Below are positions 1-64,000 of a stretch of 64,000 nt of DNA, in pieces. The notes beneath the pieces were generated by a model. That model saw nothing but the letters and a program-made list of their open reading frames with translations, was not told the DNA's origin and did not search any database. Positions within the stretch are counted from its first letter, which is position 1. The number at the start of each line of letters is the position of its first letter. Location of the stretch: NCBI GenBank assembly GCA_024704765.1, contig JAKMXF010000354.1, positions 667,690 to 731,689 on the forward strand, read 5' to 3'. Made by a program: the position numbers and the translations under genes. The stretch is from Oopsacas minuta. Lineage: Eukaryota > Animalia > Porifera.

Positions 1-3000
1 AGAAGATTGTCCTACTTCAGAGACAGCAGTATTGAGACTGAGATTAGTTTCAGAGTACTGATCAGTCAATTCTATGTTAACTTCAGTCCTGTGTGGGATC
101 AAGTAAGACAGCTGGTGAATGGTTATGCTACAGAAGAGACCAAAGATGTGTTCTGGAAGGTAAATGATAAGGTTTATAAAAGTTTAACTCATTTATTATT
201 TAATTGTATAGATTGTGTCCTCAGAATTGGAGTTACCTCTGTGTTCAGATGGAGCTGACACGCTATTAGATGTTTCTAACCATTCTGCTAATGTAGAGAA
301 ATGGTTTCTAAGCAGAGAGAACCAGCACAAAGAGATGTGTCAAAAAGCGCGAGTAGACACCAGTAACTTCCAAATGCAGTTATGGCGTACTCTACAAGGA
401 GTATCTTCATTCTGTGAGTCTCGTTCTCGTGTGCTAGTTCCTATCCTGATTCGATACATGGAGATGTGGTTTATTCCTGAAGAAACTGGGAGACAATCTC
501 TACAGGAAATTGGTACACAAGAAGCAGAATTGAGAGAGGATAGGGCTAGGAGAGGTGGGAGACACAAACATATTGCTGTCTCTATGCTAGAGCTATTCTC
601 TAATTTCAAACATCCTCAGAATCTCTATCAAGCTGACGGACTTAAATCATTATATCTGCGACTTTTGACACATCCCCTATCCGACCTCCAGACATCAGCT
701 CTATCATGTCTAGTCGCATTACAACTAAAATACCTATCTCGTTACCATGACAACCTAGCAGCAGTGAGTACAGAAAAGAATATCTCGTCATTTCTAACTG
801 TATTCAGCTCAGAAGCAAGTGAAGTGATGGTTTTAGAGGAAGAACATCGTTCTTATATAATTCCTATACTCTGTCGGATCTTATACGGAGTACTACTGAG
901 ACAGGGAAGCACTGAGAGAAGTTCTCCTACACAGACTGCTATACTACAGTTCCTTACTTCTTGTGACTCAGAGGAGGTTTCGTTGTTCCTAGACCTTACT
1001 CTATCTCCTTTCAGACAGATAATAACAGGATGGACTATGGATAATACTGAAACAAATTTCTTAGTAGTCCCTCTAAAGAAACAGATCTCTTTCTTAACTC
1101 TCTTAAAACATCTTTTCTTCTATCTGTCTACACAAATACCAGACTCCCATCTCACTGATATCATAACTATACTCACTATTACCTGCAGGAGATGTGTGTA
1201 TCTAATCAAGAGTCGTGACGTAATACAGCCCTGGGCACTACCACTAATTAAGTCAATTCGTTCTCTAGCTATAAACAGACTTATTGATGTGACTAATATA
1301 TATCCTAATGATGTCATCTTATCACGAGAAGATGAGTTATTCTCCTCTCTCATTTCTCCTTCTCTTTCTCGCTCACAATCCGAGCTGAGTCAGGCTGGCT
1401 CTCTATTGGATCTAGTCGTAGCGTGGGGTTCTATACCGGAATGTACCGGTTTCTTCGAGAGGCCTATAGCTCCCGAGCAACCTACACTAATCAGTTACGT
1501 TATAAATACACTGAATGAGAAGAATGTGAATAAGAGAGCTGCAGACTCTATTCTAGACACAACACTGAATTTATTACAGCATACTGATAGACTAATAGCT
1601 CCATACATAGAAATTGTACTTAGATTCATAAGCAAAGAGTTGTCAGTAGCTAGAAAGGAAAAGAAATCAGTGAAAGAACACACTAGAGAATTGGAAATAC
1701 TGTCTCTAGCTGCTGTATGGGTAGAGGAGAAAGATGCTGATGCTCTTGTAGAGAATATTATATACTTCCTAACAGCTAGAGGAGCTCGTGCTAATCAGCT
1801 GACACTCAGTATACTCACCTCTGTCGGGAGTCTGGTTCCTAGAGTACAAGCTCCAGAGAGAGTGTGTGCTAAGCTCTCTCCTCTCTTCTCACAGCTGAGT
1901 GACAGGGAAGAGAGGAAATCACTTATCGCGGTTTTTAACGAGCTAGCGATCAGGTTGCCTTTCACAAGCTTAGCTGTCAAAGTATGTCAAGATATAAACG
2001 CGTGGAAAGAAGATGAAATAGAAGAGATAGATTACGTCATAAGGAACGAGGGGTTTTCTGAAGCTAAACTGGGACTGAGGGAGGGAAAGTTTGAAGATGA
2101 GTCTCTCAGAATAATAGCATACAATTGTATTCACTTCCTATTCTCTAATGAAGAGATTACCTTGAGAAATTTAGCAGTAGAATTCCTACAGAATCTAATA
2201 GACTGGGATTCTCTTGACATCTATAGACCTGTTATCTGTCGCTGTATCATACCCGCTATTAAGAGAGGTATCAAATGCGAGGGTATAGCTACAAGATCTG
2301 AATGTAATGGATTGTTAGCCTCAGTCACGAAAAGATTCTCTCATAAAGACAAGTTTTCTGAATTACTCGCGTTAGTTAACAAGGATAGAGAAGTAGATGT
2401 GTTTGATAATTTAGTTCACATACAGTTACATAGAAGAACAGCTGCAGTAGCTAAACTCTCTAAACTCGCGGAAAGAAACACATTCTCTCCTCTAATCCTG
2501 CGGCAATATCTCCTCCCTATCACATCACATTTCCTACACTGCTCACAGCATGACAGAGAGCATAACTTACTATCTAATACTATAGAGTTTATCGGTAAGG
2601 CATCAGGTCAGCTGGGCTGGACACAATACACACACTTATTGAAGCAATATCTGAGGATGGTTTCTACCGTCAATAGTAAGATCGATGAAAGTGTTACTAT
2701 TCGCGTGGTGATTAGTATTCTACAGAATTATCATTTCGATGTTTCTGTAGAAGTTAAGAGTATTACAGAGCAGATAGAAAGTGAGAATGAAGATGAAGAA
2801 ATGACAGGTACAATACAAGATGTAATGTCTAAACACATTCTCCCAGAACTCGAGGCTTTATTGGACTCTACACCAACTAATCACACCTCTAGAGGACACA
2901 AACTAAGCCACTTGTCACCTACAGGCTGTGACATCAGAGCTCCTATTGCTCTTGCTATTGTACATCTACTATTGAAATTACCACAGAAATTAATGGACTT

Positions 3001-5671
3001 ACATCTGCCCAGTATATTACTGAAGTTAATACGAGCATTAGACACCAGGGATTGGGATCTGAGACAGGATGTACGTCGGGTGTTAAGAGATGTAGCAGTC
3101 AGTATAGGAGCAGAGCATCTAGAGAGAATATTCTCAGAGATGCAGCAGCTACTAACTAGAGGTTATCAGCTGCACATATTGACATACACAATACATAATA
3201 TACTGGAGGGAGTGAAGAAGAAACTCAAGCAAGGAGATCTGGATTCTTGTGTGCGTGTGTTGACTGAGATTGTAGTCAATGATTTGTTTGGTAAACCCTC
3301 AGAAGAGAGAGAAATTAGAGAACTAGCAGTTAAAACTGTAGAGGTTAGACACCCGAAAGCTCCAGAGGTACTAGAGCTTTTGTCCTCATTTATAAGTCAT
3401 GGTGCTATCCATGGTGTGTTAGATCCTTTCTTAGAGAAACTATTCACTGCAGAGTCTAGCAACACTGTAGAGATAGTCAGAGAGGGACTTAGGAGAGTGT
3501 CACAAGGGCTAATGAAGAATAGAGCTATGACGTCACATAAACTACTAGTGTTTACGTACGAACAGCTTGTGTTGAGTGTAGAGAAGGGATCTAATAATCT
3601 TCCTGGTAGAGAAGATACCCCACTGAACAAGGGAAAGTATTTGGAAGAAGTAAAGAGAGATTGTTACATTATACAGCCTAAAGTTGGTAGAGGTGGAATA
3701 AAGCCAAAAATTAGAACAAATTCTAACATACAACTATTAACAGAATTCTGCTTATCTCTCCTGAGCTCAGCTCTTAAAGATAGAAAGATTAATTTACGTC
3801 AACAGAGTGTGTTAGAAATGTTAGATCCATTTATTGAGATTATAACTAACTTGTTATCAACTCCACATATCCGTATATCTATGCTAGCCATGAAGATATT
3901 AGGACAAGTGTGTTCTCTTAAACTACCAAGTCTACTGAAACACACAAAGCAACTAAAGACTCATATCTTATCTTATCTGAGGAAATACAGTACACAGAGA
4001 GACCCAGACTCTCCTAACAGTGAGATGGTGAGTACATGCTATAAAGTAATGACAAGCCTCATCGACCAACAAGGGAATGTCTCATTTACCAGAGCAGAGA
4101 TAGAACCTCTACTAGTCTCATTAGAGGAAGCTATTCACCAGTCATTTAGACAAGCTACTGTGTTTACACTGCTAAAAGCTATTATAAGAAGTAAAGTAGG
4201 TATTAAGTCTCTCTGGCAACTAATGATGCAAGTAGCCAAGCTGTGTATTCAAGAGGAGAGCGAGCAGGTTAGGAAAGAAGCAAGATCTGCTCTATTATTC
4301 TATCTAACGGAGAGTACAATTAGTAGGAAGAGAATGAAACAGTGTCTAGACTACGTTCTAAGTAATTTGGAGTATCAGCTAGAGCCAGGCAGACAGTCAG
4401 CTGCTAAACTAATTACACTCATTCTACACAAGTTTCCTCGCGAAATATTAAACGATCTCGCGGAATATTTCTATCTCCCTATAGCATTAGCTCTTGCTAA
4501 CGAAGATTCTAGAAATACCAAGCGACTATATGAGCTATCCCTGAAATCTCTTTTCTCAAAAGTAGACTCTAGCAGAATGGACAATATATACTCTATGGGG
4601 TGGGAATGGATAATATGTGATAATGTACAGTTAATAAATATGGGTATGTGTTCTCTATTGGTATTGATAGAGACAGGTGTTGGTCCTGTCAACAAGAAGG
4701 TGGATATGATATTAAAACAGCTGATTAGTGTAACAACCCAAAATAATGAATCATATAAACTCACACTAGTGTGTGTAGAGTGTGTATTGAAGATGGTAAG
4801 GAAGAAAGGAATAGCTATTTTATGTATAGAGAATAAAGAAGCTATTAGCGATGTAATACAGTGTTATGTGAGTGTAATTAATTCAGAACATAAGGATATA
4901 CGTGTAGTGACAGCTAAACTATTTGGGATTATATTCTCCTACACGAAACAGATCTCTCCAGCAATAGAAGGGAGTAGTATTACTTTATTCAGAACTCATG
5001 AACAGTTAATTGCTTGTTCTCAGACATTTGTGAATCGTATAAACTCAACTGATCTCTGTGAAGATGAAACAACGCAGATTGTTAAGAATTTAATATTCTT
5101 GTTTACTAGTATTCTAAACAAACAAGACATTACTACTCTAAAGTATCTGTTAAGACAATTGGTAAAGAAAGCTACTCTAGAGGCTGTACTCTCTCCCAAG
5201 CAAGTTGATAAACGTAAGTGTGCTTATCAGCTGTTAGCTGCTATGGCTGTAACCATGGATACAGAAGAACTGAGTACGAATATTTCAAAGTTCGTAAAAC
5301 CACTTTTTTATGAAGTAACTCGTAGGGAACAGAGAGGTAGAAAATTTGAAATAATTTCTCATAAACTAGAAGAATTGAAGGCACTAGCTCAACAAGGCTT
5401 AGATCTTATCAAGAATAAGGTAGGAAGTGAATTATACAACCAATACATACTCTCTGTACAGAAAAGGGCAGGGGAAATTAGAGTCAAAAGGAAAAGTCAT
5501 CGTTCTCAACTAGCTACTACTGATCCAGTAAAGTTTACTAATATGAAATTAAGGAAACATATGAGGCAGTCCTTAGCTAGGAGGAGGAAGATTGCAGGAA
5601 GGAGTATTGGTAGCAAATTCAAGTCTAATACAGCCAAATTAACTCCCAATTATAGGAAATTTTGTAGTTGA
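1..5671 (+). CDS. UTP20: Small subunit processome component 20 homolog (HEAT-repeat U3 snoRNP protein), 5' truncated by window edge
   Basis: 1818-aa helical-repeat ORF with UTP20-like segments (LTRGYQLHILTYT, LEYQLEPGRQSA, LFYEVT) and a basic C-terminus. A 52-nt GT-AG intron at 160-211 joins ...DVFWK to IVSSELE in frame. Confidence 0.85.
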
Positions 5672-6694
5672 TTTTCATATTAACATAGAATAAACGAATA
5701 GATGAATTCCCTAATATTGGAACAAGGTGGAAGAATAGAATACAAACTAGGTTGTAACACCAAATTAGATTTCAAATTAAAAAGATAAACTGAATAATTT
5801 ATCACCTCTTTTAACAAAAGTCAATGAACAAACCATTATGTAATTCTATAGAAAATAGTTCTGTGTTTGTTAAACTTTGTTTAATTAACTATATGGCTTC
5901 AGTTCGAGCCTGACAATTGGATGTATAAGAAGGATCATTGATGTGTATTCTCAACTACCTGTCAGAATAAACTCATTGATTGTAAAAATTAATAAAATCA
6001 CGTAATTAACCATCTCGTGTTCTAATATAATTACAGTACATAAATAATAAATTACGTAATTACTTAATGCCATAAAATTTTAAAGTGCATTGTTTGAACA
6101 AAGATAAGCTGTATTAAATAAATAAAATGAATAATGAATAACTAACCATTTGCCAGGTAGCGCTTGAGAGGAAGACTGCCAGATACAAGTTTTCTGACTG
6201 AAAGAATATTCGTAGATTTCAGTAGTTTTGACATAACTATCGCAGGTGAGCTAATTCAAAGAAGTAAAAATAGTAATGATCCTTGGTGTATGTAAATAGC
6301 TGACAAGATAATTGCTGAGACAGGAGTAATACTCAGACGTCATGATATAATGGTAGGGTAAATAGGTAAAATAAATATTGAAATAAACTAGTGTCAAACC
6401 TCTATCACTGTGGTATTGTAACTGACATTCCTCTCCAACCCCCTATACGCTATTACAAAGAAAGAATACATGCACTACAAGTCTACTAGGTGTATACTTT
6501 TGTGAGTCAGTGCTGCGGTGATCGGTTCGGTGTCCACAAGCGGACCGAAGTTTGATAGTTTATTACACCTTATAGAAATGACTTATCATATTAAAATAAT
6601 CCATAAGTCAAAGGAAACAAAGCTAAAATATGAATACGTAGTAATAATCAACATCCATAAGAATCAAACAATATAAAGAATGAGTAGAGCTATA

Positions 6695-7678
6695 TTAAAA
6701 AATATCAGATGTAACAATGAGATTAACAGCTGCCTCTAAATCTCCATTAGATGTCTGTAAAGCTCGTAGGCAGGCTGTTTCATTCGTGAATCCCATATCT
6801 CTCATGATTCTAAGATTCTCTGTCATATTCCCAGGGACTTGTCCTGTAGTTTGTCTGGCTGTGGATGCTTGTGCTGTTTGTGCTAGAGCTAGAGATAACA
6901 TCTCCTCGGTTATGAGAGGCTGTGTGGGAGGGGGAGGGACAGGAGCAGTAGCGGTAGGGGGTCCTACTATGAGACTAGGGGCTTGAAAATCTAAATCCAT
7001 CTCAGGTTGGTCATCTAAGTTATACAGGTCTGGAATACCTCCCAGATTCTTTGGGTCTATTCTGAATTTTCCAGAGCTGTCTCTGACCAACAGACTGTTC
7101 AGGAATCCAGCTAGTTCAGGGCGTGTCTTTAGATATTCAGGTAGGGTTTCTGGTTGTAAGAGTCTCTCTCTGAACTGAGCAGATTCTATCTGAGGTGCGT
7201 CAGCTGGGAGAAGAGCTAGCATCAGATCAAAGTCCTGATTTGATAGCTTAGAAGCAAAACCTTTCAACTGAGTAAGGACAGCTGGGTCCTGGAGAGCTAC
7301 ATGAAGAGTTGGAAAATTAGCTATGAACTTTTTCAGCTGTTCATTTGCTTTTGCAGACTCCAGCTTGTTATCCACTGACATCATGACGTCACTTGATGCA
7401 CGTGGCTTTGTTATTGGTAAAAGATGCATGGTAGGAACAGTATTAGGTCTAATTCCATAGTCTGACAAGAGTTTATCTACTTTATTCAGTTTCCTACCCC
7501 CATAGACTAGCTCAAGTGAACTTAGACTAACGTGCATTTGTTCTTCCACCACCTGTCTGACCTGACCAATTCGTAGGAGAGATACATCTAGCTGGGAGAA
7601 ACTAATGGTAGGGATAGAAACTTCTGCGGTGTTGAACTCTCTAATATTGTCTTTGTCAGGGTATTTTAATCTCAACAT
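6695..7678 (-). CDS. UBL7: Ubiquitin-like protein with N-terminal UBL and C-terminal UBA domain (UBL7-like)
   Basis: UBL motif LELVYGGRKL...LSDYGI; C-terminal UBA MRDMGFTNETACLRALQTSNGDLEAAVNLI; single exon. Confidence 0.7.
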   Translation of the reverse strand: MLRLKYPDKDNIREFNTAEVSIPTISFSQLDVSLLRIGQVRQVVEEQMHVSLSSLELVYGGRKLNKVDKLLSDYGIRPNTVPTMHLLPITKPRASSDVMMSVDNKLESAKANEQLKKFIANFPTLHVALQDPAVLTQLKGFASKLSNQDFDLMLALLPADAPQIESAQFRERLLQPETLPEYLKTRPELAGFLNSLLVRDSSGKFRIDPKNLGGIPDLYNLDDQPEMDLDFQAPSLIVGPPTATAPVPPPPTQPLITEEMLSLALAQTAQASTARQTTGQVPGNMTENLRIMRDMGFTNETACLRALQTSNGDLEAAVNLIVTSDIF

Positions 7679-8629
7679 GGGGCGTAACTATGATTCTTAG
7701 TTGCTGACCTAATGGCTACGTGCAATGAAAGATTAATAATATTAATTTCAGGTATAATGCGTGTATCCATTCCAATGTAATCTCTGTAATCGATCAATTC
7801 TATATATCCTAGATCATAATAATGTGCCTCACTTATTAACAATTATGGACTACAATTCTAATTTTAGATAATTGGGCAACTTTCCCTTATGCCTTACACA
7901 TATTCCTGATAGTGGATTATGTCTTGTAATACTAACTGATAGCGAAACAATAGCAGAACATATGATCCAATATTAACTATTATTACGTTCATATAAAATT
8001 GTAAAATATGTCTTACTTCATAGGGTTTATAATCTATCCTTGACATTATTATCAAATAATCATCATATCGCTAGGTTGTTGTAATTATTGATCTAATAAG
8101 CACCTCAGATCTAACTTAGTATCGATATTGAAATTGCTCTAGGGTATCCGTATTGAAACACTAAGTCCAAACTCCCAATACATAGCCGTAAGTTACGTAC
8201 TTGATTGAAATCTTTACAAAGGTTGAGAGGGTACAGGGTCTCGAGATACCGAGGGAGGATATGATTATGAATAGTACATTGGTTAGTAAGTTTATTAATC
8301 CAACTCAAAATATGCTCACTTTCGCTGCTACACCCTTTGAAACTTGATCTTAGAATATTTATGTTCGCGAGCTCAGTATGGCTCGCGGAGTCAGATCTTA
8401 CAAATACTACGGTTCTTACTGTTCTTAAAACAGATTTATTGTGATTCATTAAACTTTCATCCAATAAAAATGATAAAAATTACAACTTAGTCTAACAAAT
8501 ATTTTTAGAGATAGAAAATATTATTTAAGGATATCAAATAGCTTGTTTTCTTATAAAGTAGCGAAGGAAAGCAGGACGATTTGAGTAAAAGCGTCGAATT
8601 AGACATCTTAAACCTCGATTGTCCATGAG

Positions 8630-11600
8630 CTAAGATCTGTTAGAAAACGGTCTACACAAATCTTCCAACCTAGTAAATTTCAATCAAATAAATATCAAGA
8701 ATATATTGTCATAGCAGAAATTTAGAAAAACTCACTTTGCTTCGCTTAGGAGCAATAAATTATGGCATTGAAGTTCAATATCTACGTTCTCTGGTATATC
8801 ATCAATAGGAAATCTTTGAAACTTTTTCAGTTCAACTAGCTAAAAATATTTGCAAAAATATCCAATAAACTACTTATACGTATTTATTGCTAATATATTC
8901 TATGGGAAAAATAAACTTACAACTTTGTGTATGTTCCTAATCTTAGAGAAATTTATAAGTCCATCTCCTACGTACTTCTTATTCTCATTCAAGTGTGTAA
9001 AATCCTTCATATACAATGCTACAGGAATATTATGTTAATTTAGTTGAAAATTAACTACATTATATACTTACCAAAGAATGGAACGCAAGGTTTATTGCCC
9101 TCCCCTAACAGTGATCTCGTCTCTTGACGATAATTCTTAAAGTTTCCACTGAAGTCCATAACACGTTTTAACTTCTCAAAAGTGGACTTTGATTTATCGC
9201 TTATATTCTAAAAGAAATTTAATACAAATTAATTAACTGTAATTTATCCTCTAATAATTGTTAGAACTTACGCTAAGTACTTTAGTTCTGTTCACTAATC
9301 TATTTTGTAAACCTGCTAGTATAGCCATCATAGTGTTGTAATTTTTGAGTCGGTAACAATGCTGAAAAGTAATAGTATGATAATAATTATCGGTAGAAGG
9401 AAAATATTATTATTGAATTCATTATTTAATTAATGTACCTTTGCGACTGAGATTGCTTGCTCAACAACCTCTACTCGAATTCTATTAGTTTCTGAATTGA
9501 GTACTTCACTCATAATCCAAGTTGATTCCTAATTAATAATTAGAAATTAAATATATTATAATCATCAAGAGATTGTAATTTGCACTTACCTGGTTAGATC
9601 GAGTGATAAAGGCATCCAGGTTTGGAGTACATGTTCCATCTAGAGAAAGCGACTAATGATACAGGTGTAAGTAAAGTTAATGGGGACAAGTTCGTTCAAG
9701 GCAGTTTGTCCCGAATAAATGTAGTCTACTGTACTCACAAGATAATTCAGAATTTTCTGGTTTCAGACAGTACTGACTAGTTATTCAATATCAAAATGGT
9801 GCAATAACAAGAAATATATTATACTCACTTTTAATTGAGTTATTTCCTTCCAAAATCTTTATGCAAATCTCAAAGAATCCAATTTTTTTGAATAAATCCA
9901 TTTGAATTAATGAAAGCTGTTTGAAAGAAGAAATAAGATAAACTGATATTGACTGAATTCAAAAATTCCCTCTGACATTATAATGTCTAATGGCGAAGTA
10001 TTTAAATGAGACTCTAATGGTTAATAGTGTGTATTGTTCAATTATAATGGCCTTTTCAAAGATTAAATATTAATACAAAAGGTAAATAATTCAAAAATAA
10101 TTTGCTGACTTAAAGAGCATGATGATGTATTGTGGAAGAGAAACTGGTAAATTACTATTCAATAAAAATCCAATTTACGGTATCTTTTATGTAAGCTATA
10201 TTGCACTATTTAATATTAATATTTTAATTGTTACCTGCTGTGCAATATTCACAGATTTGTATTCATGTGACTTAAGGAGTGTAGTACCTAGCAGTATAGA
10301 AGGATTTTTGGAACGAGGCTTTTCGGAAAGTTCTTGTTTTAAGTCAAAATAATTTTGCTGTTCCAGCATTATTTTCTGGATTCTTTGAATGGAGCTTTTA
10401 GCATGATCTTCTTGTTCCACTTTCGCAATGAAATTTGTTAACAAATCACTCTACAATGAAATAGCAAGCGTGTATTAATATTTGAACAATTAATATTTTA
10501 GGAATTGAATTGATTGCTAACCATTTCTGAAGAAAGGTAAAAATCTGGATAGAAAGTTTCCAACCATATGATAACTACACGGAGTATTCTTATCTTAGCT
10601 AACATCTGCCAAGCTATGGACGGTTCTTTCTGAGAGTTACCCTTGTTTATCTCGTCATACCTATCAAGCGTAGCACAGATAATCAGTTGCATGAACAAAG
10701 AGTTAATTACGTTATCTATATGGTGGAGCCAAACTTACTTATTGACAAGAATAGTAAGGAATTCTATATTCTTTAGAAAATGTCGATGTCCAAGGACAAA
10801 TTGTTGTATAAAATTCGGATCTAAAGTAGAATGTTATAAAAGAAAAGCCCCCAAAGTGCTTCAACATTAAAAATATAAAAATATAATTCTCAACAGCTAG
10901 TTTAACACTGTCTTAATAAGGTTAAGCAAGCAGACCTGTTACCCACTAACAATAGACTTATTTGATAGTAGTACAAGGGTCATATGTCCAATCATGGCAA
11001 CATATTGTTGTTTAGATTAATATAGCACAATCAACAGGCTAGCCTGGTGAAACCAGAAAAACAGGACTGCTTGTAGCGATATGTTGATAACATGCACATT
11101 GTGAAGGAACATCAAGCTAACATACATAGAGAGTTGTTAATAACTAATCTCAACTCTTAATTTGCATTAATTTAGAGACAGTAACTACATTCTTAGTTTT
11201 TCAGTTCAATTACTTTGTTTATAAGTAAAGGTTACTCTTGGGTCGTGAGCTACGGGTTACTAATAAAAAGCGGAAATAGTTGGGTAATAGTTGAAACCTA
11301 ACGTTGACATGTTTAATTGCCAATTTGCAATTTACCTGGAACTCTTGAGTTGTCCCTCGATTGGTCTAGTGTAGTGAGTTCTTCTATAAGAATATCCAGT
11401 GTAGCAGCATCTATAAACTCGTGGTTGTTTTCGGTTGTTGTAATCATAACTTTTTTCCCCTCTATGAGAGAAATAATAAATACAAAATTCTTTATTATCA
11501 ACAAAATATTATTCTACAAACCTCTCATGACAATATTCATAAATTTCTTTGGATCTTCTGGTCGCTGCTGCATAGGATCAAATCTGGGACGTAGAGTTCC

Positions 11601-14600
11601 AGAAAAATCATCTGGCACTATAAACAATAGCAAAATCAATAATAAATACTTCAATTGACATTAACATATGCAAACTTAAGAGTTTAGATAATACGAGAAC
11701 AAAAATGCTATCACTAGCAAAATTCATGTCTAGCCGAGTTCGTACAAGGAATAATAGAAGCTTCAAGATGTGAAAAGATATAAGATCTGATAATTACATT
11801 AGAGCTATGAATAGCTAATAAACTGATATATATCTTGGGTTTCATTGGTATGTGTAAAGAAGAATTCAAAAAGAGAAGACTAGGAAGATAATTCAAGAGA
11901 AGACTTTCTGAGGAAAAGATTTGCTAAATATCTCATTCCAGGAACTTAAACATATAGTTATGATAGTCATTTTGGTTAGCGGTTATAATTAACTAAAACA
12001 AAATTACAAGTTTATGGTATAACTCTAAGCGGTGTATTGGAAACTTACTTGGACGACGTGGAGGTTTGTAGGATACTTCTACAAGCGGTACAATCCCTGG
12101 GGTATGGTTCTTGGAGGGCGTAAAGAATGTTTTCTCAACGTGAAGATTCTAAAAAAATTATATGCTAGCATGAAAAAGAATAATGGAAGATGATATCAAA
12201 TGAAACGATTTTAACAATTCTACATTCAAGTAATGGTGATATGAATAGTGATTGATACAATGAAATTCTTTATTGAAAGTCAATGAAGTGGGGTATTATC
12301 ATGAAAAGAACCTTCTGTGAATACAATAACTTAATAAGTAAATAATAGTAACGTACTTTATCCATTCCATCAGTGATCAGAGCTAGAAACAAGAAAGAAA
12401 TATAAAATTAGCATTCGAATAATTAAATATGTATTAAGTGGTATTGGTAAGCAAAACAGAGAATTCAAATATTGTTGCAACAGGCAAAACGATAACAGTA
12501 AGCGAATATTTTATTTAATTATAACCCTTATTTTTGGTAATGAAGTAAATGGAAATATTATCGTTTTAATATGATTGTGTGGTTATTAACTTACATAAAC
12601 CATTGTCTTTACGAATAAATTGAATTAAAATATCATCATTACGAGTTTGTGAGTTTATTCCCATGTGATTTAAGACATCTTCAACCTATAAATATATCAT
12701 TAGTTGATCAATAAATAAGTAATTATGTTCTAATTTGCAAAAAGTTTTAAGCTAATGTCAAACAAATGAGTGATTGTCATATAAATAATACAACAAAAAA
12801 GACTTTAATTACTTGAAATTACAATTACCGTTTTTCCTTGAATCAGCTTATTTATTTCGTGGACATTTTTGGTCAAATTTTTCGATTTTTAAGGAGTTCG
12901 GCTATCCTCATTGGTTACATAGTGAAATTACTTGTAAACCAAGTACAGAAAATGAAACCAGAGTATAAATTGTATATTTATTCACTAGATTTGGTAGGCG
13001 CTTATTCAGGGAAATACGATAATCTGTTCATTGGCAGTATAAGGGGTGCTAATTAACGAGCAGTTAAAATACATTCCAAGAGAACCCATTCATTATAGTA
13101 GATAATATATATATCTGGATAAAAGTTATGTCTTATCTAACCTTTCTTTCAAAGTTTTTCGGCCTCAAGTAAAGCTTAAGCTCTTTCGGAAAGGTCCCTA
13201 TATAGATAAGTGTAAAATACCTCTCTTTATGTAACAGAAGCTATACACATGTATGTCAATATAGCAATATATTAGAAGGCCTCTTGAATAACTTACCCAA
13301 CTTTCCATGTCTCTTCTGCATAGCTTGGTAGAAGGTCTGGAACTCTTCAAGAGTCCGAACCACTGAGAAGCTATGTACAATCTCCTATTGGAAATATACT
13401 AATTTAAATATGTAGTGCAAACTAAAATTCATTAATAAATACAATCAACAAAGATTATAAATTTACCTCCATATTTGATTCGATTTGAATCACAAACATA
13501 TTAGCTTTGTAGATATTGAAATCTGTAGGATATATTATCATATTAATAAATTTCCAGGAATTTGTATAATTCAAGGAAATTAGAATTCTACTGAGAAAGG
13601 AATGCAGGATATATGGGAGGGACTGGCAACATTTTTGGAAGAAATCTAAAGCACTTTAATTCTAGGAATATATTAATGATATCATTATTAAGGAATGCTT
13701 TACTCCTCTAATCCGAAATTAATACGCTATAGAAATTAATAGATTCATCATATTGTATTATGTAATATACTCAGAGAATTTATGACCTGCGTTACTATAA
13801 TTAAATATTTTAGCAATTTATCGTATATTTGCAAGTTTAATGCATTTGATATTACAAATACGCAAAATTTATAAGAGAAATGAAAGCTAATTATTAGTGT
13901 AAAAGCATGTAATGAATTTAATTACACTATACCTGGTCGTTTGTTCAGAACTTGATGTTTCTTTGCTGCACTGACTTTAAATTTGACATATTCTAGAGCT
14001 AAAATATCGGTAAAACAGTCACAAATATGCAAACACATATTTCAAATTAAAATAAAAACTTACCAACAGACATATCCAAGGCCGACCCTCTACGATCCCT
14101 CTTAAGTGTCCCCCTTTTTAACGAATAACCCCTGCCAAGGGTTATCGAATTGTTTGTTAGGAAGTTATCATCTTCTTCACTCTCAGTGCTGCCTGAAGCG
14201 AGTGACGTAGAACTGATAGAACTGACCCGTGACCATTCTTGTAACTCTAGATTTGGAAAGAAAGCAAAAGATTGCTGATCGTTCAGAAATCCAGAATCAA
14301 GAGAAGTTGTTGAAGCACTGAACAATCTAGAATGATCACGCTGATCCATTTCTTCAACACAAATAGCATCTTCTAAATCCTGACTAGCAGGTCTAGATGA
14401 TGACGTAGAAGAGCCATATCCATCACTATCTCTATGTGAAGAGATATGTCCACCTTTGCCTATCTTCTCACGAGCGCGTATCTCCGCGTCAAAACTTGTA
14501 GGGGCATCTGATATCATAGATCTCCTAATATTTCTTCTAGAGGATAGAATAGGTAACTGAATGCATATAATTCAGTTCTCACCGATGCAATGCATTTTAT

Positions 14601-16429
14601 ATTAAGAAAAAATCGAATAACTTATTGTCTCAATGTTGTAACCATTTATGTAATGGTATTCCAAATATCTGGTTAGTAAGCTCCACATGTAAAATGGTAT
14701 ACATATATATGATTATTCCTTTATTTGGTCAATAATTATTTGTCCTATCTATATCAAAAAATATTCATAATCTAGTTTGTCCGTAGTTCTAAACATATTC
14801 ACAACTATATCATTTCATATTGATATTTCATAGGATGTATATATGATAAATATTGTTAATTAACAAATTTGACTGCAGAGCTATTAAATAGGACTTTGAA
14901 TGAGGATTCTGTCCAAATTAGAAGATATTGAAATTATGTATATTATGGAAATGTTCAACTTATCAACATGATGATATGCACTAGAATTTCCATTTATTGT
15001 TATCAGAATGCCTAATTTCAGTAAGTCTTTGGGACGGCAATCAACATATAGTTCTTCTCAGCTGTAATTAAATAGCCACGTTCTTGAATATAGATGACGT
15101 AGAATCAATGTATACTTGTATAGTTTATCATGAGACAATAAATCCATTTACCTAATTAATTCTGAATGGGTTTAGGAATTTTATCGAGTAATGATATATA
15201 TATTTAGATGAGAGAGCAGTATAATATATAAGTGATGTTGTATGGGGTAATTTTAATTATATCAATTAAATAGACAACTTTTGCGGGTCTTGAATAGACT
15301 ATTCATACCCACAAACACAGTACGCAGTACAGGAAATAGCATTACCTCGCAATAGATAGAGAAGAAGACCTTTGTGGAGAGAAAGGTAGAATAGTTAAAT
15401 TCCTGGGTTTGAGATACTTCCTCCAGATATCATCGAATACATGTGACTCTAGGTTGGCTATAGCTGGCATATCAATTAAGTCATTTGTGTCGAAGAAGTC
15501 CTTCTGCTCAGCTTGCATTATTGTCTCTAATAGGAATACTAATTGCTGTATTATCTCTACTGTATATTTATTGATGTCTCCTTGATTGTGAATTTTGTTC
15601 ATCCTGTCTTTGAATAACTAAATTTTATCGGAAGAATAAATTCAACTTTAGAGAGCAAATTAATATTTTGTATTAAAACACAGCTTCTGATAAAAATGTG
15701 TATTGTGAAGATTACTTATAATTGTGTTCGAGTTGTCCACTCACACGCAATATAATTATTTTGTAGAAATAGGATAATGTAACCACGAGAGTAATCATAA
15801 GATGTGATGTAGAATAAATGGATCGTAAATATAATAAAGTTCTAAATGGGCGTGATATACCTAAATGATGCATTTGAATAGATTTGAACAAAAGATGTAG
15901 TAAATCCAACTCCAATGAAACTTGATGGGTAAGAAATTATTCTTTATTCAAAGAAACAATAACATTAAAATATTTGATTGGCTGCATAAATAAAGGTTTT
16001 AAGATGGTGTTATTGATTAAATAAATAATATATTTCTTCTAGATATAATCATAACATAGTTATATTGGACTAGCTTACCCTGTGTTCGAAATTGACATTC
16101 TTAAGAAGCTGTAGAATAAGGTCTTGTTGCAGACTGGTTAGAATATTTGATAGTCCGTTCATTTGATTACAGAGATCGTTGACTTTCTTCACAATCTTTT
16201 CTTTATCTCTCTCTTCACGTAAATCTTCCAATATTGAACGAGCTTGTTGTACAAATTTGTTGTCAAAATAATCTATGAGATCACTGCAGAGATTGAAGCT
16301 GTTGGAATGTTGCTTCCTGGCATCAGGGCTCAGGAGATTCGGACTCATTGGAGGAGAGCATGGAGTCGTAGGCTCGCCGACACAATCAGTTATTTCAATC
16401 ATTAATGGCGAATTTGGCGAATTTGACAT
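8630..16429 (-). CDS. Multi-exon Ras-family guanine nucleotide exchange factor (PX-like + REM + CDC25 domains)
   Basis: Manually read minus-strand exons give REM (DAATLDILIEELT; DPNFIQQFVLGHRHF; ILRVVIIWLETFYPDF) and CDC25 (IAQQ..LSLIQMDLFKKI; PNLDAFITRSNQ; STWIMSEVL; LKNYNTMMAILAGL; NFKNYR; PCVPFF; LYMKDFTHL; GLINFSKIR). Stop at 8630-8632; first exon ATG at 16429. The full exon chain between 14500 and 16070 is not resolved. Confidence 0.85.
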
Positions 16430-17566
16430 ACTATAGAACAGGTTTCGAATAAATTAGAAGATATATAGTATATAATGGAAAATCAAGTTGGCTGATCTAA
16501 TAATTTGAATCCAAAGAAGCATCAGAAAATAATTATAGCCAGTAATTTATTGAATTTCGTGGTGATACAATGTCATTAGCTCGAAAATATTCGATAATTT
16601 TCATGGGTAATTTACTAATTATTTGTAAACTGTTTTGACTTAGCATGCAAATGATAATATCGAGAAAAGTGTTTATATCTTACACAATAGGTTCTAATTG
16701 AAATAATGAATTTAATGAAGAATTAGTAAATATTATAACCAGATCAACAAACCTGTATTTCTTTGCAAAACACGAAATAAGAATATGTATTAAATTATTG
16801 ATGTAAATCTAAGACAATAATATTCAGGACAACTCGTATATATAAATTATATCATAATATCTATTACACAATGCTTTTATAACATATGCTCGTCGTACAA
16901 ATTACTACTAAGGATTAATGTAACTTTGTACATATGATAAAGATTAATTTCTGACCAGTTTCAATTACAGTTCATTACAGTCATTGGTATTAATTATTAC
17001 CACTATAAGTTGATGGTATATATTTCAAACTTCCTTTACTCTCTGTACCGCAGTTGTAATATCTAATTTATTTCTGGGAAACCTAATATGATGGAGAAAT
17101 TTTTATTAACTTATCGAGCATCAAGAATATGGACTTAGGGAATATTAGAAGGGCGGAATGCTTACAGTGTTTATTCTTCGGGAAAATTCTAGGATATTTT
17201 TCACCAATACAAAATTCAAAAGATGAAGTAATCCCTAATAAACAAAGATTTAATTAATTTGTAAGATTAAAATGCAAATCATAAACCTTTGTATTTGATA
17301 ATCAGACAGATACAGTAGTGTATTTCAGGGTCGTAGGAAACTTTTAGAATGTGGAGAGCTCCTACTTGCCAACCATCCAGGGATACCTGGATTATCGCGA
17401 GATTTGACTTATGCATAAGCCAGGGGAAATATTCGATATTCCGAGCTCTTTTCTCATAAAAGAGGGAAAAATCGTATTATTTGCATAGACAATTTGAAAT
17501 CCAGGGATTCTGAGATGATATCAAGGGAAACAGTTACAAGGGTGGATAAACCACTAAAATAAAATA

Positions 17567-17750
17567 CAATGGAACCTCGTTAATATGAACATCAACGGAC
17601 GGTCAACCTTTGTTCGCATTAACCGGAGTAAAATCAATAGAATAACCATTGTATATTGTAGGGCCCTGACTTTTGTAAATATTGGTTCGTCTTATCCGGA
17701 AATTCGCATTAACCGTGTTCGTATTCATCAGGTTCTATGTGAACGATTTG
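17567..17750. mobile_element. Degenerate Tc1/pogo(Tigger)-like MITE
   Basis: Imperfect terminal inverted repeat acaatggaacctcgttaatatgaac ... gttcgtattcatcaggttctatgt. Confidence 0.4.
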
Positions 17751-17798
17751 GTTCATTTATGGTGTGTTATCACTCAATTATTATTATTAGTTTGACAG

Positions 17799-18698
17799 AT
17801 GTCAGATTACACTCCAGTCACCAAACAGCTGCTATTCTCTCGTGTAAATCTAATCCATGCATTCTCGGGTGCTACTGGTAGTGTAGTTGCTATGACTATA
17901 TTCTATCCGTTAGAAATAATACGTACACGTCTACAAGTAGATGATAGGAAGGATCTAATACATTTGGCTACTCTAGCTGCTGAGATTATTAGAGACGAGG
18001 GGTGGAGTTGTTTCTACGAGGGTATACGTCCACTCTTAATCAGTCTATACTGTTCTAACTTTATATATTTCTATACTTACACTGGACTTAAGCTGCTGGT
18101 TAGCAGAAAGGGTTTATCACATAGTGCTCCTATTGATCTCCTACTTGCTGCTATTTCTGGTAGTGTAAATGTGATTATTACCACACCTCTCTGGGTAGCA
18201 ACCACACGCATTAAGCTACAGAATGCTAGAATACGAACAGAGGAAGGAGCAGTACAAACTCATATGGAAAGATATTCTGGACTAACTGATGGAATAGTTA
18301 AGATAGCAAGGGAAGAGGGATTATACCAGCTATGGAGTAGTGTATTTTCCTCTCTCATCCTAGTCTCTAATCCCGCTATACAATATATGGTATATGAAAT
18401 GGCTAAACGAAGATTAAAACAAACAAATTCTTCTCTATCTGTGTTCCTAATGGGTGCATTTGCTAAACTAATCTCGACTATCCTCACCTACCCTATACAA
18501 GTAGGACAGGCACGACAAAGAGCAAGTTCTCGTAGAGTGGGATTGATAGTTTGTCTGATAGAATTAGTTCAAAGTAGAGGTGTATTAGGGTTGTACAGAG
18601 GTCTGGAAACTAAGCTATTACAAACTGTACTTACTAGTGCTTTCATGTTTGTTGTATATGAAAAGATTCTATTGTTGTTGATGAAAAGGAAGCTATGA
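17799..18698 (+). CDS. SLC25A17: Peroxisomal carrier PMP34 (mitochondrial carrier family)
   Basis: Three Px[DE]xx[KR]-type carrier motifs (YPLEIIRTRLQV, TPLWVATTRIKL, YPIQVGQAR), NPAIQYMVYE and GLYRGLETKLLQTVLT; intronless. Confidence 0.9.
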   Translation: MSDYTPVTKQLLFSRVNLIHAFSGATGSVVAMTIFYPLEIIRTRLQVDDRKDLIHLATLAAEIIRDEGWSCFYEGIRPLLISLYCSNFIYFYTYTGLKLLVSRKGLSHSAPIDLLLAAISGSVNVIITTPLWVATTRIKLQNARIRTEEGAVQTHMERYSGLTDGIVKIAREEGLYQLWSSVFSSLILVSNPAIQYMVYEMAKRRLKQTNSSLSVFLMGAFAKLISTILTYPIQVGQARQRASSRRVGLIVCLIELVQSRGVLGLYRGLETKLLQTVLTSAFMFVVYEKILLLLMKRKL

Positions 18699-19189
18699 CT
18701 TATGATTATAATTTTGATATTTTCCGATTAATAAATAATTCATCGATTAGGTTTTAAAATTTGATTTATTTTTATTTTTGTCATTATACTTTCTTCTAAA
18801 CGAGAGTTTCAACTGGGCCCAGAGTTAGCTCTCCAGTTAGATCATCTGAATTCAAGATTTCATTATTTTACGGAATGTTCCTATTTTGGGTAGCATCATT
18901 CTTTATGCGTTCACGTAGGTGGTAGAGATGTACACAGTGCGGTGTATTGTATGCATGTCTATCTGCTGTGCATTATATTATGTAACTAATTGGTATTAAC
19001 TGGAATGATTAAGTCATGCACTAATGACACACACTTGGATTCTTCACTTTACGTGATTGTTTATATTCCAAAGTTTTCATTATTCTACTTTCCTGATAAC
19101 TTACAATTTGGTGATCTTTTTGATTATATCTACCAGGTATATAGAATTCTCAAGAATTTAGTATTGACAACTTTCTAACATTATTTGCA

Positions 19190-19660
19190 CGGGTGGATTA
19201 TGGCATAGGCCAAGTAGGCCATGGCCTAGGGCCTAGCTCATTTGGGGGGCCCCGCGCATAATTAGATTTCCTGCAAAATTATTTAAACGAGGCTTGATAT
19301 TTTTGGAGAGAGACTCAATTTCGTGTCAAGCAAGAATGTTATATTTATATTGGGCCAATATCGGATTTCTGTGGCAGACTTCACGTTAAGGAATCTAGGT
19401 GTGGTAGTAATGTATAATTTATGGGTGAGGCATTGAATCGGATTTGACGACAAACATCGACTTTCAAGATATCATTGATGACTTCGCAAAAATGAAATCA
19501 AGAAAAAGGTTAATTTGATGGGGTCACTTATTATGAACCAAGTCACTGGTCCAATAAAATCATTTCCCATTGGATTTGTATTAAAAGGAGTTCTTATAAT
19601 GTGAATCTCTTTATTTTGAAGATTTTTGGTCCCGCGGGGGGTCAGAATAAGCAACCCTGA
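19190..19660. mobile_element. Possible decayed DNA-transposon remnant
   Basis: GC-rich patches (ggcataggccaagtaggccatggcctagggcc; ggtcccgcgggggg) in otherwise AT-rich intergenic DNA; no clear TIR or TSD resolved. Confidence 0.2.
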
Positions 19661-19708
19661 CTGTATATCTAACTACCATATCTTTCTAATTATAGCTATA
19701 CTGAATCA

Positions 19709-22506
19709 ATGAGCCAAGGTGATAGAAACAAACAGAATAGAAACAGCAAAGAAATGTCAAGCAGAATTCGTATCAAAGCATTCCCAATGAACCTGGATGA
19801 AAATTACATGCAGAACATATGGGGTGTGTTAGAGAATGCTATCCTAGAGATACAGAAGAAGAATAACAGTGGTCTTAGCTTTGAAGAGCTCTATAGAAAC
19901 GCCTATACACTGGTACTCCATAAGCAAGGTGAGAAACTATATAACGGAATGAAAGAGGTAGTCAATAATCATCTTGTGAGTAAAGTAAGACAAGATATAC
20001 TCGCCTCTCTTCATAATAACTTCATACACGCGGTTAATATCGCCTGGATAGACCATCAATTCAGCATGATAATGATACGTGATATCCTCATGTACATGGA
20101 CAGAGTATATGTCAAACAGAACAATCTCACCAATGTGTATGATCAGGGACTGATATTGTTCAGGTAAGTAATATTTTTTTATTATTTGACTAAATATTGA
20201 CTTAATTTTCCCTACAGAGACTTTGTGTTAAATCATAATCAGATAAAAGACCATCTAACCTCTCTTCTACTGGAGATGGTACGGAAGGAGCGTAACGGAG
20301 AAGTGATAGAGCGTACTCTCATCAAGAATATGTGTCAAATGCTTGTACTGCTGGGTATTAATAACAGAGAAGTATATATTCATAATTTTGAGAAACAGTT
20401 CTTAGAAGAGTCAGCTGAGTTCTATAGACTAGAGAGTCAGAAGTTTCTCGCTGAAAACAGTGCTTCTGTATTCATAAACAGGGTAACACATTATTTCCTC
20501 AATCAGTCCTGATTACTAATTATGTGTTAATTATCTCACTTATTTAGGTTGAGTCGCGTCTAAATGAAGAGCGTATGCGAGCTCAGCACTACCTAGATGT
20601 ATCAACAGAGCCTCAAATAGTGTCAGTAGTGGAGAAGGAATTAATCTCCAAACACATGCATACAGTTGTAGAGATGGAGAACTCTGGAGTTGTACATATG
20701 CTGAAGAACGAGCGGCTAGAAGATCTGGAGTGTATGTATAAGTTGTTTGGACGTGTTCCTGATGGTTTACAGACTATAAAAGTTGCCATGAGTAGACATC
20801 TCAGAGAAATTGGCAGAGCTCTAGTGACCAATCCTGAGATATCAAAGAATCCATTAGAGTACATCAGGAACCTTTTGGGGCTAAAAGGACAGTATGACAT
20901 ATTCCTGAAGAATTCATTCTCATCAGATCCTCTATTCAAACACGCTATTCACTCAGATTTTGAATATTTTGTGAATCTGAGTGACAGATCTCCTGAGTAT
21001 TTGTCTCTATACATAGATGATTGTCTTAAGAACAGTGCTAAGTTAATGTCAGAGCAGGAGATAGAGCAGGAGCTTGATCAGATTATTATCATATTCAGAT
21101 TCTTACAAGTAATATTACAGTAGATACCGGTTATGAGAACACACCTGGGGATAGCAATACACGTGCTTATACCTATCCGGTGTTCTTATAACCGGCATCC
21201 ACTGTATAATTTCAAAAGATTGTACTAGCTTTATTTGATATTATTTTGTTAGGAAAAAGATGTATTCGAGCGCTACTACAAACAGCATCTAGCTAAACGT
21301 CTGCTTCTGAATAAGAACACATCTGATGACGCTGAGAAGAGTCTCATTAGTAAATTCAAGAATGAATGTGGTGCACAATTCACAGTCAAACTAGAAGGCA
21401 TGTTCAAAGACATTTCTTTATCCACATCAACCATGGATAAGTTCAAAGAATGGCTACAGAGACCAGATATGTCAAGAGAGACCATGGATGTAGATCTCAC
21501 TGTCCGTGTTCTCACGACTGGCTATTGGCCTACTCAGAGCCCTCCTGGCTGCTGTAACATTCCTGCCGCGGGTAGATTAGCATACGACACATTCTCTAGA
21601 TATTATCTGGGTAGTCATACAGGAAGGAGACTGACACTCCAAGCTAATCTGGGATTTGCTGACCTAAATGCTACGTTCTATGCTCCGAGGAAGGATAATC
21701 TTGACAGCTTTATTGAGAAGAAGCATGTCCTTCAGGTATTTAATATCAAACATGTATACGTATATATAAATACAGCCAACTTCCGTTGTATCAAACACGG
21801 ATATATCGTAATACTCGCTTATATCTAAGGCTAAAATTGTGCAGATATGGTCCCAGACAGTCAAAGTAATATATATTCCATCTGTTATATCGAAGTAATT
21901 TTAGCTGTCCCTTGAGCTTCGATATAACGCGAGAGTTAACTGTAAATTATTTTTAAATATTATATTATTGTACATTGATAGGTTTCAACTCATCAAATGT
22001 GTGTACTGTATCTGTTTAACAACTATTCAATGCTGACTAGCGAGCAGATACAACAGGAGACTAATATACCTCTCAAGGAATTACACAGAGCTCTACAGTC
22101 TCTTGCATGTGGTAAAACTTCTCAAAGGATTCTAATGAAAGAACCCAAATCTCGAGAGATATGTGGATCAGATGAATTCGTGGTTAATGACACTTTCCAA
22201 TCTAAGCTATTTAGAGTCAAGGTACAGGCTGTGGCTGTGAAGGGAGATACAGAGCCTGAGAGAAAGGAGACCAGACAGAAAGTCGATGACGACAGAAAAC
22301 ACGAAATAGAAGCAGCACTTGTGCGGACAATGAAAGCTAGAAAAAAGCTGAATCATTCTCAACTTATCACTGAGTGCATAACACAACTCAAAGCTCGTTT
22401 CTCTCCTAGTCCTCTCATCATAAAGAAGCGGATTGAGAGTCTCATTGAGCGTGACTATCTCGCCCGCGCTCCAGACGACCGTAAGATATACATATATCTC
22501 GCTTAA
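19709..22506 (+). CDS. CUL3: Cullin-3
   Basis: [83 protein letters not shown]. In-frame exons 19709-20163, 20218-20482, 20548-21108, 21253-21735, 21982-22506. Confidence 0.95.
21118..21204. mobile_element. 87-bp MITE in CUL3 intron 3
   Basis: 25-bp TIR (cagtagataccggttatgagaacac vs cagtggatgccggttataagaacac, 3 mismatches) flanked by TA on both sides. A related fragment lies near 25942-25970. Confidence 0.75.
21773..21942. mobile_element. About 170-bp Tigger/pogo-like MITE in CUL3 intron 4
   Basis: Imperfect TIR cagccaacttccgttgtatc ... gatataacgcgagagttaactg with TA flanks. Its right end closely matches the element end at 25798 (cagtcaactcctattatatcgaagctcaatggac). Confidence 0.6.
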
Positions 22507-22972
22507 ACAGAGATTTCTATTAAAGTAATGATCTAATGCATTTTCACCAGCTCAATGGAGTGAATGGGAATATATTGATGAAGTTAAAGTATGTAAGAAG
22601 AGTTAAGCTGATATTTCGTGCAGTGCTACTTAATAATATCTGTATTCTTCTTTATTCAAGTTATTCTATAGTGTAATGATTCTAAAAGATTCGTGGTATG
22701 AACTTAATCCTTGTGTGCCGTCTCATTTCCCACATTATATTACTTAAAGATACCTTATTCAATTATATGTTTGTAAGTGAACCTGGCCGACCTGACTGCG
22801 AAGATATTAATACGAGTCGTTGTGGAGAGCCGTACCCACGATTCCACTGTCACACATATGTAGGACGAATCGTTTAATTGTAAATTCTAATTTGAAATAC
22901 TACAAGTACGAACATGCATTTCTGATTTAATTCTACTTCTAAATATTCTTATATTATTGCTAGCAAATTATT

Positions 22973-23314
22973 ATGCCTGCTCCTCCTAATTTAATTTCTC
23001 GAAGACGGAAGTCTGCTCGTGCTGGTCTTATTTTCCCAGTACCTAGAATAGGGAAAAACTTCAAGAATTGTACTGTAAAATTGAGGCCTAGAGTAAAGGC
23101 TATGGTATATCTAACTGCAGTGTTAGAGTATCTTGTAGCAGAGCTGCTTGACGCAGCCGGTCAAGTAACTAAACAGCTAAAGAGGTCAATGATAACACCG
23201 AGTTTTATCGCGTTAGCTATATTCCTAGATGCTGATTATCATAAATTGCTAAGAGGGGTAATAATACCATCAGTTTCTAACCCGTGCGCTTACAGTAGTA
23301 GCAGAAGAAGCTAA
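22973..23314 (+). CDS. Highly divergent short histone H2A variant
   Basis: SARAGLIFPV, VYLTAVLEYLVAELLDAAG, ITP..I.LAI, KLLRGVII align to the H2A histone fold; 113 aa, single exon. Confidence 0.8.
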   Translation: MPAPPNLISRRRKSARAGLIFPVPRIGKNFKNCTVKLRPRVKAMVYLTAVLEYLVAELLDAAGQVTKQLKRSMITPSFIALAIFLDADYHKLLRGVIIPSVSNPCAYSSSRRS

Positions 23315-23468
23315 GTGTATCTCTTTTGAAAGATTATTAAGTATTATGTCGATTAAATCACTCAAGAAATACATTTCATTAGTTGTTAGTCATGCTTTAA
23401 GTCAGAATAATTAACGAAAATTAATATCTATAACTTTACATGTTAACTACATCCTATTGTTAATTAGC

Positions 23469-25580
23469 ATGGATCTAAGAGATGTTCTCTCCGGACGTAT
23501 TCTAGATCAGATAATAGGAAAGGTAGATGTGGCGAAGGGTGAGTACACAGTATTGGTACTAGACAAGGCTGCTACTAAGATAGTATCGAGTGCTTGTAAG
23601 ATGCAGGATGTGTTAGCAAGGGGAGTTACACTAGTAGAGAGTTTAGAAAAGATGAGAGCTCCGATGAAGCTAGATGCTATCTATATAATGGAACCGACTC
23701 TGGAGAGTGTAAATAAGTTCCTTCCAGATTGGGATGGGAGTGGACAAGTAAAGGAACCCTTATACAAATGCGCTCATGTTTTTTTCACAGAGTCTTGTCC
23801 AGATGAACTTTTCAAGAAGTTTGGTGATCCAAGAATTAGGAGATACTTGAAAGCCTTGAAGGAAGCAGATATTTGTTTCTTAGCTAATGAGAGTAGAGTA
23901 TTCACTTTTAATTATCCTAACGCTTTCCTAGACTTCTACAAGACAGATCATGGTGCGAAAGGGCCTCTATTCACAAAGGTATGCGACATCTGAGAATTGA
24001 GAAATTCAAATCAATACAACATTCCATAAATCATTTCCTTACCAACGGACAAACAAACAGACAAAAATGGCATTTAATAATATAGATATATTCTCTATTT
24101 TATAGCTAGCCAGTCAACTAGCCAGTCTCTGCTATGCTCTGGAAGAGTACCCAACAATTCGTTACAGACAAGGACTAACTAGGATAAAAGACTTTGCAGA
24201 TATCGTACAGAATAAACTGGATGGGTTTAAAGATGAAAATCCAAATCTAGGGACCATTGGAAGGAAAAGTAAGAGTCAGCTGATAATCCTGGACCGGGGA
24301 TTTGATCCTGTAACTCCTATACTACACCATCTGACGATACAAGCAATGGTGTATGACCTTATGAAGATAGAAAACGACCAGTATTCGTACAAGTTCAAGA
24401 ATCAGCTGGGATTAGAAAATGAGAAAAAGGTAGTTTAAAAATTAATTTTATAAAATAGATTATAGGTACAACAATTTATAGGCACAACTAGATGAGAGCG
24501 ATAACAGCTGGAGCTCAATGAGACATCAACACTTAGCCGAAGCTACAAAGAAAGTCAGCAGTTTAGTAAAAGACTTCCTTGCGGAGAAGAAAATGAGTAA
24601 AGTAGAGGGTGATGTCAGTCTTAAGAGTCTCCATGCACTCATGCAACAGCTACCTCAATACAGACGTCAATTGAACCAATTCATGCTACAGTTTAATATC
24701 GTAGAAGAAGCATTGAGATTGTATGAAGCGAACAAGTATGATACAATTTGTAGATTAGAACAGACTCTAGCTACAGGAGAAGATGAGAACCAAGAACAAG
24801 TACTTGATGGAATGAAACTGATTATCCCAGCTCTTCTGGATGATAAATCTTCCTCAGAAAATAAAGCTAGGATAGTAGCTCTGTATCTGCTTATGAGTAA
24901 GGGTGGAGTTACTCCTGATACTTTTGCTAGGTATTTATTATAGTTATGATCTCTAGTATACATGCAAGTGTTATTCAGTGTATTTGTATAGATTAATGCA
25001 GCACTCGAATATAATAGGCAACATGCGAACCACACTGCTTAATCTACAATATCTTGGAGTTAATGTTATCAAAGATAAAGGCAATGCATCTCCTAACGTT
25101 CTGAAGAGAATACCTAGAGACCCGTCCAAGTACTATCCACAATCCAGATGGGTTCCAATCCTCCAAGATATACTCGAGTACACCATGGATGAGAAACTGG
25201 ATTATTCCTACTGTGCTGGTACCAGAGGTCCTGTGGCTAGTGATGGTAAAGCTAGTGGAGAGGCGGCACATAAAGGTTCCGATTTGGATGCGAAGAGTAA
25301 GAGAGGGTGGGTGTGGCAGAGAGGTACTGGGGTTCCCGGGGGGCCAAAAGGGTCTTCTGGTAGTCAAGGCGCTATCGGAGGGAGAGCTACTATAATCGTG
25401 TTTATAATGGGAGGCGTAACGTATGCAGAACTGAGGTTAGTGTACGAGTTGATGAGTACAAAAATAGATGAGAACAGAAAGTATGCTGACAATTATAGCA
25501 TTGTTATTGGTAGTACAGATTTAGTAACTCCTACCAAGTTCTTTAATTTGGTTGAAAAGCTACCTCCTATAGTAGCATAG
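23469..25580 (+). CDS. STXBP1: Syntaxin-binding protein (Sec1/Munc18 family)
   Basis: VLVLDK..TKIVSSACKMQDVLARGVTLVE, SQLIILDRGFDPVTPILHHLT, LCRLEQTLATGED-like, SRWVPILQDILE, IVFIMGGVTYAELR, IVIGST. Exons 23469-23978, 24106-24429, 24482-24930, 24992-25580. Paralogue assignment (STXBP1/2/3) uncertain. Confidence 0.88.
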
Positions 25581-25797
25581 CTGAGACAGTTATATTAACT
25601 TTTATTTCCCGGGATTATTGTGTGAATATAATTATGCTTTATTATACGTATATCCTGTCAGTTGTATCCTTGTATTAGAAAGGTACTACGTATATTAATA
25701 GATGGTATCAATCAATTATATCAAAATTGTAGATGTTGAATCTGAGTCAGAACATGTGGTATATAGTTTGTAATGCCAATTTCGCATTCCTCGAATA

Positions 25798-25850
25798 CAG
25801 TCAACTCCTATTATATCGAAGCTCAATGGACCGCGATAATTACTTCGATT
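25798..25850 (+). mobile_element. MITE terminal fragment (same family as 21773-21942)
   Basis: ta-cagtcaactcctattatatcgaagctcaatggacc matches the reverse complement of the CUL3 intron-4 element end. Confidence 0.45.
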
Positions 25851-26011
25851 TCACCGCTCATCAGTGAAATGTATGTTACTTTGGCGGTTTGGGACCATAT
25901 TTGTACAATTTAAGACTTCAATATAAACGGCTATTTCGATATATCCGGTTTCTTATAACCAGCATCCATTCTAATTTGATTAATTATAGTATCTATAAGA
26001 GACATAGTAAA

Positions 26012-27411
26012 ATGGCATCTTTGGGTGTCCCACATACATCTGTTGGTCATTTGGGGACAATTTCAAGTTACACAAGTAGATCTAAGGTAGTACGTAAACC
26101 TGGATACAGCCTCCTTAACTGGATAAAGTTAGGGAAATCTGCTACAGACCTAACGGGTACAGGCGGTAAGATGATACAGGTTACGTCACAAGAACTTAGG
26201 AAGCATCGGAAGTTAGAAGACTGCTGGACATGTATAAAGGGGAGGATATATAACCTCAGTCATTATTTGAATTATCATCCAGGAGGGGTATCTGAGATCA
26301 TGAGGGCAGCTGGAATTGATGGGACATCCTTGTTTATTGAAGTACACAGCTGGGTAAGTTTCTTAATAATTGGAATATGTGTATGAATCTTTATTGTATC
26401 AGTATAGGTTAATGAGATCAAAATGTTAGAAAAATGTGTCGTGGGACATCTTATAGCTTCTCCTCAATTCTTGGTGCCTTCTGCTCCTTCAGTGGCTAAT
26501 TCTGCAACAAACTCAAATTCATTGTCTCCCTCTATGCAGAGAAAAGCCGCACTAATTGATAATATCAACGGTAGTAAATTCACGATTTTCAATGCTAATC
26601 TTTATACTGTATTAATTCTGTTATAGATCCATGCTGGAAGGAAGCGACTCTCCATTCAGTAGTGTCACTTACAAAAGACACTCGTCTTTTCACACTCCAA
26701 CTACCCAAAGGTGTATCTATGCATGTACCAATTGGATACCATATCCATCTCAAAGCTCATCTCCCTTCCTCACAGCAACTACTCCGTAGCTATACACCTG
26801 TAGACCACGTCACAGGAGAATCACTCCTAAATGACAAATCTCTTATCTCGCTTATAATCAAGATATATCCCAATGGTCCTATGAGCTCTTTCCTTGACAA
26901 ATGTCCTACAGGTAATTCATTTAATATTATTCGTTAGAATTAATTTCAGTTTAACTGTATGCAAGGTACAAAGGTTAACCTCAGCAGACCGGAAGGAACC
27001 TTCGACTTTTCAGATCTCAAAGATACGAAATATATTTTGATTCTCGCAACAGGAACAGGAATAACTCCAATGACACGTATTATAAGACTAGGTATGGAAT
27101 CAGCTGATAAACAGCTGATACATCTTGTATACGGAAATAAGACACCTGATTCAGCAATATGGTTGGAGGAGTTTAACCAACTCTCTAGTTTACTGCCAGA
27201 TAGATTTAAGCTGACAAATGTGTTTTCGCAAGGAGTAGAGGTTAATATGATTAATTTAAAGCTGATTCAGGATATTCTCTCTCAATATCCTGACCCAACT
27301 TCTGGTGATATATATTTTTGTGTTTGTGGACAGACAGACTTTTTAATAACAGTTTCTCAGGATTTGTTAAGTCTCAATGTTCCTTCTGACTCTATTTATA
27401 CTTTCTGGTGA
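26012..27411 (+). CDS. CYB5R4: Cytochrome b5 reductase 4 (NCB5OR): cytochrome b5 + FAD/NAD-binding reductase
   Basis: KPGYSLLNWIKL, heme motif YLNYHPGG, LRSYTPV, IKIYPNGPMS, ATGTGITPM, CVCGQ. Exons 26012-26353, 26408-26570, 26627-26911, 26966-27411. Confidence 0.9.
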
Positions 27412-27570
27412 GATTATGTTCATGTTGTATAGATCATTACATCATTTGTTTATTTGTCAAATTAACTACCAAGATAATGAGAATAAAATAATGTTAATTG
27501 AGATAAATACGGAAAAATAAGAAATATTATGGAGAGTTTTCGTAAAAATGGATAAATATTTTCGGTAAAA

Positions 27571-29660
27571 CTAGAATAATAAAGCTAAAATAACGCTGGT
27601 TAGTATAAGGAGTGTTGAAGCTACAATGTTGTACGCTCCATTATGGAAAAGTGGATCGTTCTCAAGTTCTGCTGGGTTGATAAATATACCAGAAGATTCC
27701 GATCCCCCTGTTTGTCTGCGTTTTCTATTTACCCTATTAATAGTTGTAACAGATTTCGTCTCTCTTACCATATCAAGGAAATCTTTGAGTCTCTCTCCAC
27801 ATGTAGTACAATGCTCCCCTGTTTCTGCCATAGAAGTAACCACTAGTGCCCTAATAGTTTCGTAATTTGGGCGAACCAAAACTCACATATGTCATCTTTG
27901 ACTGGGAAACCAGTCAGTATTCTCCAATCAGATTCCGCCACCTCTATCAGGTCATCGAGGTCTAAGTCTTCTTTCCCTTTCCTGAATGCGTAATCAACAG
28001 CTTCCGTATTATCAATATGGAGAACACCCTGACCACCTAAATGTAAGAGAGTCTCAATTGAGTACATTTGCACATAAATATTAATATATACTAACCTGGA
28101 GTTGGACATATAGCGCCGGCTGCTACTGTAGTGAAATCACATCCTACTGGTATATCCTTGCACATTTGTCTCGCTACAGTTTGCGCACACTAACGGAGGG
28201 TCTACCTGATCGGCACACGTCATAGTTAGCATCTAGACTGCTATCTGATAGAAATCCATTTTCGCAACGTTTCTGTACACATCCATTGGGAGCTGTAACA
28301 CTAGCTAAATATATCAAAAATAGCAGATTCGACTGTAATTGGTACGAGTTGATATATACAACTACTACAGTCGAATTTGCTTAATTTTTCCATTTTGCTC
28401 ACGTTTCTCCATGGGCTACTGTGATTCCATTGAATGTACAGTCTGTTGGGACATCAATACAGCCCATTTTCTTTTCACACTGTGTATTATTTATAACTCC
28501 ATCTGTACATAAGCAATAGTTACATCTATCGTCTGGCATTTCTACTAAGTCTCCAGTTGACACTTGTCTATCACTGGGAGATGTACACGTAGCGTATTCA
28601 TAATTCTCTCTGCAATCTATCTTTGTACCTGCATCGGTTAATCTATCTGTTCCAAGAACCTCGCCGGTAGTAGTGTCATAACAAGTCTGTACATCAACAC
28701 CGTCACCACCAGTCTCAGTTATAGAGCAAATGTAATTTCCATCGATAGAACATCTTGAAGCATTTGCTCCAGCATCTTTTAGACATCTAGCCTCTACAAT
28801 ATATGACCGTTTAGACTTTAGAATATAGCTGAGCATTGGAGTATTCGTGTGTAGATTTGTTCGGTGGATTACGCCAATTATTTTGTGGTAGAAGTAGAAT
28901 ATTAAACAAACAGAACTGGGGTCTACCGTATACCTTCATCCATGGCAACTGTAACTCTAACACATTCCAATTATACAGTCTCCTGTTGTATCTATAGTTC
29001 TGTAGAACAGTCCTATAGCGCACTTTATTTCATTCCTCTGTCCTGAGAAACCTGCTTCACAATCTGGACGAATACCACAGTTCTTTCACAGTTCTTTCTA
29101 TTGCAACAAAATATTAATAATACTAATAATACGTGTAATGTTGTGTTAATGCAAACCTGATACACAAGTGAATGATCCATCATCTGCTCCCACACATTCT
29201 TCACCATCGCCACAAGGAGTTTCACGACATTCATCAACTGATCAAGCAAATAATACTAATACAGTATACACCCAGGAAATACAAATTAACAGACAAGGTG
29301 TGGGGCAAGATGCTGGACATGGAGGACAGTTTCCTTTAGTTGAGTCTTGATTGTCATCTCGGACACAAGACAGGGTTGCTCCAGGACGCTCCCACTGGTC
29401 TAAAAGTTATGTAAAATTTAAGAAAACTTCTCTAAATATACGTACAGTGGAACCTAATAGCAAATCGTATTTTTGTTAGAATTTTCCTTGCTAAAACGCG
29501 AATTTTGCTATTATGTGAACTATTTACCATACAAAACAACACTTAGGTCTATGAAAATATTGCTAATAGGCGGTTTCCACTGTATATATGAAGTTAGTAT
29601 TTCCATTAACAATAGGAGACTCATATAATATTACCTGTAATAGTAGGACCTTGCGCATCA
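27571..29660 (-). pseudogene. RECK-like paralogue, probably pseudogenised
   Basis: Exon-by-exon similarity to the gene at 33368-36775 (EARCL, DRCxYCLC, GxQGxLHID, YAFRKGK, AESDW, ELENDP). Frame disruptions near 29085, 28960, 28200 and 27879; Kazal block absent; no signal-peptide exon found. Confidence 0.65.
29445..29582. mobile_element. 138-bp Tc1/pogo-like MITE in an intron of the RECK-like pseudogene
   Basis: TIR cagtggaacctaatagcaa ... ttgctaataggcggtttccactg with TA flanks. Confidence 0.7.
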
Positions 29661-29965
29661 ATACCTGAATTAGATTATATATTAAATGTGAATGATTCGC
29701 GTTTTATATAATATCATAGCTTCCTGTGTTAATCTATGATATTAATAAACCTCAATTGTTGTCGGTCTGTCAATTTCTATCTATCTGTCTGTTTGTCAGT
29801 TGTGAAGGAAAAGATATGGCTTGCTATTTGAATAATAATTCGAAATGTAATTGTCACACAAAGGTTTAACAACTTAATTCGAATATTGTTACTATATAGC
29901 TCGTACATGTTTCTGGATTACCCAACCGTTACTTATCAATACTAGCTCCTGTACAAGCTTAACAA

Positions 29966-31093
29966 ATGGCGTTAAAAGATATTAGTAGTAGTACGATAGT
30001 GATTGATAATGGATCTGGTACGCTAAAATCCGGACTAGCAGGAACTAGTACAATTTGCACGGTTCCTTCAATGGTAGGAAGACCGCGACACTCTGGTGTA
30101 ATGGTAGGTATGTGGCAGAATGGACGACCTTTTACAGGATTCAAATGTAAAAAGTTTCGCGGTATAGTAACCACGAAGTATCCAATTCAACATATTGTTA
30201 TCAGTAATTGGGACGATATGGAGACTTTATGGAAAGATACAATATATAATGAGTTACATTTGGAGCCTAAAGAACATTCAATGTTACTAACCGAACCACC
30301 ACTTAATCCACTTAGAAACCGTGAGAAAATGACAGAAATAATGTTTGAAGCATTCGAAATACCAGCACTACTTATTTGTACAAATTCTATCTTATCTCTT
30401 TTTGCATCTGGTCGCACCACTGGGCTAGTTATTGATTCAGGAGATGGAGCTTCATACACTGTGCCAATCTTCAAGAATCATTCATTAAATAATGCGGTTA
30501 TTAGGTCAGATATAAACGGAAGAGATATTACAGGATACATGATGAAGATACTGGAAGAACGTGGCTATACTTTAGCCACAACTCCAGATCGGGATATAGT
30601 AAATGACATAAAAGAGAAATTGGGCTATGTTGCACTTGATTTTGAAGAAGAGATGAATAAAAAATACTCTCAGGTCAATAGACACTATGAATTGAATTCA
30701 GGAATAATAACAATCGGAAATGAGAGATTTAGATGTGCAGAACCAATCTTCAATCCATCTTACTTAGGAATGAGTATTGCAGGATTACAAGATACAGCTT
30801 ACCATTCTATTATGAAATGTGACGTAGAAATACGTAATTATCTCTTCTCCAATATCGTTCTTTCTGGTGGTAATACGATGTTTCCTGGTATGCGAGAAAG
30901 AATGCAGAGAGATATTCAACAGTTAGCTCCAAAAGGTGTTCAAGTGAATGTAATTTCTCCACCAGAGCGACACTACAGTGCATGGAGGGGAGGAGCAATG
31001 TTAGCTAAGATGGACAACTTTCTAAGTATGTGTATAACGTCACAAGAATATAATGAAATAGGTCCGTGGATTGTACATAGAAAGTGTTTATAA
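29966..31093 (+). CDS. Divergent actin / actin-related protein (375 aa)
   Basis: IVIDNGSG, VGRPRH, NWDDME, LLTEPPLNP.NREKMTEIMFE, GRTTGLVIDSGDG, GNERFRCAE, IVLSGGNTMFPG, WIVHRKCL; intronless. Confidence 0.92.
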   Translation: MALKDISSSTIVIDNGSGTLKSGLAGTSTICTVPSMVGRPRHSGVMVGMWQNGRPFTGFKCKKFRGIVTTKYPIQHIVISNWDDMETLWKDTIYNELHLEPKEHSMLLTEPPLNPLRNREKMTEIMFEAFEIPALLICTNSILSLFASGRTTGLVIDSGDGASYTVPIFKNHSLNNAVIRSDINGRDITGYMMKILEERGYTLATTPDRDIVNDIKEKLGYVALDFEEEMNKKYSQVNRHYELNSGIITIGNERFRCAEPIFNPSYLGMSIAGLQDTAYHSIMKCDVEIRNYLFSNIVLSGGNTMFPGMRERMQRDIQQLAPKGVQVNVISPPERHYSAWRGGAMLAKMDNFLSMCITSQEYNEIGPWIVHRKCL

Positions 31094-31559
31094 TGATGAA
31101 TTGTCAGCCGTAGTATGTATAATAATTTATAACTTTTGTATTTTATTAAATTCCAATAAAAGTAACCAAACTCAAAAAGCCACATGCAAAAAATTGCAAT
31201 TAACACACATGACATACAAAGTTACCTTTTACAACAAGTAACACCCAGAGCAGACACAAGGGATAGAATATCTTTTGCATCTTTCAAAGAATCTTCCTCT
31301 GTATTGAGCAAGTAAATTCCAAAAGCTAAAATCTACAAATGATATTTGTTCCTCTATTTATTCCATCGTATTCATTTTAGGTGGTTTCTACTTCTACACA
31401 AGTACATTTCCTGTGTCTTGCTCCTACTCATTTCAAGAGATGTGAATTACCATGCCTTTAGCAAGCAAAAATTCAATCTTCAATTGTGGTGATTGATAAT
31501 TCTGAATCCAAATCTCTTGATTTTTTCGTTTTACATAATTACCCTTGCTCGCCATATAT

Positions 31560-31597
31560 CAGTGCACCTCGATTATCCGAAATTCGAGGTTGCACTG
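31560..31597. mobile_element. 38-bp inverted-repeat remnant of a Tigger-like element
   Basis: cagtgcacctcg...cgaggttgcactg fold-back. Confidence 0.4.
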
Positions 31598-31686
31598 TAC
31601 TATTTAATAATATACTCAAGTCAGAAGTATGATAATTATTATAAATAAATACGCATAAATATGATAAATATACTTAATATTGTGAG

Positions 31687-32732
31687 TCAATTCAAGTAAG
31701 TTACAATATCAATCTTGTTTGATTTTTTATAACGTTTGATGCATTTAACGCAGCAGTAGTACATCAATGCTGAGCTCATGAACATCATGATACCGCCTAG
31801 CAGTAGAATTACTGTTAGAATACTACCAAGTGCTGCATACAATGTAGTGCTGGCTAAGGTTGTGCCACTTCCAAAGGTAGGATCATTATAAGTAGTTGTG
31901 GGATTAGAATTTATAGCTGATCTTGTTACACTGTTGGTTGTAGAACTGCCAGTTGATCTTGTTGCACTACTAGAGGTTGTAGAACTCCCGGCTCTACTTG
32001 TTATACTGTTGGTTGTAGAACTCCCGGCTCTACTTGTTATACTGTTGGTTGTAGAACTCCCAGCTGTACTTGTTATACTGTTGGTTGTAGAACTGCCAGT
32101 TGATCTTGTTGCACTACTAGAGGTTGTAGAACTCGTCGTAGAATCTCTATCTACTAGCATCACATTATTGGCTGTAGAAATCCCAGCTGTACTTGTTATA
32201 CTGTTGGTTGTAGAACTGCCAGTTGATCTTGTTGCACTACTAGAGGTTGTAGAACTCGTCGTAGAATCTCTATCTACTAGCATCACATTATTGGCTGTAG
32301 AAATCCCAGCTGTACTTGTTATACTGTTGGTTGTAGAACTCCCAGCTGTACTTGTTACGCTAGTCGTACTCGTATCAGCTGTAGCCACATCTCTTAAACC
32401 ATCAAAGGCCATCTGCCCTCGAACTCTGATATCTATATTCCACAAATAAAGTATACATATTCCAATTAAATAAGTAAAATGTATTTTACTAAATAACTTC
32501 TCCAGCAGATTATTTATATAGCTGATTAGATAATTATTCTGGAATATTTTAACATGTACGTATTTCAATACATTTTATTTTGCCTATACACGTACATTCT
32601 ATGCCAATCGAAGTCAGCCCCACTCTCAAGACTAAAAAGATAGATTAATAATAAGACATAACTTTATAAGTGTTACTTACCAATTGACATCAACCATAGC
32701 AGACATAATAAAACTATATGATAAAATCTCAT
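31687..32732 (-). CDS. Mucin-like single-pass membrane glycoprotein
   Basis: Signal-peptide exon 32681-32732 (MRFYHIVLLCLLWLMSI) splices in phase 1 to exon 31687-32432. That exon has a Ser/Thr tandem-repeat ectodomain, a hydrophobic TM (LYAALGSILTVILLLGGIMMFMSSALMYY) and a Cys/basic short tail. Confidence 0.7.
31900..32360 (-). repeat. Coding tandem repeats (33-bp units plus a 123-bp duplication)
   Basis: Units like TTNSITSTAGSS; a block starting at 32101 recurs at 32224. Confidence 0.9.
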
Positions 32733-33367
32733 ACTTGCAGCCATAATAATTTGGGGGAAAGAATAAATTTTTAAGCAAATTAGGATTTATCGCCAATTAT
32801 ACTATCAGGACTATGTCCAAATATACATATTGGGTTGATATAACGTATACTGACACTCTTCAGAAATTGAATTAATCATTGAATTAAATTTAATGAATGT
32901 AAATCCGATTTCATCACTCTTTCAACTGAATAGAATGGTATTGATAGCGGTATGTTACACCGCTATCAATATCATTCTATTGACACTCTTCTTCCCAACT
33001 GGGTTCTATCTTGCTTACTATTTGGAGAATTTCTCACTATTTTTGATAAATAAATCTTAGATGGATACATGAGTCCGATTATAAATCCCACATTAGCAAG
33101 TAATTATACTCTCTCTAGAAGTGTCAAATTCTATTCATAGACAGATTTGTTTAAAACAGTAGCATTCGTTTTCATTTCAAACCTTCATAGATCCTAACGA
33201 AATCATTTTACAATAAAATCCAATGTCATCCCTTACAATAAGTTATTCAATTCATTTTCCAGGTCATTTAATACATTAGTAACTAAGGTAGATCTGATTT
33301 AATTGAGTATACAACTGGACAGGAATTTACATTTGTAGTAAAAGTTGATACATTCATGATGGTAAGT

Positions 33368-36300
33368 TTACATACTTAATATTTGCACCATAAATGTTAA
33401 CACGAAGCTTGCAATTATGAGAAATACTGATTTAGTGATAGTGTTGCCAGAACTTTGGAAAGAGGGGTCGTTCTCCAGTTCTGATGGACTGATGAACAGG
33501 CCACACCCAGAGGATTGAGATTCATCTGTCTGTCTCCTCCTTCTCATCTCAGAAATTCTCTTACCAATTTTATCTTCTCTCAATCTTTGAATGAAAACTC
33601 CCAGCCTTTCTCCACACTCAACACAATCTTTCCCACTAACTGCTTTCACTTGTATCACAATAGCGCCCACTGTATCGTACTTGTGTCGACAGGTAAACTC
33701 ACACTGATCATTGTATAGAGGAAAATCAGTTAATATTTCCCAATCCGATTCAGCCTCTAAACACAAATCATTTATGTCTACTTCAGTCTTTCCTTTCCTG
33801 AAAGCGTAATTTTGTACTTCATCAACATCAATATGTAGAATGCCCTGAGCACCTAATTTATACAAAATATCCTCAAAGTTTTGTAAGTACGTATAATTAT
33901 CAGACATGTACCTGGTATAGGACATCTTGAATCGCTAGCTTTTGTTGTGAACTCGCATCCAGCTAGTATTGTTTCACACTTGTTACTCACCTCGTCCGTT
34001 TTCATTTCGCAACCTCCATCATAATCACGTATAGTATTACCAGTAGCAATCTCAAGCTCACACAAATTACTATATGTGACATTATCAAATCCACAGAACC
34101 CTTTACCCCCGTTTGTGTTCAGACAGAAAGGATCATCACATGCTCGCAAGTATTGTATATCAAAGTCCTGATTAATAAAAGCTTCACACTCACTATTGTA
34201 AGAAACTCCGTTACTACTGCATACAGGCCTGTTTCTGCTTTCTGTTGTACAAGTAATGTTACTGTTGATTGGAATACATCTTTTGTACTTGCAACCATTC
34301 TCATCTGCTGCAATACATATGTCTCTTGGTTGTGTTTTGCTATAAGAATTTTGGGGTAAAATAATTGTAATATTAATTTAATAAATTCAATTGCTTACTG
34401 AACACAAATTTCACCATTCAGACATTCACAGACCTCGTCTTCTCCACAACGTCCATCAGAATAATTAGCTCCTATTGACATTGCTTTACATTTTGGAATC
34501 CTTGTTCTCATTCCTGAGGATATTGCACATACAAGCTCAGTATCATGTCCACCATAACAGGCATCTACGTCTTCAATTCCATCACAATCCTCATCCAAAG
34601 TAGATCCTATTAAGTCGCCATTTTCACATCTCATTTGAGCACATGTATACTTTGAATTTATCCTAACCATTCAGTATCATAACATCGGGGTTCTATTAAC
34701 AGTTAGTTTATATTTAGACATTTAACTCACACTCTGCCATGAGGTATAATACGTCCATCAAAGTGACAGTTTTCTGGTGCCTGCACACATCTGGGATTTG
34801 TCCTACACACAGACCGATCCATAACTCCATTATCACACAAACAGTAACTGCATCTGTCATTGGGATCATCTACTGCATCTCCTGATAGTACAACTATTCC
34901 ATTCCCAGTTCTACAAGTTGCCAGACTCCTACGTCTGCAGTATTCTTGGATTACATCTGTTTCTGATCTTCTTTCAATCGTCTTGATGGTTTCTCCACTA
35001 GTTATGTTATAACAAGTTTGAATGACTGAACCATCTGCATTCTTCTCAGTTGAGGAACACTTATAGTTTCCATTAAGAGAACAGTGAGATGAACTTGTGC
35101 CCTGTTCTTGTAAACATCTTGCTTCTATCAGTACAGAATTTCACAATAGTTAGTATGCATTATCTGTATTTGAACTTTGCAAAGACTTCAATAATATAAT
35201 TATGCTAACATTAATTCACTAGTATAGTCAATACGGTTTATGAATTCAGTCATTCCATGGAATAATGACAACTTAAACAGCCTTATAAATGAATGAGACA
35301 CATTACAAGATTTTTCCCTCAAATAATTTACAATAGGCACTCTGAAGATGTCAATGTAACCTTGATAAATAATTTATTTCAGTTAATTACTCAATAACTC
35401 ACCGATATTACTTGCATTTTCAATACTCACACATTCTCCTATTACAATACAGTCATATCTTTGTATTTCTCTGCAAAATAAACCTGGAGAACATATTTGT
35501 TCTATCTTTCTTCCACTCAATAGCATTTGACAATCTTCCTTGTCTAAACAGCTGTCTAAGTATCTGCACCTTTCTCCAACTTCACTTTCTACACATATAT
35601 TGGTTTGCATTTGAACGATTGAGTCTTAAATATATTAATATATTTCTTTGAAATTCACCTGATTCACATTTGTAGCTAGAATCATCTCTGATTTCACATC
35701 CTCTTCCACTTGCACACTCTGAATTACTGCTGCATTCAGGAGCTAATGTATACATGTGTATTACCATTAATTGGTTAATATTGATATTAATAGTATTAAT
35801 TAATATCCACCTGGAATAGAACATGAGGTTGGACAGGGTGGGCATTCTTCATATGTTGAATTTCTCATTTCTTGCCTCATACAATTAATACTAACTCCTG
35901 GACATCTGCACATTCCTGGATAATGATAATATGTTGGATAGTCTGATGGAGCTTCAGAACTTTCATATGAGGTTCTATCTATTTAAGAGATACATTTGTA
36001 AATGTTGGTCTGGCACATTTCTATTAAGCTGAAATATTTAATCTCGTATTAATGAATTTACCTGGATTTGTTTTTGCTGTTGTAAAAGTACCCGGAGTTG
36101 TTGTTGTTGCTGAGGTGTTTGTTTTAAAAGTAGGTGATGAAATTATATTTTCTTGGCCAGTCGAATATAAAAGATTTCTTACATAAATTTTTGCAATTTT
36201 TATAATTATTGCTTAGGTTAACACAATATCTTATGGCTAATACCCATATTCATATCATACTTATTTATATTACCTGGAGTTGTTGTTGTTGCTGAGGTGT

Positions 36301-36775
36301 TTGTTCTAAAAGTAGGTGACGAATTTGTATTTGTGGTATTTCCTTGGCCAGTTGAACCTAAAATTTCTTATATAATTTTTGCAATTATTACAATTTTTTC
36401 CTAGGTTAACACAATATCTTGTCGCTAATACCCATATTCATATCATATTTCAAAGTACATATACTTTGTTATAGACAAAGGCAATTCTTAACCTTCGTTA
36501 CGTATAAATGTTCTGTTCTATCATACAATGGAATAAATTTTCAGGTAGTTTGAGTGGTTGTGATGATAAAAGTATAGGTAGAGTGTCTGAAAATTACATT
36601 TCGCTAATTTCGGGAATCATGTATTTATTTAAACCTAATTCAAATGTCTGAAAACACAAATTATCTCTACAATATTAGTAACAAAATATAGGATTTTATT
36701 TGGCTAGGATATGTGCTCACCACTCAAAGTCAACATCAATAGAAGAGGAACAATAAACATTGCACGAAGTAGCAT
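33368..36775 (-). CDS. RECK-like secreted, probably GPI-anchored protein (signal peptide, Thr-rich exons, Cys-rich/EGF-like, Kazal-like repeats, RECK-type C-terminal domain)
   Basis: Signal exon 36721-36775. The segment QPRDICIAADENGCKYKRCIP...PVCSSNGVSYNSEC...FCGFDNVTYSNLC...DYDGGC...CPIP follows the cysteine order I recall for the RECK Kazal region. Ends in a hydrophobic tail. Confidence 0.7.
36093..36449 (-). repeat. Tandem duplication of an exon+intron unit (about 180 bp)
   Basis: ggagttgttgttgttgctgaggtgtttgtt.taaaagtaggtga and aggttaacacaatatctt..gctaatacccatattcatatcata each occur twice, about 180 bp apart. Confidence 0.85.
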
Positions 36776-36938
36776 TGCTAACAATAAAATAATAATAAAA
36801 TTAATGTAGATACTTTCTGTGAATTCATTTATAGTCATTTCCAAATTGTTAATTCTATTCTGCCAATCAGATTGTTTGAAAAGAATGAGAATTTCCATCG
36901 GATATTTTAAAGTTTGATGATTTGTTAGCACTGAATCA

Positions 36939-36939
<1 letters not shown>

Positions 36940-36983
<44 letters not shown>
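36940..36983. repeat. (ATT)n microsatellite, about 14 units
   Basis: Direct reading; lies between the divergent RECK-like and ACP5 start codons. Confidence 0.95.
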
Positions 36984-37008
36984 CATTTATTTCTGATTAG
37001 GTCAAAGT

Positions 37009-37977
37009 ATGTATATGCGACCAGTCCTTGTGCTCCTGATGCTTTCAGGACTAGTTTACTCAGAAAATACTCTTAATTTCCTTCTGCTTGGAGATTGGGG
37101 TGGAGATCCACATTATCCGTACACAACAGCTGCTGAAGTAGGCTGTGCTCGACAAATGGGTAATCAGGCTAAACTGATACTAGCAAACTTCACAATTGCT
37201 CTCGGGGACAATATGTACTATTCAGGAGTTAAGAATGAATATGATTCTCGTTTCGCTCACACTTTTGAGAATGTGTTCACAGACAAATATCTGCAACATA
37301 CTTGGTATGTTATTGCAGGTAATCATGATCATGTAGGTAATGTGACTGGAGAAATTGCATATACAGATCACTCTACACGGTGGACATTTCCTTCACTCTA
37401 CTATAACAAAATATTCACATTTTCAAAGATTACAGTACAAATTGTATTCATTGATACTGTCATTCTAAGCGGTATTTCTGATAGCAATGATCCTAGCAAG
37501 AAATATGAAATAATACATGAAGAAAAAATAGCTCAAACTCAGTGGGAATGGATTGAAGATCAGCTGAAAGCTTCAACAGCTGATTGGCTACTGGTTGCAG
37601 GCCACTATCCTGTGTGGTCTATAGCGGAACATGGTCCCACTAAAATATTGGTGGACAAACTCAGGCCTCTTTTGGAGAAATATAAAGTGACTGCTTACTT
37701 ATGTGGACATGATCATAATATGCAACATCTGAGAGAGCAAGGTTCAGTAGTTGATTACTTTGTTATTGGGGCAGGACACTTTACAGACAGTTCTAATGCA
37801 CACAAAAACGATGTTCCTCATGGATCACTCAAATTCTTTTATGGTCAGAAAGATTCATATTCAGACGGTGCTTTTGCTTCAATTACCGCCTCCAGTAAGG
37901 AGCTAAAAATAACCTATATCAACGTCCAAGGACAGTCTATCTATCAACACATTAATTCTGTACCTAGAAATGTGTGA
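37009..37977 (+). CDS. ACP5: Tartrate-resistant (purple) acid phosphatase type 5
   Basis: Signal peptide; metal-binding motifs GDWGG, LGDNMY, GNHDH, VAGHYP, CGHDH; intronless. Confidence 0.92.
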   Translation: MYMRPVLVLLMLSGLVYSENTLNFLLLGDWGGDPHYPYTTAAEVGCARQMGNQAKLILANFTIALGDNMYYSGVKNEYDSRFAHTFENVFTDKYLQHTWYVIAGNHDHVGNVTGEIAYTDHSTRWTFPSLYYNKIFTFSKITVQIVFIDTVILSGISDSNDPSKKYEIIHEEKIAQTQWEWIEDQLKASTADWLLVAGHYPVWSIAEHGPTKILVDKLRPLLEKYKVTAYLCGHDHNMQHLREQGSVVDYFVIGAGHFTDSSNAHKNDVPHGSLKFFYGQKDSYSDGAFASITASSKELKITYINVQGQSIYQHINSVPRNV

Positions 37978-38127
37978 TACTGAACCACCAATAGTAGTTA
38001 CTATGTACTTAAGATAATACGTGATAATGTTTTAGAAAGCTAGAAAATGCGACTTATTTTATATTATTAATAAACATTAGTTCTGTAGTGTATACCAACA
38101 TTAAATACGTAATTGTAATTGTAATTG

Positions 38128-38128
<1 letters not shown>

Positions 38129-38197
<69 letters not shown>
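38129..38197. repeat. (ACT)23 microsatellite
   Basis: Direct reading; lies between the convergent 3' ends of ACP5 and the beta-helix gene. Confidence 0.95.
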
Positions 38198-38198
<1 letters not shown>

Positions 38199-38361
38199 GT
38201 AGTATATGTGATATGAATCATAATTCTGACAAAATTTTAATTGATAACCTCGCTTAAATCAATTAGACATAATCTGTTGTAGTAATTTATGTTACAAATA
38301 ATCAACACTTAATATTTATTATTATTATTAATTGTATATTATTGAAGGGATGGACGTACAG

Positions 38362-41300
38362 TTACAGGGGGGGGTGATTAAATGTACTATTATACATAAC
38401 TTCTAATTCATATTTGCTCTTCACATCCCAAATCTTGAACAATAATTTTAATCTCCCTAAAACACCCGCTTCTTTCTTCCAAGTTGCTTTTATTTTTAAA
38501 ATTTTACCTCTCCAGAGTGGTATCTTTTCTAAAAGAAGTATCGCGGTTATTCCCACTATAAATGGTATAATTGGAAAGAAATGGAATAGTTTCGGTCCTT
38601 GAGCAACAGCTGTTAATGCAAGGAAGAGGAAACAGAAAGACTCGAAGTGGTTCGAAAGCCTGTTATTGGCTGGTTTAAACAATGAATTTATGACCATTGT
38701 TAATAAGCAAAGAATAGAGACTGTGATTTGTACACTATTCAAGTCTATGAAGTTTGTCATGAAGGATAGCATGAAAGAAATCACTAGCCTGAGGAATAAC
38801 TTGTAAATCTCCCACCACCTGAATTTATGCTTGAATTCTTGTGTAAAATTGTGATGGAATTGGAAATCTTTTTTTGAATTGAGGGTAATGAAGAGAAGAA
38901 ATAAGGGAATAGAAGATAATGCAAATAGATAGAATAGACTAATTCCGGTTGCCATAAGATGCAGACCCTGGTAGCAAATATGTTGTCCATCGTACAGCCA
39001 GTAATTCCTTTTTTTAATTTGCGGGCAGGTTAGAATCATGAATGCATGTATTGATAAGTCTGTGTAGCTAAGAAGTAGCATCGACCAGATTTGTGTAGGG
39101 ACATCACGAGTTGAAAGCCAACTTACTTTTGATAATAGAAATCTCTGTAATAGAATGAAGATACACAGAACAGCCAGAGGAACAGTCATATCGAATAATA
39201 CAACATACAAGATTTTGTTTCCCGGATAGAGACAAAATGGTAATATTTGTGTGATTAGCAGGTTGAGAGGCAGTATTGGGATTGATAGCATTATATTAAC
39301 AAAATTAGAGTTGAGTGAATTTGAGTTTACTAGGATTATGTAGAGGATGTTTGCATATATAACGATGCTTCGCCAATAGTCTGCGAATAAGTTGATTCTG
39401 AATAACATGATTATAACGCAGAACACGCTTATGAACAGGAAGAACAATACTATCATCAAACCAGGATTGCAATCTATACAGTTGGAGTAAGGATAAGATT
39501 TAATATTATTAAAGAAAGGTGATAGAAACATGGTTTTGTTTGTATCAGTACATTTTCCACATAACATCCCTGACAGACCCGTGCGACATTGTTCGTCAGG
39601 TGCAATTGGATTAAAATGACATTCTCCATTTGTGGCACCCAAGACACATTTACATCTAGGCCAGAGACAGCGGGCTCCGTATACTTCTTGGGCCAAACCT
39701 GTTATGTCATCTTCTTCACTAGCGATGTAATAACCTTGTTTGATGAATATATTGTTATTATAACATGAATACCCGTCTCCGTTACTACAGGTGCATTTAT
39801 CATGTTCTCTGGTGAATCCATATGGACAGTTACCGACAATGATTCCTATACATGTCTTTTTTTTGTAAAAATCCCCAAACGATTCGACACAAATGATTCC
39901 TAGGCCTTTCCACGAGCTTTTAATGATAATATTTGTTGAAATATTTGTCAGAAACGATCGATGCGGGTTTTCTCCTTGATAAATGATGTTTTGGGATGGC
40001 TCTTCTTTCTTCAATCCATTTGAATACACAATTCCACTGAGGATTGCTCGAGTTATCACGTTGTTTCCGAAAGAATCATTGCTTGAGATGTTTATTTGAA
40101 TTGCATTGCCTGGATAAATATAGTAGAATTTATTGATATCAGAATTATTTTTGTGGAATACCGTCACCATTTTTGATGTGACATCTGTGACCTTTGTAAG
40201 TGGATTGTAATTACCCGAACTTTTGCAGAAATGAGACAGCTTCATCATGTAATTATCGTTAGTCTTTGCTGCTTGACTAAACAGTGTCTGTTTACATTCG
40301 ATAAAACTTGTAATGTTCATTTCGATAAGGAAAGATTCTTCCCTAGTATCTTTGCTGCAGGTTTTATTGTCGAAATATAACTGTCCTTCAATGAATTTAC
40401 TATCAAAACATTGGCCCAGTAATTGTGTGTATATCATGTTTCCTGCGCAAACCTTGTTATCATCACTAGCCTTATTCTCGAGTATCTTAATTATTGCATG
40501 CTTTGAACCGCTAAGGAAACAATGAGCTTTGATGTTCTCTATGTTGGAGTCCCAATCGAGGAAAGTATTTTCATAGTACAGACTATAGACATAGATTCCT
40601 CCACCATAGATATTAGCATTATTTCCCATTATTTCCAATGTACTGTTTTCCTTCTTATCCATCCATATATCACTTTCGCTTGACATATAGACACCAGCCC
40701 CATCCACACCTACACTATTATTCCTTATTCGTAGAGTTCCTTCGACGCTCAATTCACTGTATATCAGTGCTATTCCTCCTCCATTTCCATTCTTACAATT
40801 ATTCCCAGTGACATTAACCGTACCATATATTATCAAACTAACTCTATGAGCAAGTATAGCTCCTCCTACATAACCATAGTTATTAATAAACTGACTATTC
40901 TTCAATATTATCCTAACCTCTTGTGGCAGTCTAGTTGATGTTAGCATCAATGCACCTCCTGATTCACCCTTGTTATGATTAAATGTACAATTTTCAATTC
41001 TACTCCAACCATCTGATTCCCTGTAGATATAAACCGCACCACCATTAGGCCCGTGATTATTCGTGAAGTTGCAATCGATTATAGTCAGATCTGTTTCTCC
41101 CCCTTTCAGAAATAATGCAACCGCTCCTCCAGCCGGCATTTCTTTATACAATTTTTCGACTCTTGATTTATTTAATTTCCCTTTTTTGAAATTTCCCTTA
41201 CTGATCTTTATCCTCGAATATTGATGCTCTTCACCAATACTAACACATATGGAACTTCCTTGGGCAGCATGATTGCTTGTAAAATTATTATCCTCTATTT

Positions 41301-41976
41301 CAATTAACGATGTATTTTTCAAATAGCAAACTGATACTGCACTACCGCAATTCACTGAGGAATTAACTCCTGGAACTTGATCATTGAAATAGTTCACTAC
41401 CCAATACTTTCCTTCAAATACGTTTCTTCTAACTTCTACTTTATAATTTTGATATTCTATATGATCCGAAAATACCAAAATACCTTTGGAAGATCCATTA
41501 TCCCTACTGACGAACTCACTATTCATTATACTGACATTCTGTGTATTCACACATAGCAAATTAATGCCACTCACGTTTTGGAACTTGCATTTAGAAACAT
41601 TTACAGCCTGACACAAGTGGAAGGTAATGAATCCTAGGTTGTTTTGTGGTTGATTTTGTATACTTAGATTTCTATTGCAGTTATTGAAATTAATACCTTC
41701 AATGGTGACCTTAGAAATGTTTGAAAATTTTAAGGATAATCCATCTTGTCCTGTAGAACTCTCATTGCATTTCACTGACTGCCAATTTCCTTTCAGAGTG
41801 AATTCTCTGATGTTTTCAATTACAAGTGAACCATCAAGATAGTAGTCATAATTCTTAAGAACAATGTTTGGCTTACCTTGCTGTAGATGTTGATGGATTA
41901 TTTTTGTCAGATTTAATTGTTCTCCTTGACCGAATATAAGATAATTCAGTAAGATGTATATTATTAATGATTTCAT
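38362..41976 (-). CDS. Pmp-like parallel beta-helix repeat ectodomain + Cys-rich stalk + multi-pass membrane region (1204 aa)
   Basis: Signal peptide; repeated FxxN...GGA[IVL] motifs (FTNNHGPNGGAVYI, FNHNKGESGGALML, FINNYGYVGGAILA); CPYGF..C.C and GLSGMLCGKC; about 7-9 hydrophobic segments at the C-terminus; intronless. Confidence 0.75.
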   Translation of the reverse strand: MKSLIIYILLNYLIFGQGEQLNLTKIIHQHLQQGKPNIVLKNYDYYLDGSLVIENIREFTLKGNWQSVKCNESSTGQDGLSLKFSNISKVTIEGINFNNCNRNLSIQNQPQNNLGFITFHLCQAVNVSKCKFQNVSGINLLCVNTQNVSIMNSEFVSRDNGSSKGILVFSDHIEYQNYKVEVRRNVFEGKYWVVNYFNDQVPGVNSSVNCGSAVSVCYLKNTSLIEIEDNNFTSNHAAQGSSICVSIGEEHQYSRIKISKGNFKKGKLNKSRVEKLYKEMPAGGAVALFLKGGETDLTIIDCNFTNNHGPNGGAVYIYRESDGWSRIENCTFNHNKGESGGALMLTSTRLPQEVRIILKNSQFINNYGYVGGAILAHRVSLIIYGTVNVTGNNCKNGNGGGIALIYSELSVEGTLRIRNNSVGVDGAGVYMSSESDIWMDKKENSTLEIMGNNANIYGGGIYVYSLYYENTFLDWDSNIENIKAHCFLSGSKHAIIKILENKASDDNKVCAGNMIYTQLLGQCFDSKFIEGQLYFDNKTCSKDTREESFLIEMNITSFIECKQTLFSQAAKTNDNYMMKLSHFCKSSGNYNPLTKVTDVTSKMVTVFHKNNSDINKFYYIYPGNAIQINISSNDSFGNNVITRAILSGIVYSNGLKKEEPSQNIIYQGENPHRSFLTNISTNIIIKSSWKGLGIICVESFGDFYKKKTCIGIIVGNCPYGFTREHDKCTCSNGDGYSCYNNNIFIKQGYYIASEEDDITGLAQEVYGARCLWPRCKCVLGATNGECHFNPIAPDEQCRTGLSGMLCGKCTDTNKTMFLSPFFNNIKSYPYSNCIDCNPGLMIVLFFLFISVFCVIIMLFRINLFADYWRSIVIYANILYIILVNSNSLNSNFVNIMLSIPILPLNLLITQILPFCLYPGNKILYVVLFDMTVPLAVLCIFILLQRFLLSKVSWLSTRDVPTQIWSMLLLSYTDLSIHAFMILTCPQIKKRNYWLYDGQHICYQGLHLMATGISLFYLFALSSIPLFLLFITLNSKKDFQFHHNFTQEFKHKFRWWEIYKLFLRLVISFMLSFMTNFIDLNSVQITVSILCLLTMVINSLFKPANNRLSNHFESFCFLFLALTAVAQGPKLFHFFPIIPFIVGITAILLLEKIPLWRGKILKIKATWKKEAGVLGRLKLLFKIWDVKSKYELEVMYNSTFNHPPL

Positions 41977-42825
41977 ATATTTCTTCCAATACTATTAATT
42001 AATTTTACTGAGACTATTTCCTTTTTATGCTTTTCCAATCATTAGATTTGCAACAAAAGGGAGCAATACATATATTATCTCCCTAATAAATACACGTCCA
42101 TGATTATGCAATATTGATTACACTTACAAAGATCCTTAGCTTACAATAATTGGAAAGATTGAGTCATAATACATGTGGGTATTGTAACAGAATGTATTTA
42201 CTTTTGTTATTATATTTCTTATTAATACGCAATGAATAAATTCCATCGAAAACAGTAATAGTAAATGCAATCAGTATTTCATATTACCAAACCATAAACC
42301 AATATACATAAATACATATAATGTTGAGCAACTAAATGATTTATATTTTCCCTGCGGATGCAGTTTCTCAGTATTTTATAGTAAACACTATTCTTAAATT
42401 CTGAGATTAATAATTTGAGCTATGGTAGTGATTCAGCTCAAGTTCAGTTCAATTCTGGAACTTCTTTAATCTGAATTATAATTATCCCTAACTTATAATG
42501 ATGAGTCAATAAATCCTATTTTTAGCAAATTGCTATGATAATACTTAGTATTTCATTATCACGGTTTAAACCGTAATTCCTGCTTGTTATCAGTATTTCA
42601 AGAACTAAGCCTTATTTTCTGCCACTCTAATATTCAAGGCCATAACTGATATGAAATATGACTTCATATTGTGAGATGTATTATGAATCCATATTATATC
42701 TGACGTCTATAATTTGACTCAAATAAATAGAGACATTGCTCTGATAGAGCCCATCACACAACCAAATATCTCCAATAATTAAATTACGCAATTTCAAACA
42801 GATTTCCTTCACTCCTGTATCAAAG

Positions 42826-45800
42826 ATGGACGATGAGCTCAGTGATAAAAGTTTATTTTTTACTGTAAGCTCTACTGCACCGAAATTTTCCAAAGTAGCC
42901 AGTGTAGATGATGACGAGTCAGATCAGCCTGCATCATATGATCTCCACCAGGTGGATGACAATACTAATCCTCCATGTTATCAAAACATAGAACCTGAAA
43001 AACAGGCTAAAACTCCCTCACAAATATCCAAAGGTGCGTTTGAAACCAAAAGCTTGAATCCCTCTCAGTTGTTGAGGGCTCGCTCCAACCCGTTGACCAA
43101 AAAATTGGCTAAGGAAAATAAGACATTTGATATTGCAGACGCTCAAGAGTTTTCATGTTCGCCATTCGCTAAAAAGCGAATGTTTATCCAACGACAGGAA
43201 TCAATTTCTGATAGCAAACTTGATCAGGAATTTGCTCGTGAGCTCCGTATAACAGAAGATGAAGTTATAGCCGCATTCAGTCATCAAGAAGCTATACGAC
43301 GTGCTGATTCAGAAGTTAGTAACTGTCAGAAGATTTTACTACAGAGACAGATAGGTAGAACTGCTTCTCCACAAAATTTAGTCAGACCAACTAGGCTTCA
43401 TACAAGAATGCAGTCAGCTGATAGCAAGAACACCACACCCATTTTCACTAGTGCTAACCTACCACCTGATTCTACGGAATTTTCTCATCTATTCACAGTC
43501 CCTGATATTTATCCAAACGAGAACCTCCCTCTATTGGACACTACTTCAGACCCTTTAATCGACATAACATTCAAAGGACAGATACACTTCCCAACCAGAC
43601 ATGGACACAAGGATGCTTCTTATATCACACTACCTTCTGGAAGGGTCCCGGATAACATCATGGATACCCTGATTGATAAATGGGATCTCCCCCTTCCTAC
43701 CATAATCCTCTCCTTCCCAGGAAATGCTCAACTCAGCAACAACTCAAGATTCAGGCAAGTCCTGAAAGATAATATTATACGTATAGCAGCTACCACGAAG
43801 GTATGGTTCCTGACTGATGGAGTTAACAGGAGTATATCTGCTTTCCTGGGAAGTTGTCTAGAGAGCCACGCCTACAAACGGTGTGCTAAGAGAGAACAAA
43901 ATCAACGGGGCTGGTTAATCGGAAGTAATTACACTGAGTATGACAACCCTGTGCCCATGATAGGCCTAGTGTGTCCTGAAAAGGTATATAAAGGCAATAT
44001 TCTATTAGAAACAAATGCTGTAAGTACAAGTATTACGTATAGCAGAGAGTCTCAGAGTGTTCTCCCTGATAAAGATCTTCTCGACGTGAATCACTCTCAC
44101 TTCATTTTGTTAAGGAATTCTAAGTCTAAGAGCTCTGTAGCAGAACAATGGTCTGTTATTGAGGATAATATATCAAATTATCTGAAGCAAGGGAGTGAAG
44201 CATTGCCAGTAGTACGTATATTTATTGACGATACTCTACAAATTATTGATAAAGTCTGTCAGGCTGTAAAGAAAAACGTCGTGACGGTAGTAATCAGTAA
44301 CAACGATTTGATGCAAACTATACATGACTTCATATTCAGGCTAGCTGCACGGGACCAAAAGATTGGAGCCAAAGAGCATGGGAAATTCCTAGACTCTTGT
44401 AGGCACTACTTGGGGAATGAGTCAAATTCTAGAATTAACGAAGTGATTGCTAAGATATCTGTAATTCTAGAAAATTTCTATCTTGTAACAATGTTTGATA
44501 TGAACCTTACGTATGGAGCAGATTTAAGTAAGGCTATCGTAGTCGCACTTTTGAAATCTAAGAAGAGCACTGGTAAAGATAAAATGAAAGAAGCACTCGG
44601 ACTAGTTATTGACTGGAATAGAGTCGATTTAGCTGAACAAGATATATTCACAGAGAGCTTGATTTGGGGAGATACTGATCTCTTTCAGCATTTCTTTAAA
44701 ATATTACATATCAATCAAGTCGAGTTTCTTGATTTAATGCTTGAGAGGAATGTCATTGATGTAGAGACGTTTGTAGAACATCATCTAGAGAGGTTATACT
44801 TCGATGCAGTTGCTCTAAACAATAATAGTCCTCTATTTACTAAACTGCTAGAACTCTCACAAATAAAAGCACATACAAAACAACACACAACTACCAGAAC
44901 GATACTTAAGAAGAAGAAGAGTAGTCAACATAAAGAGAATATCCGATTGACTCAATTACAAGGTGATAAGGAAAAAATACCTATTAACCAAATTGGGAAA
45001 CTAATAAGATACATTATAAACCGTTCTTTCAAAAGTATTTACGAGGAATATTCTCAGAGTGAAATAGAGCGGAAAGTTATAAAAGATTACCCAATTGATA
45101 ATCTGTTTGTATGGGCTATTCTTACACATCGCTGGAAGATGGCAGAAATACTCCTAAGCTATAGTAAGTCTGTAGTTTTCAATGCTATCGCTGCTAAAGC
45201 ATTGATCTCAGGCATGTATAATCGGTTGAAAGATGTTCAGGTTGTTTCAGAGAGTGATTTAGAAATCCTACAGGGTGTAGCTAAGAAATTTGAATTGACT
45301 GCAGTAGGTATCATGGAAGAAGCGTATAAGAGAGATTACAAGCGTTCACATCTTATGCTACAACAGAAAAACAAACTTTTTGACGATAATAACTGTATTG
45401 AGATGGCAGTTAGTGGACACTGTATGACTTTTCTATCACATCCATGTGTCCAAACGTTGCTAGATTTACAATGGAAGAAACCGCTATATAGACACAACCC
45501 AGTGTGGAAAAAACTACTCGCAATTTTCTTTCCATTCCTGATATTTATACTTATCGAATTCAATGAACCTCATCCAAATTCCATTATAGGCTATCTCAGA
45601 TTCTACGATTCTCCTTCTATAAAATTCATCACACATGTCCTCTCATTTCTCTTGTATCTGCTCTTGTATTGTTATGTAGTCCTGTTCCAATGGTATCCCT
45701 TTCCTAATCTCGATCCCAGTGAGTGGATATTTATACTCTGGTCAATCACTATAGTGGCAGAAGAAGCTCGTCAGTTGTTCGGAGGCAGTGGTAGACTGGA

Positions 45801-46797
45801 GAAGAGATGGTTAGGATATTTCAGAGATCGCTGGAATCAATTTGACACTGTTTTCGTAGTATGTTTCATACTGGGCACAGTTCTACGTCTCATCCCGCAG
45901 GTTCCTCTACTATACAGCAAACATATGTACGCGCTTTTTGGGTTTATTCTATTCTTTCGTATTCTCCAATTCCTTATCATCCTCAGAGACTCAGGACCGT
46001 TTGTATACATGGTATTCCGTATGCTTAAGAACCTGACTCACTTCGTTATCATAGCACTGGTCTTTCTGTTAGCTTACGGTGTTCCCTCTCAAGCTATTCT
46101 ATATCCAGATATTCCACGTAATTCTAATAATTCATACGCTTTTGTTATCGGTAATATATTCTTCAGGCCTTACTTCCAAGCTTTTGGAGAGTTCTTCTTA
46201 CAACATTCGAATTCTAACACTGGGGGTAGTTTCAGAGATAGTAATCCTGAATTATATTTATCTTCAAAAGTATTCGTGTTTATATTTCTTCTCGTATGGA
46301 TAATTCTGTCTAATATCCTTCTCGTTAACATCATTATTGCAAAATTCAATAACACATTTGTTGAGATAGAATCTAATGCTGCACTCTACTGGAAATATAA
46401 GTTCTTTAATTCTGTGAGTGAGTTTCGTGGTAAGCCAGTATTGCCTCCACCCTTTAACGTTATAGTCATTGGATACAGGTGTATCAGAAGAATTATTCTA
46501 TGGTTCAATCGGTGTGCTATAAATAGGAGTGAGGGAGAATGTGATTTTGAGTGTCAAGAGAGGAAGCTGTTATTTGAATATGAAAAGAGATGTGTTCTGG
46601 CGTTTAAGTTCAATATAGAATTGACTCAAGAAAGAAACATAGAAGATAGAATATCTAACTTAGATGATCGCTTGATGAATACACAACAGATGATCCTATC
46701 AGTCAAAGGTAAAATTGATAACTTACAGTTCAATGGTGATATATTGTTGGACTCGGAAAGAGATCTACCCACTTTACACAGAGATAGTAACAACTAA
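42826..46797 (+). CDS. TRPM-family cation channel
   Basis: MHR/SLOG region (WDLPLPTIILSFPG, WFLTDG, LDVNHSHFIL), WNRVDLAEQDIF, LFVWAIL, FLSHPCVQTLLDLQW, six TM segments, pore FQAFGE, LLVNIIIAKFNNTF + TRP-box WKYKFF, C-terminal coiled coil; intronless. Confidence 0.93.
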   Translation: MDDELSDKSLFFTVSSTAPKFSKVASVDDDESDQPASYDLHQVDDNTNPPCYQNIEPEKQAKTPSQISKGAFETKSLNPSQLLRARSNPLTKKLAKENKTFDIADAQEFSCSPFAKKRMFIQRQESISDSKLDQEFARELRITEDEVIAAFSHQEAIRRADSEVSNCQKILLQRQIGRTASPQNLVRPTRLHTRMQSADSKNTTPIFTSANLPPDSTEFSHLFTVPDIYPNENLPLLDTTSDPLIDITFKGQIHFPTRHGHKDASYITLPSGRVPDNIMDTLIDKWDLPLPTIILSFPGNAQLSNNSRFRQVLKDNIIRIAATTKVWFLTDGVNRSISAFLGSCLESHAYKRCAKREQNQRGWLIGSNYTEYDNPVPMIGLVCPEKVYKGNILLETNAVSTSITYSRESQSVLPDKDLLDVNHSHFILLRNSKSKSSVAEQWSVIEDNISNYLKQGSEALPVVRIFIDDTLQIIDKVCQAVKKNVVTVVISNNDLMQTIHDFIFRLAARDQKIGAKEHGKFLDSCRHYLGNESNSRINEVIAKISVILENFYLVTMFDMNLTYGADLSKAIVVALLKSKKSTGKDKMKEALGLVIDWNRVDLAEQDIFTESLIWGDTDLFQHFFKILHINQVEFLDLMLERNVIDVETFVEHHLERLYFDAVALNNNSPLFTKLLELSQIKAHTKQHTTTRTILKKKKSSQHKENIRLTQLQGDKEKIPINQIGKLIRYIINRSFKSIYEEYSQSEIERKVIKDYPIDNLFVWAILTHRWKMAEILLSYSKSVVFNAIAAKALISGMYNRLKDVQVVSESDLEILQGVAKKFELTAVGIMEEAYKRDYKRSHLMLQQKNKLFDDNNCIEMAVSGHCMTFLSHPCVQTLLDLQWKKPLYRHNPVWKKLLAIFFPFLIFILIEFNEPHPNSIIGYLRFYDSPSIKFITHVLSFLLYLLLYCYVVLFQWYPFPNLDPSEWIFILWSITIVAEEARQLFGGSGRLEKRWLGYFRDRWNQFDTVFVVCFILGTVLRLIPQVPLLYSKHMYALFGFILFFRILQFLIILRDSGPFVYMVFRMLKNLTHFVIIALVFLLAYGVPSQAILYPDIPRNSNNSYAFVIGNIFFRPYFQAFGEFFLQHSNSNTGGSFRDSNPELYLSSKVFVFIFLLVWIILSNILLVNIIIAKFNNTFVEIESNAALYWKYKFFNSVSEFRGKPVLPPPFNVIVIGYRCIRRIILWFNRCAINRSEGECDFECQERKLLFEYEKRCVLAFKFNIELTQERNIEDRISNLDDRLMNTQQMILSVKGKIDNLQFNGDILLDSERDLPTLHRDSNN

Positions 46798-47028
46798 TTG
46801 GTAGATATATTAATCTTCCCACTTCTACCCTGTTTTAACTTTGTAAAATTGTATAATACTTTCCCCAGCATGTCCTATTGAGATAATTCTGTGGTATCCT
46901 TTTGATTTGATAATTTTCTTTTTTGTATATTAAACATTTTCTCAGCATACAAGTATATATCTGGTTTTGAGATCTACAATTCTATATTTTTAGCTTAGTT
47001 CGAATCAACTACAATTCAACATTTTGAG

Positions 47029-48939
47029 ATGGACATTAGTGAAGAGAAATCTTTAAACAAAGACATGTCACCTCTCGTTTACGATACATTAACGTGTGTA
47101 CATTGTAAGAAATTCAAGAGAACTTCTAAATTTCTAAAATGCAATCATGTTATATGTCCTAAATGTCTCAGTGTCCTTAGTGCTAACGGATGTATAGAGT
47201 GTACTATATGCGGCTTATTGACTCCAATTCCTAATGGGGAAGTTGACCTGGAAGATAACTTCATGGCACTGCACTGTATCAACAAGAAAGATGTATTAGC
47301 TAGCATTGGTAGTGTGCTATGTAACTCTTGTTGCCTAGGTAAGAGTACTCCATCTGAGCTGTTCTGTGTACAGTGTAATCGTTACATGTGTAAGATAGAT
47401 TGGAATGCTCATAAGAACTTTGTGCCAGGAGCATCTTATCATGTGTCTATTAATAAGGATATTACATCTGATTCAGACACCGAGCAATTCCTGATACAAA
47501 CCAGTGTTTCTCAGCACTGTAGAGATCATCCTAATTATAACACAGAGCTGTATTGTACTAACTGTAGGATTCTAACGTGTGCAAACTGTTTGGTTGTAAA
47601 TCATAAAGATCATATTGTGGTAGGAATGAATGTAGCTCTTGAGAGTGAGCTAGCTGACTTCTCTAAGTGTAAAGAGAGTCTTGAAGAAAAGATTGATACT
47701 TGTAAACAGATACTACAGCAGTCTGAACAGAAGAAAGGATCTCTGGAGGAGAAGAGAGATTTTGAGAAAGGACGAATTGACAAGGAGTATGAAGAAAAGT
47801 TAGCACTTATTGTCAAAACAAGAGACGATGAGTTACTACAGCTGAGGACTGAATATGATGACGTCATTAACACATTATTTATCCAGACACAACAGCTGGA
47901 GTCTTCTCTAAACCAGCTTTATCAAGCTATCCGTCTAACGCAGACATGCAGCGCTCTTGCTCAATGTAAAGAAGATCAGCTGACTCTTATACCTAAGATT
48001 ACAGACAGACTCGTCTCGTTATCAGAAACTATACCCAAGCAAAAGCCTATTCAGTCTGAACTACATTTGGGCACATCTCCTAGCTTGCATTCCCCAAATG
48101 TAGTAAAACTCAAATATTCATTGGAAACAATTGAGCCTACTCACAAGATTGGAGATAATATTAATCTTAACAAGACAAGAGCTATAGTCAGCGGAGATAA
48201 TGATGAAATATTCGTGGTTGATAAAGGAAACTCTCTAATACATTCTTTCTCTCCAGAAGGGAAACAGTTAAGGGCATTTGGGAGCTATGGCCGTGGTCCA
48301 GGACAGTTTAAGAGCCCTTGGGGACTCTGTCTAGACGGGAAGAGACTATTCGTATCTGACACTAGTATAGGTATTGTCATGTCTTTCACGATAGAAGGGA
48401 CATATCGAAGTAAATTCGGGGCTTGGGGACAAGCTGCCGGAGAATTTCGATCTCCTAAGGGTATTTGTACTGATTCTATTGGCTGTCTCTGGGTAGCAGA
48501 TTGTGATAACAATCGTATACAGAGATTTGATCAGGAAGGAAAACATTTGGATATTTTCCCTCATAACAAAAGTTTTGTTATGACAAAGCCAGTTGACGTC
48601 AAAACTGCCTTATATGATAATACACTATGGGTATTGACTGGATGTAGTCCTGCTGTCCTACATATTAGCAGTGAAGGAGAAGTACTTGATCAGATTGCTA
48701 CTTTAGGGAAAGGAAGAGAATTGAGTCACCCAGTGTCTATATGTTACGATAACGCTTCCCGTTGTGTATTGGTAACAGATACATCTAGCTCCTGTGTAAT
48801 GGTATTCAGTGAGACAGGTGTTGTAGAGGGGAGACTAACCTTTCAAGATGTTAAATCTTATGCTCTGCACGGGGTTACTGTAGATAGGGCAGGACGTGTA
48901 CTCTGTACTGCCAAATGTATACAAGTATTTGTGATATAA
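47029..48939 (+). CDS. TRIM-NHL E3 ligase (RING, two B-boxes, coiled coil, NHL repeats)
   Basis: RING CVHC...CNHVICPKC...CTIC; B-boxes CNSC...LFCVQC and CRDH...LYCTNCRILTCANC..NHKDH; NHL GPGQFKSPWG, AGEFRSPKG, VADCDNNRIQRF. Confidence 0.9.
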   Translation: MDISEEKSLNKDMSPLVYDTLTCVHCKKFKRTSKFLKCNHVICPKCLSVLSANGCIECTICGLLTPIPNGEVDLEDNFMALHCINKKDVLASIGSVLCNSCCLGKSTPSELFCVQCNRYMCKIDWNAHKNFVPGASYHVSINKDITSDSDTEQFLIQTSVSQHCRDHPNYNTELYCTNCRILTCANCLVVNHKDHIVVGMNVALESELADFSKCKESLEEKIDTCKQILQQSEQKKGSLEEKRDFEKGRIDKEYEEKLALIVKTRDDELLQLRTEYDDVINTLFIQTQQLESSLNQLYQAIRLTQTCSALAQCKEDQLTLIPKITDRLVSLSETIPKQKPIQSELHLGTSPSLHSPNVVKLKYSLETIEPTHKIGDNINLNKTRAIVSGDNDEIFVVDKGNSLIHSFSPEGKQLRAFGSYGRGPGQFKSPWGLCLDGKRLFVSDTSIGIVMSFTIEGTYRSKFGAWGQAAGEFRSPKGICTDSIGCLWVADCDNNRIQRFDQEGKHLDIFPHNKSFVMTKPVDVKTALYDNTLWVLTGCSPAVLHISSEGEVLDQIATLGKGRELSHPVSICYDNASRCVLVTDTSSSCVMVFSETGVVEGRLTFQDVKSYALHGVTVDRAGRVLCTAKCIQVFVI

Positions 48940-49084
48940 CTGATTTAGCTATGAAATTAATTGAGTCAATTATGTAATCTATTCTATGATATTCTATAAA
49001 TATTATTGTAGGATATGCCACTGTTGAATACTTTTTTGTGATATATTCTATCTCACACAATTATTAGCTACTGCAGTAAGACAG

Positions 49085-49480
49085 ATGGATGATGATGATC
49101 TTAACTATGGGGATATGGGAGGTCTAGGAGATGGAGGGGACTCTGATGATGACATTGATGATATTGATGACGCTGAGGTAGATCTAGGAGATGATAACAT
49201 TGATATGTTACAATCTTCATCAGGACCTAGCGACCCCTCTAAGCGTATCACAACACCTTTCATGACTAAGTACGAGCGAGCGCGCGTTCTAGGAACACGA
49301 GCTCTGCAAATCAGTATGGGAGCTCCTGTGATGGTGGATCTAGACGGAGAGACTGATCCACTGAAAATTGCTACAATGGAATTGAATGAGAAGAAAATAC
49401 CCATGTTAATACGAAGATATTTGCCTGATGGTAGTCACGAAGATTGGAAGATAGATGAATTGATGAATCCTTCTAGTTGA
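49085..49480 (+). CDS. POLR2F: RNA polymerase I/II/III shared subunit RPABC2 (RPB6)
   Basis: [31 protein letters not shown]...[13 protein letters not shown]; acidic N-terminus. Confidence 0.97.
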
Positions 49481-49654
49481 TGATAGTATCTATGGTATTA
49501 ATTATTCATATGAGTTGATATAATTTGATTACATTTGATTACATCCAAACCTGAAGTTGATTACAATTGTAATCGTGACTGAATACTTTTATAATCCAAA
49601 TAGATATTATGTTAATAACTTGCATGTCTAGATAATCATTAGCTATAAATAAAG

Positions 49655-50203
49655 ATGCTTGTACTTATAATTGGAGATCTGCACATACCATACCGTGAAG
49701 CTGGTATTGCAATGAAATTCAAATCTCTCCTAATGCCGGGTAAGATACAGCACGTGTTATGTACAGGTAATCTATGTAGCAGAGAGACATTCGATTATCT
49801 CAAATCACTAGCTACAGATGTTCATGTAGTGAAGGGAGATTTTGATGATAACATTAGTTACCCAGAACAGAAGGTGGTCAGTGTAGGGAACTTCCGTATC
49901 GGTCTCCTGCATGGACATCAATTGGTCCCATGGGGAGATCATGAGAGCTTAAGCTTGGTACAGAGACAGCTTGATGTTGATATCCTGGTGTCTGGACACA
50001 CCCACAAACTGGAAGCGTTTGAGAATGAAGGAAAGTTCTACTTGAACCCAGGGTCTGCTACAGGAGCATACTCTCCGTTAGATAGTGCAGTTATTCCATC
50101 TTTCGTAGTGATGGATATACAGCAGAATCTAGCTACGGCTTACACCTATAGGTTAGTCAATGATGACGTTAAGGTTGAGAAGGTAGAGTACAGACGTGCT
50201 TGA
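49655..50203 (+). CDS. VPS29: Retromer subunit VPS29
   Basis: [49 protein letters not shown]. Confidence 0.97.
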
Positions 50204-50355
50204 ATGGTAGTTACTCTTTCTGTGTGTTCTATCATTAGATAACTAAAGTATTATTGTATTACTATGGAGTTCTGTATATAATGAGAATGATATGCCTTAT
50301 TTCATTACAAAAAACTTCTATGATAATATTGTACTTTTAACATTAGTTAGTTGAT

Positions 50356-51114
50356 ATGGCAGAATCTTCGCCTCTCTCAGAATTCCTATCTGACAAACTC
50401 ATCACTACGTCTGGATACTCTCTCTTCGGTAGGATAATGTCCTGGTCAAGAGATAGCTACCCCTCAGAACTCTCTCAGGCGAGAATAACCACTTTCCTGT
50501 TTGGAGAAGATGCGATTAGACAGGTACAGGATCGTGTGTTATCTGACCCATTCGGTGTCCTCATAGAGCTAGGCCTGATGCCTGATTATGTCAAATGGAA
50601 AATAGAAGTTACACAGGAGGATTACTGGTTGGTACTCTTCCGTGTTATGCCGTCATACCATTCTCCTATACGTGCTTTCCCAGCTACTTGGAATGGAATA
50701 GGAGATATAATAGCTTACAAGTTTCCGGGTGCTCTATACGATTTTAATCAGCACAAAGATGTGCTATCTTCTAATTCTTGTCAATTCTTTGAGAAAGAAA
50801 GTGGGATTGATTTTATGAAATGTTTGAAGTTGAAACAGGAGGATAACGATATCTCTCCTTACTTCAGTTATGCTAGATTTATGAGATGTCCAGTCCCTAG
50901 AAGTTCCTGGCAAGTTAGACTGTTCCTATACTGTGAACTTAGAGTTCTAGAGTACTTCACTGGAGACGGATACACACACACTGCTGATAAGAAACGCGGT
51001 TATAAGGAGTATATAGCTAACAGTATTAATCTATCACTTATACCAGCCGATCAGCTGTTTGTTATTAAGCTACATATTACTCCTGAGCACTTGTCATTCT
51101 ATTGTGACAGCTGA
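50356..51114 (+). CDS. Uncharacterised 252-aa protein
   Basis: Intact ATG-to-stop ORF filling the gap between VPS29 and ZUP1, with globular-protein composition; no family recognised with confidence. Confidence 0.65.
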   Translation: MAESSPLSEFLSDKLITTSGYSLFGRIMSWSRDSYPSELSQARITTFLFGEDAIRQVQDRVLSDPFGVLIELGLMPDYVKWKIEVTQEDYWLVLFRVMPSYHSPIRAFPATWNGIGDIIAYKFPGALYDFNQHKDVLSSNSCQFFEKESGIDFMKCLKLKQEDNDISPYFSYARFMRCPVPRSSWQVRLFLYCELRVLEYFTGDGYTHTADKKRGYKEYIANSINLSLIPADQLFVIKLHITPEHLSFYCDS

Positions 51115-51178
51115 CAGCTCATGAGTTGTGTTTATTTATACTTTTGGATTTCTCATGGTTTATTTGTATACGTATAGC

Positions 51179-52558
51179 ATGGCATCTTTATTTGGGGATG
51201 AGGATGACGTAATAATATCTCTACAGGAGGGATATGAAGGTTGGGTGATATGTCAGTATCCAGACTGTAATCAACAAGTTCTTATTGTACAGCTAGAAGA
51301 ACACCTGTTATCTCATTCAGCTACCTCATCAGATGAGATATCTGATCTAGAGTTCGCAAGAGCTCTCCAGGAATCAGAAGATCAACTAATTTCTGCAATC
51401 GAAGCAGACTATCAATTAGCTCTATCATTACAGAACCAAGAAACTACATACACACAAGCAAAACCTAACACCCAGTTAGCTACTGCGGATATAGCCCCTC
51501 GTACTTATAGCTCAGCTGCTAAACCAACTAATTATCAAACAAGAGGTAACTCTAATTACTCATACAAACCGTCACCTTACGCTAACATTAAACCTGGTAG
51601 TAACATACATTCACTGAGTTCTGTGACGTCATCAGTTAAGGGTAAAGGCAGGGGAGAGGGTGGATATACTGCTCAGACCCTGAACAAATTGGAGCAGCAG
51701 GCGAATAAGGGGGCCATTACATCTGTTGATCTGCATTTTAAGAAATTAGAGTTTATGGAGAATCTTAATTCTGGTAAAGATGACCTGAACTCTTGCACTG
51801 AGGGAGTACTACAGAGTATGATGCATTCATATGGGCTGTTCTCACCTTCATGGAGTTACTACCTCTCTCTAGACACGCCTCACTTCTCGTACTCTCTAGG
51901 AGACAGGGGTTGGGGGTGTGGATATCGTAACATACAGATGATAATAGGTAGCTTGCTGATGAGTGATAAATATAGAGTAGTCATGAATCGTACATTTAAT
52001 GGAAATGTCCCAACAGTACCCCGCCTCCAGGAGCTACTGGATGAAGCCTGGCGTGCAGGTTACGACCCTCAGGGGGCCAAGAGCCTAGGGTACAAAGTAC
52101 GTGACACAAAGACTTGGATTGGAGCCACAGAAGCTGCAGTTCTATTCAGATCATTTGGAGTTAAAGCAGAAGTAGTAGATTTCATAAAACCTCCAGGATC
52201 TGGTAATACACATGCTAGACTCATACAGTGGGTAGAGGACTACTTCAAGAGGTCTACCTGTATAACTACAGACCTTCCTCCTGTATATCTACAGCATTCA
52301 GGTCATAGTCGTACAATTATTGGATGGAGTCAATATAGGAGTAACAAGTATTTAACAATATTAGACCCCATGACTTATCCAGATAAACTCAGGAAATGTG
52401 TGCAGTTAAAAGAAAGAGAATTGGTGTGGTTACTCTCTCGGATATCGTCACATTTCTACAAGTCTGAATACCAAATTGTATCTATAACCGGATTAATAGA
52501 ATCTCATAAAAAAGAGTCATATAAAATAATATCTCCAATACAGAGATTAACTCATTAG
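51179..52558 (+). CDS. ZUP1: Zinc finger-containing ubiquitin peptidase 1 (C78-fold deubiquitinase)
   Basis: Catalytic GDRGWGCGYRNIQM, WIGATEAA, YLQHSGHSRTIIG, ILDP; N-terminal zinc finger (CQYPDC...HLLSH) and MIU-like helices (DLEFARALQ, DYQLALSLQ). ATG at 51179. Confidence 0.9.
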   Translation: MASLFGDEDDVIISLQEGYEGWVICQYPDCNQQVLIVQLEEHLLSHSATSSDEISDLEFARALQESEDQLISAIEADYQLALSLQNQETTYTQAKPNTQLATADIAPRTYSSAAKPTNYQTRGNSNYSYKPSPYANIKPGSNIHSLSSVTSSVKGKGRGEGGYTAQTLNKLEQQANKGAITSVDLHFKKLEFMENLNSGKDDLNSCTEGVLQSMMHSYGLFSPSWSYYLSLDTPHFSYSLGDRGWGCGYRNIQMIIGSLLMSDKYRVVMNRTFNGNVPTVPRLQELLDEAWRAGYDPQGAKSLGYKVRDTKTWIGATEAAVLFRSFGVKAEVVDFIKPPGSGNTHARLIQWVEDYFKRSTCITTDLPPVYLQHSGHSRTIIGWSQYRSNKYLTILDPMTYPDKLRKCVQLKERELVWLLSRISSHFYKSEYQIVSITGLIESHKKESYKIISPIQRLTH

Positions 52559-52641
52559 AAATTCTTATTTGTGATAATTACACCTGTAGAGGTGAATAAT
52601 TGGACGCTTTATTAGCCCCGATTTACAAATTCTACAACAGC

Positions 52642-52660
52642 AGATGTGTATAAGAGACAG
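52642..52660 (+). other. Exact Tn5 mosaic end / Nextera adapter sequence, probable assembly contaminant
   Basis: agatgtgtataagagacag, 19/19 identity to the ME sequence. Confidence 0.9.
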
Positions 52661-53099
52661 CTTTATTTATGGGAATGAACCTGAATTAGCATCAAATAGT
52701 ACTCAAGGTAATCCTCGTTGTCCTGAATAACACTCACTGATTATAATTATTATCGTATTTAATTTGTTGTAATTATCAATTAATACATGTTTATTAGTTC
52801 ACTCGAGAATTACCTGATAACTAATACAAATCTTTTGAAAGCATATGATAGAGTTTTAACACTTTATTGTGTAATTAATTGACTACCTAACTATGCTAAT
52901 GTAATTGTTATATTATCCTATTGTTACTATTACATATTCTGTAATTGTATTCTGTAATTGTAGTCATGCGTTTTGTTGTTGTAATCTGATTACTGATTAG
53001 GCTTAGGATTTTGATAAATACACGAAAGATTGGTGATAATTTATTGTATTCTTCCTTGAAATTGCTAGATATTTTATTAGAGAATAACACCTCCCAGTT

Positions 53100-54965
53100 A
53101 TGACAGCTCCAATACTTTCATACTATTATGATTTGATGTTACCAAAAGCATCTGGCACAGTAATGAAGGCTAAATGCAAATATTGTGGTACTATAATTTC
53201 TGGAAGACTAAACACATCTTCTAACTTCATCACTCACACGAAGGTATGTAAATTTTCTTTAGATAGTTTTCAGTTATTTATTTTATTACTTTTTTTATAG
53301 AGGAAACACAGAGAGATATATCAAACTCTATTTATGGCACAAAAAGTTCGTCCTGCAGAATCTAGACCCACCATTAAAGTGTCTACTCAGGTTCTTGATT
53401 CACAACCTGTATATGTACAACAAACTGATACTTTACTTAAACTCATAGCTGCTGACCTATTACCTATCTCTATTGTAGATAGTATACAATTCCATCAATT
53501 TGTGACTACCTTAAATCCTCACTACAAACTACCTACTAGAGACCAAATTAACACTAAACTATTACCAGAACTCGCCGCATCTATACAAACACTCATAAGG
53601 CTTAATCTTACAAAAGCTCATAGTGTGTGTCTTAGCTTTAGCGTAGCTAGCCAAGAAGCTAAAACCTTGATAGGAATTACAGCACATTATATAATAGACT
53701 GGAGATTATACTCAATGGTTCTATCTTATACAAGACTAGAGTGTATGTGTAATGAGAGTATTCTCAGACAGGAGTATGAACAGGTAGTAGCTGGTTATGA
53801 AATAGCTCATAAAGTGATTAGCGTTGTTGTATATAGTTCTCTCAATTCACTAGCTCCTTATCTAACGTCTATACCAGGATTCTCAACAGAAGAAAATGAT
53901 AATTATATTATTTTAAGAGTGGAACCACTCGTAAAAGATTCTAAACCGTTACCAGTTATATCGTTTAATTTCCTACCAAGAAGCAGTCCTTGTTTTGTAC
54001 ACAGCCTCCATCTGATTGTGAGAGATACTCTAAACGAGTTAAGTGAGCCTCTGAGGAATGCTATACACGATATTTCTAGCACTATCCAGTACTTAGAGTC
54101 TTTAGGACACAAAATAGTTAAAAACGAAGATAAACCAAATTCTACCAAATGGATTTCACAGCTAGACACGATACGTACTCTATTGTACTTGTCTGAAGAA
54201 GAATTTAGTAAATTAGAGATATCTCACTTCTCTAAAGCTGAGAGAGAAATGCTCCTTGAATTATGTGATATTCTTCATCCTATTGAGCATGCCTTGAGGT
54301 TACTCCAACAGCATGCGAATGTTTCCCCTGGATTTATCATACCGGTTTCTCGAGGAATCAAACACAAACTTGAGCAGATTACACCTGTGCATAACGATAA
54401 TGTGCTTGTTACTGTAAAGAAATTAGTCCAAGAGAGATTAACTCGTTACGAGCAAGACGATTCTTACATCACAGCATCAGTATTAGACCCCAGATTCAAG
54501 TTGAGATGGAGTAATCAGGATGAACAATGTAAAATTAAATCCATTTTCCTAAACAAAGTTTCTATCTTACTATCTTGTTACGCAACTAATCATGATGATA
54601 CCAACTCACAATTGACAAAATCTCAAAAAACTGAAGATGACCTTTTCAGCTTTATGACTCCCACTAGTAGTAATAATGGTACACAGCTAACTACCTTAGA
54701 AGCAGAAACAGAGGTTATTCAGTTTTTATCACAGCCTTGCTTAGACATGGAAGCTGATCCCTTTATGTACTGGAAGACACAGCAAGCCAATTTCCCACTC
54801 TTGGCTGAGATGGCTTTTAGCTACATGGCTATGCCTACTTCTTCACCAGATGAAATTGTCCTAAACGATCTCCTCAAATCTGATCTTTCTTCCCTCAGTT
54901 ATGAAACTTTTCAGATGTTAATGATTGTTAAATTTAATCCTAACTTACAAATAAGAGCTCTTTAA
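53100..54965 (+). CDS. BED zinc-finger hAT-transposase-derived protein (ZBED-like), probably domesticated
   Basis: Exon 53100-53243 joined to 53301-54965 completes the BED finger (CKYC...FITHTKRKH). Also DLLPISIVD..QF, GITAHYIIDW, CFVHSLHL, ASVLDPRFK, and the hATC dimerisation motif DPFMYWK...FPLLAEMA. Confidence 0.85.
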
Positions 54966-55256
54966 CGAATAAATGAAATGACTTGTGGTATAACTTTATA
55001 TTGTTGTTCTTGGATAATTATTTTATCTGTACACGGCCCTTTATCTTATACGTAATTCACTGAATGAATTTTTATTATACTATTTCAGTCAGGGACGGGT
55101 CTTATTATGAACCCCCTATTAGTGCTTGATACAAAATCTATGGGAATGGTTTTATTTGGGCCACTGGTTTGGTTCATAATAAGCTCCCATGACTATATAA
55201 GGATTTAAAAGTGTTTCCCTTCATTTACAAATACTCTTAGTTTCGTCTTCTCTCCA

Positions 55257-55478
55257 ATGCCAATTCTCCCTGGACAAGCTGCTACCTCTAGCACACAGAT
55301 GGACGAGGAAAGTGCTGCAGATTTTAACCAAATGATGGAATATGAAGAATCTGGGATTAGTGCTTCATCTGAGCTAACTCAAACTGATAAAATAATTCAT
55401 TTGGATTTTTATAATCGTTTTGGAGATCTCTGTGATGATGACTTAGATTTAGGAGTAACTACAACCAAAGCTAAGTAA
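55257..55478 (+). CDS. COPS9: COP9 signalosome subunit 9 (CSNAP/MYEOV2)-like small acidic protein
   Basis: C-terminal DKIIHLDFYNRFGDLCDDD resembles the COPS9 motif (KAVHADFFNDFEDLFDDD). Confidence 0.65.
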   Translation: MPILPGQAATSSTQMDEESAADFNQMMEYEESGISASSELTQTDKIIHLDFYNRFGDLCDDDLDLGVTTTKAK

Positions 55479-55608
55479 CTGAGAATGTTCTAAAATTTCT
55501 TGCATGATATTTGAATATTTAGTAATATACGTATTTTCCTTAGTTTTATCTTCCAAATTCTAACAATTTACATTAATACAAAATATAACTAAATATTTAA
55601 TGAATATA

Positions 55609-56193
55609 TTAGTCCCTGTCACCAATCGCTCTCCTGAGTACATCTAATACAACTCTCACTACATCTAAGTTGGGTAGAATATTCTCGTATAATACTATGT
55701 GTTCCTTTTGTTTGTTATCTCCCAATGTCTTCATGACTAACATTAAATAGAATATAACTCTCTGTCTACGGAATCCTTCGTTAACACAGACTATATCAAT
55801 ATTTTCACACAAATACGTTCTGTGGCTCAGTGGCCAGCAAATATACCTGACAACTGTCTGTATAACCTCTCCATGTACTATTACAACTTCTTCAGACAAT
55901 ACAATTGTAGTTAGTACAATAAACATATAAATTACTCCTATAGCAAAGGAGCTGTACCAATAAGTTAGGAAATACATAAGGATAGATAAACTCATTGCTA
56001 TAATGAGATTACACAGTATATACTTGAATACTTGAATCTTGGTGTAGCTGATTCTGATTCTAGTTATTTTATGTTTTAACTTTCCTATCTTACCTTCCAA
56101 TAACTCAGATACCCATTTATCTACCTCCAGATAGTCTCCATTGATATTCTTTCCTTTCTCATGTGTGTATGAGTTATAGCTCTTCGATTTCAT
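55609..56193 (-). CDS. PIGH: GPI-GlcNAc transferase subunit H
   Basis: Two N-terminal TM segments, EEVVIVHG, INEGFRRQRVIFYL, LYENILPNL fit the PIG-H family. Confidence 0.8.
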   Translation of the reverse strand: MKSKSYNSYTHEKGKNINGDYLEVDKWVSELLEGKIGKLKHKITRIRISYTKIQVFKYILCNLIIAMSLSILMYFLTYWYSSFAIGVIYMFIVLTTIVLSEEVVIVHGEVIQTVVRYICWPLSHRTYLCENIDIVCVNEGFRRQRVIFYLMLVMKTLGDNKQKEHIVLYENILPNLDVVRVVLDVLRRAIGDRD

Positions 56194-56444
56194 CACAACT
56201 AATTCTGTAGTATTGAATTTTGATAAGTAACAACCTTATGGTTACAAGACATAGCTTATGAAGTGAATTATGGTTGTTATTTATTGGTTTTCATTTATTT
56301 ATCAACACTTATAAATATTAATACAACTAGACAATGACAACTGAAAAACTATAGCAAACCTCTGAATTCAAGACAATGTTTCAACAATACATACAAACCA
56401 TATCACTACTTATTAGGGGGATATCTTAACCTATTGAATTGATA

Positions 56445-59400
56445 TTATTTGCTAGAATCATTAAAGCTACTGTACAAAGGATTCTTCTCTTCGAAGGGGA
56501 AGTTATCAGGATCAGGGATTGACTTTAGAATAGTAGTAACGTAATGAGGCTCTTTAGATTTAAGTCCTCTTGATTGAGTTAGTTGTTGTGCTACTTCGCT
56601 GGTAAGAGTATCCTGGTCAACATAACTGTACTCAGATGATAGATTACCGTTATTTGTATGTGGTTGTTTCAATCGAGCATTCTCCAGGAATTTGGGTGTG
56701 ATTACGTCATCTGCTTTTGAATACTCATGATTCGGAATATCATCATCTATATCTTCATATTCGTGTACAGGCTCCTGTCCTAAATTGTTGTTAACTGCGG
56801 GGGGAGAAATAGTAGGCGGTACTATTGTAGCATTTCCATCTATTTCCATGTATGTAGCATCATCTAGCACTACTGTATTAGGAAATCTTGATTGTGATTC
56901 TTTCTTTAAAGCTGATGCTTTTTTCGAGTTTATTCGTTCTTGATTTACGTATTCAATTGTCTCGTTTGATTTTTCTTGGTATGCCATTGTTTTAGGGTCT
57001 AAACTTTCATAGAGTGTTCCTATGTTTCCAAGATATTCAGTAGGAACTGTCCTCTCTACCTCAGGATTGGTCTCGAGGTAGTCAGCTTGTGCTGTTCTCT
57101 CTAGAGTGGGGTTGAAATCAAGATATTCACTAGGTGCTGTCCTCTTTACGTCAGGATTGGTCCCAAGATAACCAGTTGGTGCCGTCCTTTCTAATGTAGG
57201 ATTTGAATCAAGATATTCAGAAGCTACTGTCCTCTCTACCTCAAGATTGGTCTCGAGGTAGTCAGCTTGTGCTGTTCTCTCTAGAGTGGGGTTGGAATCA
57301 AGATATTCACTAGGTGCTGTCCTCTTTACGTCAGGATTGGTCCCAAGATAACCAGTTGGTGCCGTCCTTTCTAATGTAGGATTTGAATCAAGATATTCAG
57401 AAGCTACTGTCCTCTCTACCTCAGCATTGGTCTCGAGGTAGTCAGCTTGTGCTGTTCTCTCTAGAGTGGGGTTGGAATCAAGATATTCACTAGGTGCTGT
57501 CCTCTTTACGTCAGGATTGGTCCCAAGATAACCAGTTGGTGCCGTCCTTTCTAATGTAGGATTTGAATCAAGATATTCAGAAGCTACTGTCCTCTCTACC
57601 TCAGCATTGGTCTCGAGGTAGTCAGCTTGTGCTGTTCTCTCTAGTGTGGGGTTGGAATCAAGATATTCACTAGGTGCTGTCCTCTCTACCTCAGGATTTG
57701 TCTCGAGGTATCCAGCTGTTGCTATCCTCTCTAATGTGGGGTTGGTGGAATCAAGATATTCAGTAGGTGCTGTCCTCTTTACATCAGGGTTGTTTTCAAG
57801 GTATCCAGCTGTTGCTGTTCTTTCTAGGTCAGGATTTGTCTCGTAGTAGCCAGCTTGTGCTGTCCTCTCTAAAGTTGGAGTAACATAGTCGGTAGCTTTT
57901 TCCTGAATGGCTGTTTTATCTAAATTTGACTTCAGCTTGACGTCAGAATATGGGTTTATATACACATCCATCTTCTTATAGTTCTTACTTGATCTTGTTT
58001 CTAAGTAATCACTGGAATTCTTAGTATCAGTGACATAAATATCATTTGATTGCATGTATTCACTCCCAGAATCTGTCTTACTTGTCCTGTTGGATACTGA
58101 GCTCTCTCCTTCTATATAATGATTTGGGCTTAGGAAGTTGCTTGAATTATTAGCACCCGTTTTACTAACGACATCATTCGCTAGCATATAATCACTTTCT
58201 GGAATTTCTACAGCTGTTGAATCTGTATTCAGGTTAGAAGAAATGTTTTGATAAACTTCTACCTTTTGAGTTGTACTATCGTTAGCGAGAGAATATTCGT
58301 TAATGTCATCTGATTGTGCTGGTGGAGGTATAAATGAAGCACCTGCGGTATTATCCCTATTAGAAAATTGATCTCCCGTTAGTTGCTTGGATACCCTTAA
58401 ATTCTCATAGTTCAATCCTCCCCTCTTCCCATTAATTGCGTCTCTAACTAATATTTGAACTTGTGTAGTGACTAAATAAGCCATCACTTCATCATCAATT
58501 TCTTCATAATCCGGTACAATACTGCTGTCACGTGATTCACTTCTCATCCCGTGATCTGGATCCCCGTACACGTATAGGCTAGGTTCATTGAGCATTTCTT
58601 GAAGCTGATGGCTGAGGCTCTCAAATGAAATCCTATCGTCTGGTTTATCTATCCAACACTGATTCAGTAAATGATATAGTTTAGAGCTGCAGTTTTTCGG
58701 TTGTTCTAACCGATCTCCCGAAACTAGCAACTCTATAACCTGTTGAGGCTTTACATTGCCATAAGGACGTTTTGCTGAAGTTAGAATTTCCCATACAGTT
58801 ATCCCATAGCTCCAAATATCAGACTTGTGAGAATATTGTTTGTAGAAAATTGATTCTAGCGGCATCCACCTAACTGGAATTTTCCCTCCACTTGATATAT
58901 ACTGATCCTCTCCTACATCAAGAATTCTACTCATTCCAAAATCTGATATCTTAACTAGCTCGTTTGAAGCTACAAGACAGTTCCTTGACGCTAGATCTCT
59001 ATGCACAAGCCGCCTGGACTCCAGATAATTCATACCGCTTGCTATTTGCTGCATGAACGTTAACCTGATTGAGGGAGTTAAATATTTTCCTTCTATCTTG
59101 AGATAGTCCAAAAGAGAGCCACCTTGTACCAACTCATTAATTACCATGAGTTGTCTCGCCATGCAGAGACAATAGAATCTAACTAAGTATTTATTCCGCA
59201 TCTTAGCTAGTAGCACTGCCTCTTTGATAAGCTCCTGCATATCTTCTATCGGTGCATCTTGATTCAACTCCTTTATTGCTACCATTACAGGCTCTCCATC
59301 AACTGGTAGCCACACACCTCTGTACACTATACCGAATGCGCCTTTTCCCAAAACTTCTTTCTTCTCGATTCTAGTCAGATCTGCTATAACTAGTTGTGTC

Positions 59401-62354
59401 ATATCTGCCTCTACTAGGGAGTCCTGACTTCCCATCCTCAAACGGGAGTATTTTGTCAAGTTTGAGCCCAGTGTGTCCATCTCAACTGATCCCACAGAAG
59501 GTCTGAGATCTTTTGGAAGCAATGCATAAGTTGGATTTTCTAATTCTTCTTCTACTTTCAATTTCTTCTTAGAGGCTCTGAAATAGAACACAATGCAAAT
59601 GAAGAAACTTATTACTCCACACACAACTATTGTAATTCCTGCTAGGAATGCACCAATAATTGGAAATTTGTACTCATCCAGAGTTTCTCCCAGAGAACTT
59701 GCGTTGTTAGGTGTACATGTTATTGCGTTCTCGTCCAGTCCGTAATTGGGCGGGCACTCGATCAAACATTTACCATCTAATTTCGCGAAGAGACACTCAG
59801 TACAATCATCTATACTCGTGCAAGCTTTACATAAAGGATCGCAAGCTAAGCACTCCGAGATAGTACTATGTTCCCCATAGAATCCTTCATAGCATTCTCC
59901 TGTACATGTTGCATTGGATACTCCCCACATTGTGAAGAAGTTAGGATCATTACAAGCAGTACAGTTGTATTTTCCTGAACCGTCACAGGTTCCGCATGAA
60001 CCGTGACAAAGAGCGCAATTAGCACTGGAATCTTCGTATTTACCATCACCGCAAGCTTCAACACATTCACCCTCATCATTAAAATTCCGACACTCAGTAC
60101 AATCAAAAGAAGTTGGACCAGTACATCCTATACACTCTTGATTGCATGATTTGCATTCCTTTATCGCTACGTACATATTTGCCTCGCATGTTTCCACACA
60201 AACATCATTATTGATGAAATACTTGCAAGTCAAACAATTCTCAACTCCTGGGCCGCTACATGATTCACATAAGGAGTCACAGGGCCGACATACTTTGATA
60301 TCAGTATCAGAAATGCTTGTGTCTGGAACAACCTCTGATACTGATTCTGTCCGTTCATAGAAACTAATACCAGGACATATGTCACCTGCAATACACCCAA
60401 TTTGATTGTCTTCCTCATCCATTACGATTCTACCACACAAGTTGCATCCTCCATCAGATATCGTTATATTGGGGCCAGTACAACCCATAACACACAAGCT
60501 GTTACATGTTATACAGGTCTTAGCCTCATCTATGAAATTATTGTCGGGACAGGATTCAACACACTCATTATTATATTTGACATATACACATGCATCACAG
60601 GTGAAACTTGTAGCGTCAGTGCATGAATTGAGACATTGTATATTGCAAGGAGAGCAAGTTTTTGTTTCTATGTTTGAAAATACATGCGGTATCCCTGAAC
60701 AGTTTCTTACACATGTACGTTCATGTAAGAAGTTCCTACAGCTGACACAACGTGTTGGTCCTGGTCCCCAGCAGCGGTGTTCTGGTTCACACTCGTAATC
60801 ACATGTACAATTAGGATCATCAGGATAATCAGCTGGGTTACTCAGTGAAATTTCACCCTCAGGTCTGAACACGGTCAGATTAGCGAGATAGCATAAATTG
60901 GAGTTGAATAATACAGATATGATTCCTGCGTTAACTGTTTGCAAAGCTGACAAGTCAATGTATTCAAAGTTATTAAAGCCAATAACCACTGAAGAGGTAC
61001 CCGATAAATAAAATGTATTTCCTTCTATTATCTGTAAATTCCGTAGAAAATCAAACACGTTTATACTAGCAGGAGAGTGTAGTATTGCCAGATAACCTGT
61101 AATCTCTGTAATACTCTCCAAATATCTCAATCCCGTCTCATTGATTCCTTCATATGTAGCGCTGTTTATTACAATTGGCCCATTCACTCTTGTGCAGTTT
61201 TCAAACAAATGTACTGTATCTACTTCTAATGCATTAGAAACACCGTTAATATCAGTTCCATTACATTCTACCGGACAAGCACTTCCACATTTTTGACATT
61301 TCAACACACCACCGTCTACAACTTGAGTATATTCCGCTGGACATCTCAATACACATTCCTCATCAAATTGTATGTAATTTCCTATACACTCTGGTACACA
61401 GAATTTGTCTAACGTGAATTTACCATCTGGATTCAACTCAGCCATGAGTGTTGTGGGGTTTAATACAAACTGTGGTGGACAAGTTTCTACACAAATCTCG
61501 TCATTATACTTATCCCTACAGCCATAGCATTGATCTGCTCCTGGACCGTAACACCCTCCCAAACAGAATTCATGACAACACAACCCCTGGTCTACGTCAT
61601 AACATCCTGAAAGTGGATTGCATAAAGTACAACTCCCTAATGAGTAGGAGGAAGTCAGTATTTGGCAATTGCTCATATTCCAACACGCATCTTCTAAGCA
61701 CTGTTCACACAACGATTCCGTTAATGTTACATTGCATTCGCTCGCTAGATCTAAAATTACAGTATTATCATAGTTCATACTTACTTCTACATCAATTCGA
61801 AATATTATTTCATCCGTCCTTAGAAGTTCTATCCAATTAATTCCGTATAAGTTACAGCCTGTGTTTGGATCTAAGATTTCCTTAGTAATATCAACAGCCC
61901 CTGTCACATCTCTGTTCTCTAAGATTCCTACTGTGTGTGCCGCTATGTATGTGAGTTGTGGGAATAGGATCTGGTCTATTGTGCAATTTGTGAAGAAAAT
62001 GGCATACTTTTGAGTCCCGAAGCTTGGAATAAATGGGTCTCTTCCTTCTATTATTCTTAATCGTGGTAGTATTAGCTCAGGGGTTTTTACGTTAGAGAAA
62101 AGTATGTGTCCAGTGACTTCTTCTAATTGGTTGAGGAATGAAAAGTTGGAATTCTGGAGTTCTGGAGAAGAACTATCCAAGAATATCGATAAAGTTCCAA
62201 GAATCCGTCGACAACCGCAATATTCGTCATCAAAATAGGACAATGGCTGTATATTCACTAGTAGCTTACTTATGCATAGTTCTCGTACAGGACATTGTCC
62301 TAATGTAAAAGTAATTAAACCTGAAAAAAGCAATATTTTTACGAAGATTAACAT
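56445..62354 (-). CDS. EGFR/ErbB-family receptor tyrosine kinase (1969 aa)
   Basis: Signal peptide; two L-domains (LEEVTGHIL...LPRLRIIEG; ITEITGYL...LRNLQIIEG); many furin-like Cys repeats; TM; kinase LGKGAFGIVYRG, VAIK, HRDLASRN, KISDFG, KIPVRWMPLES, SDIWSYG; long Tyr-rich tail; intronless. Confidence 0.92.
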   Translation of the reverse strand: MLIFVKILLFSGLITFTLGQCPVRELCISKLLVNIQPLSYFDDEYCGCRRILGTLSIFLDSSSPELQNSNFSFLNQLEEVTGHILFSNVKTPELILPRLRIIEGRDPFIPSFGTQKYAIFFTNCTIDQILFPQLTYIAAHTVGILENRDVTGAVDITKEILDPNTGCNLYGINWIELLRTDEIIFRIDVEVSMNYDNTVILDLASECNVTLTESLCEQCLEDACWNMSNCQILTSSYSLGSCTLCNPLSGCYDVDQGLCCHEFCLGGCYGPGADQCYGCRDKYNDEICVETCPPQFVLNPTTLMAELNPDGKFTLDKFCVPECIGNYIQFDEECVLRCPAEYTQVVDGGVLKCQKCGSACPVECNGTDINGVSNALEVDTVHLFENCTRVNGPIVINSATYEGINETGLRYLESITEITGYLAILHSPASINVFDFLRNLQIIEGNTFYLSGTSSVVIGFNNFEYIDLSALQTVNAGIISVLFNSNLCYLANLTVFRPEGEISLSNPADYPDDPNCTCDYECEPEHRCWGPGPTRCVSCRNFLHERTCVRNCSGIPHVFSNIETKTCSPCNIQCLNSCTDATSFTCDACVYVKYNNECVESCPDNNFIDEAKTCITCNSLCVMGCTGPNITISDGGCNLCGRIVMDEEDNQIGCIAGDICPGISFYERTESVSEVVPDTSISDTDIKVCRPCDSLCESCSGPGVENCLTCKYFINNDVCVETCEANMYVAIKECKSCNQECIGCTGPTSFDCTECRNFNDEGECVEACGDGKYEDSSANCALCHGSCGTCDGSGKYNCTACNDPNFFTMWGVSNATCTGECYEGFYGEHSTISECLACDPLCKACTSIDDCTECLFAKLDGKCLIECPPNYGLDENAITCTPNNASSLGETLDEYKFPIIGAFLAGITIVVCGVISFFICIVFYFRASKKKLKVEEELENPTYALLPKDLRPSVGSVEMDTLGSNLTKYSRLRMGSQDSLVEADMTQLVIADLTRIEKKEVLGKGAFGIVYRGVWLPVDGEPVMVAIKELNQDAPIEDMQELIKEAVLLAKMRNKYLVRFYCLCMARQLMVINELVQGGSLLDYLKIEGKYLTPSIRLTFMQQIASGMNYLESRRLVHRDLASRNCLVASNELVKISDFGMSRILDVGEDQYISSGGKIPVRWMPLESIFYKQYSHKSDIWSYGITVWEILTSAKRPYGNVKPQQVIELLVSGDRLEQPKNCSSKLYHLLNQCWIDKPDDRISFESLSHQLQEMLNEPSLYVYGDPDHGMRSESRDSSIVPDYEEIDDEVMAYLVTTQVQILVRDAINGKRGGLNYENLRVSKQLTGDQFSNRDNTAGASFIPPPAQSDDINEYSLANDSTTQKVEVYQNISSNLNTDSTAVEIPESDYMLANDVVSKTGANNSSNFLSPNHYIEGESSVSNRTSKTDSGSEYMQSNDIYVTDTKNSSDYLETRSSKNYKKMDVYINPYSDVKLKSNLDKTAIQEKATDYVTPTLERTAQAGYYETNPDLERTATAGYLENNPDVKRTAPTEYLDSTNPTLERIATAGYLETNPEVERTAPSEYLDSNPTLERTAQADYLETNAEVERTVASEYLDSNPTLERTAPTGYLGTNPDVKRTAPSEYLDSNPTLERTAQADYLETNAEVERTVASEYLDSNPTLERTAPTGYLGTNPDVKRTAPSEYLDSNPTLERTAQADYLETNLEVERTVASEYLDSNPTLERTAPTGYLGTNPDVKRTAPSEYLDFNPTLERTAQADYLETNPEVERTVPTEYLGNIGTLYESLDPKTMAYQEKSNETIEYVNQERINSKKASALKKESQSRFPNTVVLDDATYMEIDGNATIVPPTISPPAVNNNLGQEPVHEYEDIDDDIPNHEYSKADDVITPKFLENARLKQPHTNNGNLSSEYSYVDQDTLTSEVAQQLTQSRGLKSKEPHYVTTILKSIPDPDNFPFEEKNPLYSSFNDSSK
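57031..57895 (-). repeat. Coding tandem array of 45-bp units in 180-bp higher-order repeats (RTK tail)
   Basis: Lines starting 57121, 57301 and 57481 are identical; about 20 units of roughly 15 aa, each with a Tyr. Confidence 0.95.
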
Positions 62355-62723
62355 TTTTCACGTCAATAACTTTTCACCAAATATTCTTCTTTATACTCTT
62401 TGCATTTCTATCACGGCATAATAATGTAGGCATCTTTTCAATATAGGGCATACTCAATTGCTGAAACATAATACATTAACATAGGTCATACCGAGAATGC
62501 TTTACTCGTCCTTACTTGTATATGATTTGGATATTATATTCCAGTTGAATATGCAATTTCTTTGAAATTGAGCTCATGTATCCTTTGTCACTAAATTAGT
62601 GGAAATCTTTACAACTCATTATATTTCTCCAAATACCTCAAATCACACATATTAAATCATTTATCAATTTATAGTATTAGCTAGAATCTTTGGAATATTA
62701 TTAATTAAAGTAGTCTTTCAGTT

Positions 62724-63449
62724 ATGGCTAATACTGTAATAAACACAGCACCAGAAATGGTGCTGTTACAAATACGTTGTCCTTCAACAGGGCAAATTAC
62801 AGAAAAGAGATTTGACAACTCGATATCTGTTGGGGAATTGAAAGGGAAGTTAGAACTAATAACAGGCATGTTAGGTTCTACGATGGATCTGGGACTATAC
62901 TCCAAAACTAATGCATACGTTTGTGGTTTGATTGATAACATGAAGCCTCTCTCTGCTTACAATGTAGCGGAGGATATGGTAGTTGAAGTAACCAGTAGTG
63001 ATCCTAAAAGTAAAGTCATAGATTTCAGTGATCCTAACTTTCAGCGCTACGAACTCAACGAAGACGACTACGATAAGCGACCTGGGACGGTAAGGGCTTT
63101 CCTAAAACAGAACCAGCTGGGTACATTCAGTGGTAAAGCTGCACCAAAGGCGAACGAAGATGACGGTAAGGAAGAAGCGGAAAAATTGTCACTCAAGTCA
63201 CGCTGTTTAGTTACTATGCCTAATCAATCTGGCAAAAAGGGTGTGATCATATATATCGGTAAAACTGATTTCAAAGAAGGTTATTGGGTTGGGGTTCGGT
63301 ATGATGAGCCTGTAGGGAAAAACGATGGGAGTGTAAATGGCAAAAGGTACTTTGAATGTCAAGCGAAACACGGAGGATTTGTTAAGCCTAAGTATGTAAC
63401 CATGGGGGACTATCCTGAAGACACATATTCAGATGATGATGAAATGTGA
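62724..63449 (+). CDS. TBCB: Tubulin-folding cofactor B (UBL + CAP-Gly)
   Basis: EKRFD...KGKLELITG, YELNEDDYDKRPGTVRAFLK, CAP-Gly GYWVGVRYDEPVGKNDGSVNGKRYFEC. Confidence 0.95.
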   Translation: MANTVINTAPEMVLLQIRCPSTGQITEKRFDNSISVGELKGKLELITGMLGSTMDLGLYSKTNAYVCGLIDNMKPLSAYNVAEDMVVEVTSSDPKSKVIDFSDPNFQRYELNEDDYDKRPGTVRAFLKQNQLGTFSGKAAPKANEDDGKEEAEKLSLKSRCLVTMPNQSGKKGVIIYIGKTDFKEGYWVGVRYDEPVGKNDGSVNGKRYFECQAKHGGFVKPKYVTMGDYPEDTYSDDDEM

Positions 63450-64000
63450 TAGTCTCATCAGCCTATGCTTACCAGCAACTTTAATTTCTCCTCTCGAGAG
63501 GCTATAAAACTTGATAATAGAAGCTAGATTCATATATTCAATTGTGTACCCAATGTCTAAAGTTACACTAAATACACGTAATTAGTATAGCAATTTGTAT
63601 GCTCTTATTCTTGTATATCAGTCCAAGGTAGTGCTATTTGTTATTTGTTCAGTTTTTTTCATTTAATAATAATAATTGTTCTTAACATAATACTCAAGTA
63701 TTTATTGTTTCTAATATCTTACAACAAAATACTGTTAACAACCCTTAGGGAAAATCAAAATCTGTTCGAGATAGCGTATGTTCGAGTTAACGGATGTTGA
63801 GTGTATTTACATAATTATTCACGTCCTACCCTCCATTTGATTGATTATTCATAAAACATACCAAATTAGTACTTATAAATGCTTGAAATAGAAATTTTGT
63901 CTTTTTGTGATTGTAATGTTGTCAATTCTATCAGTAAACAGACTTATCATTGTTTCACGTATTTTCTGCAATCGAATGGGTGTTGATATTTCCCTATATG

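Follow-up and report, generated by a model that had tools for sequence, protein, structure and literature searches.

Spliced-leader trans-splicing and a candidate dicistronic unit in an eight-gene block of the glass sponge Oopsacas minuta

Eight genes lie in a row on one strand of the Oopsacas minuta genome, and RNA contigs support spliced-leader (SL) trans-splicing there, at AG acceptors lying a short way upstream of start codons. The best explanation, which we hold with moderate confidence, is that the block comprises several transcription units giving SL-trans-spliced mRNAs, among them a dicistronic unit formed by an orphan gene and ZUP1. SL trans-splicing in glass sponges is already published (PMC7986045, with earlier EST work as cited there; PMC10282587, on Aphrocallistes vastus), and the initial annotation of this DNA had rightly pointed to such a report. 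An SL-resolved dicistronic unit has not been reported in sponges, and the orphan-ZUP1 pair may be new.

The region analyzed was a 64-kb window of contig JAKMXF010000354.1 (GCA_024704765.1); all positions are those of the whole window. Eight plus-strand genes (TRPM, TRIM-NHL, POLR2F, VPS29, orphan, ZUP1, ZBED, and COPS9; Table 1) follow one another with stop-to-start gaps of 231, 145, 174, 152, 64, 541, and 291 nt (computed with the ZUP1 and ZBED start codons at 51179 and 53100), a range of 64 to 541 nt; the published mean for this genome is 2 kb. The gene identities proposed in the initial annotation were borne out by Pfam and all seven of its gaps were exact; SLC25, Sec1/STXBP, and TBCB, placed elsewhere in the window, were likewise confirmed. 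Eight consecutive genes on one strand, out of about 25, are in themselves nothing remarkable. Gene order and orientation are identical in five other glass-sponge assemblies.

The RNA evidence consists of contigs assembled from a single unstranded run (X4; k=31 graph), whose sample also gave DNA runs X2 and X3. X4 shows RNA character in its uneven depth, its Illumina adaptor ends, and a joint across the ZBED intron. Such contigs give neither single-molecule span, transcript ends, nor local depth, and the depth of a contig averages its full length; the depth figures cover the stretch holding POLR2F, VPS29, the orphan gene, ZUP1, and ZBED.

Table 1. Genes, splice acceptors, and sequence elements of the eight-gene block (window positions)
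Feature	Position	Strand	Remarks
TRPM	42826-46797	+	Single exon; Pfam LSDAT_euk, TRPM2, Ion_trans
AG before TRPM	42824-42825	+	Adjoins ATG, as AAG
TRIM-NHL	47029-48939	+	Pfam B-box, NHL
AG before TRIM-NHL	47027-47028	+	Adjoins ATG, as GAG
TATAAAT box	48995-49001	+	90 nt before POLR2F ATG
POLR2F (Rpb6)	49085-49480	+	Pfam RNA_pol_Rpb6
AG before POLR2F	49083-49084	+	Adjoins ATG, as CAG
POLR2F-VPS29 gap	49481-49654	+	174 nt
VPS29	49655-50203	+	Pfam Metallophos_2
AG before VPS29	49653-49654	+	Adjoins ATG, as AAG; better TAG acceptor 12 nt upstream
14-nt block TGTATATAATGAGA	50273-50286	+	In VPS29-orphan gap
Orphan trans-splice acceptor (cattAG/)	50345-50346	+	RNA-verified; exon starts at 50347, 9 nt before ATG
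Orphan gene	50356-51114	+	252 aa; no Pfam match
Orphan-ZUP1 spacer	51115-51178	+	64 nt
ZUP1 trans-splice acceptor (tatAG/cATG)	51176-51177	+	Predicted
ZUP1 deubiquitinase	51179-52558	+	Pfam Peptidase_C78; vertebrate ZUP1 matches
ZBED candidate acceptor (cccAG/ttATG)	53096-53097	+	Weakly indicated by the end of an 11x contig and a rise in depth
ZBED/hAT-derived gene	53100-54965	+	602 aa; Pfam Dimer_Tnp_hAT
ZBED exon 1	53100-53243	+	
ZBED intron	53244-53300	+	
ZBED exon 2	53301-54965	+	
TAG nearest COPS9	55239-55240	+	Acceptor-like; 16 nt upstream of ATG
COPS9	55257-55478	+	Pfam MYEOV2

Trans-splicing, as the initial annotation had proposed, was seen directly at the orphan gene. One X4 contig (882 nt; depth, 316) opens with 21 non-genomic letters (AAATCTTCATAAAAAACTTAC) and then matches positions 50345 to 51205 without a gap. 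Because these letters are foreign to the window and the genomic match begins at 50345, the leader is joined at the TAG acceptor, with the leader-exon junction at 50345/46. The leader letters are internal to the contig, and the acceptor has no colinear branch. The 21 letters, read at this one gene in the window, found no counterpart in the window even with 3 mismatches allowed, nor any in 14 fetched loci or in JGI metagenomes; no SL RNA gene was found in the window (which had no Rfam match), the 14 loci, or the JGI metagenomes. Evidence for trans-splicing is indirect at ZUP1 (51176/77) and at ZBED (53096/97), and we infer it for TRPM, TRIM-NHL, POLR2F, VPS29, and COPS9.

The presence of AG just before start codons, also proposed at the outset, stood up to a count against the background of the window. 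In gene order, the nearest AG lies 0, 0, 0, 0, 5, 1, 2, and 16 nt before the eight start codons; six of the eight thus have one within 2 nt, against 22.6% of all 2,306 ATGs in the window (binomial p=0.0025). The enrichment was weaker at 29 crude long-ORF starts across the window (within 2 nt at 12, p=0.019; abutting at 8, p=0.004). Across six glass-sponge genomes, which are not phylogenetically independent, 18 of 42 starts of the block genes had an AG within 2 nt (against 24%; p=0.006), and a pyrimidine preceded the AG in 31 of 42 cases. At the orphan gene, the sole RNA-verified case, the acceptor used is not the AG closest to the ATG. We propose that the SL would be added at an AG acceptor 0 to 11 nt before the start codon, with removal of a short outron and almost no genomic 5' UTR left; SL addition at such acceptors would explain the pattern.

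A Kozak-like or compositional bias alone, with no trans-splicing at the block genes, would also place AG before ATG. AAG and GAG are poor splice acceptors, and the abutting AGs of TRPM, VPS29, and TRIM-NHL take those forms; the nearest AG in the relatives often lies 4 to 15 nt from the start, and across the window as a whole, AG within 2 nt is enriched only modestly (p=0.02). Against such a bias, which we regard as most improbable, stand the non-genomic leader joined at the orphan TAG, an RNA-only branch lying exactly on the ZUP1 TAG (described below), and the prior publication of SL trans-splicing for the glass-sponge class. The leader was seen on one contig only, as it might be if it were an ordinary cis-spliced 5' exon from beyond the window or an assembly chimera. 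We give this even less credence: in a k=31 graph, junction k-mers must derive from real reads, the join falls on a canonical acceptor, and, as the window lacks the leader even with 3 mismatches allowed, a cis exon would have to be joined across many genes by an intron longer than 50 kb, against an O. minuta mean intron of 341 bp (PMC10280926).

The leader-bearing contig also continues unbroken past the stop codon of the orphan gene (51114), over the whole 64-nt spacer and the start codon of ZUP1, ending at 51205. It overlaps by 30 nt (k-1) with the following RNA contig (1,772 nt; depth, 345), whose match begins at 51176, on the A of the ZUP1 acceptor as predicted. DNA contigs from the same sample pass 51176 unbroken, so the branch is confined to RNA. 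Adding up the two listed contigs leaves 8.0 and 9.2 of the bin depths unaccounted for; both remainders fit a single extra contig of about 115x on positions 51176 to 51205 alone, and two other bins come out exactly when calculated in this way. The position of the branch and the depth calculation lead us to infer that its partner is the leader carried by the orphan gene. At the ZUP1 acceptor, where the colinear path is the main one, about one-third of the ZUP1 5' ends seem to be attached to other sequence. Since the orphan acceptor lacks a colinear branch, the read-through is specific to the orphan-ZUP1 spacer. The ZUP1 acceptor lies 1 to 2 nt before the start codon in five of six species.

A single RNA contig that holds the leader, the orphan ORF, the gap, and the beginning of ZUP1 supports, at contig level, the original suggestion that a 64-nt gap implies co-transcription. 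The contigs fit an SL-resolved dicistronic unit, which orphan and ZUP1 may form. A single leader-capped RNA would run through the orphan ORF and the spacer into ZUP1, single molecules presumably spanning both genes; a minority (about one-third by depth) would be cut at the ZUP1 acceptor and receive its own leader, yielding a translatable ZUP1 mRNA. POLR2F and VPS29 may form a similar unit.

The chief competitor to this dicistronic reading makes each gene its own unit with a compact promoter, separately trans-spliced, with no functional dicistron. RNA over the spacer would then come from a long orphan 3' UTR overlapping a ZUP1 outron begun inside the orphan ORF, or from unprocessed nuclear RNA. 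Overlapping UTRs are common in compact genomes, contigs cannot demonstrate single molecules, and the block does contain independent units, as its depth steps and TATA-like boxes show; operons, moreover, are unreported in hexactinellids (PMC7986045). We nevertheless consider this competitor rather unlikely, if well worth keeping in view. The spacer, only 64 nt long, holds no TATAWAW in five of six species, which is compatible with one promoter for the pair, and no AATAAA or ATTAAA in any of the six. The colinear path is the main one at the ZUP1 acceptor, yet X4 retains no such path at the orphan acceptor. Orphan and ZUP1 are adjacent, 63 to 126 nt apart, in all six genomes, and their depths (316 and 345) are within 10% of each other, whereas other neighbors differ up to 50-fold; this near equality could be coincidence, contig depth being a whole-length mean.

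RNA depth changes in steps along the block. It is about 12,000 over POLR2F (about 11,000 to 13,000) and about 17,000 over VPS29 (about 14,000 to 22,000), and it drops about 50-fold at the VPS29-orphan boundary, across which there is no colinear RNA path. The POLR2F-VPS29 gap is covered by RNA at about 1,200x, to at least 49589. Just one 11x RNA contig, ending at 53096, was found in the ZUP1-ZBED gap; depth just past that point is about 900 to 1,500x, and ZBED coverage as a whole about 900 to 3,700x. Steps of about 50-fold coincide with boundaries bearing conserved TATA-like boxes. Before POLR2F, TATAWAW is present at -53 to -91 in five of six glass-sponge genomes, and in the VPS29-orphan gap the 14-nt block TGTATATAATGAGA is exact or near-exact in five of six species, between flanks that cannot be aligned. 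Judged by sequence, these boxes, which sit in AT-rich DNA, suggest separate promoters for POLR2F and the orphan gene. RNA covers the 14-nt block, to at least 50292; it could be the TATA box of the orphan unit or, since it lies inside the VPS29 3' UTR, may instead be a 3' UTR element or 3'-end signal. In none of the six species does the POLR2F-VPS29 gap hold a well-placed TATAWAW; its sole copy (O. minuta) lies 11 nt from the ATG, too close for a promoter. TATATAT stands 75 nt upstream of the TRIM-NHL ATG, and TATATAA at -63 before COPS9. The favored model accordingly has putative TATA-type promoters within the gaps that precede POLR2F and the orphan gene and, in O. minuta, probably before TRIM-NHL and COPS9 too.

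The initial annotation had described the block as operon-like, and in the strongest form of that idea a promoter upstream of TRPM would drive all eight genes as a single operon, whose transcript SL addition would resolve into eight mRNAs. The genes are co-oriented, the gaps short, most starts preceded by acceptor-like AGs, and the order kept in six genomes; conserved order, however, is not specific evidence, because microsynteny is reported to be general among glass sponges (PMC10282587). The RNA and the promoter-like sequences oppose a single operon, which we judge very improbable: depth falls about 50-fold from VPS29 to the orphan gene and rises again at ZBED, with only 11x before the ZBED acceptor; the orphan contig bears a leader with no colinear branch to VPS29; TATA-like boxes conserved in five of six species each lie inside the block, before POLR2F and the orphan gene; and the 541- and 291-nt gaps are roomy enough for promoters. 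As mRNA stabilities differ, the depth steps do not strictly exclude co-transcription.

Several known systems resemble parts of this arrangement. Oikopleura dioica has a very compact genome with many intronless genes and short spacers, and it adds an SL to both monocistronic and operonic genes. Its operons are numerous, and their defining spacers do not exceed 60 nt, whereas only one of the seven spacers here (64 nt) is about so short. Nematode SL2-type operons, as in Caenorhabditis elegans, likewise have co-oriented genes, spacers of about 100 to 200 nt, and an acceptor for each downstream gene; unlike them, the present block gave no evidence of a second, operon-specific leader, and its depth steps and conserved TATA-like boxes favor several promoters. 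The putative orphan-ZUP1 unit, as read from contigs, would resemble Ciona dicistronic and C. elegans SL1-type operons (PMC7986045), in which two same-strand genes have a very short or absent spacer and the downstream gene receives the monocistronic-type leader, with no specialized SL2. Here, by contrast, the two-gene colinear RNA appears to be major and itself leader-bearing, not a rare precursor. Within the same class, hexactinellid SLs share a short A/T-rich leader, not encoded beside the gene, at an AG near the start; neither paper on them (PMC7986045, PMC10282587) reports polycistronic units, and the O. minuta genome paper makes no mention of splicing or operons. In A. vastus the leader motif is about 37 nt long and was on only 4% of long reads (PMC10282587).

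The POLR2F-VPS29 gap holds three copies of TTGATTACA. The ZBED intron (57 nt, with GT..AG ends) was seen as a joint in RNA, the reading frame is open after splicing, and exon 1 is kept in five relatives. The orphan protein belongs to a family that is widespread and unnamed; an ADP-ribosyltransferase/NADase-like fold is weakly indicated.

Pfam matches supported seven of the eight gene names that the initial annotation had assigned to the plus-strand array (TRPM, TRIM-NHL, POLR2F, VPS29, the "orphan," ZUP1, ZBED, and COPS9), the fifth open reading frame (the orphan) having no Pfam match; the ZUP1 protein also matched vertebrate zinc finger-containing ubiquitin peptidase 1. The seven stop-to-start gaps were confirmed at 231, 145, 174, 152, 64, 541, and 291 nt (ZUP1 ATG, 51179; ZBED ATG, 53100). 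The annotation had also reported an AG just before many start codons, and this held: from the nearest AG to the ATG, the distances were 0, 0, 0, 0, 5, 1, 2, and 16 nt (genes in order), i.e., 2 nt or less in 6/8 genes versus 22.6% of all 2,306 ATG triplets in the window (P = 0.0025). Among 29 crude long-ORF starts from the whole window, the excess was smaller (AG within 2 nt in 12/29, P = 0.019; abutting AG in 8/29 versus 9%, P = 0.004), and the abutting AGs included poor acceptors, four of them AAG or GAG. The pattern is real, not overwhelming. Because spliced leader (SL) trans-splicing of glass sponges is already published, it matters chiefly for annotation, and Oopsacas minuta gene models should begin at the acceptor.

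Four sequencing runs were compared with positions 48990 to 54989, and the RNA results apply to that 6-kb stretch. X2 and X3 were DNA (even depth, ~95×), X4 was RNA from the same sample (depth, 11 to 22,400×; Illumina adaptor ends; a joint across the ZBED intron), and X5 was DNA of a relative (95 to 97% identity). All were used as Logan contigs, in which joins and presence are visible and transcript ends are not; 5′ ends of POLR2F and VPS29 estimated from bin depths carried an error of ±30 nt or more and were left out of the evidence. X5, from another study and under another organism label, carried the locus with a 9-nt in-frame insertion in ZUP1 (window position 51215) and +1/−1 indels in the orphan-ZUP1 spacer; X5 represents either a divergent O. 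minuta population or a close relative.

An 882-nt X4 contig (depth, 316×) began with 21 letters, AAATCTTCATAAAAAACTTAC, that matched nothing in the stretch, and then matched positions 50345 to 51205 without gaps. The genome reads cattAG at 50341 to 50346, followed by ttagttgatATG, and the base preceding 50345 was C in the RNA and T in the genome; the leader must therefore finish with ...ACAG, which puts the acceptor AG at 50345 and 50346 and the first exon base at 50347. The contig thus shows the leader-exon junction directly, at a canonical TAG acceptor; two TAGs are present, and the splice uses the first of them rather than the AG closest to the ATG. No SL RNA gene was found, in that the leader had no match with up to 3 mismatches in the 64-kb window and none in the 14 fetched loci or, followed by GT, in JGI metagenomes; neither an Rfam family nor a tRNA was detected in the window, and a full-text literature search for the leader string returned no match. 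The proposal of SL trans-splicing at an AG before the ATG is thus directly supported at the orphan, although its SL part was already known.

The same contig continued past the orphan stop codon (51114), through the 64-nt spacer, and into 27 nt of ZUP1. The following X4 contig (1,772 nt; depth, 345×) overlapped it by 30 nt; its first base was the A of tatAG|cATG (51176). With k = 31, the graph breaks between contigs sharing k − 1 letters only if the shared 30-mer is preceded or followed by a further sequence. Same-sample DNA contigs (50221 to 52159 and 50922 to 52642) were unbroken across the ZUP1 acceptor, which makes the additional branch specific to RNA; the split lies exactly where a leader ending in AG would place it. 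A successor branch at 51206 would need a donor or a variant, and neither a GT nor a DNA variant occurred there. Bin depths near the junction (348.0 and 379.8) were 8.03 and 9.24 above the summed depth of these two contigs, and both surpluses corresponded to one further contig of 115× covering 51176 to 51205 only, an arithmetic that is sound because two other bins were reproduced to the decimal. Node flow fitted ~230× colinear plus ~115× joined elsewhere, giving 345×. From this position and depth arithmetic, we infer that about one-third of ZUP1 5′ ends carry a leader and about two-thirds are continuous with orphan RNA.

Continuity of this kind might be background, e.g., DNA contamination; at the orphan acceptor, however, the leader letters lay inside the contig and the assembly retained no colinear path leading in from VPS29, so read-through is peculiar to the orphan-ZUP1 spacer. 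We also considered the orphan and ZUP1 as a single gene and rejected it: the spacer was present in the RNA contig without a splice, the two ORFs were in different frames and did not overlap, X5 carried both a +1 and a −1 indel in the spacer, spacer length ranged from 63 to 126 nt across species, and a distant orphan homologue stood alone on a transcript-sized contig of 1,275 nt. The annotation had argued from the 64-nt gap to cotranscription; one X4 contig does cross the spacer, but these contigs do not carry transcript ends. An SL-resolved orphan-ZUP1 dicistron that is conserved is plausible, with the chances close to evenly balanced. In L012, a relative's locus, the ZUP1 start position (L012:6334) was GTG instead of ATG, directly after the conserved tatAG acceptor; translation may begin at a non-AUG codon or farther downstream, or the base may have been misread in sequencing.

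A single operon of eight genes, as first proposed, was not borne out. X4 depth was ~11,000 to 13,000× over POLR2F, 14,000 to 22,000× over VPS29, 316× over the orphan, 345× over ZUP1, and 890 to 3,700× over ZBED, with steps at the VPS29/orphan and ZUP1/ZBED boundaries. The sole RNA contig lying between ZUP1 and ZBED had a depth of 11× and ended at 53096, inside the AG (53096 and 53097) before the ZBED start, and depth right after that acceptor was ~900 to 1,500×; this hints at processing at that AG, and ZBED RNA was not visibly continuous with ZUP1 RNA in the X4 contigs. The gaps at which depth changed were those with a conserved TATA-like box, and where a gap had no such box, the genes on either side were similar in depth. 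Most simply, the block reads as several transcription units, each of them trans-spliced, of which orphan-ZUP1 and perhaps POLR2F-VPS29 would comprise two genes.

The locus was also compared across five further glass-sponge assemblies; their orphan proteins showed 54 to 75% identity. Gene order and orientation were identical in all six loci; TRPM was present in the four relatives' loci that stretch to its position; at the other end, the loci with sufficient reach had COPS9, PIG-H, and the EGFR-like kinase. Conserved pieces stand out because intergenic DNA was mostly unalignable among species. TATAWAW occurred 53 to 91 nt upstream of the POLR2F ATG in 5/6 species, at no usable distance in the POLR2F-VPS29 gap (0/6), and was absent from the orphan-ZUP1 spacer in 5/6. 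Before the orphan, a 14-nt block, TGTATATAATGAGA, was shared by 5/6 species (the window, L002, L012, L013, and L014) within unalignable flanks; its overlapping 8-mers were common to four species, which shuffled gaps rarely reached. Because RNA extends to at least 50292, the block also falls within the VPS29 3′ untranslated region (UTR), and it may be a 3′ UTR element rather than a promoter. In a promoter it would be a TATA box; it also has a likeness to a Pumilio site, UGUAUAUA. Five species had recurrent GATTAC/GTAATC-type 8-mers in their ZUP1-ZBED gaps. TGTATAT-type motifs were discarded as a general promoter or 3′-end signal, having no consistent placement across the window, and canonical poly(A) signals were scarce in all gaps, even those bound to hold 3′ ends, and thus uninformative. 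In a search for transcript contigs, exact look-up of POLR2F matched the genome record alone (contig JAKMXF010000354.1 of GCA_024704765.1), and searches for homologues of the orphan, ZUP1, and VPS29 brought up glass-sponge proteins encoded in genomic or metagenomic assemblies and no RNA-derived contigs.

SL trans-splicing in hexactinellids is established. A 2021 review counts hexactinellid sponges among the SL-using groups and says that neither operons nor polycistronic mRNAs were known from reports on them (PMC7986045), and a leader motif of ~37 nt is described for Aphrocallistes vastus, in only 4% of long reads (PMC10282587). The O. minuta genome paper makes no mention of splicing or operons and puts the intergenic distance at 2 kb on average (PMC10280926). 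What is new here is contig-level evidence for one dicistronic unit, and the central issue is whether sponges have operons at all. We consider it possible, at slightly less than an even chance, that glass sponges have genuine SL-resolved operons: a single dicistronic RNA with a leader cap would give rise to both the orphan and ZUP1, a further trans-splicing event would resolve part of it, and the arrangement would be retained across six or more hexactinellid genomes. Orphan-ZUP1 would then be Porifera's first described operon, with POLR2F-VPS29 as a second candidate. In its workings, the candidate unit comes closest to the dicistronic operons with short spacers in Ciona and the SL1-type operons of Caenorhabditis elegans; in contrast to both, the two-gene RNA here seems to be the major, leader-capped form. 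A conserved dicistron resolved by trans-splicing in early-branching animals would bear on whether operons and SL trans-splicing arise jointly each time a genome becomes compact.

Features of the window with their positions
Feature	Positions	Strand	Remarks
ORF, 1,204 aa, single exon	38362-41976	-	No Pfam domain; diverges from TRPM over an 849-nt gap
TTGATTACA, three copies within 41 nt	49525-49565		POLR2F-VPS29 gap
14-nt block TGTATATAATGAGA	50273-50286		Before the orphan
Orphan ORF	50356-51114	+	Fifth gene of the array
19-nt Nextera transposase end AGATGTGTATAAGAGACAG	52642-52660		ZUP1 3′ region, inside the assembly
hAT/ZBED transposase-derived gene	53100-54965	+	BED-finger first exon
ZBED intron	53244-53300	+	57 nt, GT..AG; confirmed by an X4 RNA joint; spliced frame open

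The orphan does not deserve its name: by profile search, its family was recovered as 489 cluster representatives, 233 of them at an E value of ≤1e−10, with no sequence match in Pfam, NCBIfam, or PDB. Its AlphaFold model, a confident one (pLDDT, 93.5), had no Foldseek match in PDB, VIA-align matches were weak (Z up to 4.5) and mostly to proteins of the ADP-ribosyltransferase/NADase fold, and certain long members of the family bear a nicotinamidase-like part. The family, which has no name, may consist of enzymes that use NAD.

At the Nextera transposase end, same-sample DNA and RNA contigs omit 15 nt, and DNA depth peaks at 6,000 to 9,000× with many chimeric joints; it is probably an adaptor remnant, because Nextera mate-pair libraries were used for the O. 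minuta genome (PMC10280926). The ZBED gene stands at the same position and in the same orientation in six glass-sponge genomes (the window, L002, L008, and L012 to L014) and is expressed at ~900 to 3,700×; it seems to be a domesticated transposase rather than a mobile copy.

Follow-up and report, generated by a model that had tools for sequence, protein, structure and literature searches.

The minus strand of the 64,000-nt stretch of Oopsacas minuta DNA that we analysed (the window) contains a single-exon open reading frame of 1969 aa, stop codon included, which runs without interruption and encodes an EGFR/ErbB-type receptor tyrosine kinase (Table 1). Its domains follow one another as L, Furin-like, L, GF_recep_IV, transmembrane helix, tyrosine kinase and a 692-aa tail, with Pfam matches to Recep_L (twice), Furin-like, GF_recep_IV and PK_Tyr_Ser-Thr. 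The ectodomain has the make-up of EGFR/ErbB receptors (PF01030 twice, PF00757, and PF14843 three times, all above cut-off), and direct reading of the N-terminal signal peptide, the one membrane-spanning helix and the basic stretch behind it points to a single-pass type I topology. All catalytic motifs of the kinase are intact (G-loop, 1003-1008; VAIK, 1025-1028; HRDLASRN, 1118-1125; DFG, 1138-1140; PVRW, 1160-1163), and its best 60 matches among PDB sequences are without exception EGFR or ErbB4 (E about 1e-72), which places it closest to ErbB kinases. Judged by its sequence, the receptor is a bona fide EGFR orthologue, and EGF-type ligands have been reported from sponges (PMC4914847). The protein is present in NCBI/UniRef (P0001), where its 90% cluster consists of a single genomic member, and no RNA support for the gene was found.

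Table 1. Features of the receptor gene, with positions counted from the first letter of the window.
Feature	Position	Strand	Basis
EGFR/ErbB-type receptor tyrosine kinase ORF, single exon, 1969 aa including stop codon	56445..62354	-	ORF list, Pfam
Predicted signal peptide, aa 1-19	62298..62354	-	Direct reading: hydrophobic N-terminus, LG end, then QCP
Ectodomain: L1, Furin-like, L2, three GF_recep_IV-type cysteine-rich stretches	59655..62297	-	Pfam
Transmembrane helix, aa 901-925, followed by basic RASKKK stop-transfer stretch	59580..59654	-	Direct reading
Tyrosine kinase domain, aa 997-1251	58602..59366	-	Pfam, E 3.6e-84
C-terminal tail, 692 aa, 44 tyrosines, predicted disordered	56448..58523	-	Tyrosine count, AlphaFold2
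YENL (Y1316), single Grb2-type YxN motif	58398..58409	-	Orthologue alignment, motif census
Tandem tyrosine array, aa 1485-1783, 20 tyrosines in 15-aa register	57006..57902	-	TRF, translation, unit comparison
Near-perfect stretch within the array with higher-order repeats: 4.4 blocks of 180 nt, four units each	57029..57827	-	TRF, unit distance matrix
EYVNQ (Y1802), single Grb2-type YxN motif	56940..56954	-	Alignment, motif census
NPLY (Y1961), single PTB-type NPxY motif near C-terminus	56472..56483	-	Alignment, motif census

The tail is dominated by a tandem array whose in-register tyrosines run from Y1490 to Y1774 (n = 20). Translation of the minus strand resolves it into 19 clean 15-aa units (one of them of 16) over aa 1499-1769, with a degenerate unit at each end, and into the unit core P-[ST]-[EGD]-Y-L-[DEG]-[ST]-N-P-x-[LV]-[EK]-R. 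The roughly 20 tyrosine units that the first-pass annotation had read into an EGFR-like tail are thus real by the evidence of Tandem Repeats Finder (TRF), translation, Pfam and the PDB matches of the kinase, and the stretch that it had singled out (57031-57895) falls within the array as we delimit it. The near-perfect 180-bp blocks of four units that it described were recovered as well: TRF reports a period of 180 with 4.4 copies (93% matches, score 1319), as well as a period of 90 with 8.8 copies; units of the same type differ across blocks at 0-2 of 45 nt, and the four unit types within one block lie 10-17 nt apart. In a motif census, no unit contained a YxN, YxxM, NPxY, YxxP or Cbl motif, the first three of which had already been judged foreign to most of the array. 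The array, whose composition favours T, E, P, A and N, received no secondary structure from AlphaFold2 (mean pLDDT 34 for the tail and about 30 in the array, from a shallow alignment of six rows), and a folded repeat domain was rejected on this basis. Neither an Rfam scan of positions 55000-64000 nor a literature search with the unit strings returned a match, and two weak additional matches to the array in the O. minuta genome proved unrelated (L002 contains nine stops, and L003 is a tyrosine-free 14-aa repeat). Because the assembly is a PacBio and Illumina hybrid made with SPAdes (PMC10280926), the number of units in it could be mis-sized.

Outside the array, the tail carries three docking-type sites, each present singly: YENL, which is invariant across the six aligned orthologues, EYVNQ, which is kept as EY[VE]NQ, and NPLY, kept as NP[LI]Y. 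At the level of motifs, this inventory (EYL array, YENL, EYVNQ and NPLY) agrees with the published ErbB family logo.

Comparison with orthologues, which the first-pass annotation had proposed, uncovered the array in all seven syntenic orthologous loci, always in frame and with 14-26 units each (orthologue L050 is spliced and was read exon by exon, its two exons unjoined), and likewise in frame in two extra haplotype contigs. Nine independent contigs from six assemblies other than that of O. minuta contain arrays that agree in register and core, and the names of these contigs suggest long-read assemblers. Copy number varies, as had been supposed, both between species and within a single sample: of two haplotypes co-assembled from one relative, one has 19 units and the other 26, a length difference made up entirely of whole units. 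Among 100 units from six species, spaced at 15 aa, the tyrosine is kept in 100, L at +1 in 99, [ST] at +3 in 98, P at +5 in 96 and N at +4 in 93; conservation extends to +9 (E/R), and about half of these units have Gly rather than Glu at -1. Across seven species, every unit retains the tyrosine (120 of 120). The most distant orthologue has another sequence in the second half of the unit, but all 20 of its units preserve positions -3 to +5 relative to the tyrosine, so that P-[ST]-[EG]-Y-L-[DE]-[ST]-x-P is all that has outlasted the deepest split. Codons for Y, L, N and P vary synonymously, and the lineages differ at four-fold sites of the kinase by 0.49-0.67. At this near-saturation a neutral sequence would be scrambled, which indicates that the repeated, tyrosine-centred motif is conserved under selection across deeply diverged lineages, apparently all glass sponges. 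Since the array and its alternation of E-type and G-type units are older than the split of the lineages with these four-fold differences, the sequence is old and in continuous turnover; the recent expansion proposed at first pass therefore applies to the last block duplications and not to the array as such.

The core of the unit is centred on EYL, the same tripeptide that forms the ErbB autophosphorylation consensus: EYL summarizes the tail phosphosites of 87 metazoan ErbBs and is an efficient substrate of EGFR that Src and Abl disfavour (PMC6077704). In our assessment, the array is probably a selectively maintained, disordered, multivalent array for autophosphorylation and for docking of a putative reader. 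We infer its phosphorylation, the docking and any effect of dosage along the following lines: ligand-driven dimerisation would activate the intact kinase, which would then phosphorylate the tail at its EYL tyrosines, either in cis or in trans, to yield up to ~20 equivalent pY-L-[DE]-[ST]-x-P sites per chain. A single putative reader of SH2 or PTB type could be recruited to such sites in many copies, or proteins with several SH2 domains could bind them with high avidity, and the ordinary single YxN and NPxY sites would serve Grb2- and Shc-type adaptors alongside the array. Unequal crossing-over of two- or four-unit blocks would account for near-identical copies within species and for changes by whole units, with selection retaining the core motif and roughly 14-26 units.

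The genome was searched for candidate readers and encodes at least 65 matches to SH2 and about 10 to PTB, among them PLCgamma, two Grb2-like proteins, a Shc-like protein, Cbl, Abl and a p85-like protein. Grb2 was rejected as a reader of the array, whose units have no Asn at +2; both Grb2-like adaptors retain the EF-loop Trp, which we take to accompany YxN binding, and a third "Grb2-like" candidate (L016) is an Abl exon. PLCgamma is a weak candidate: the pY-L-[DE] start of the unit presumably resembles the PLCgamma sites of FGFR and Trk, but at +3 Ser/Thr takes the place of the hydrophobic residue. Because we know of no SH2 or PTB specificity that fits pY+1 to +5, the reader is hypothetical. 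Two further properties of the units speak against an autophosphorylation and docking array, namely that Gly at -1 makes about half of them non-optimal EGFR substrates, and that conservation to +9 in six species exceeds the typical footprint of an SH2 domain.

The array might instead work without phosphorylation, either as a series of short linear motifs, in which unmodified Y-L-x-[ST]-N-P-x-hydrophobic is read by, for example, a Dab/Numb-like PTB domain or an adaptor of endocytosis or of the cytoskeleton, or as a semi-rigid proline-rich spacer. The six-species conservation from -3 to +9 would suit such a role, as would N-P-x-[LVA], which we assume to resemble the turn of NPx[YF] PTB ligands; and the unrelated 15-aa repeats of arthropod Helitron-linked and bacterial HNH proteins demonstrate that a Y-x-x-x-N-P-E-V-x-R pattern is possible without tyrosine signalling. 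However, the most distant orthologue lacks both N at +4 and the x-hydrophobic-E-R half while keeping P-S-E-Y-L-E-S-x-P in its 20 units, and because this half of the unit is not ancestral, its reading as a PTB-type NPx-hydrophobic ligand is weakened. Moreover, the one invariant residue is the tyrosine, set in the ErbB autophosphorylation consensus and adjoining an ErbB kinase with intact catalytic motifs. On balance, we consider a phosphorylation-independent role unlikely.

It is also rather improbable that the array, once phosphorylated, has its main effect in cis, as a high-capacity substrate sink, pseudo-substrate or timer that delays or grades output (through multisite ultrasensitivity or kinase occupancy) rather than as a docking platform. 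The best-conserved positions, -3 to +1 (P-S-E-Y-L), constitute the kinase-recognition side of the motif, the units are without any known reader motif, and elsewhere in the same tail there are ordinary YxN and NPxY docking sites, all of which would fit a sink. Over the deepest split, however, positions +2, +3 and +5 ([DE], [ST] and P) are as conserved as -1 to -3, and a pure substrate sink would not require them.

Capture from, or homology to, the basic 15-aa repeats (K-R-Y-x-E-S-N-P-E-V-H-R-A-A-V) of arthropod Helitron-associated proteins and HNH endonucleases is scarcely credible. Profile searches matched these proteins (P0007, P0015, P0017, P0021 and P0029) with E values of 1e-22 to 1e-14, and they have in common with the sponge array the pattern Y-x-[DE]-[ST]-N-P-E-V-x-R, that is, a period of 15 with Y, [DE] at +2, [ST] at +3, N at +4, P at +5, V/L at +7 and R at +9; but tandem repeats inflate E values, since a match to a single unit is scored over and over, the similar proteins are basic (lysine/arginine-rich) and belong to nuclear or nuclease contexts, in contrast to the acidic, proline-rich units of the sponge, and the taxa involved (moths, a spider and bacteria) are unrelated. 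A search of the sponge's own genome revealed no repeats of this basic kind in mobile elements adjoining EGFR loci. As the common N-P-E-V-x-R half is exactly the part of the unit that is not ancestral in sponges, we reject homology and read the likeness of the sequences as convergence. An assembly artefact, or a functionless low-complexity insert that expands neutrally, is just as implausible and largely refuted: short-read k-mer assemblers do mis-size near-perfect 180-nt blocks, and the O. minuta assembly is a SPAdes hybrid, but the nine contigs from other assemblies hold the array in the same register and core, always in frame and with synonymous variation at conserved residues in lineages near neutral saturation.

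Known ErbB tails (human EGFR and ErbB2-4, Drosophila Egfr and C. elegans LET-23) lie, like the sponge tail, behind an ErbB-type kinase. They are disordered, as the sponge tail is predicted to be, their tyrosines likewise converge on EYL (PMC6077704), and they share with it single YxN and NPxY sites, but they present a handful of distinct, unrepeated sites, whereas the sponge receptor has ~20 near-identical, homogenised units at a strict 15-aa spacing, whose pY+1 to +5 matches no canonical reader motif. The closest precedent is provided by the six RM2 repeats of Monosiga brevicollis RTKB2: once the kinase of that receptor has phosphorylated them, a Src SH2 domain binds them (Schultheiss et al. 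2013, PMC3584944). RM2 and the sponge array each consist of repeated modules that contain tyrosine, follow the kinase domain of a receptor and are disordered (in the sponge, by prediction), but RTKB2 is a choanoflagellate-specific RTK with six modules of ~80 aa, whereas the array comprises 14-26 units of 15 aa in an EGFR orthologue. Because the unit has 15 aa as against ~80 residues, and RM2 is reported only in Monosiga RTKB proteins (PMC3584944), the sponge array is an analogue of RM2 and not a member. The EPIYA segments of Helicobacter pylori CagA (compare PMC5408210) offer a further parallel to the proposed array, as tyrosine-phosphorylation motifs that can be repeated in tandem within a disordered tail and whose copy number is polymorphic between alleles. 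CagA, however, is a bacterial mimic phosphorylated by host Src/Abl and not an endogenous receptor's substrate for itself, and its motif and origin are unrelated to those of the sponge array. Multi-site phosphotyrosine scaffolds such as the p130Cas substrate domain (15 YxxP sites), IRS/Gab/LAT and nephrin offer many copies of one SH2-binding motif within a disordered region, leading to avidity and possibly clustering; these are separate adaptors with diverged, irregular sites, whereas the sponge array is part of the receptor, homogenised and variable in copy number.

The standard example of docking through a small number of distinct tyrosines is the ErbB tail, and the effect of the number and spacing of sites on signalling is usually studied in engineered constructs. 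In the sponge receptor, the phosphorylation motif preferred by the family is repeated ~20 times at fixed spacing, built and kept by evolution, and comes in natural copy-number alleles. If its tyrosines are phosphorylated, the array would provide a natural series with which to test how valency controls receptor output and could serve as a sequence-defined bait for finding a new SH2/PTB specificity in an animal that branched off early. The rule that ErbB kinases use EYL as their own substrate would then hold for sponges too, close to where the animal tree begins. More tentatively, the EGFR of glass sponges might be its own high-valency scaffold, with ~20 (14-26) identical pY-L-[DE]-[ST]-x-P sites per chain, a lineage-specific SH2/PTB reader of new specificity, clustering of receptor and adaptor or condensates, and heritable copy-number alleles (such as those with 19 and 26 units in one sample) that set the gain of signalling. 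Were this scaffold reading true, one of the animal lineages that branched off earliest would offer a natural experiment on multivalency.

The tyrosine array sits in the tail of a receptor whose single unbroken frame begins with a signal-peptide-like N-terminus and holds a single hydrophobic helix (both read directly from the protein sequence), with the Pfam domain order Recep_L, Furin-like, Recep_L, GF_recep_IV (three stretches) and tyrosine kinase domain. The kinase retains intact G-loop, VAIK, HRDLASRN and DFG motifs, and every one of its best 60 hits against solved structures is EGFR or ErbB4 (E ~1e-72). EGFR orthologues were previously known from sponges (PMC4914847); the paper on the O. 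minuta genome, a PacBio+Illumina SPAdes hybrid of 365 scaffolds, ~61 Mb and GC 36 %, does not discuss this receptor (PMC10280926). The genome also holds a second EGFR-type paralogue (1415 aa) of the same ectodomain architecture, in whose tail of ~200 aa acidic-Tyr sites are scattered without a tandem array.

Coordinates of the receptor, its array and other features mentioned in the text
Feature	Position	Strand	Remark
EGFR-type ORF	window 56445-62354	-	1969 aa
Hydrophobic helix	aa 901-925	-	
Tyrosine kinase domain	aa 997-1251	-	Pfam
Tandem tyrosine array	window 57006-57902	-	20 tyrosines in register, Y1490 to Y1774
Clean units	aa 1499-1769	-	19, with one degenerate unit flanking at either end
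Tandem Repeats Finder periods	window 57029-57827		180 x 4.4 (93 % matches); 90 x 8.8
hAT-dimerisation gene	window 53334-54965	+	543 aa
EGFR-type paralogue	L043:5157-9404 (contig C298)		
P0004, duplicated ectodomain	L010:6001-13848		
P0005, duplicated ectodomain	L011:6001-14133		
Intron after array	L050:9930-10010		GT-AG
Caspase-SH2 open frame	L046:1505-3475 (contig C151)		657 aa
Tyr-free repeat	L003:1500-2010 (contig C321)		

Within the array, same-type units of neighbouring blocks show 0-2 differences per 45 nt, the four unit types inside one block are 10-17 nt apart, and a motif census found no YxN, YxxM or NPxY. The first-pass annotation had described ~20 units in near-perfect 180-nt four-unit blocks, most of them matching none of these canonical motifs; by Tandem Repeats Finder, translation, unit comparison and the census, that description is right in every checkable respect, although for O. 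minuta the precise number of units depends on the hybrid assembly. AlphaFold2, run on a six-tail alignment, returned a mean pLDDT of 34, with no secondary structure in the array, which is weakly suggestive of disorder.

A word search with the tail recovered five further full-length proteins (P0002-P0006) from ENA assemblies, and a profile search run exhaustively over 1.84 billion representatives brought in P0012, the final exon of another, more distant orthologue (the sixth), and found no other protein family with such a tail. Their loci (L008-L012 and L050), presumably from other glass sponges and on contigs whose names seem to resemble those of long-read assemblers, share with the window the gene order receptor tyrosine phosphatase, tubulin cofactor B-like, EGFR, PIG-H-like, MYEOV2, hAT-dimerisation, Peptidase_C78, and are therefore true orthologues. 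At each of the seven syntenic loci the hAT-dimerisation gene (543 aa in the window) lies between MYEOV2 and Peptidase_C78, a constant position suggesting that it is a domesticated transposase and not a mobile copy. L050 has a short intron directly after the array (the O. minuta gene is single-exon), and the ENA gene caller split the gene into 1736-aa and 203-aa products; its two exons were read one by one, unjoined. P0004 and P0005 each carry an in-frame duplication of the ~755 N-terminal residues of the ectodomain (L, Furin-like, L, GF_recep_IV), with modules 97.3 % and 98.9 % identical within the protein but only 66-67 % between species; the duplication is absent from sister species and could stem from gene conversion, from recent duplications that arose independently at identical borders, or from an assembly error in joining haplotypes.

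The array is in frame in every orthologue examined: the strict motif yields 18 units in the window, and L008, L009, L010, L011, L012 and L050 hold 19, 16, 14, 19, 14 and 20, respectively. Across 100 units of six species (window and L008-L012), Tyr at position 0 is invariant (100/100), followed by Leu at +1 (99/100), Ser or Thr at +3 (98/100), Pro at +5 (96/100), Glu or Gly at -1 (95/100), Asn at +4 (93/100) and Pro at -3 (76/100), and the Tyr-to-Tyr distance is 15 aa with a single exception. The most distant orthologue, L050 (kinase identity 76-79 %), has units of 15 or 16 aa whose second half is wholly different, and retains P-S-E-Y-L-E-S-x-P in essentially 20/20; the functional element is thus predicted to be the -3 to +5 stretch around the tyrosine.

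In 87 ErbB receptors from metazoans, the phosphosites of the tail were found to converge on EYL as their central motif, an efficient EGFR substrate that is disfavoured by Src and Abl (Cantor et al., PMC6077704), and the centre of the sponge unit is exactly this motif. We consider it probable that the array provides putative self-substrate sites for the adjacent kinase, most likely as a multivalent docking platform: the kinase would phosphorylate the array tyrosines of its own receptor tail, and the phosphorylated units would then serve as docking sites. A linear motif or spacer that works independently of phosphorylation is an unlikely reading of the array, weakened by the ancestral part being the Tyr-centred core only, and we give slightly less credence to a cis-acting substrate sink or timer. 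As for partners of the putative platform, pattern searches of pY+1 to +5 matched none of the SH2, PTB and Cbl motifs checked, and we know of no such motif that it fits; the pY-L-[DE] start resembles the PLCgamma sites found in FGFR and Trk receptors, although the residue at +3 is polar, unlike in those sites. Outside the array, tail tyrosines are mostly preceded by an acidic residue, and single YENL, EYVNQ and NP[LI]Y sites are retained, the usual Grb2- and Shc-type motifs. Counterparts to these motifs are encoded in the genome: at least 65 SH2 matches, two Grb2-like SH3-SH2-SH3 adaptors, a Shc-like PID+SH2 protein, Cbl, PLCgamma, Abl and a p85-like tandem-SH2 protein. In a further open frame, a caspase domain occurs together with DUF7145 and three SH2 domains; this combination is unusual and might couple a protease to phosphotyrosine signalling.

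The near-perfect higher-order repeat is particular to each species (period 90, 135 or 180 nt, matches up to 99 %). All six closer species share an alternation of E-type units, with Glu at -1 and usually Ser at +3, and G-type units, with Gly at -1 and Thr at +3. Because the same type is more alike across species (69-89 % nucleotide identity) than the two types are within species (60-71 %), the two-unit superunit predates these species, and homogenisation proceeds by duplication and loss of two- or four-unit blocks. The recent expansion proposed from the first reading thus holds for the latest round of block duplication, but not for the array with its superunit. Copy number changes fast: ERZ25072730 contains two co-linear contigs (equal coverage, neighbouring numbering, 96.6-97.7 % nucleotide identity), most simply two haplotypes, whose EGFR alleles are 98 % identical and carry 19 versus 26 units, with all length differences in whole units; in ERZ25072740, both members of another haplotype pair have 14 units. 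Together with the range of 14-20 among loci, this bears out the suggestion that copy number is polymorphic. Both within and between species, the conserved residues are encoded by different synonymous codons (for example TAT/TAC, four Leu, AAT/AAC and three Pro codons), and the three main lineages differ from one another by 0.49-0.67 at four-fold degenerate sites of the kinase domain, near saturation, so that an unconstrained array would have been lost; an artefact or neutral repeat is hardly credible. Just as improbable is descent from a basic 15-aa repeat (K-R-Y-x-E-S-N-P-E-V-H-R-A-A-V) that surfaced in the profile search, a likeness we read as convergence. This repeat, covered by no Pfam family, occurs in arthropod proteins (P0007, P0015, P0017, P0021, P0022, P0034), from moths and a spider and associated with PIF1-helicase or OTU-like (Helitron-type) domains, and a similar one precedes the HNH domain of a bacterial endonuclease (P0029). 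A 14-aa tandem repeat in a long open frame of O. minuta (Q-Q-D-E-P-T-I-E-K-S-L-P-N-T) was rejected as a relative, being Tyr-free and matched by composition only.

A literature search with the unit strings retrieved no paper. The nearest precedent is the tail of Monosiga brevicollis RTKB2, whose six disordered RM2 modules are phosphorylated by its own kinase and then bound by a Src SH2 domain (PMC3584944), so the principle of repeated tail modules is already known. Whereas RTKB2 has six modules of ~80 aa each, the sponge receptor has a homogenised, ~20-fold array of 15-aa EYL units; such an array in a true EGFR orthologue, with a polymorphic copy number yet conserved across syntenic orthologues of presumed glass sponges, appears to be undescribed.
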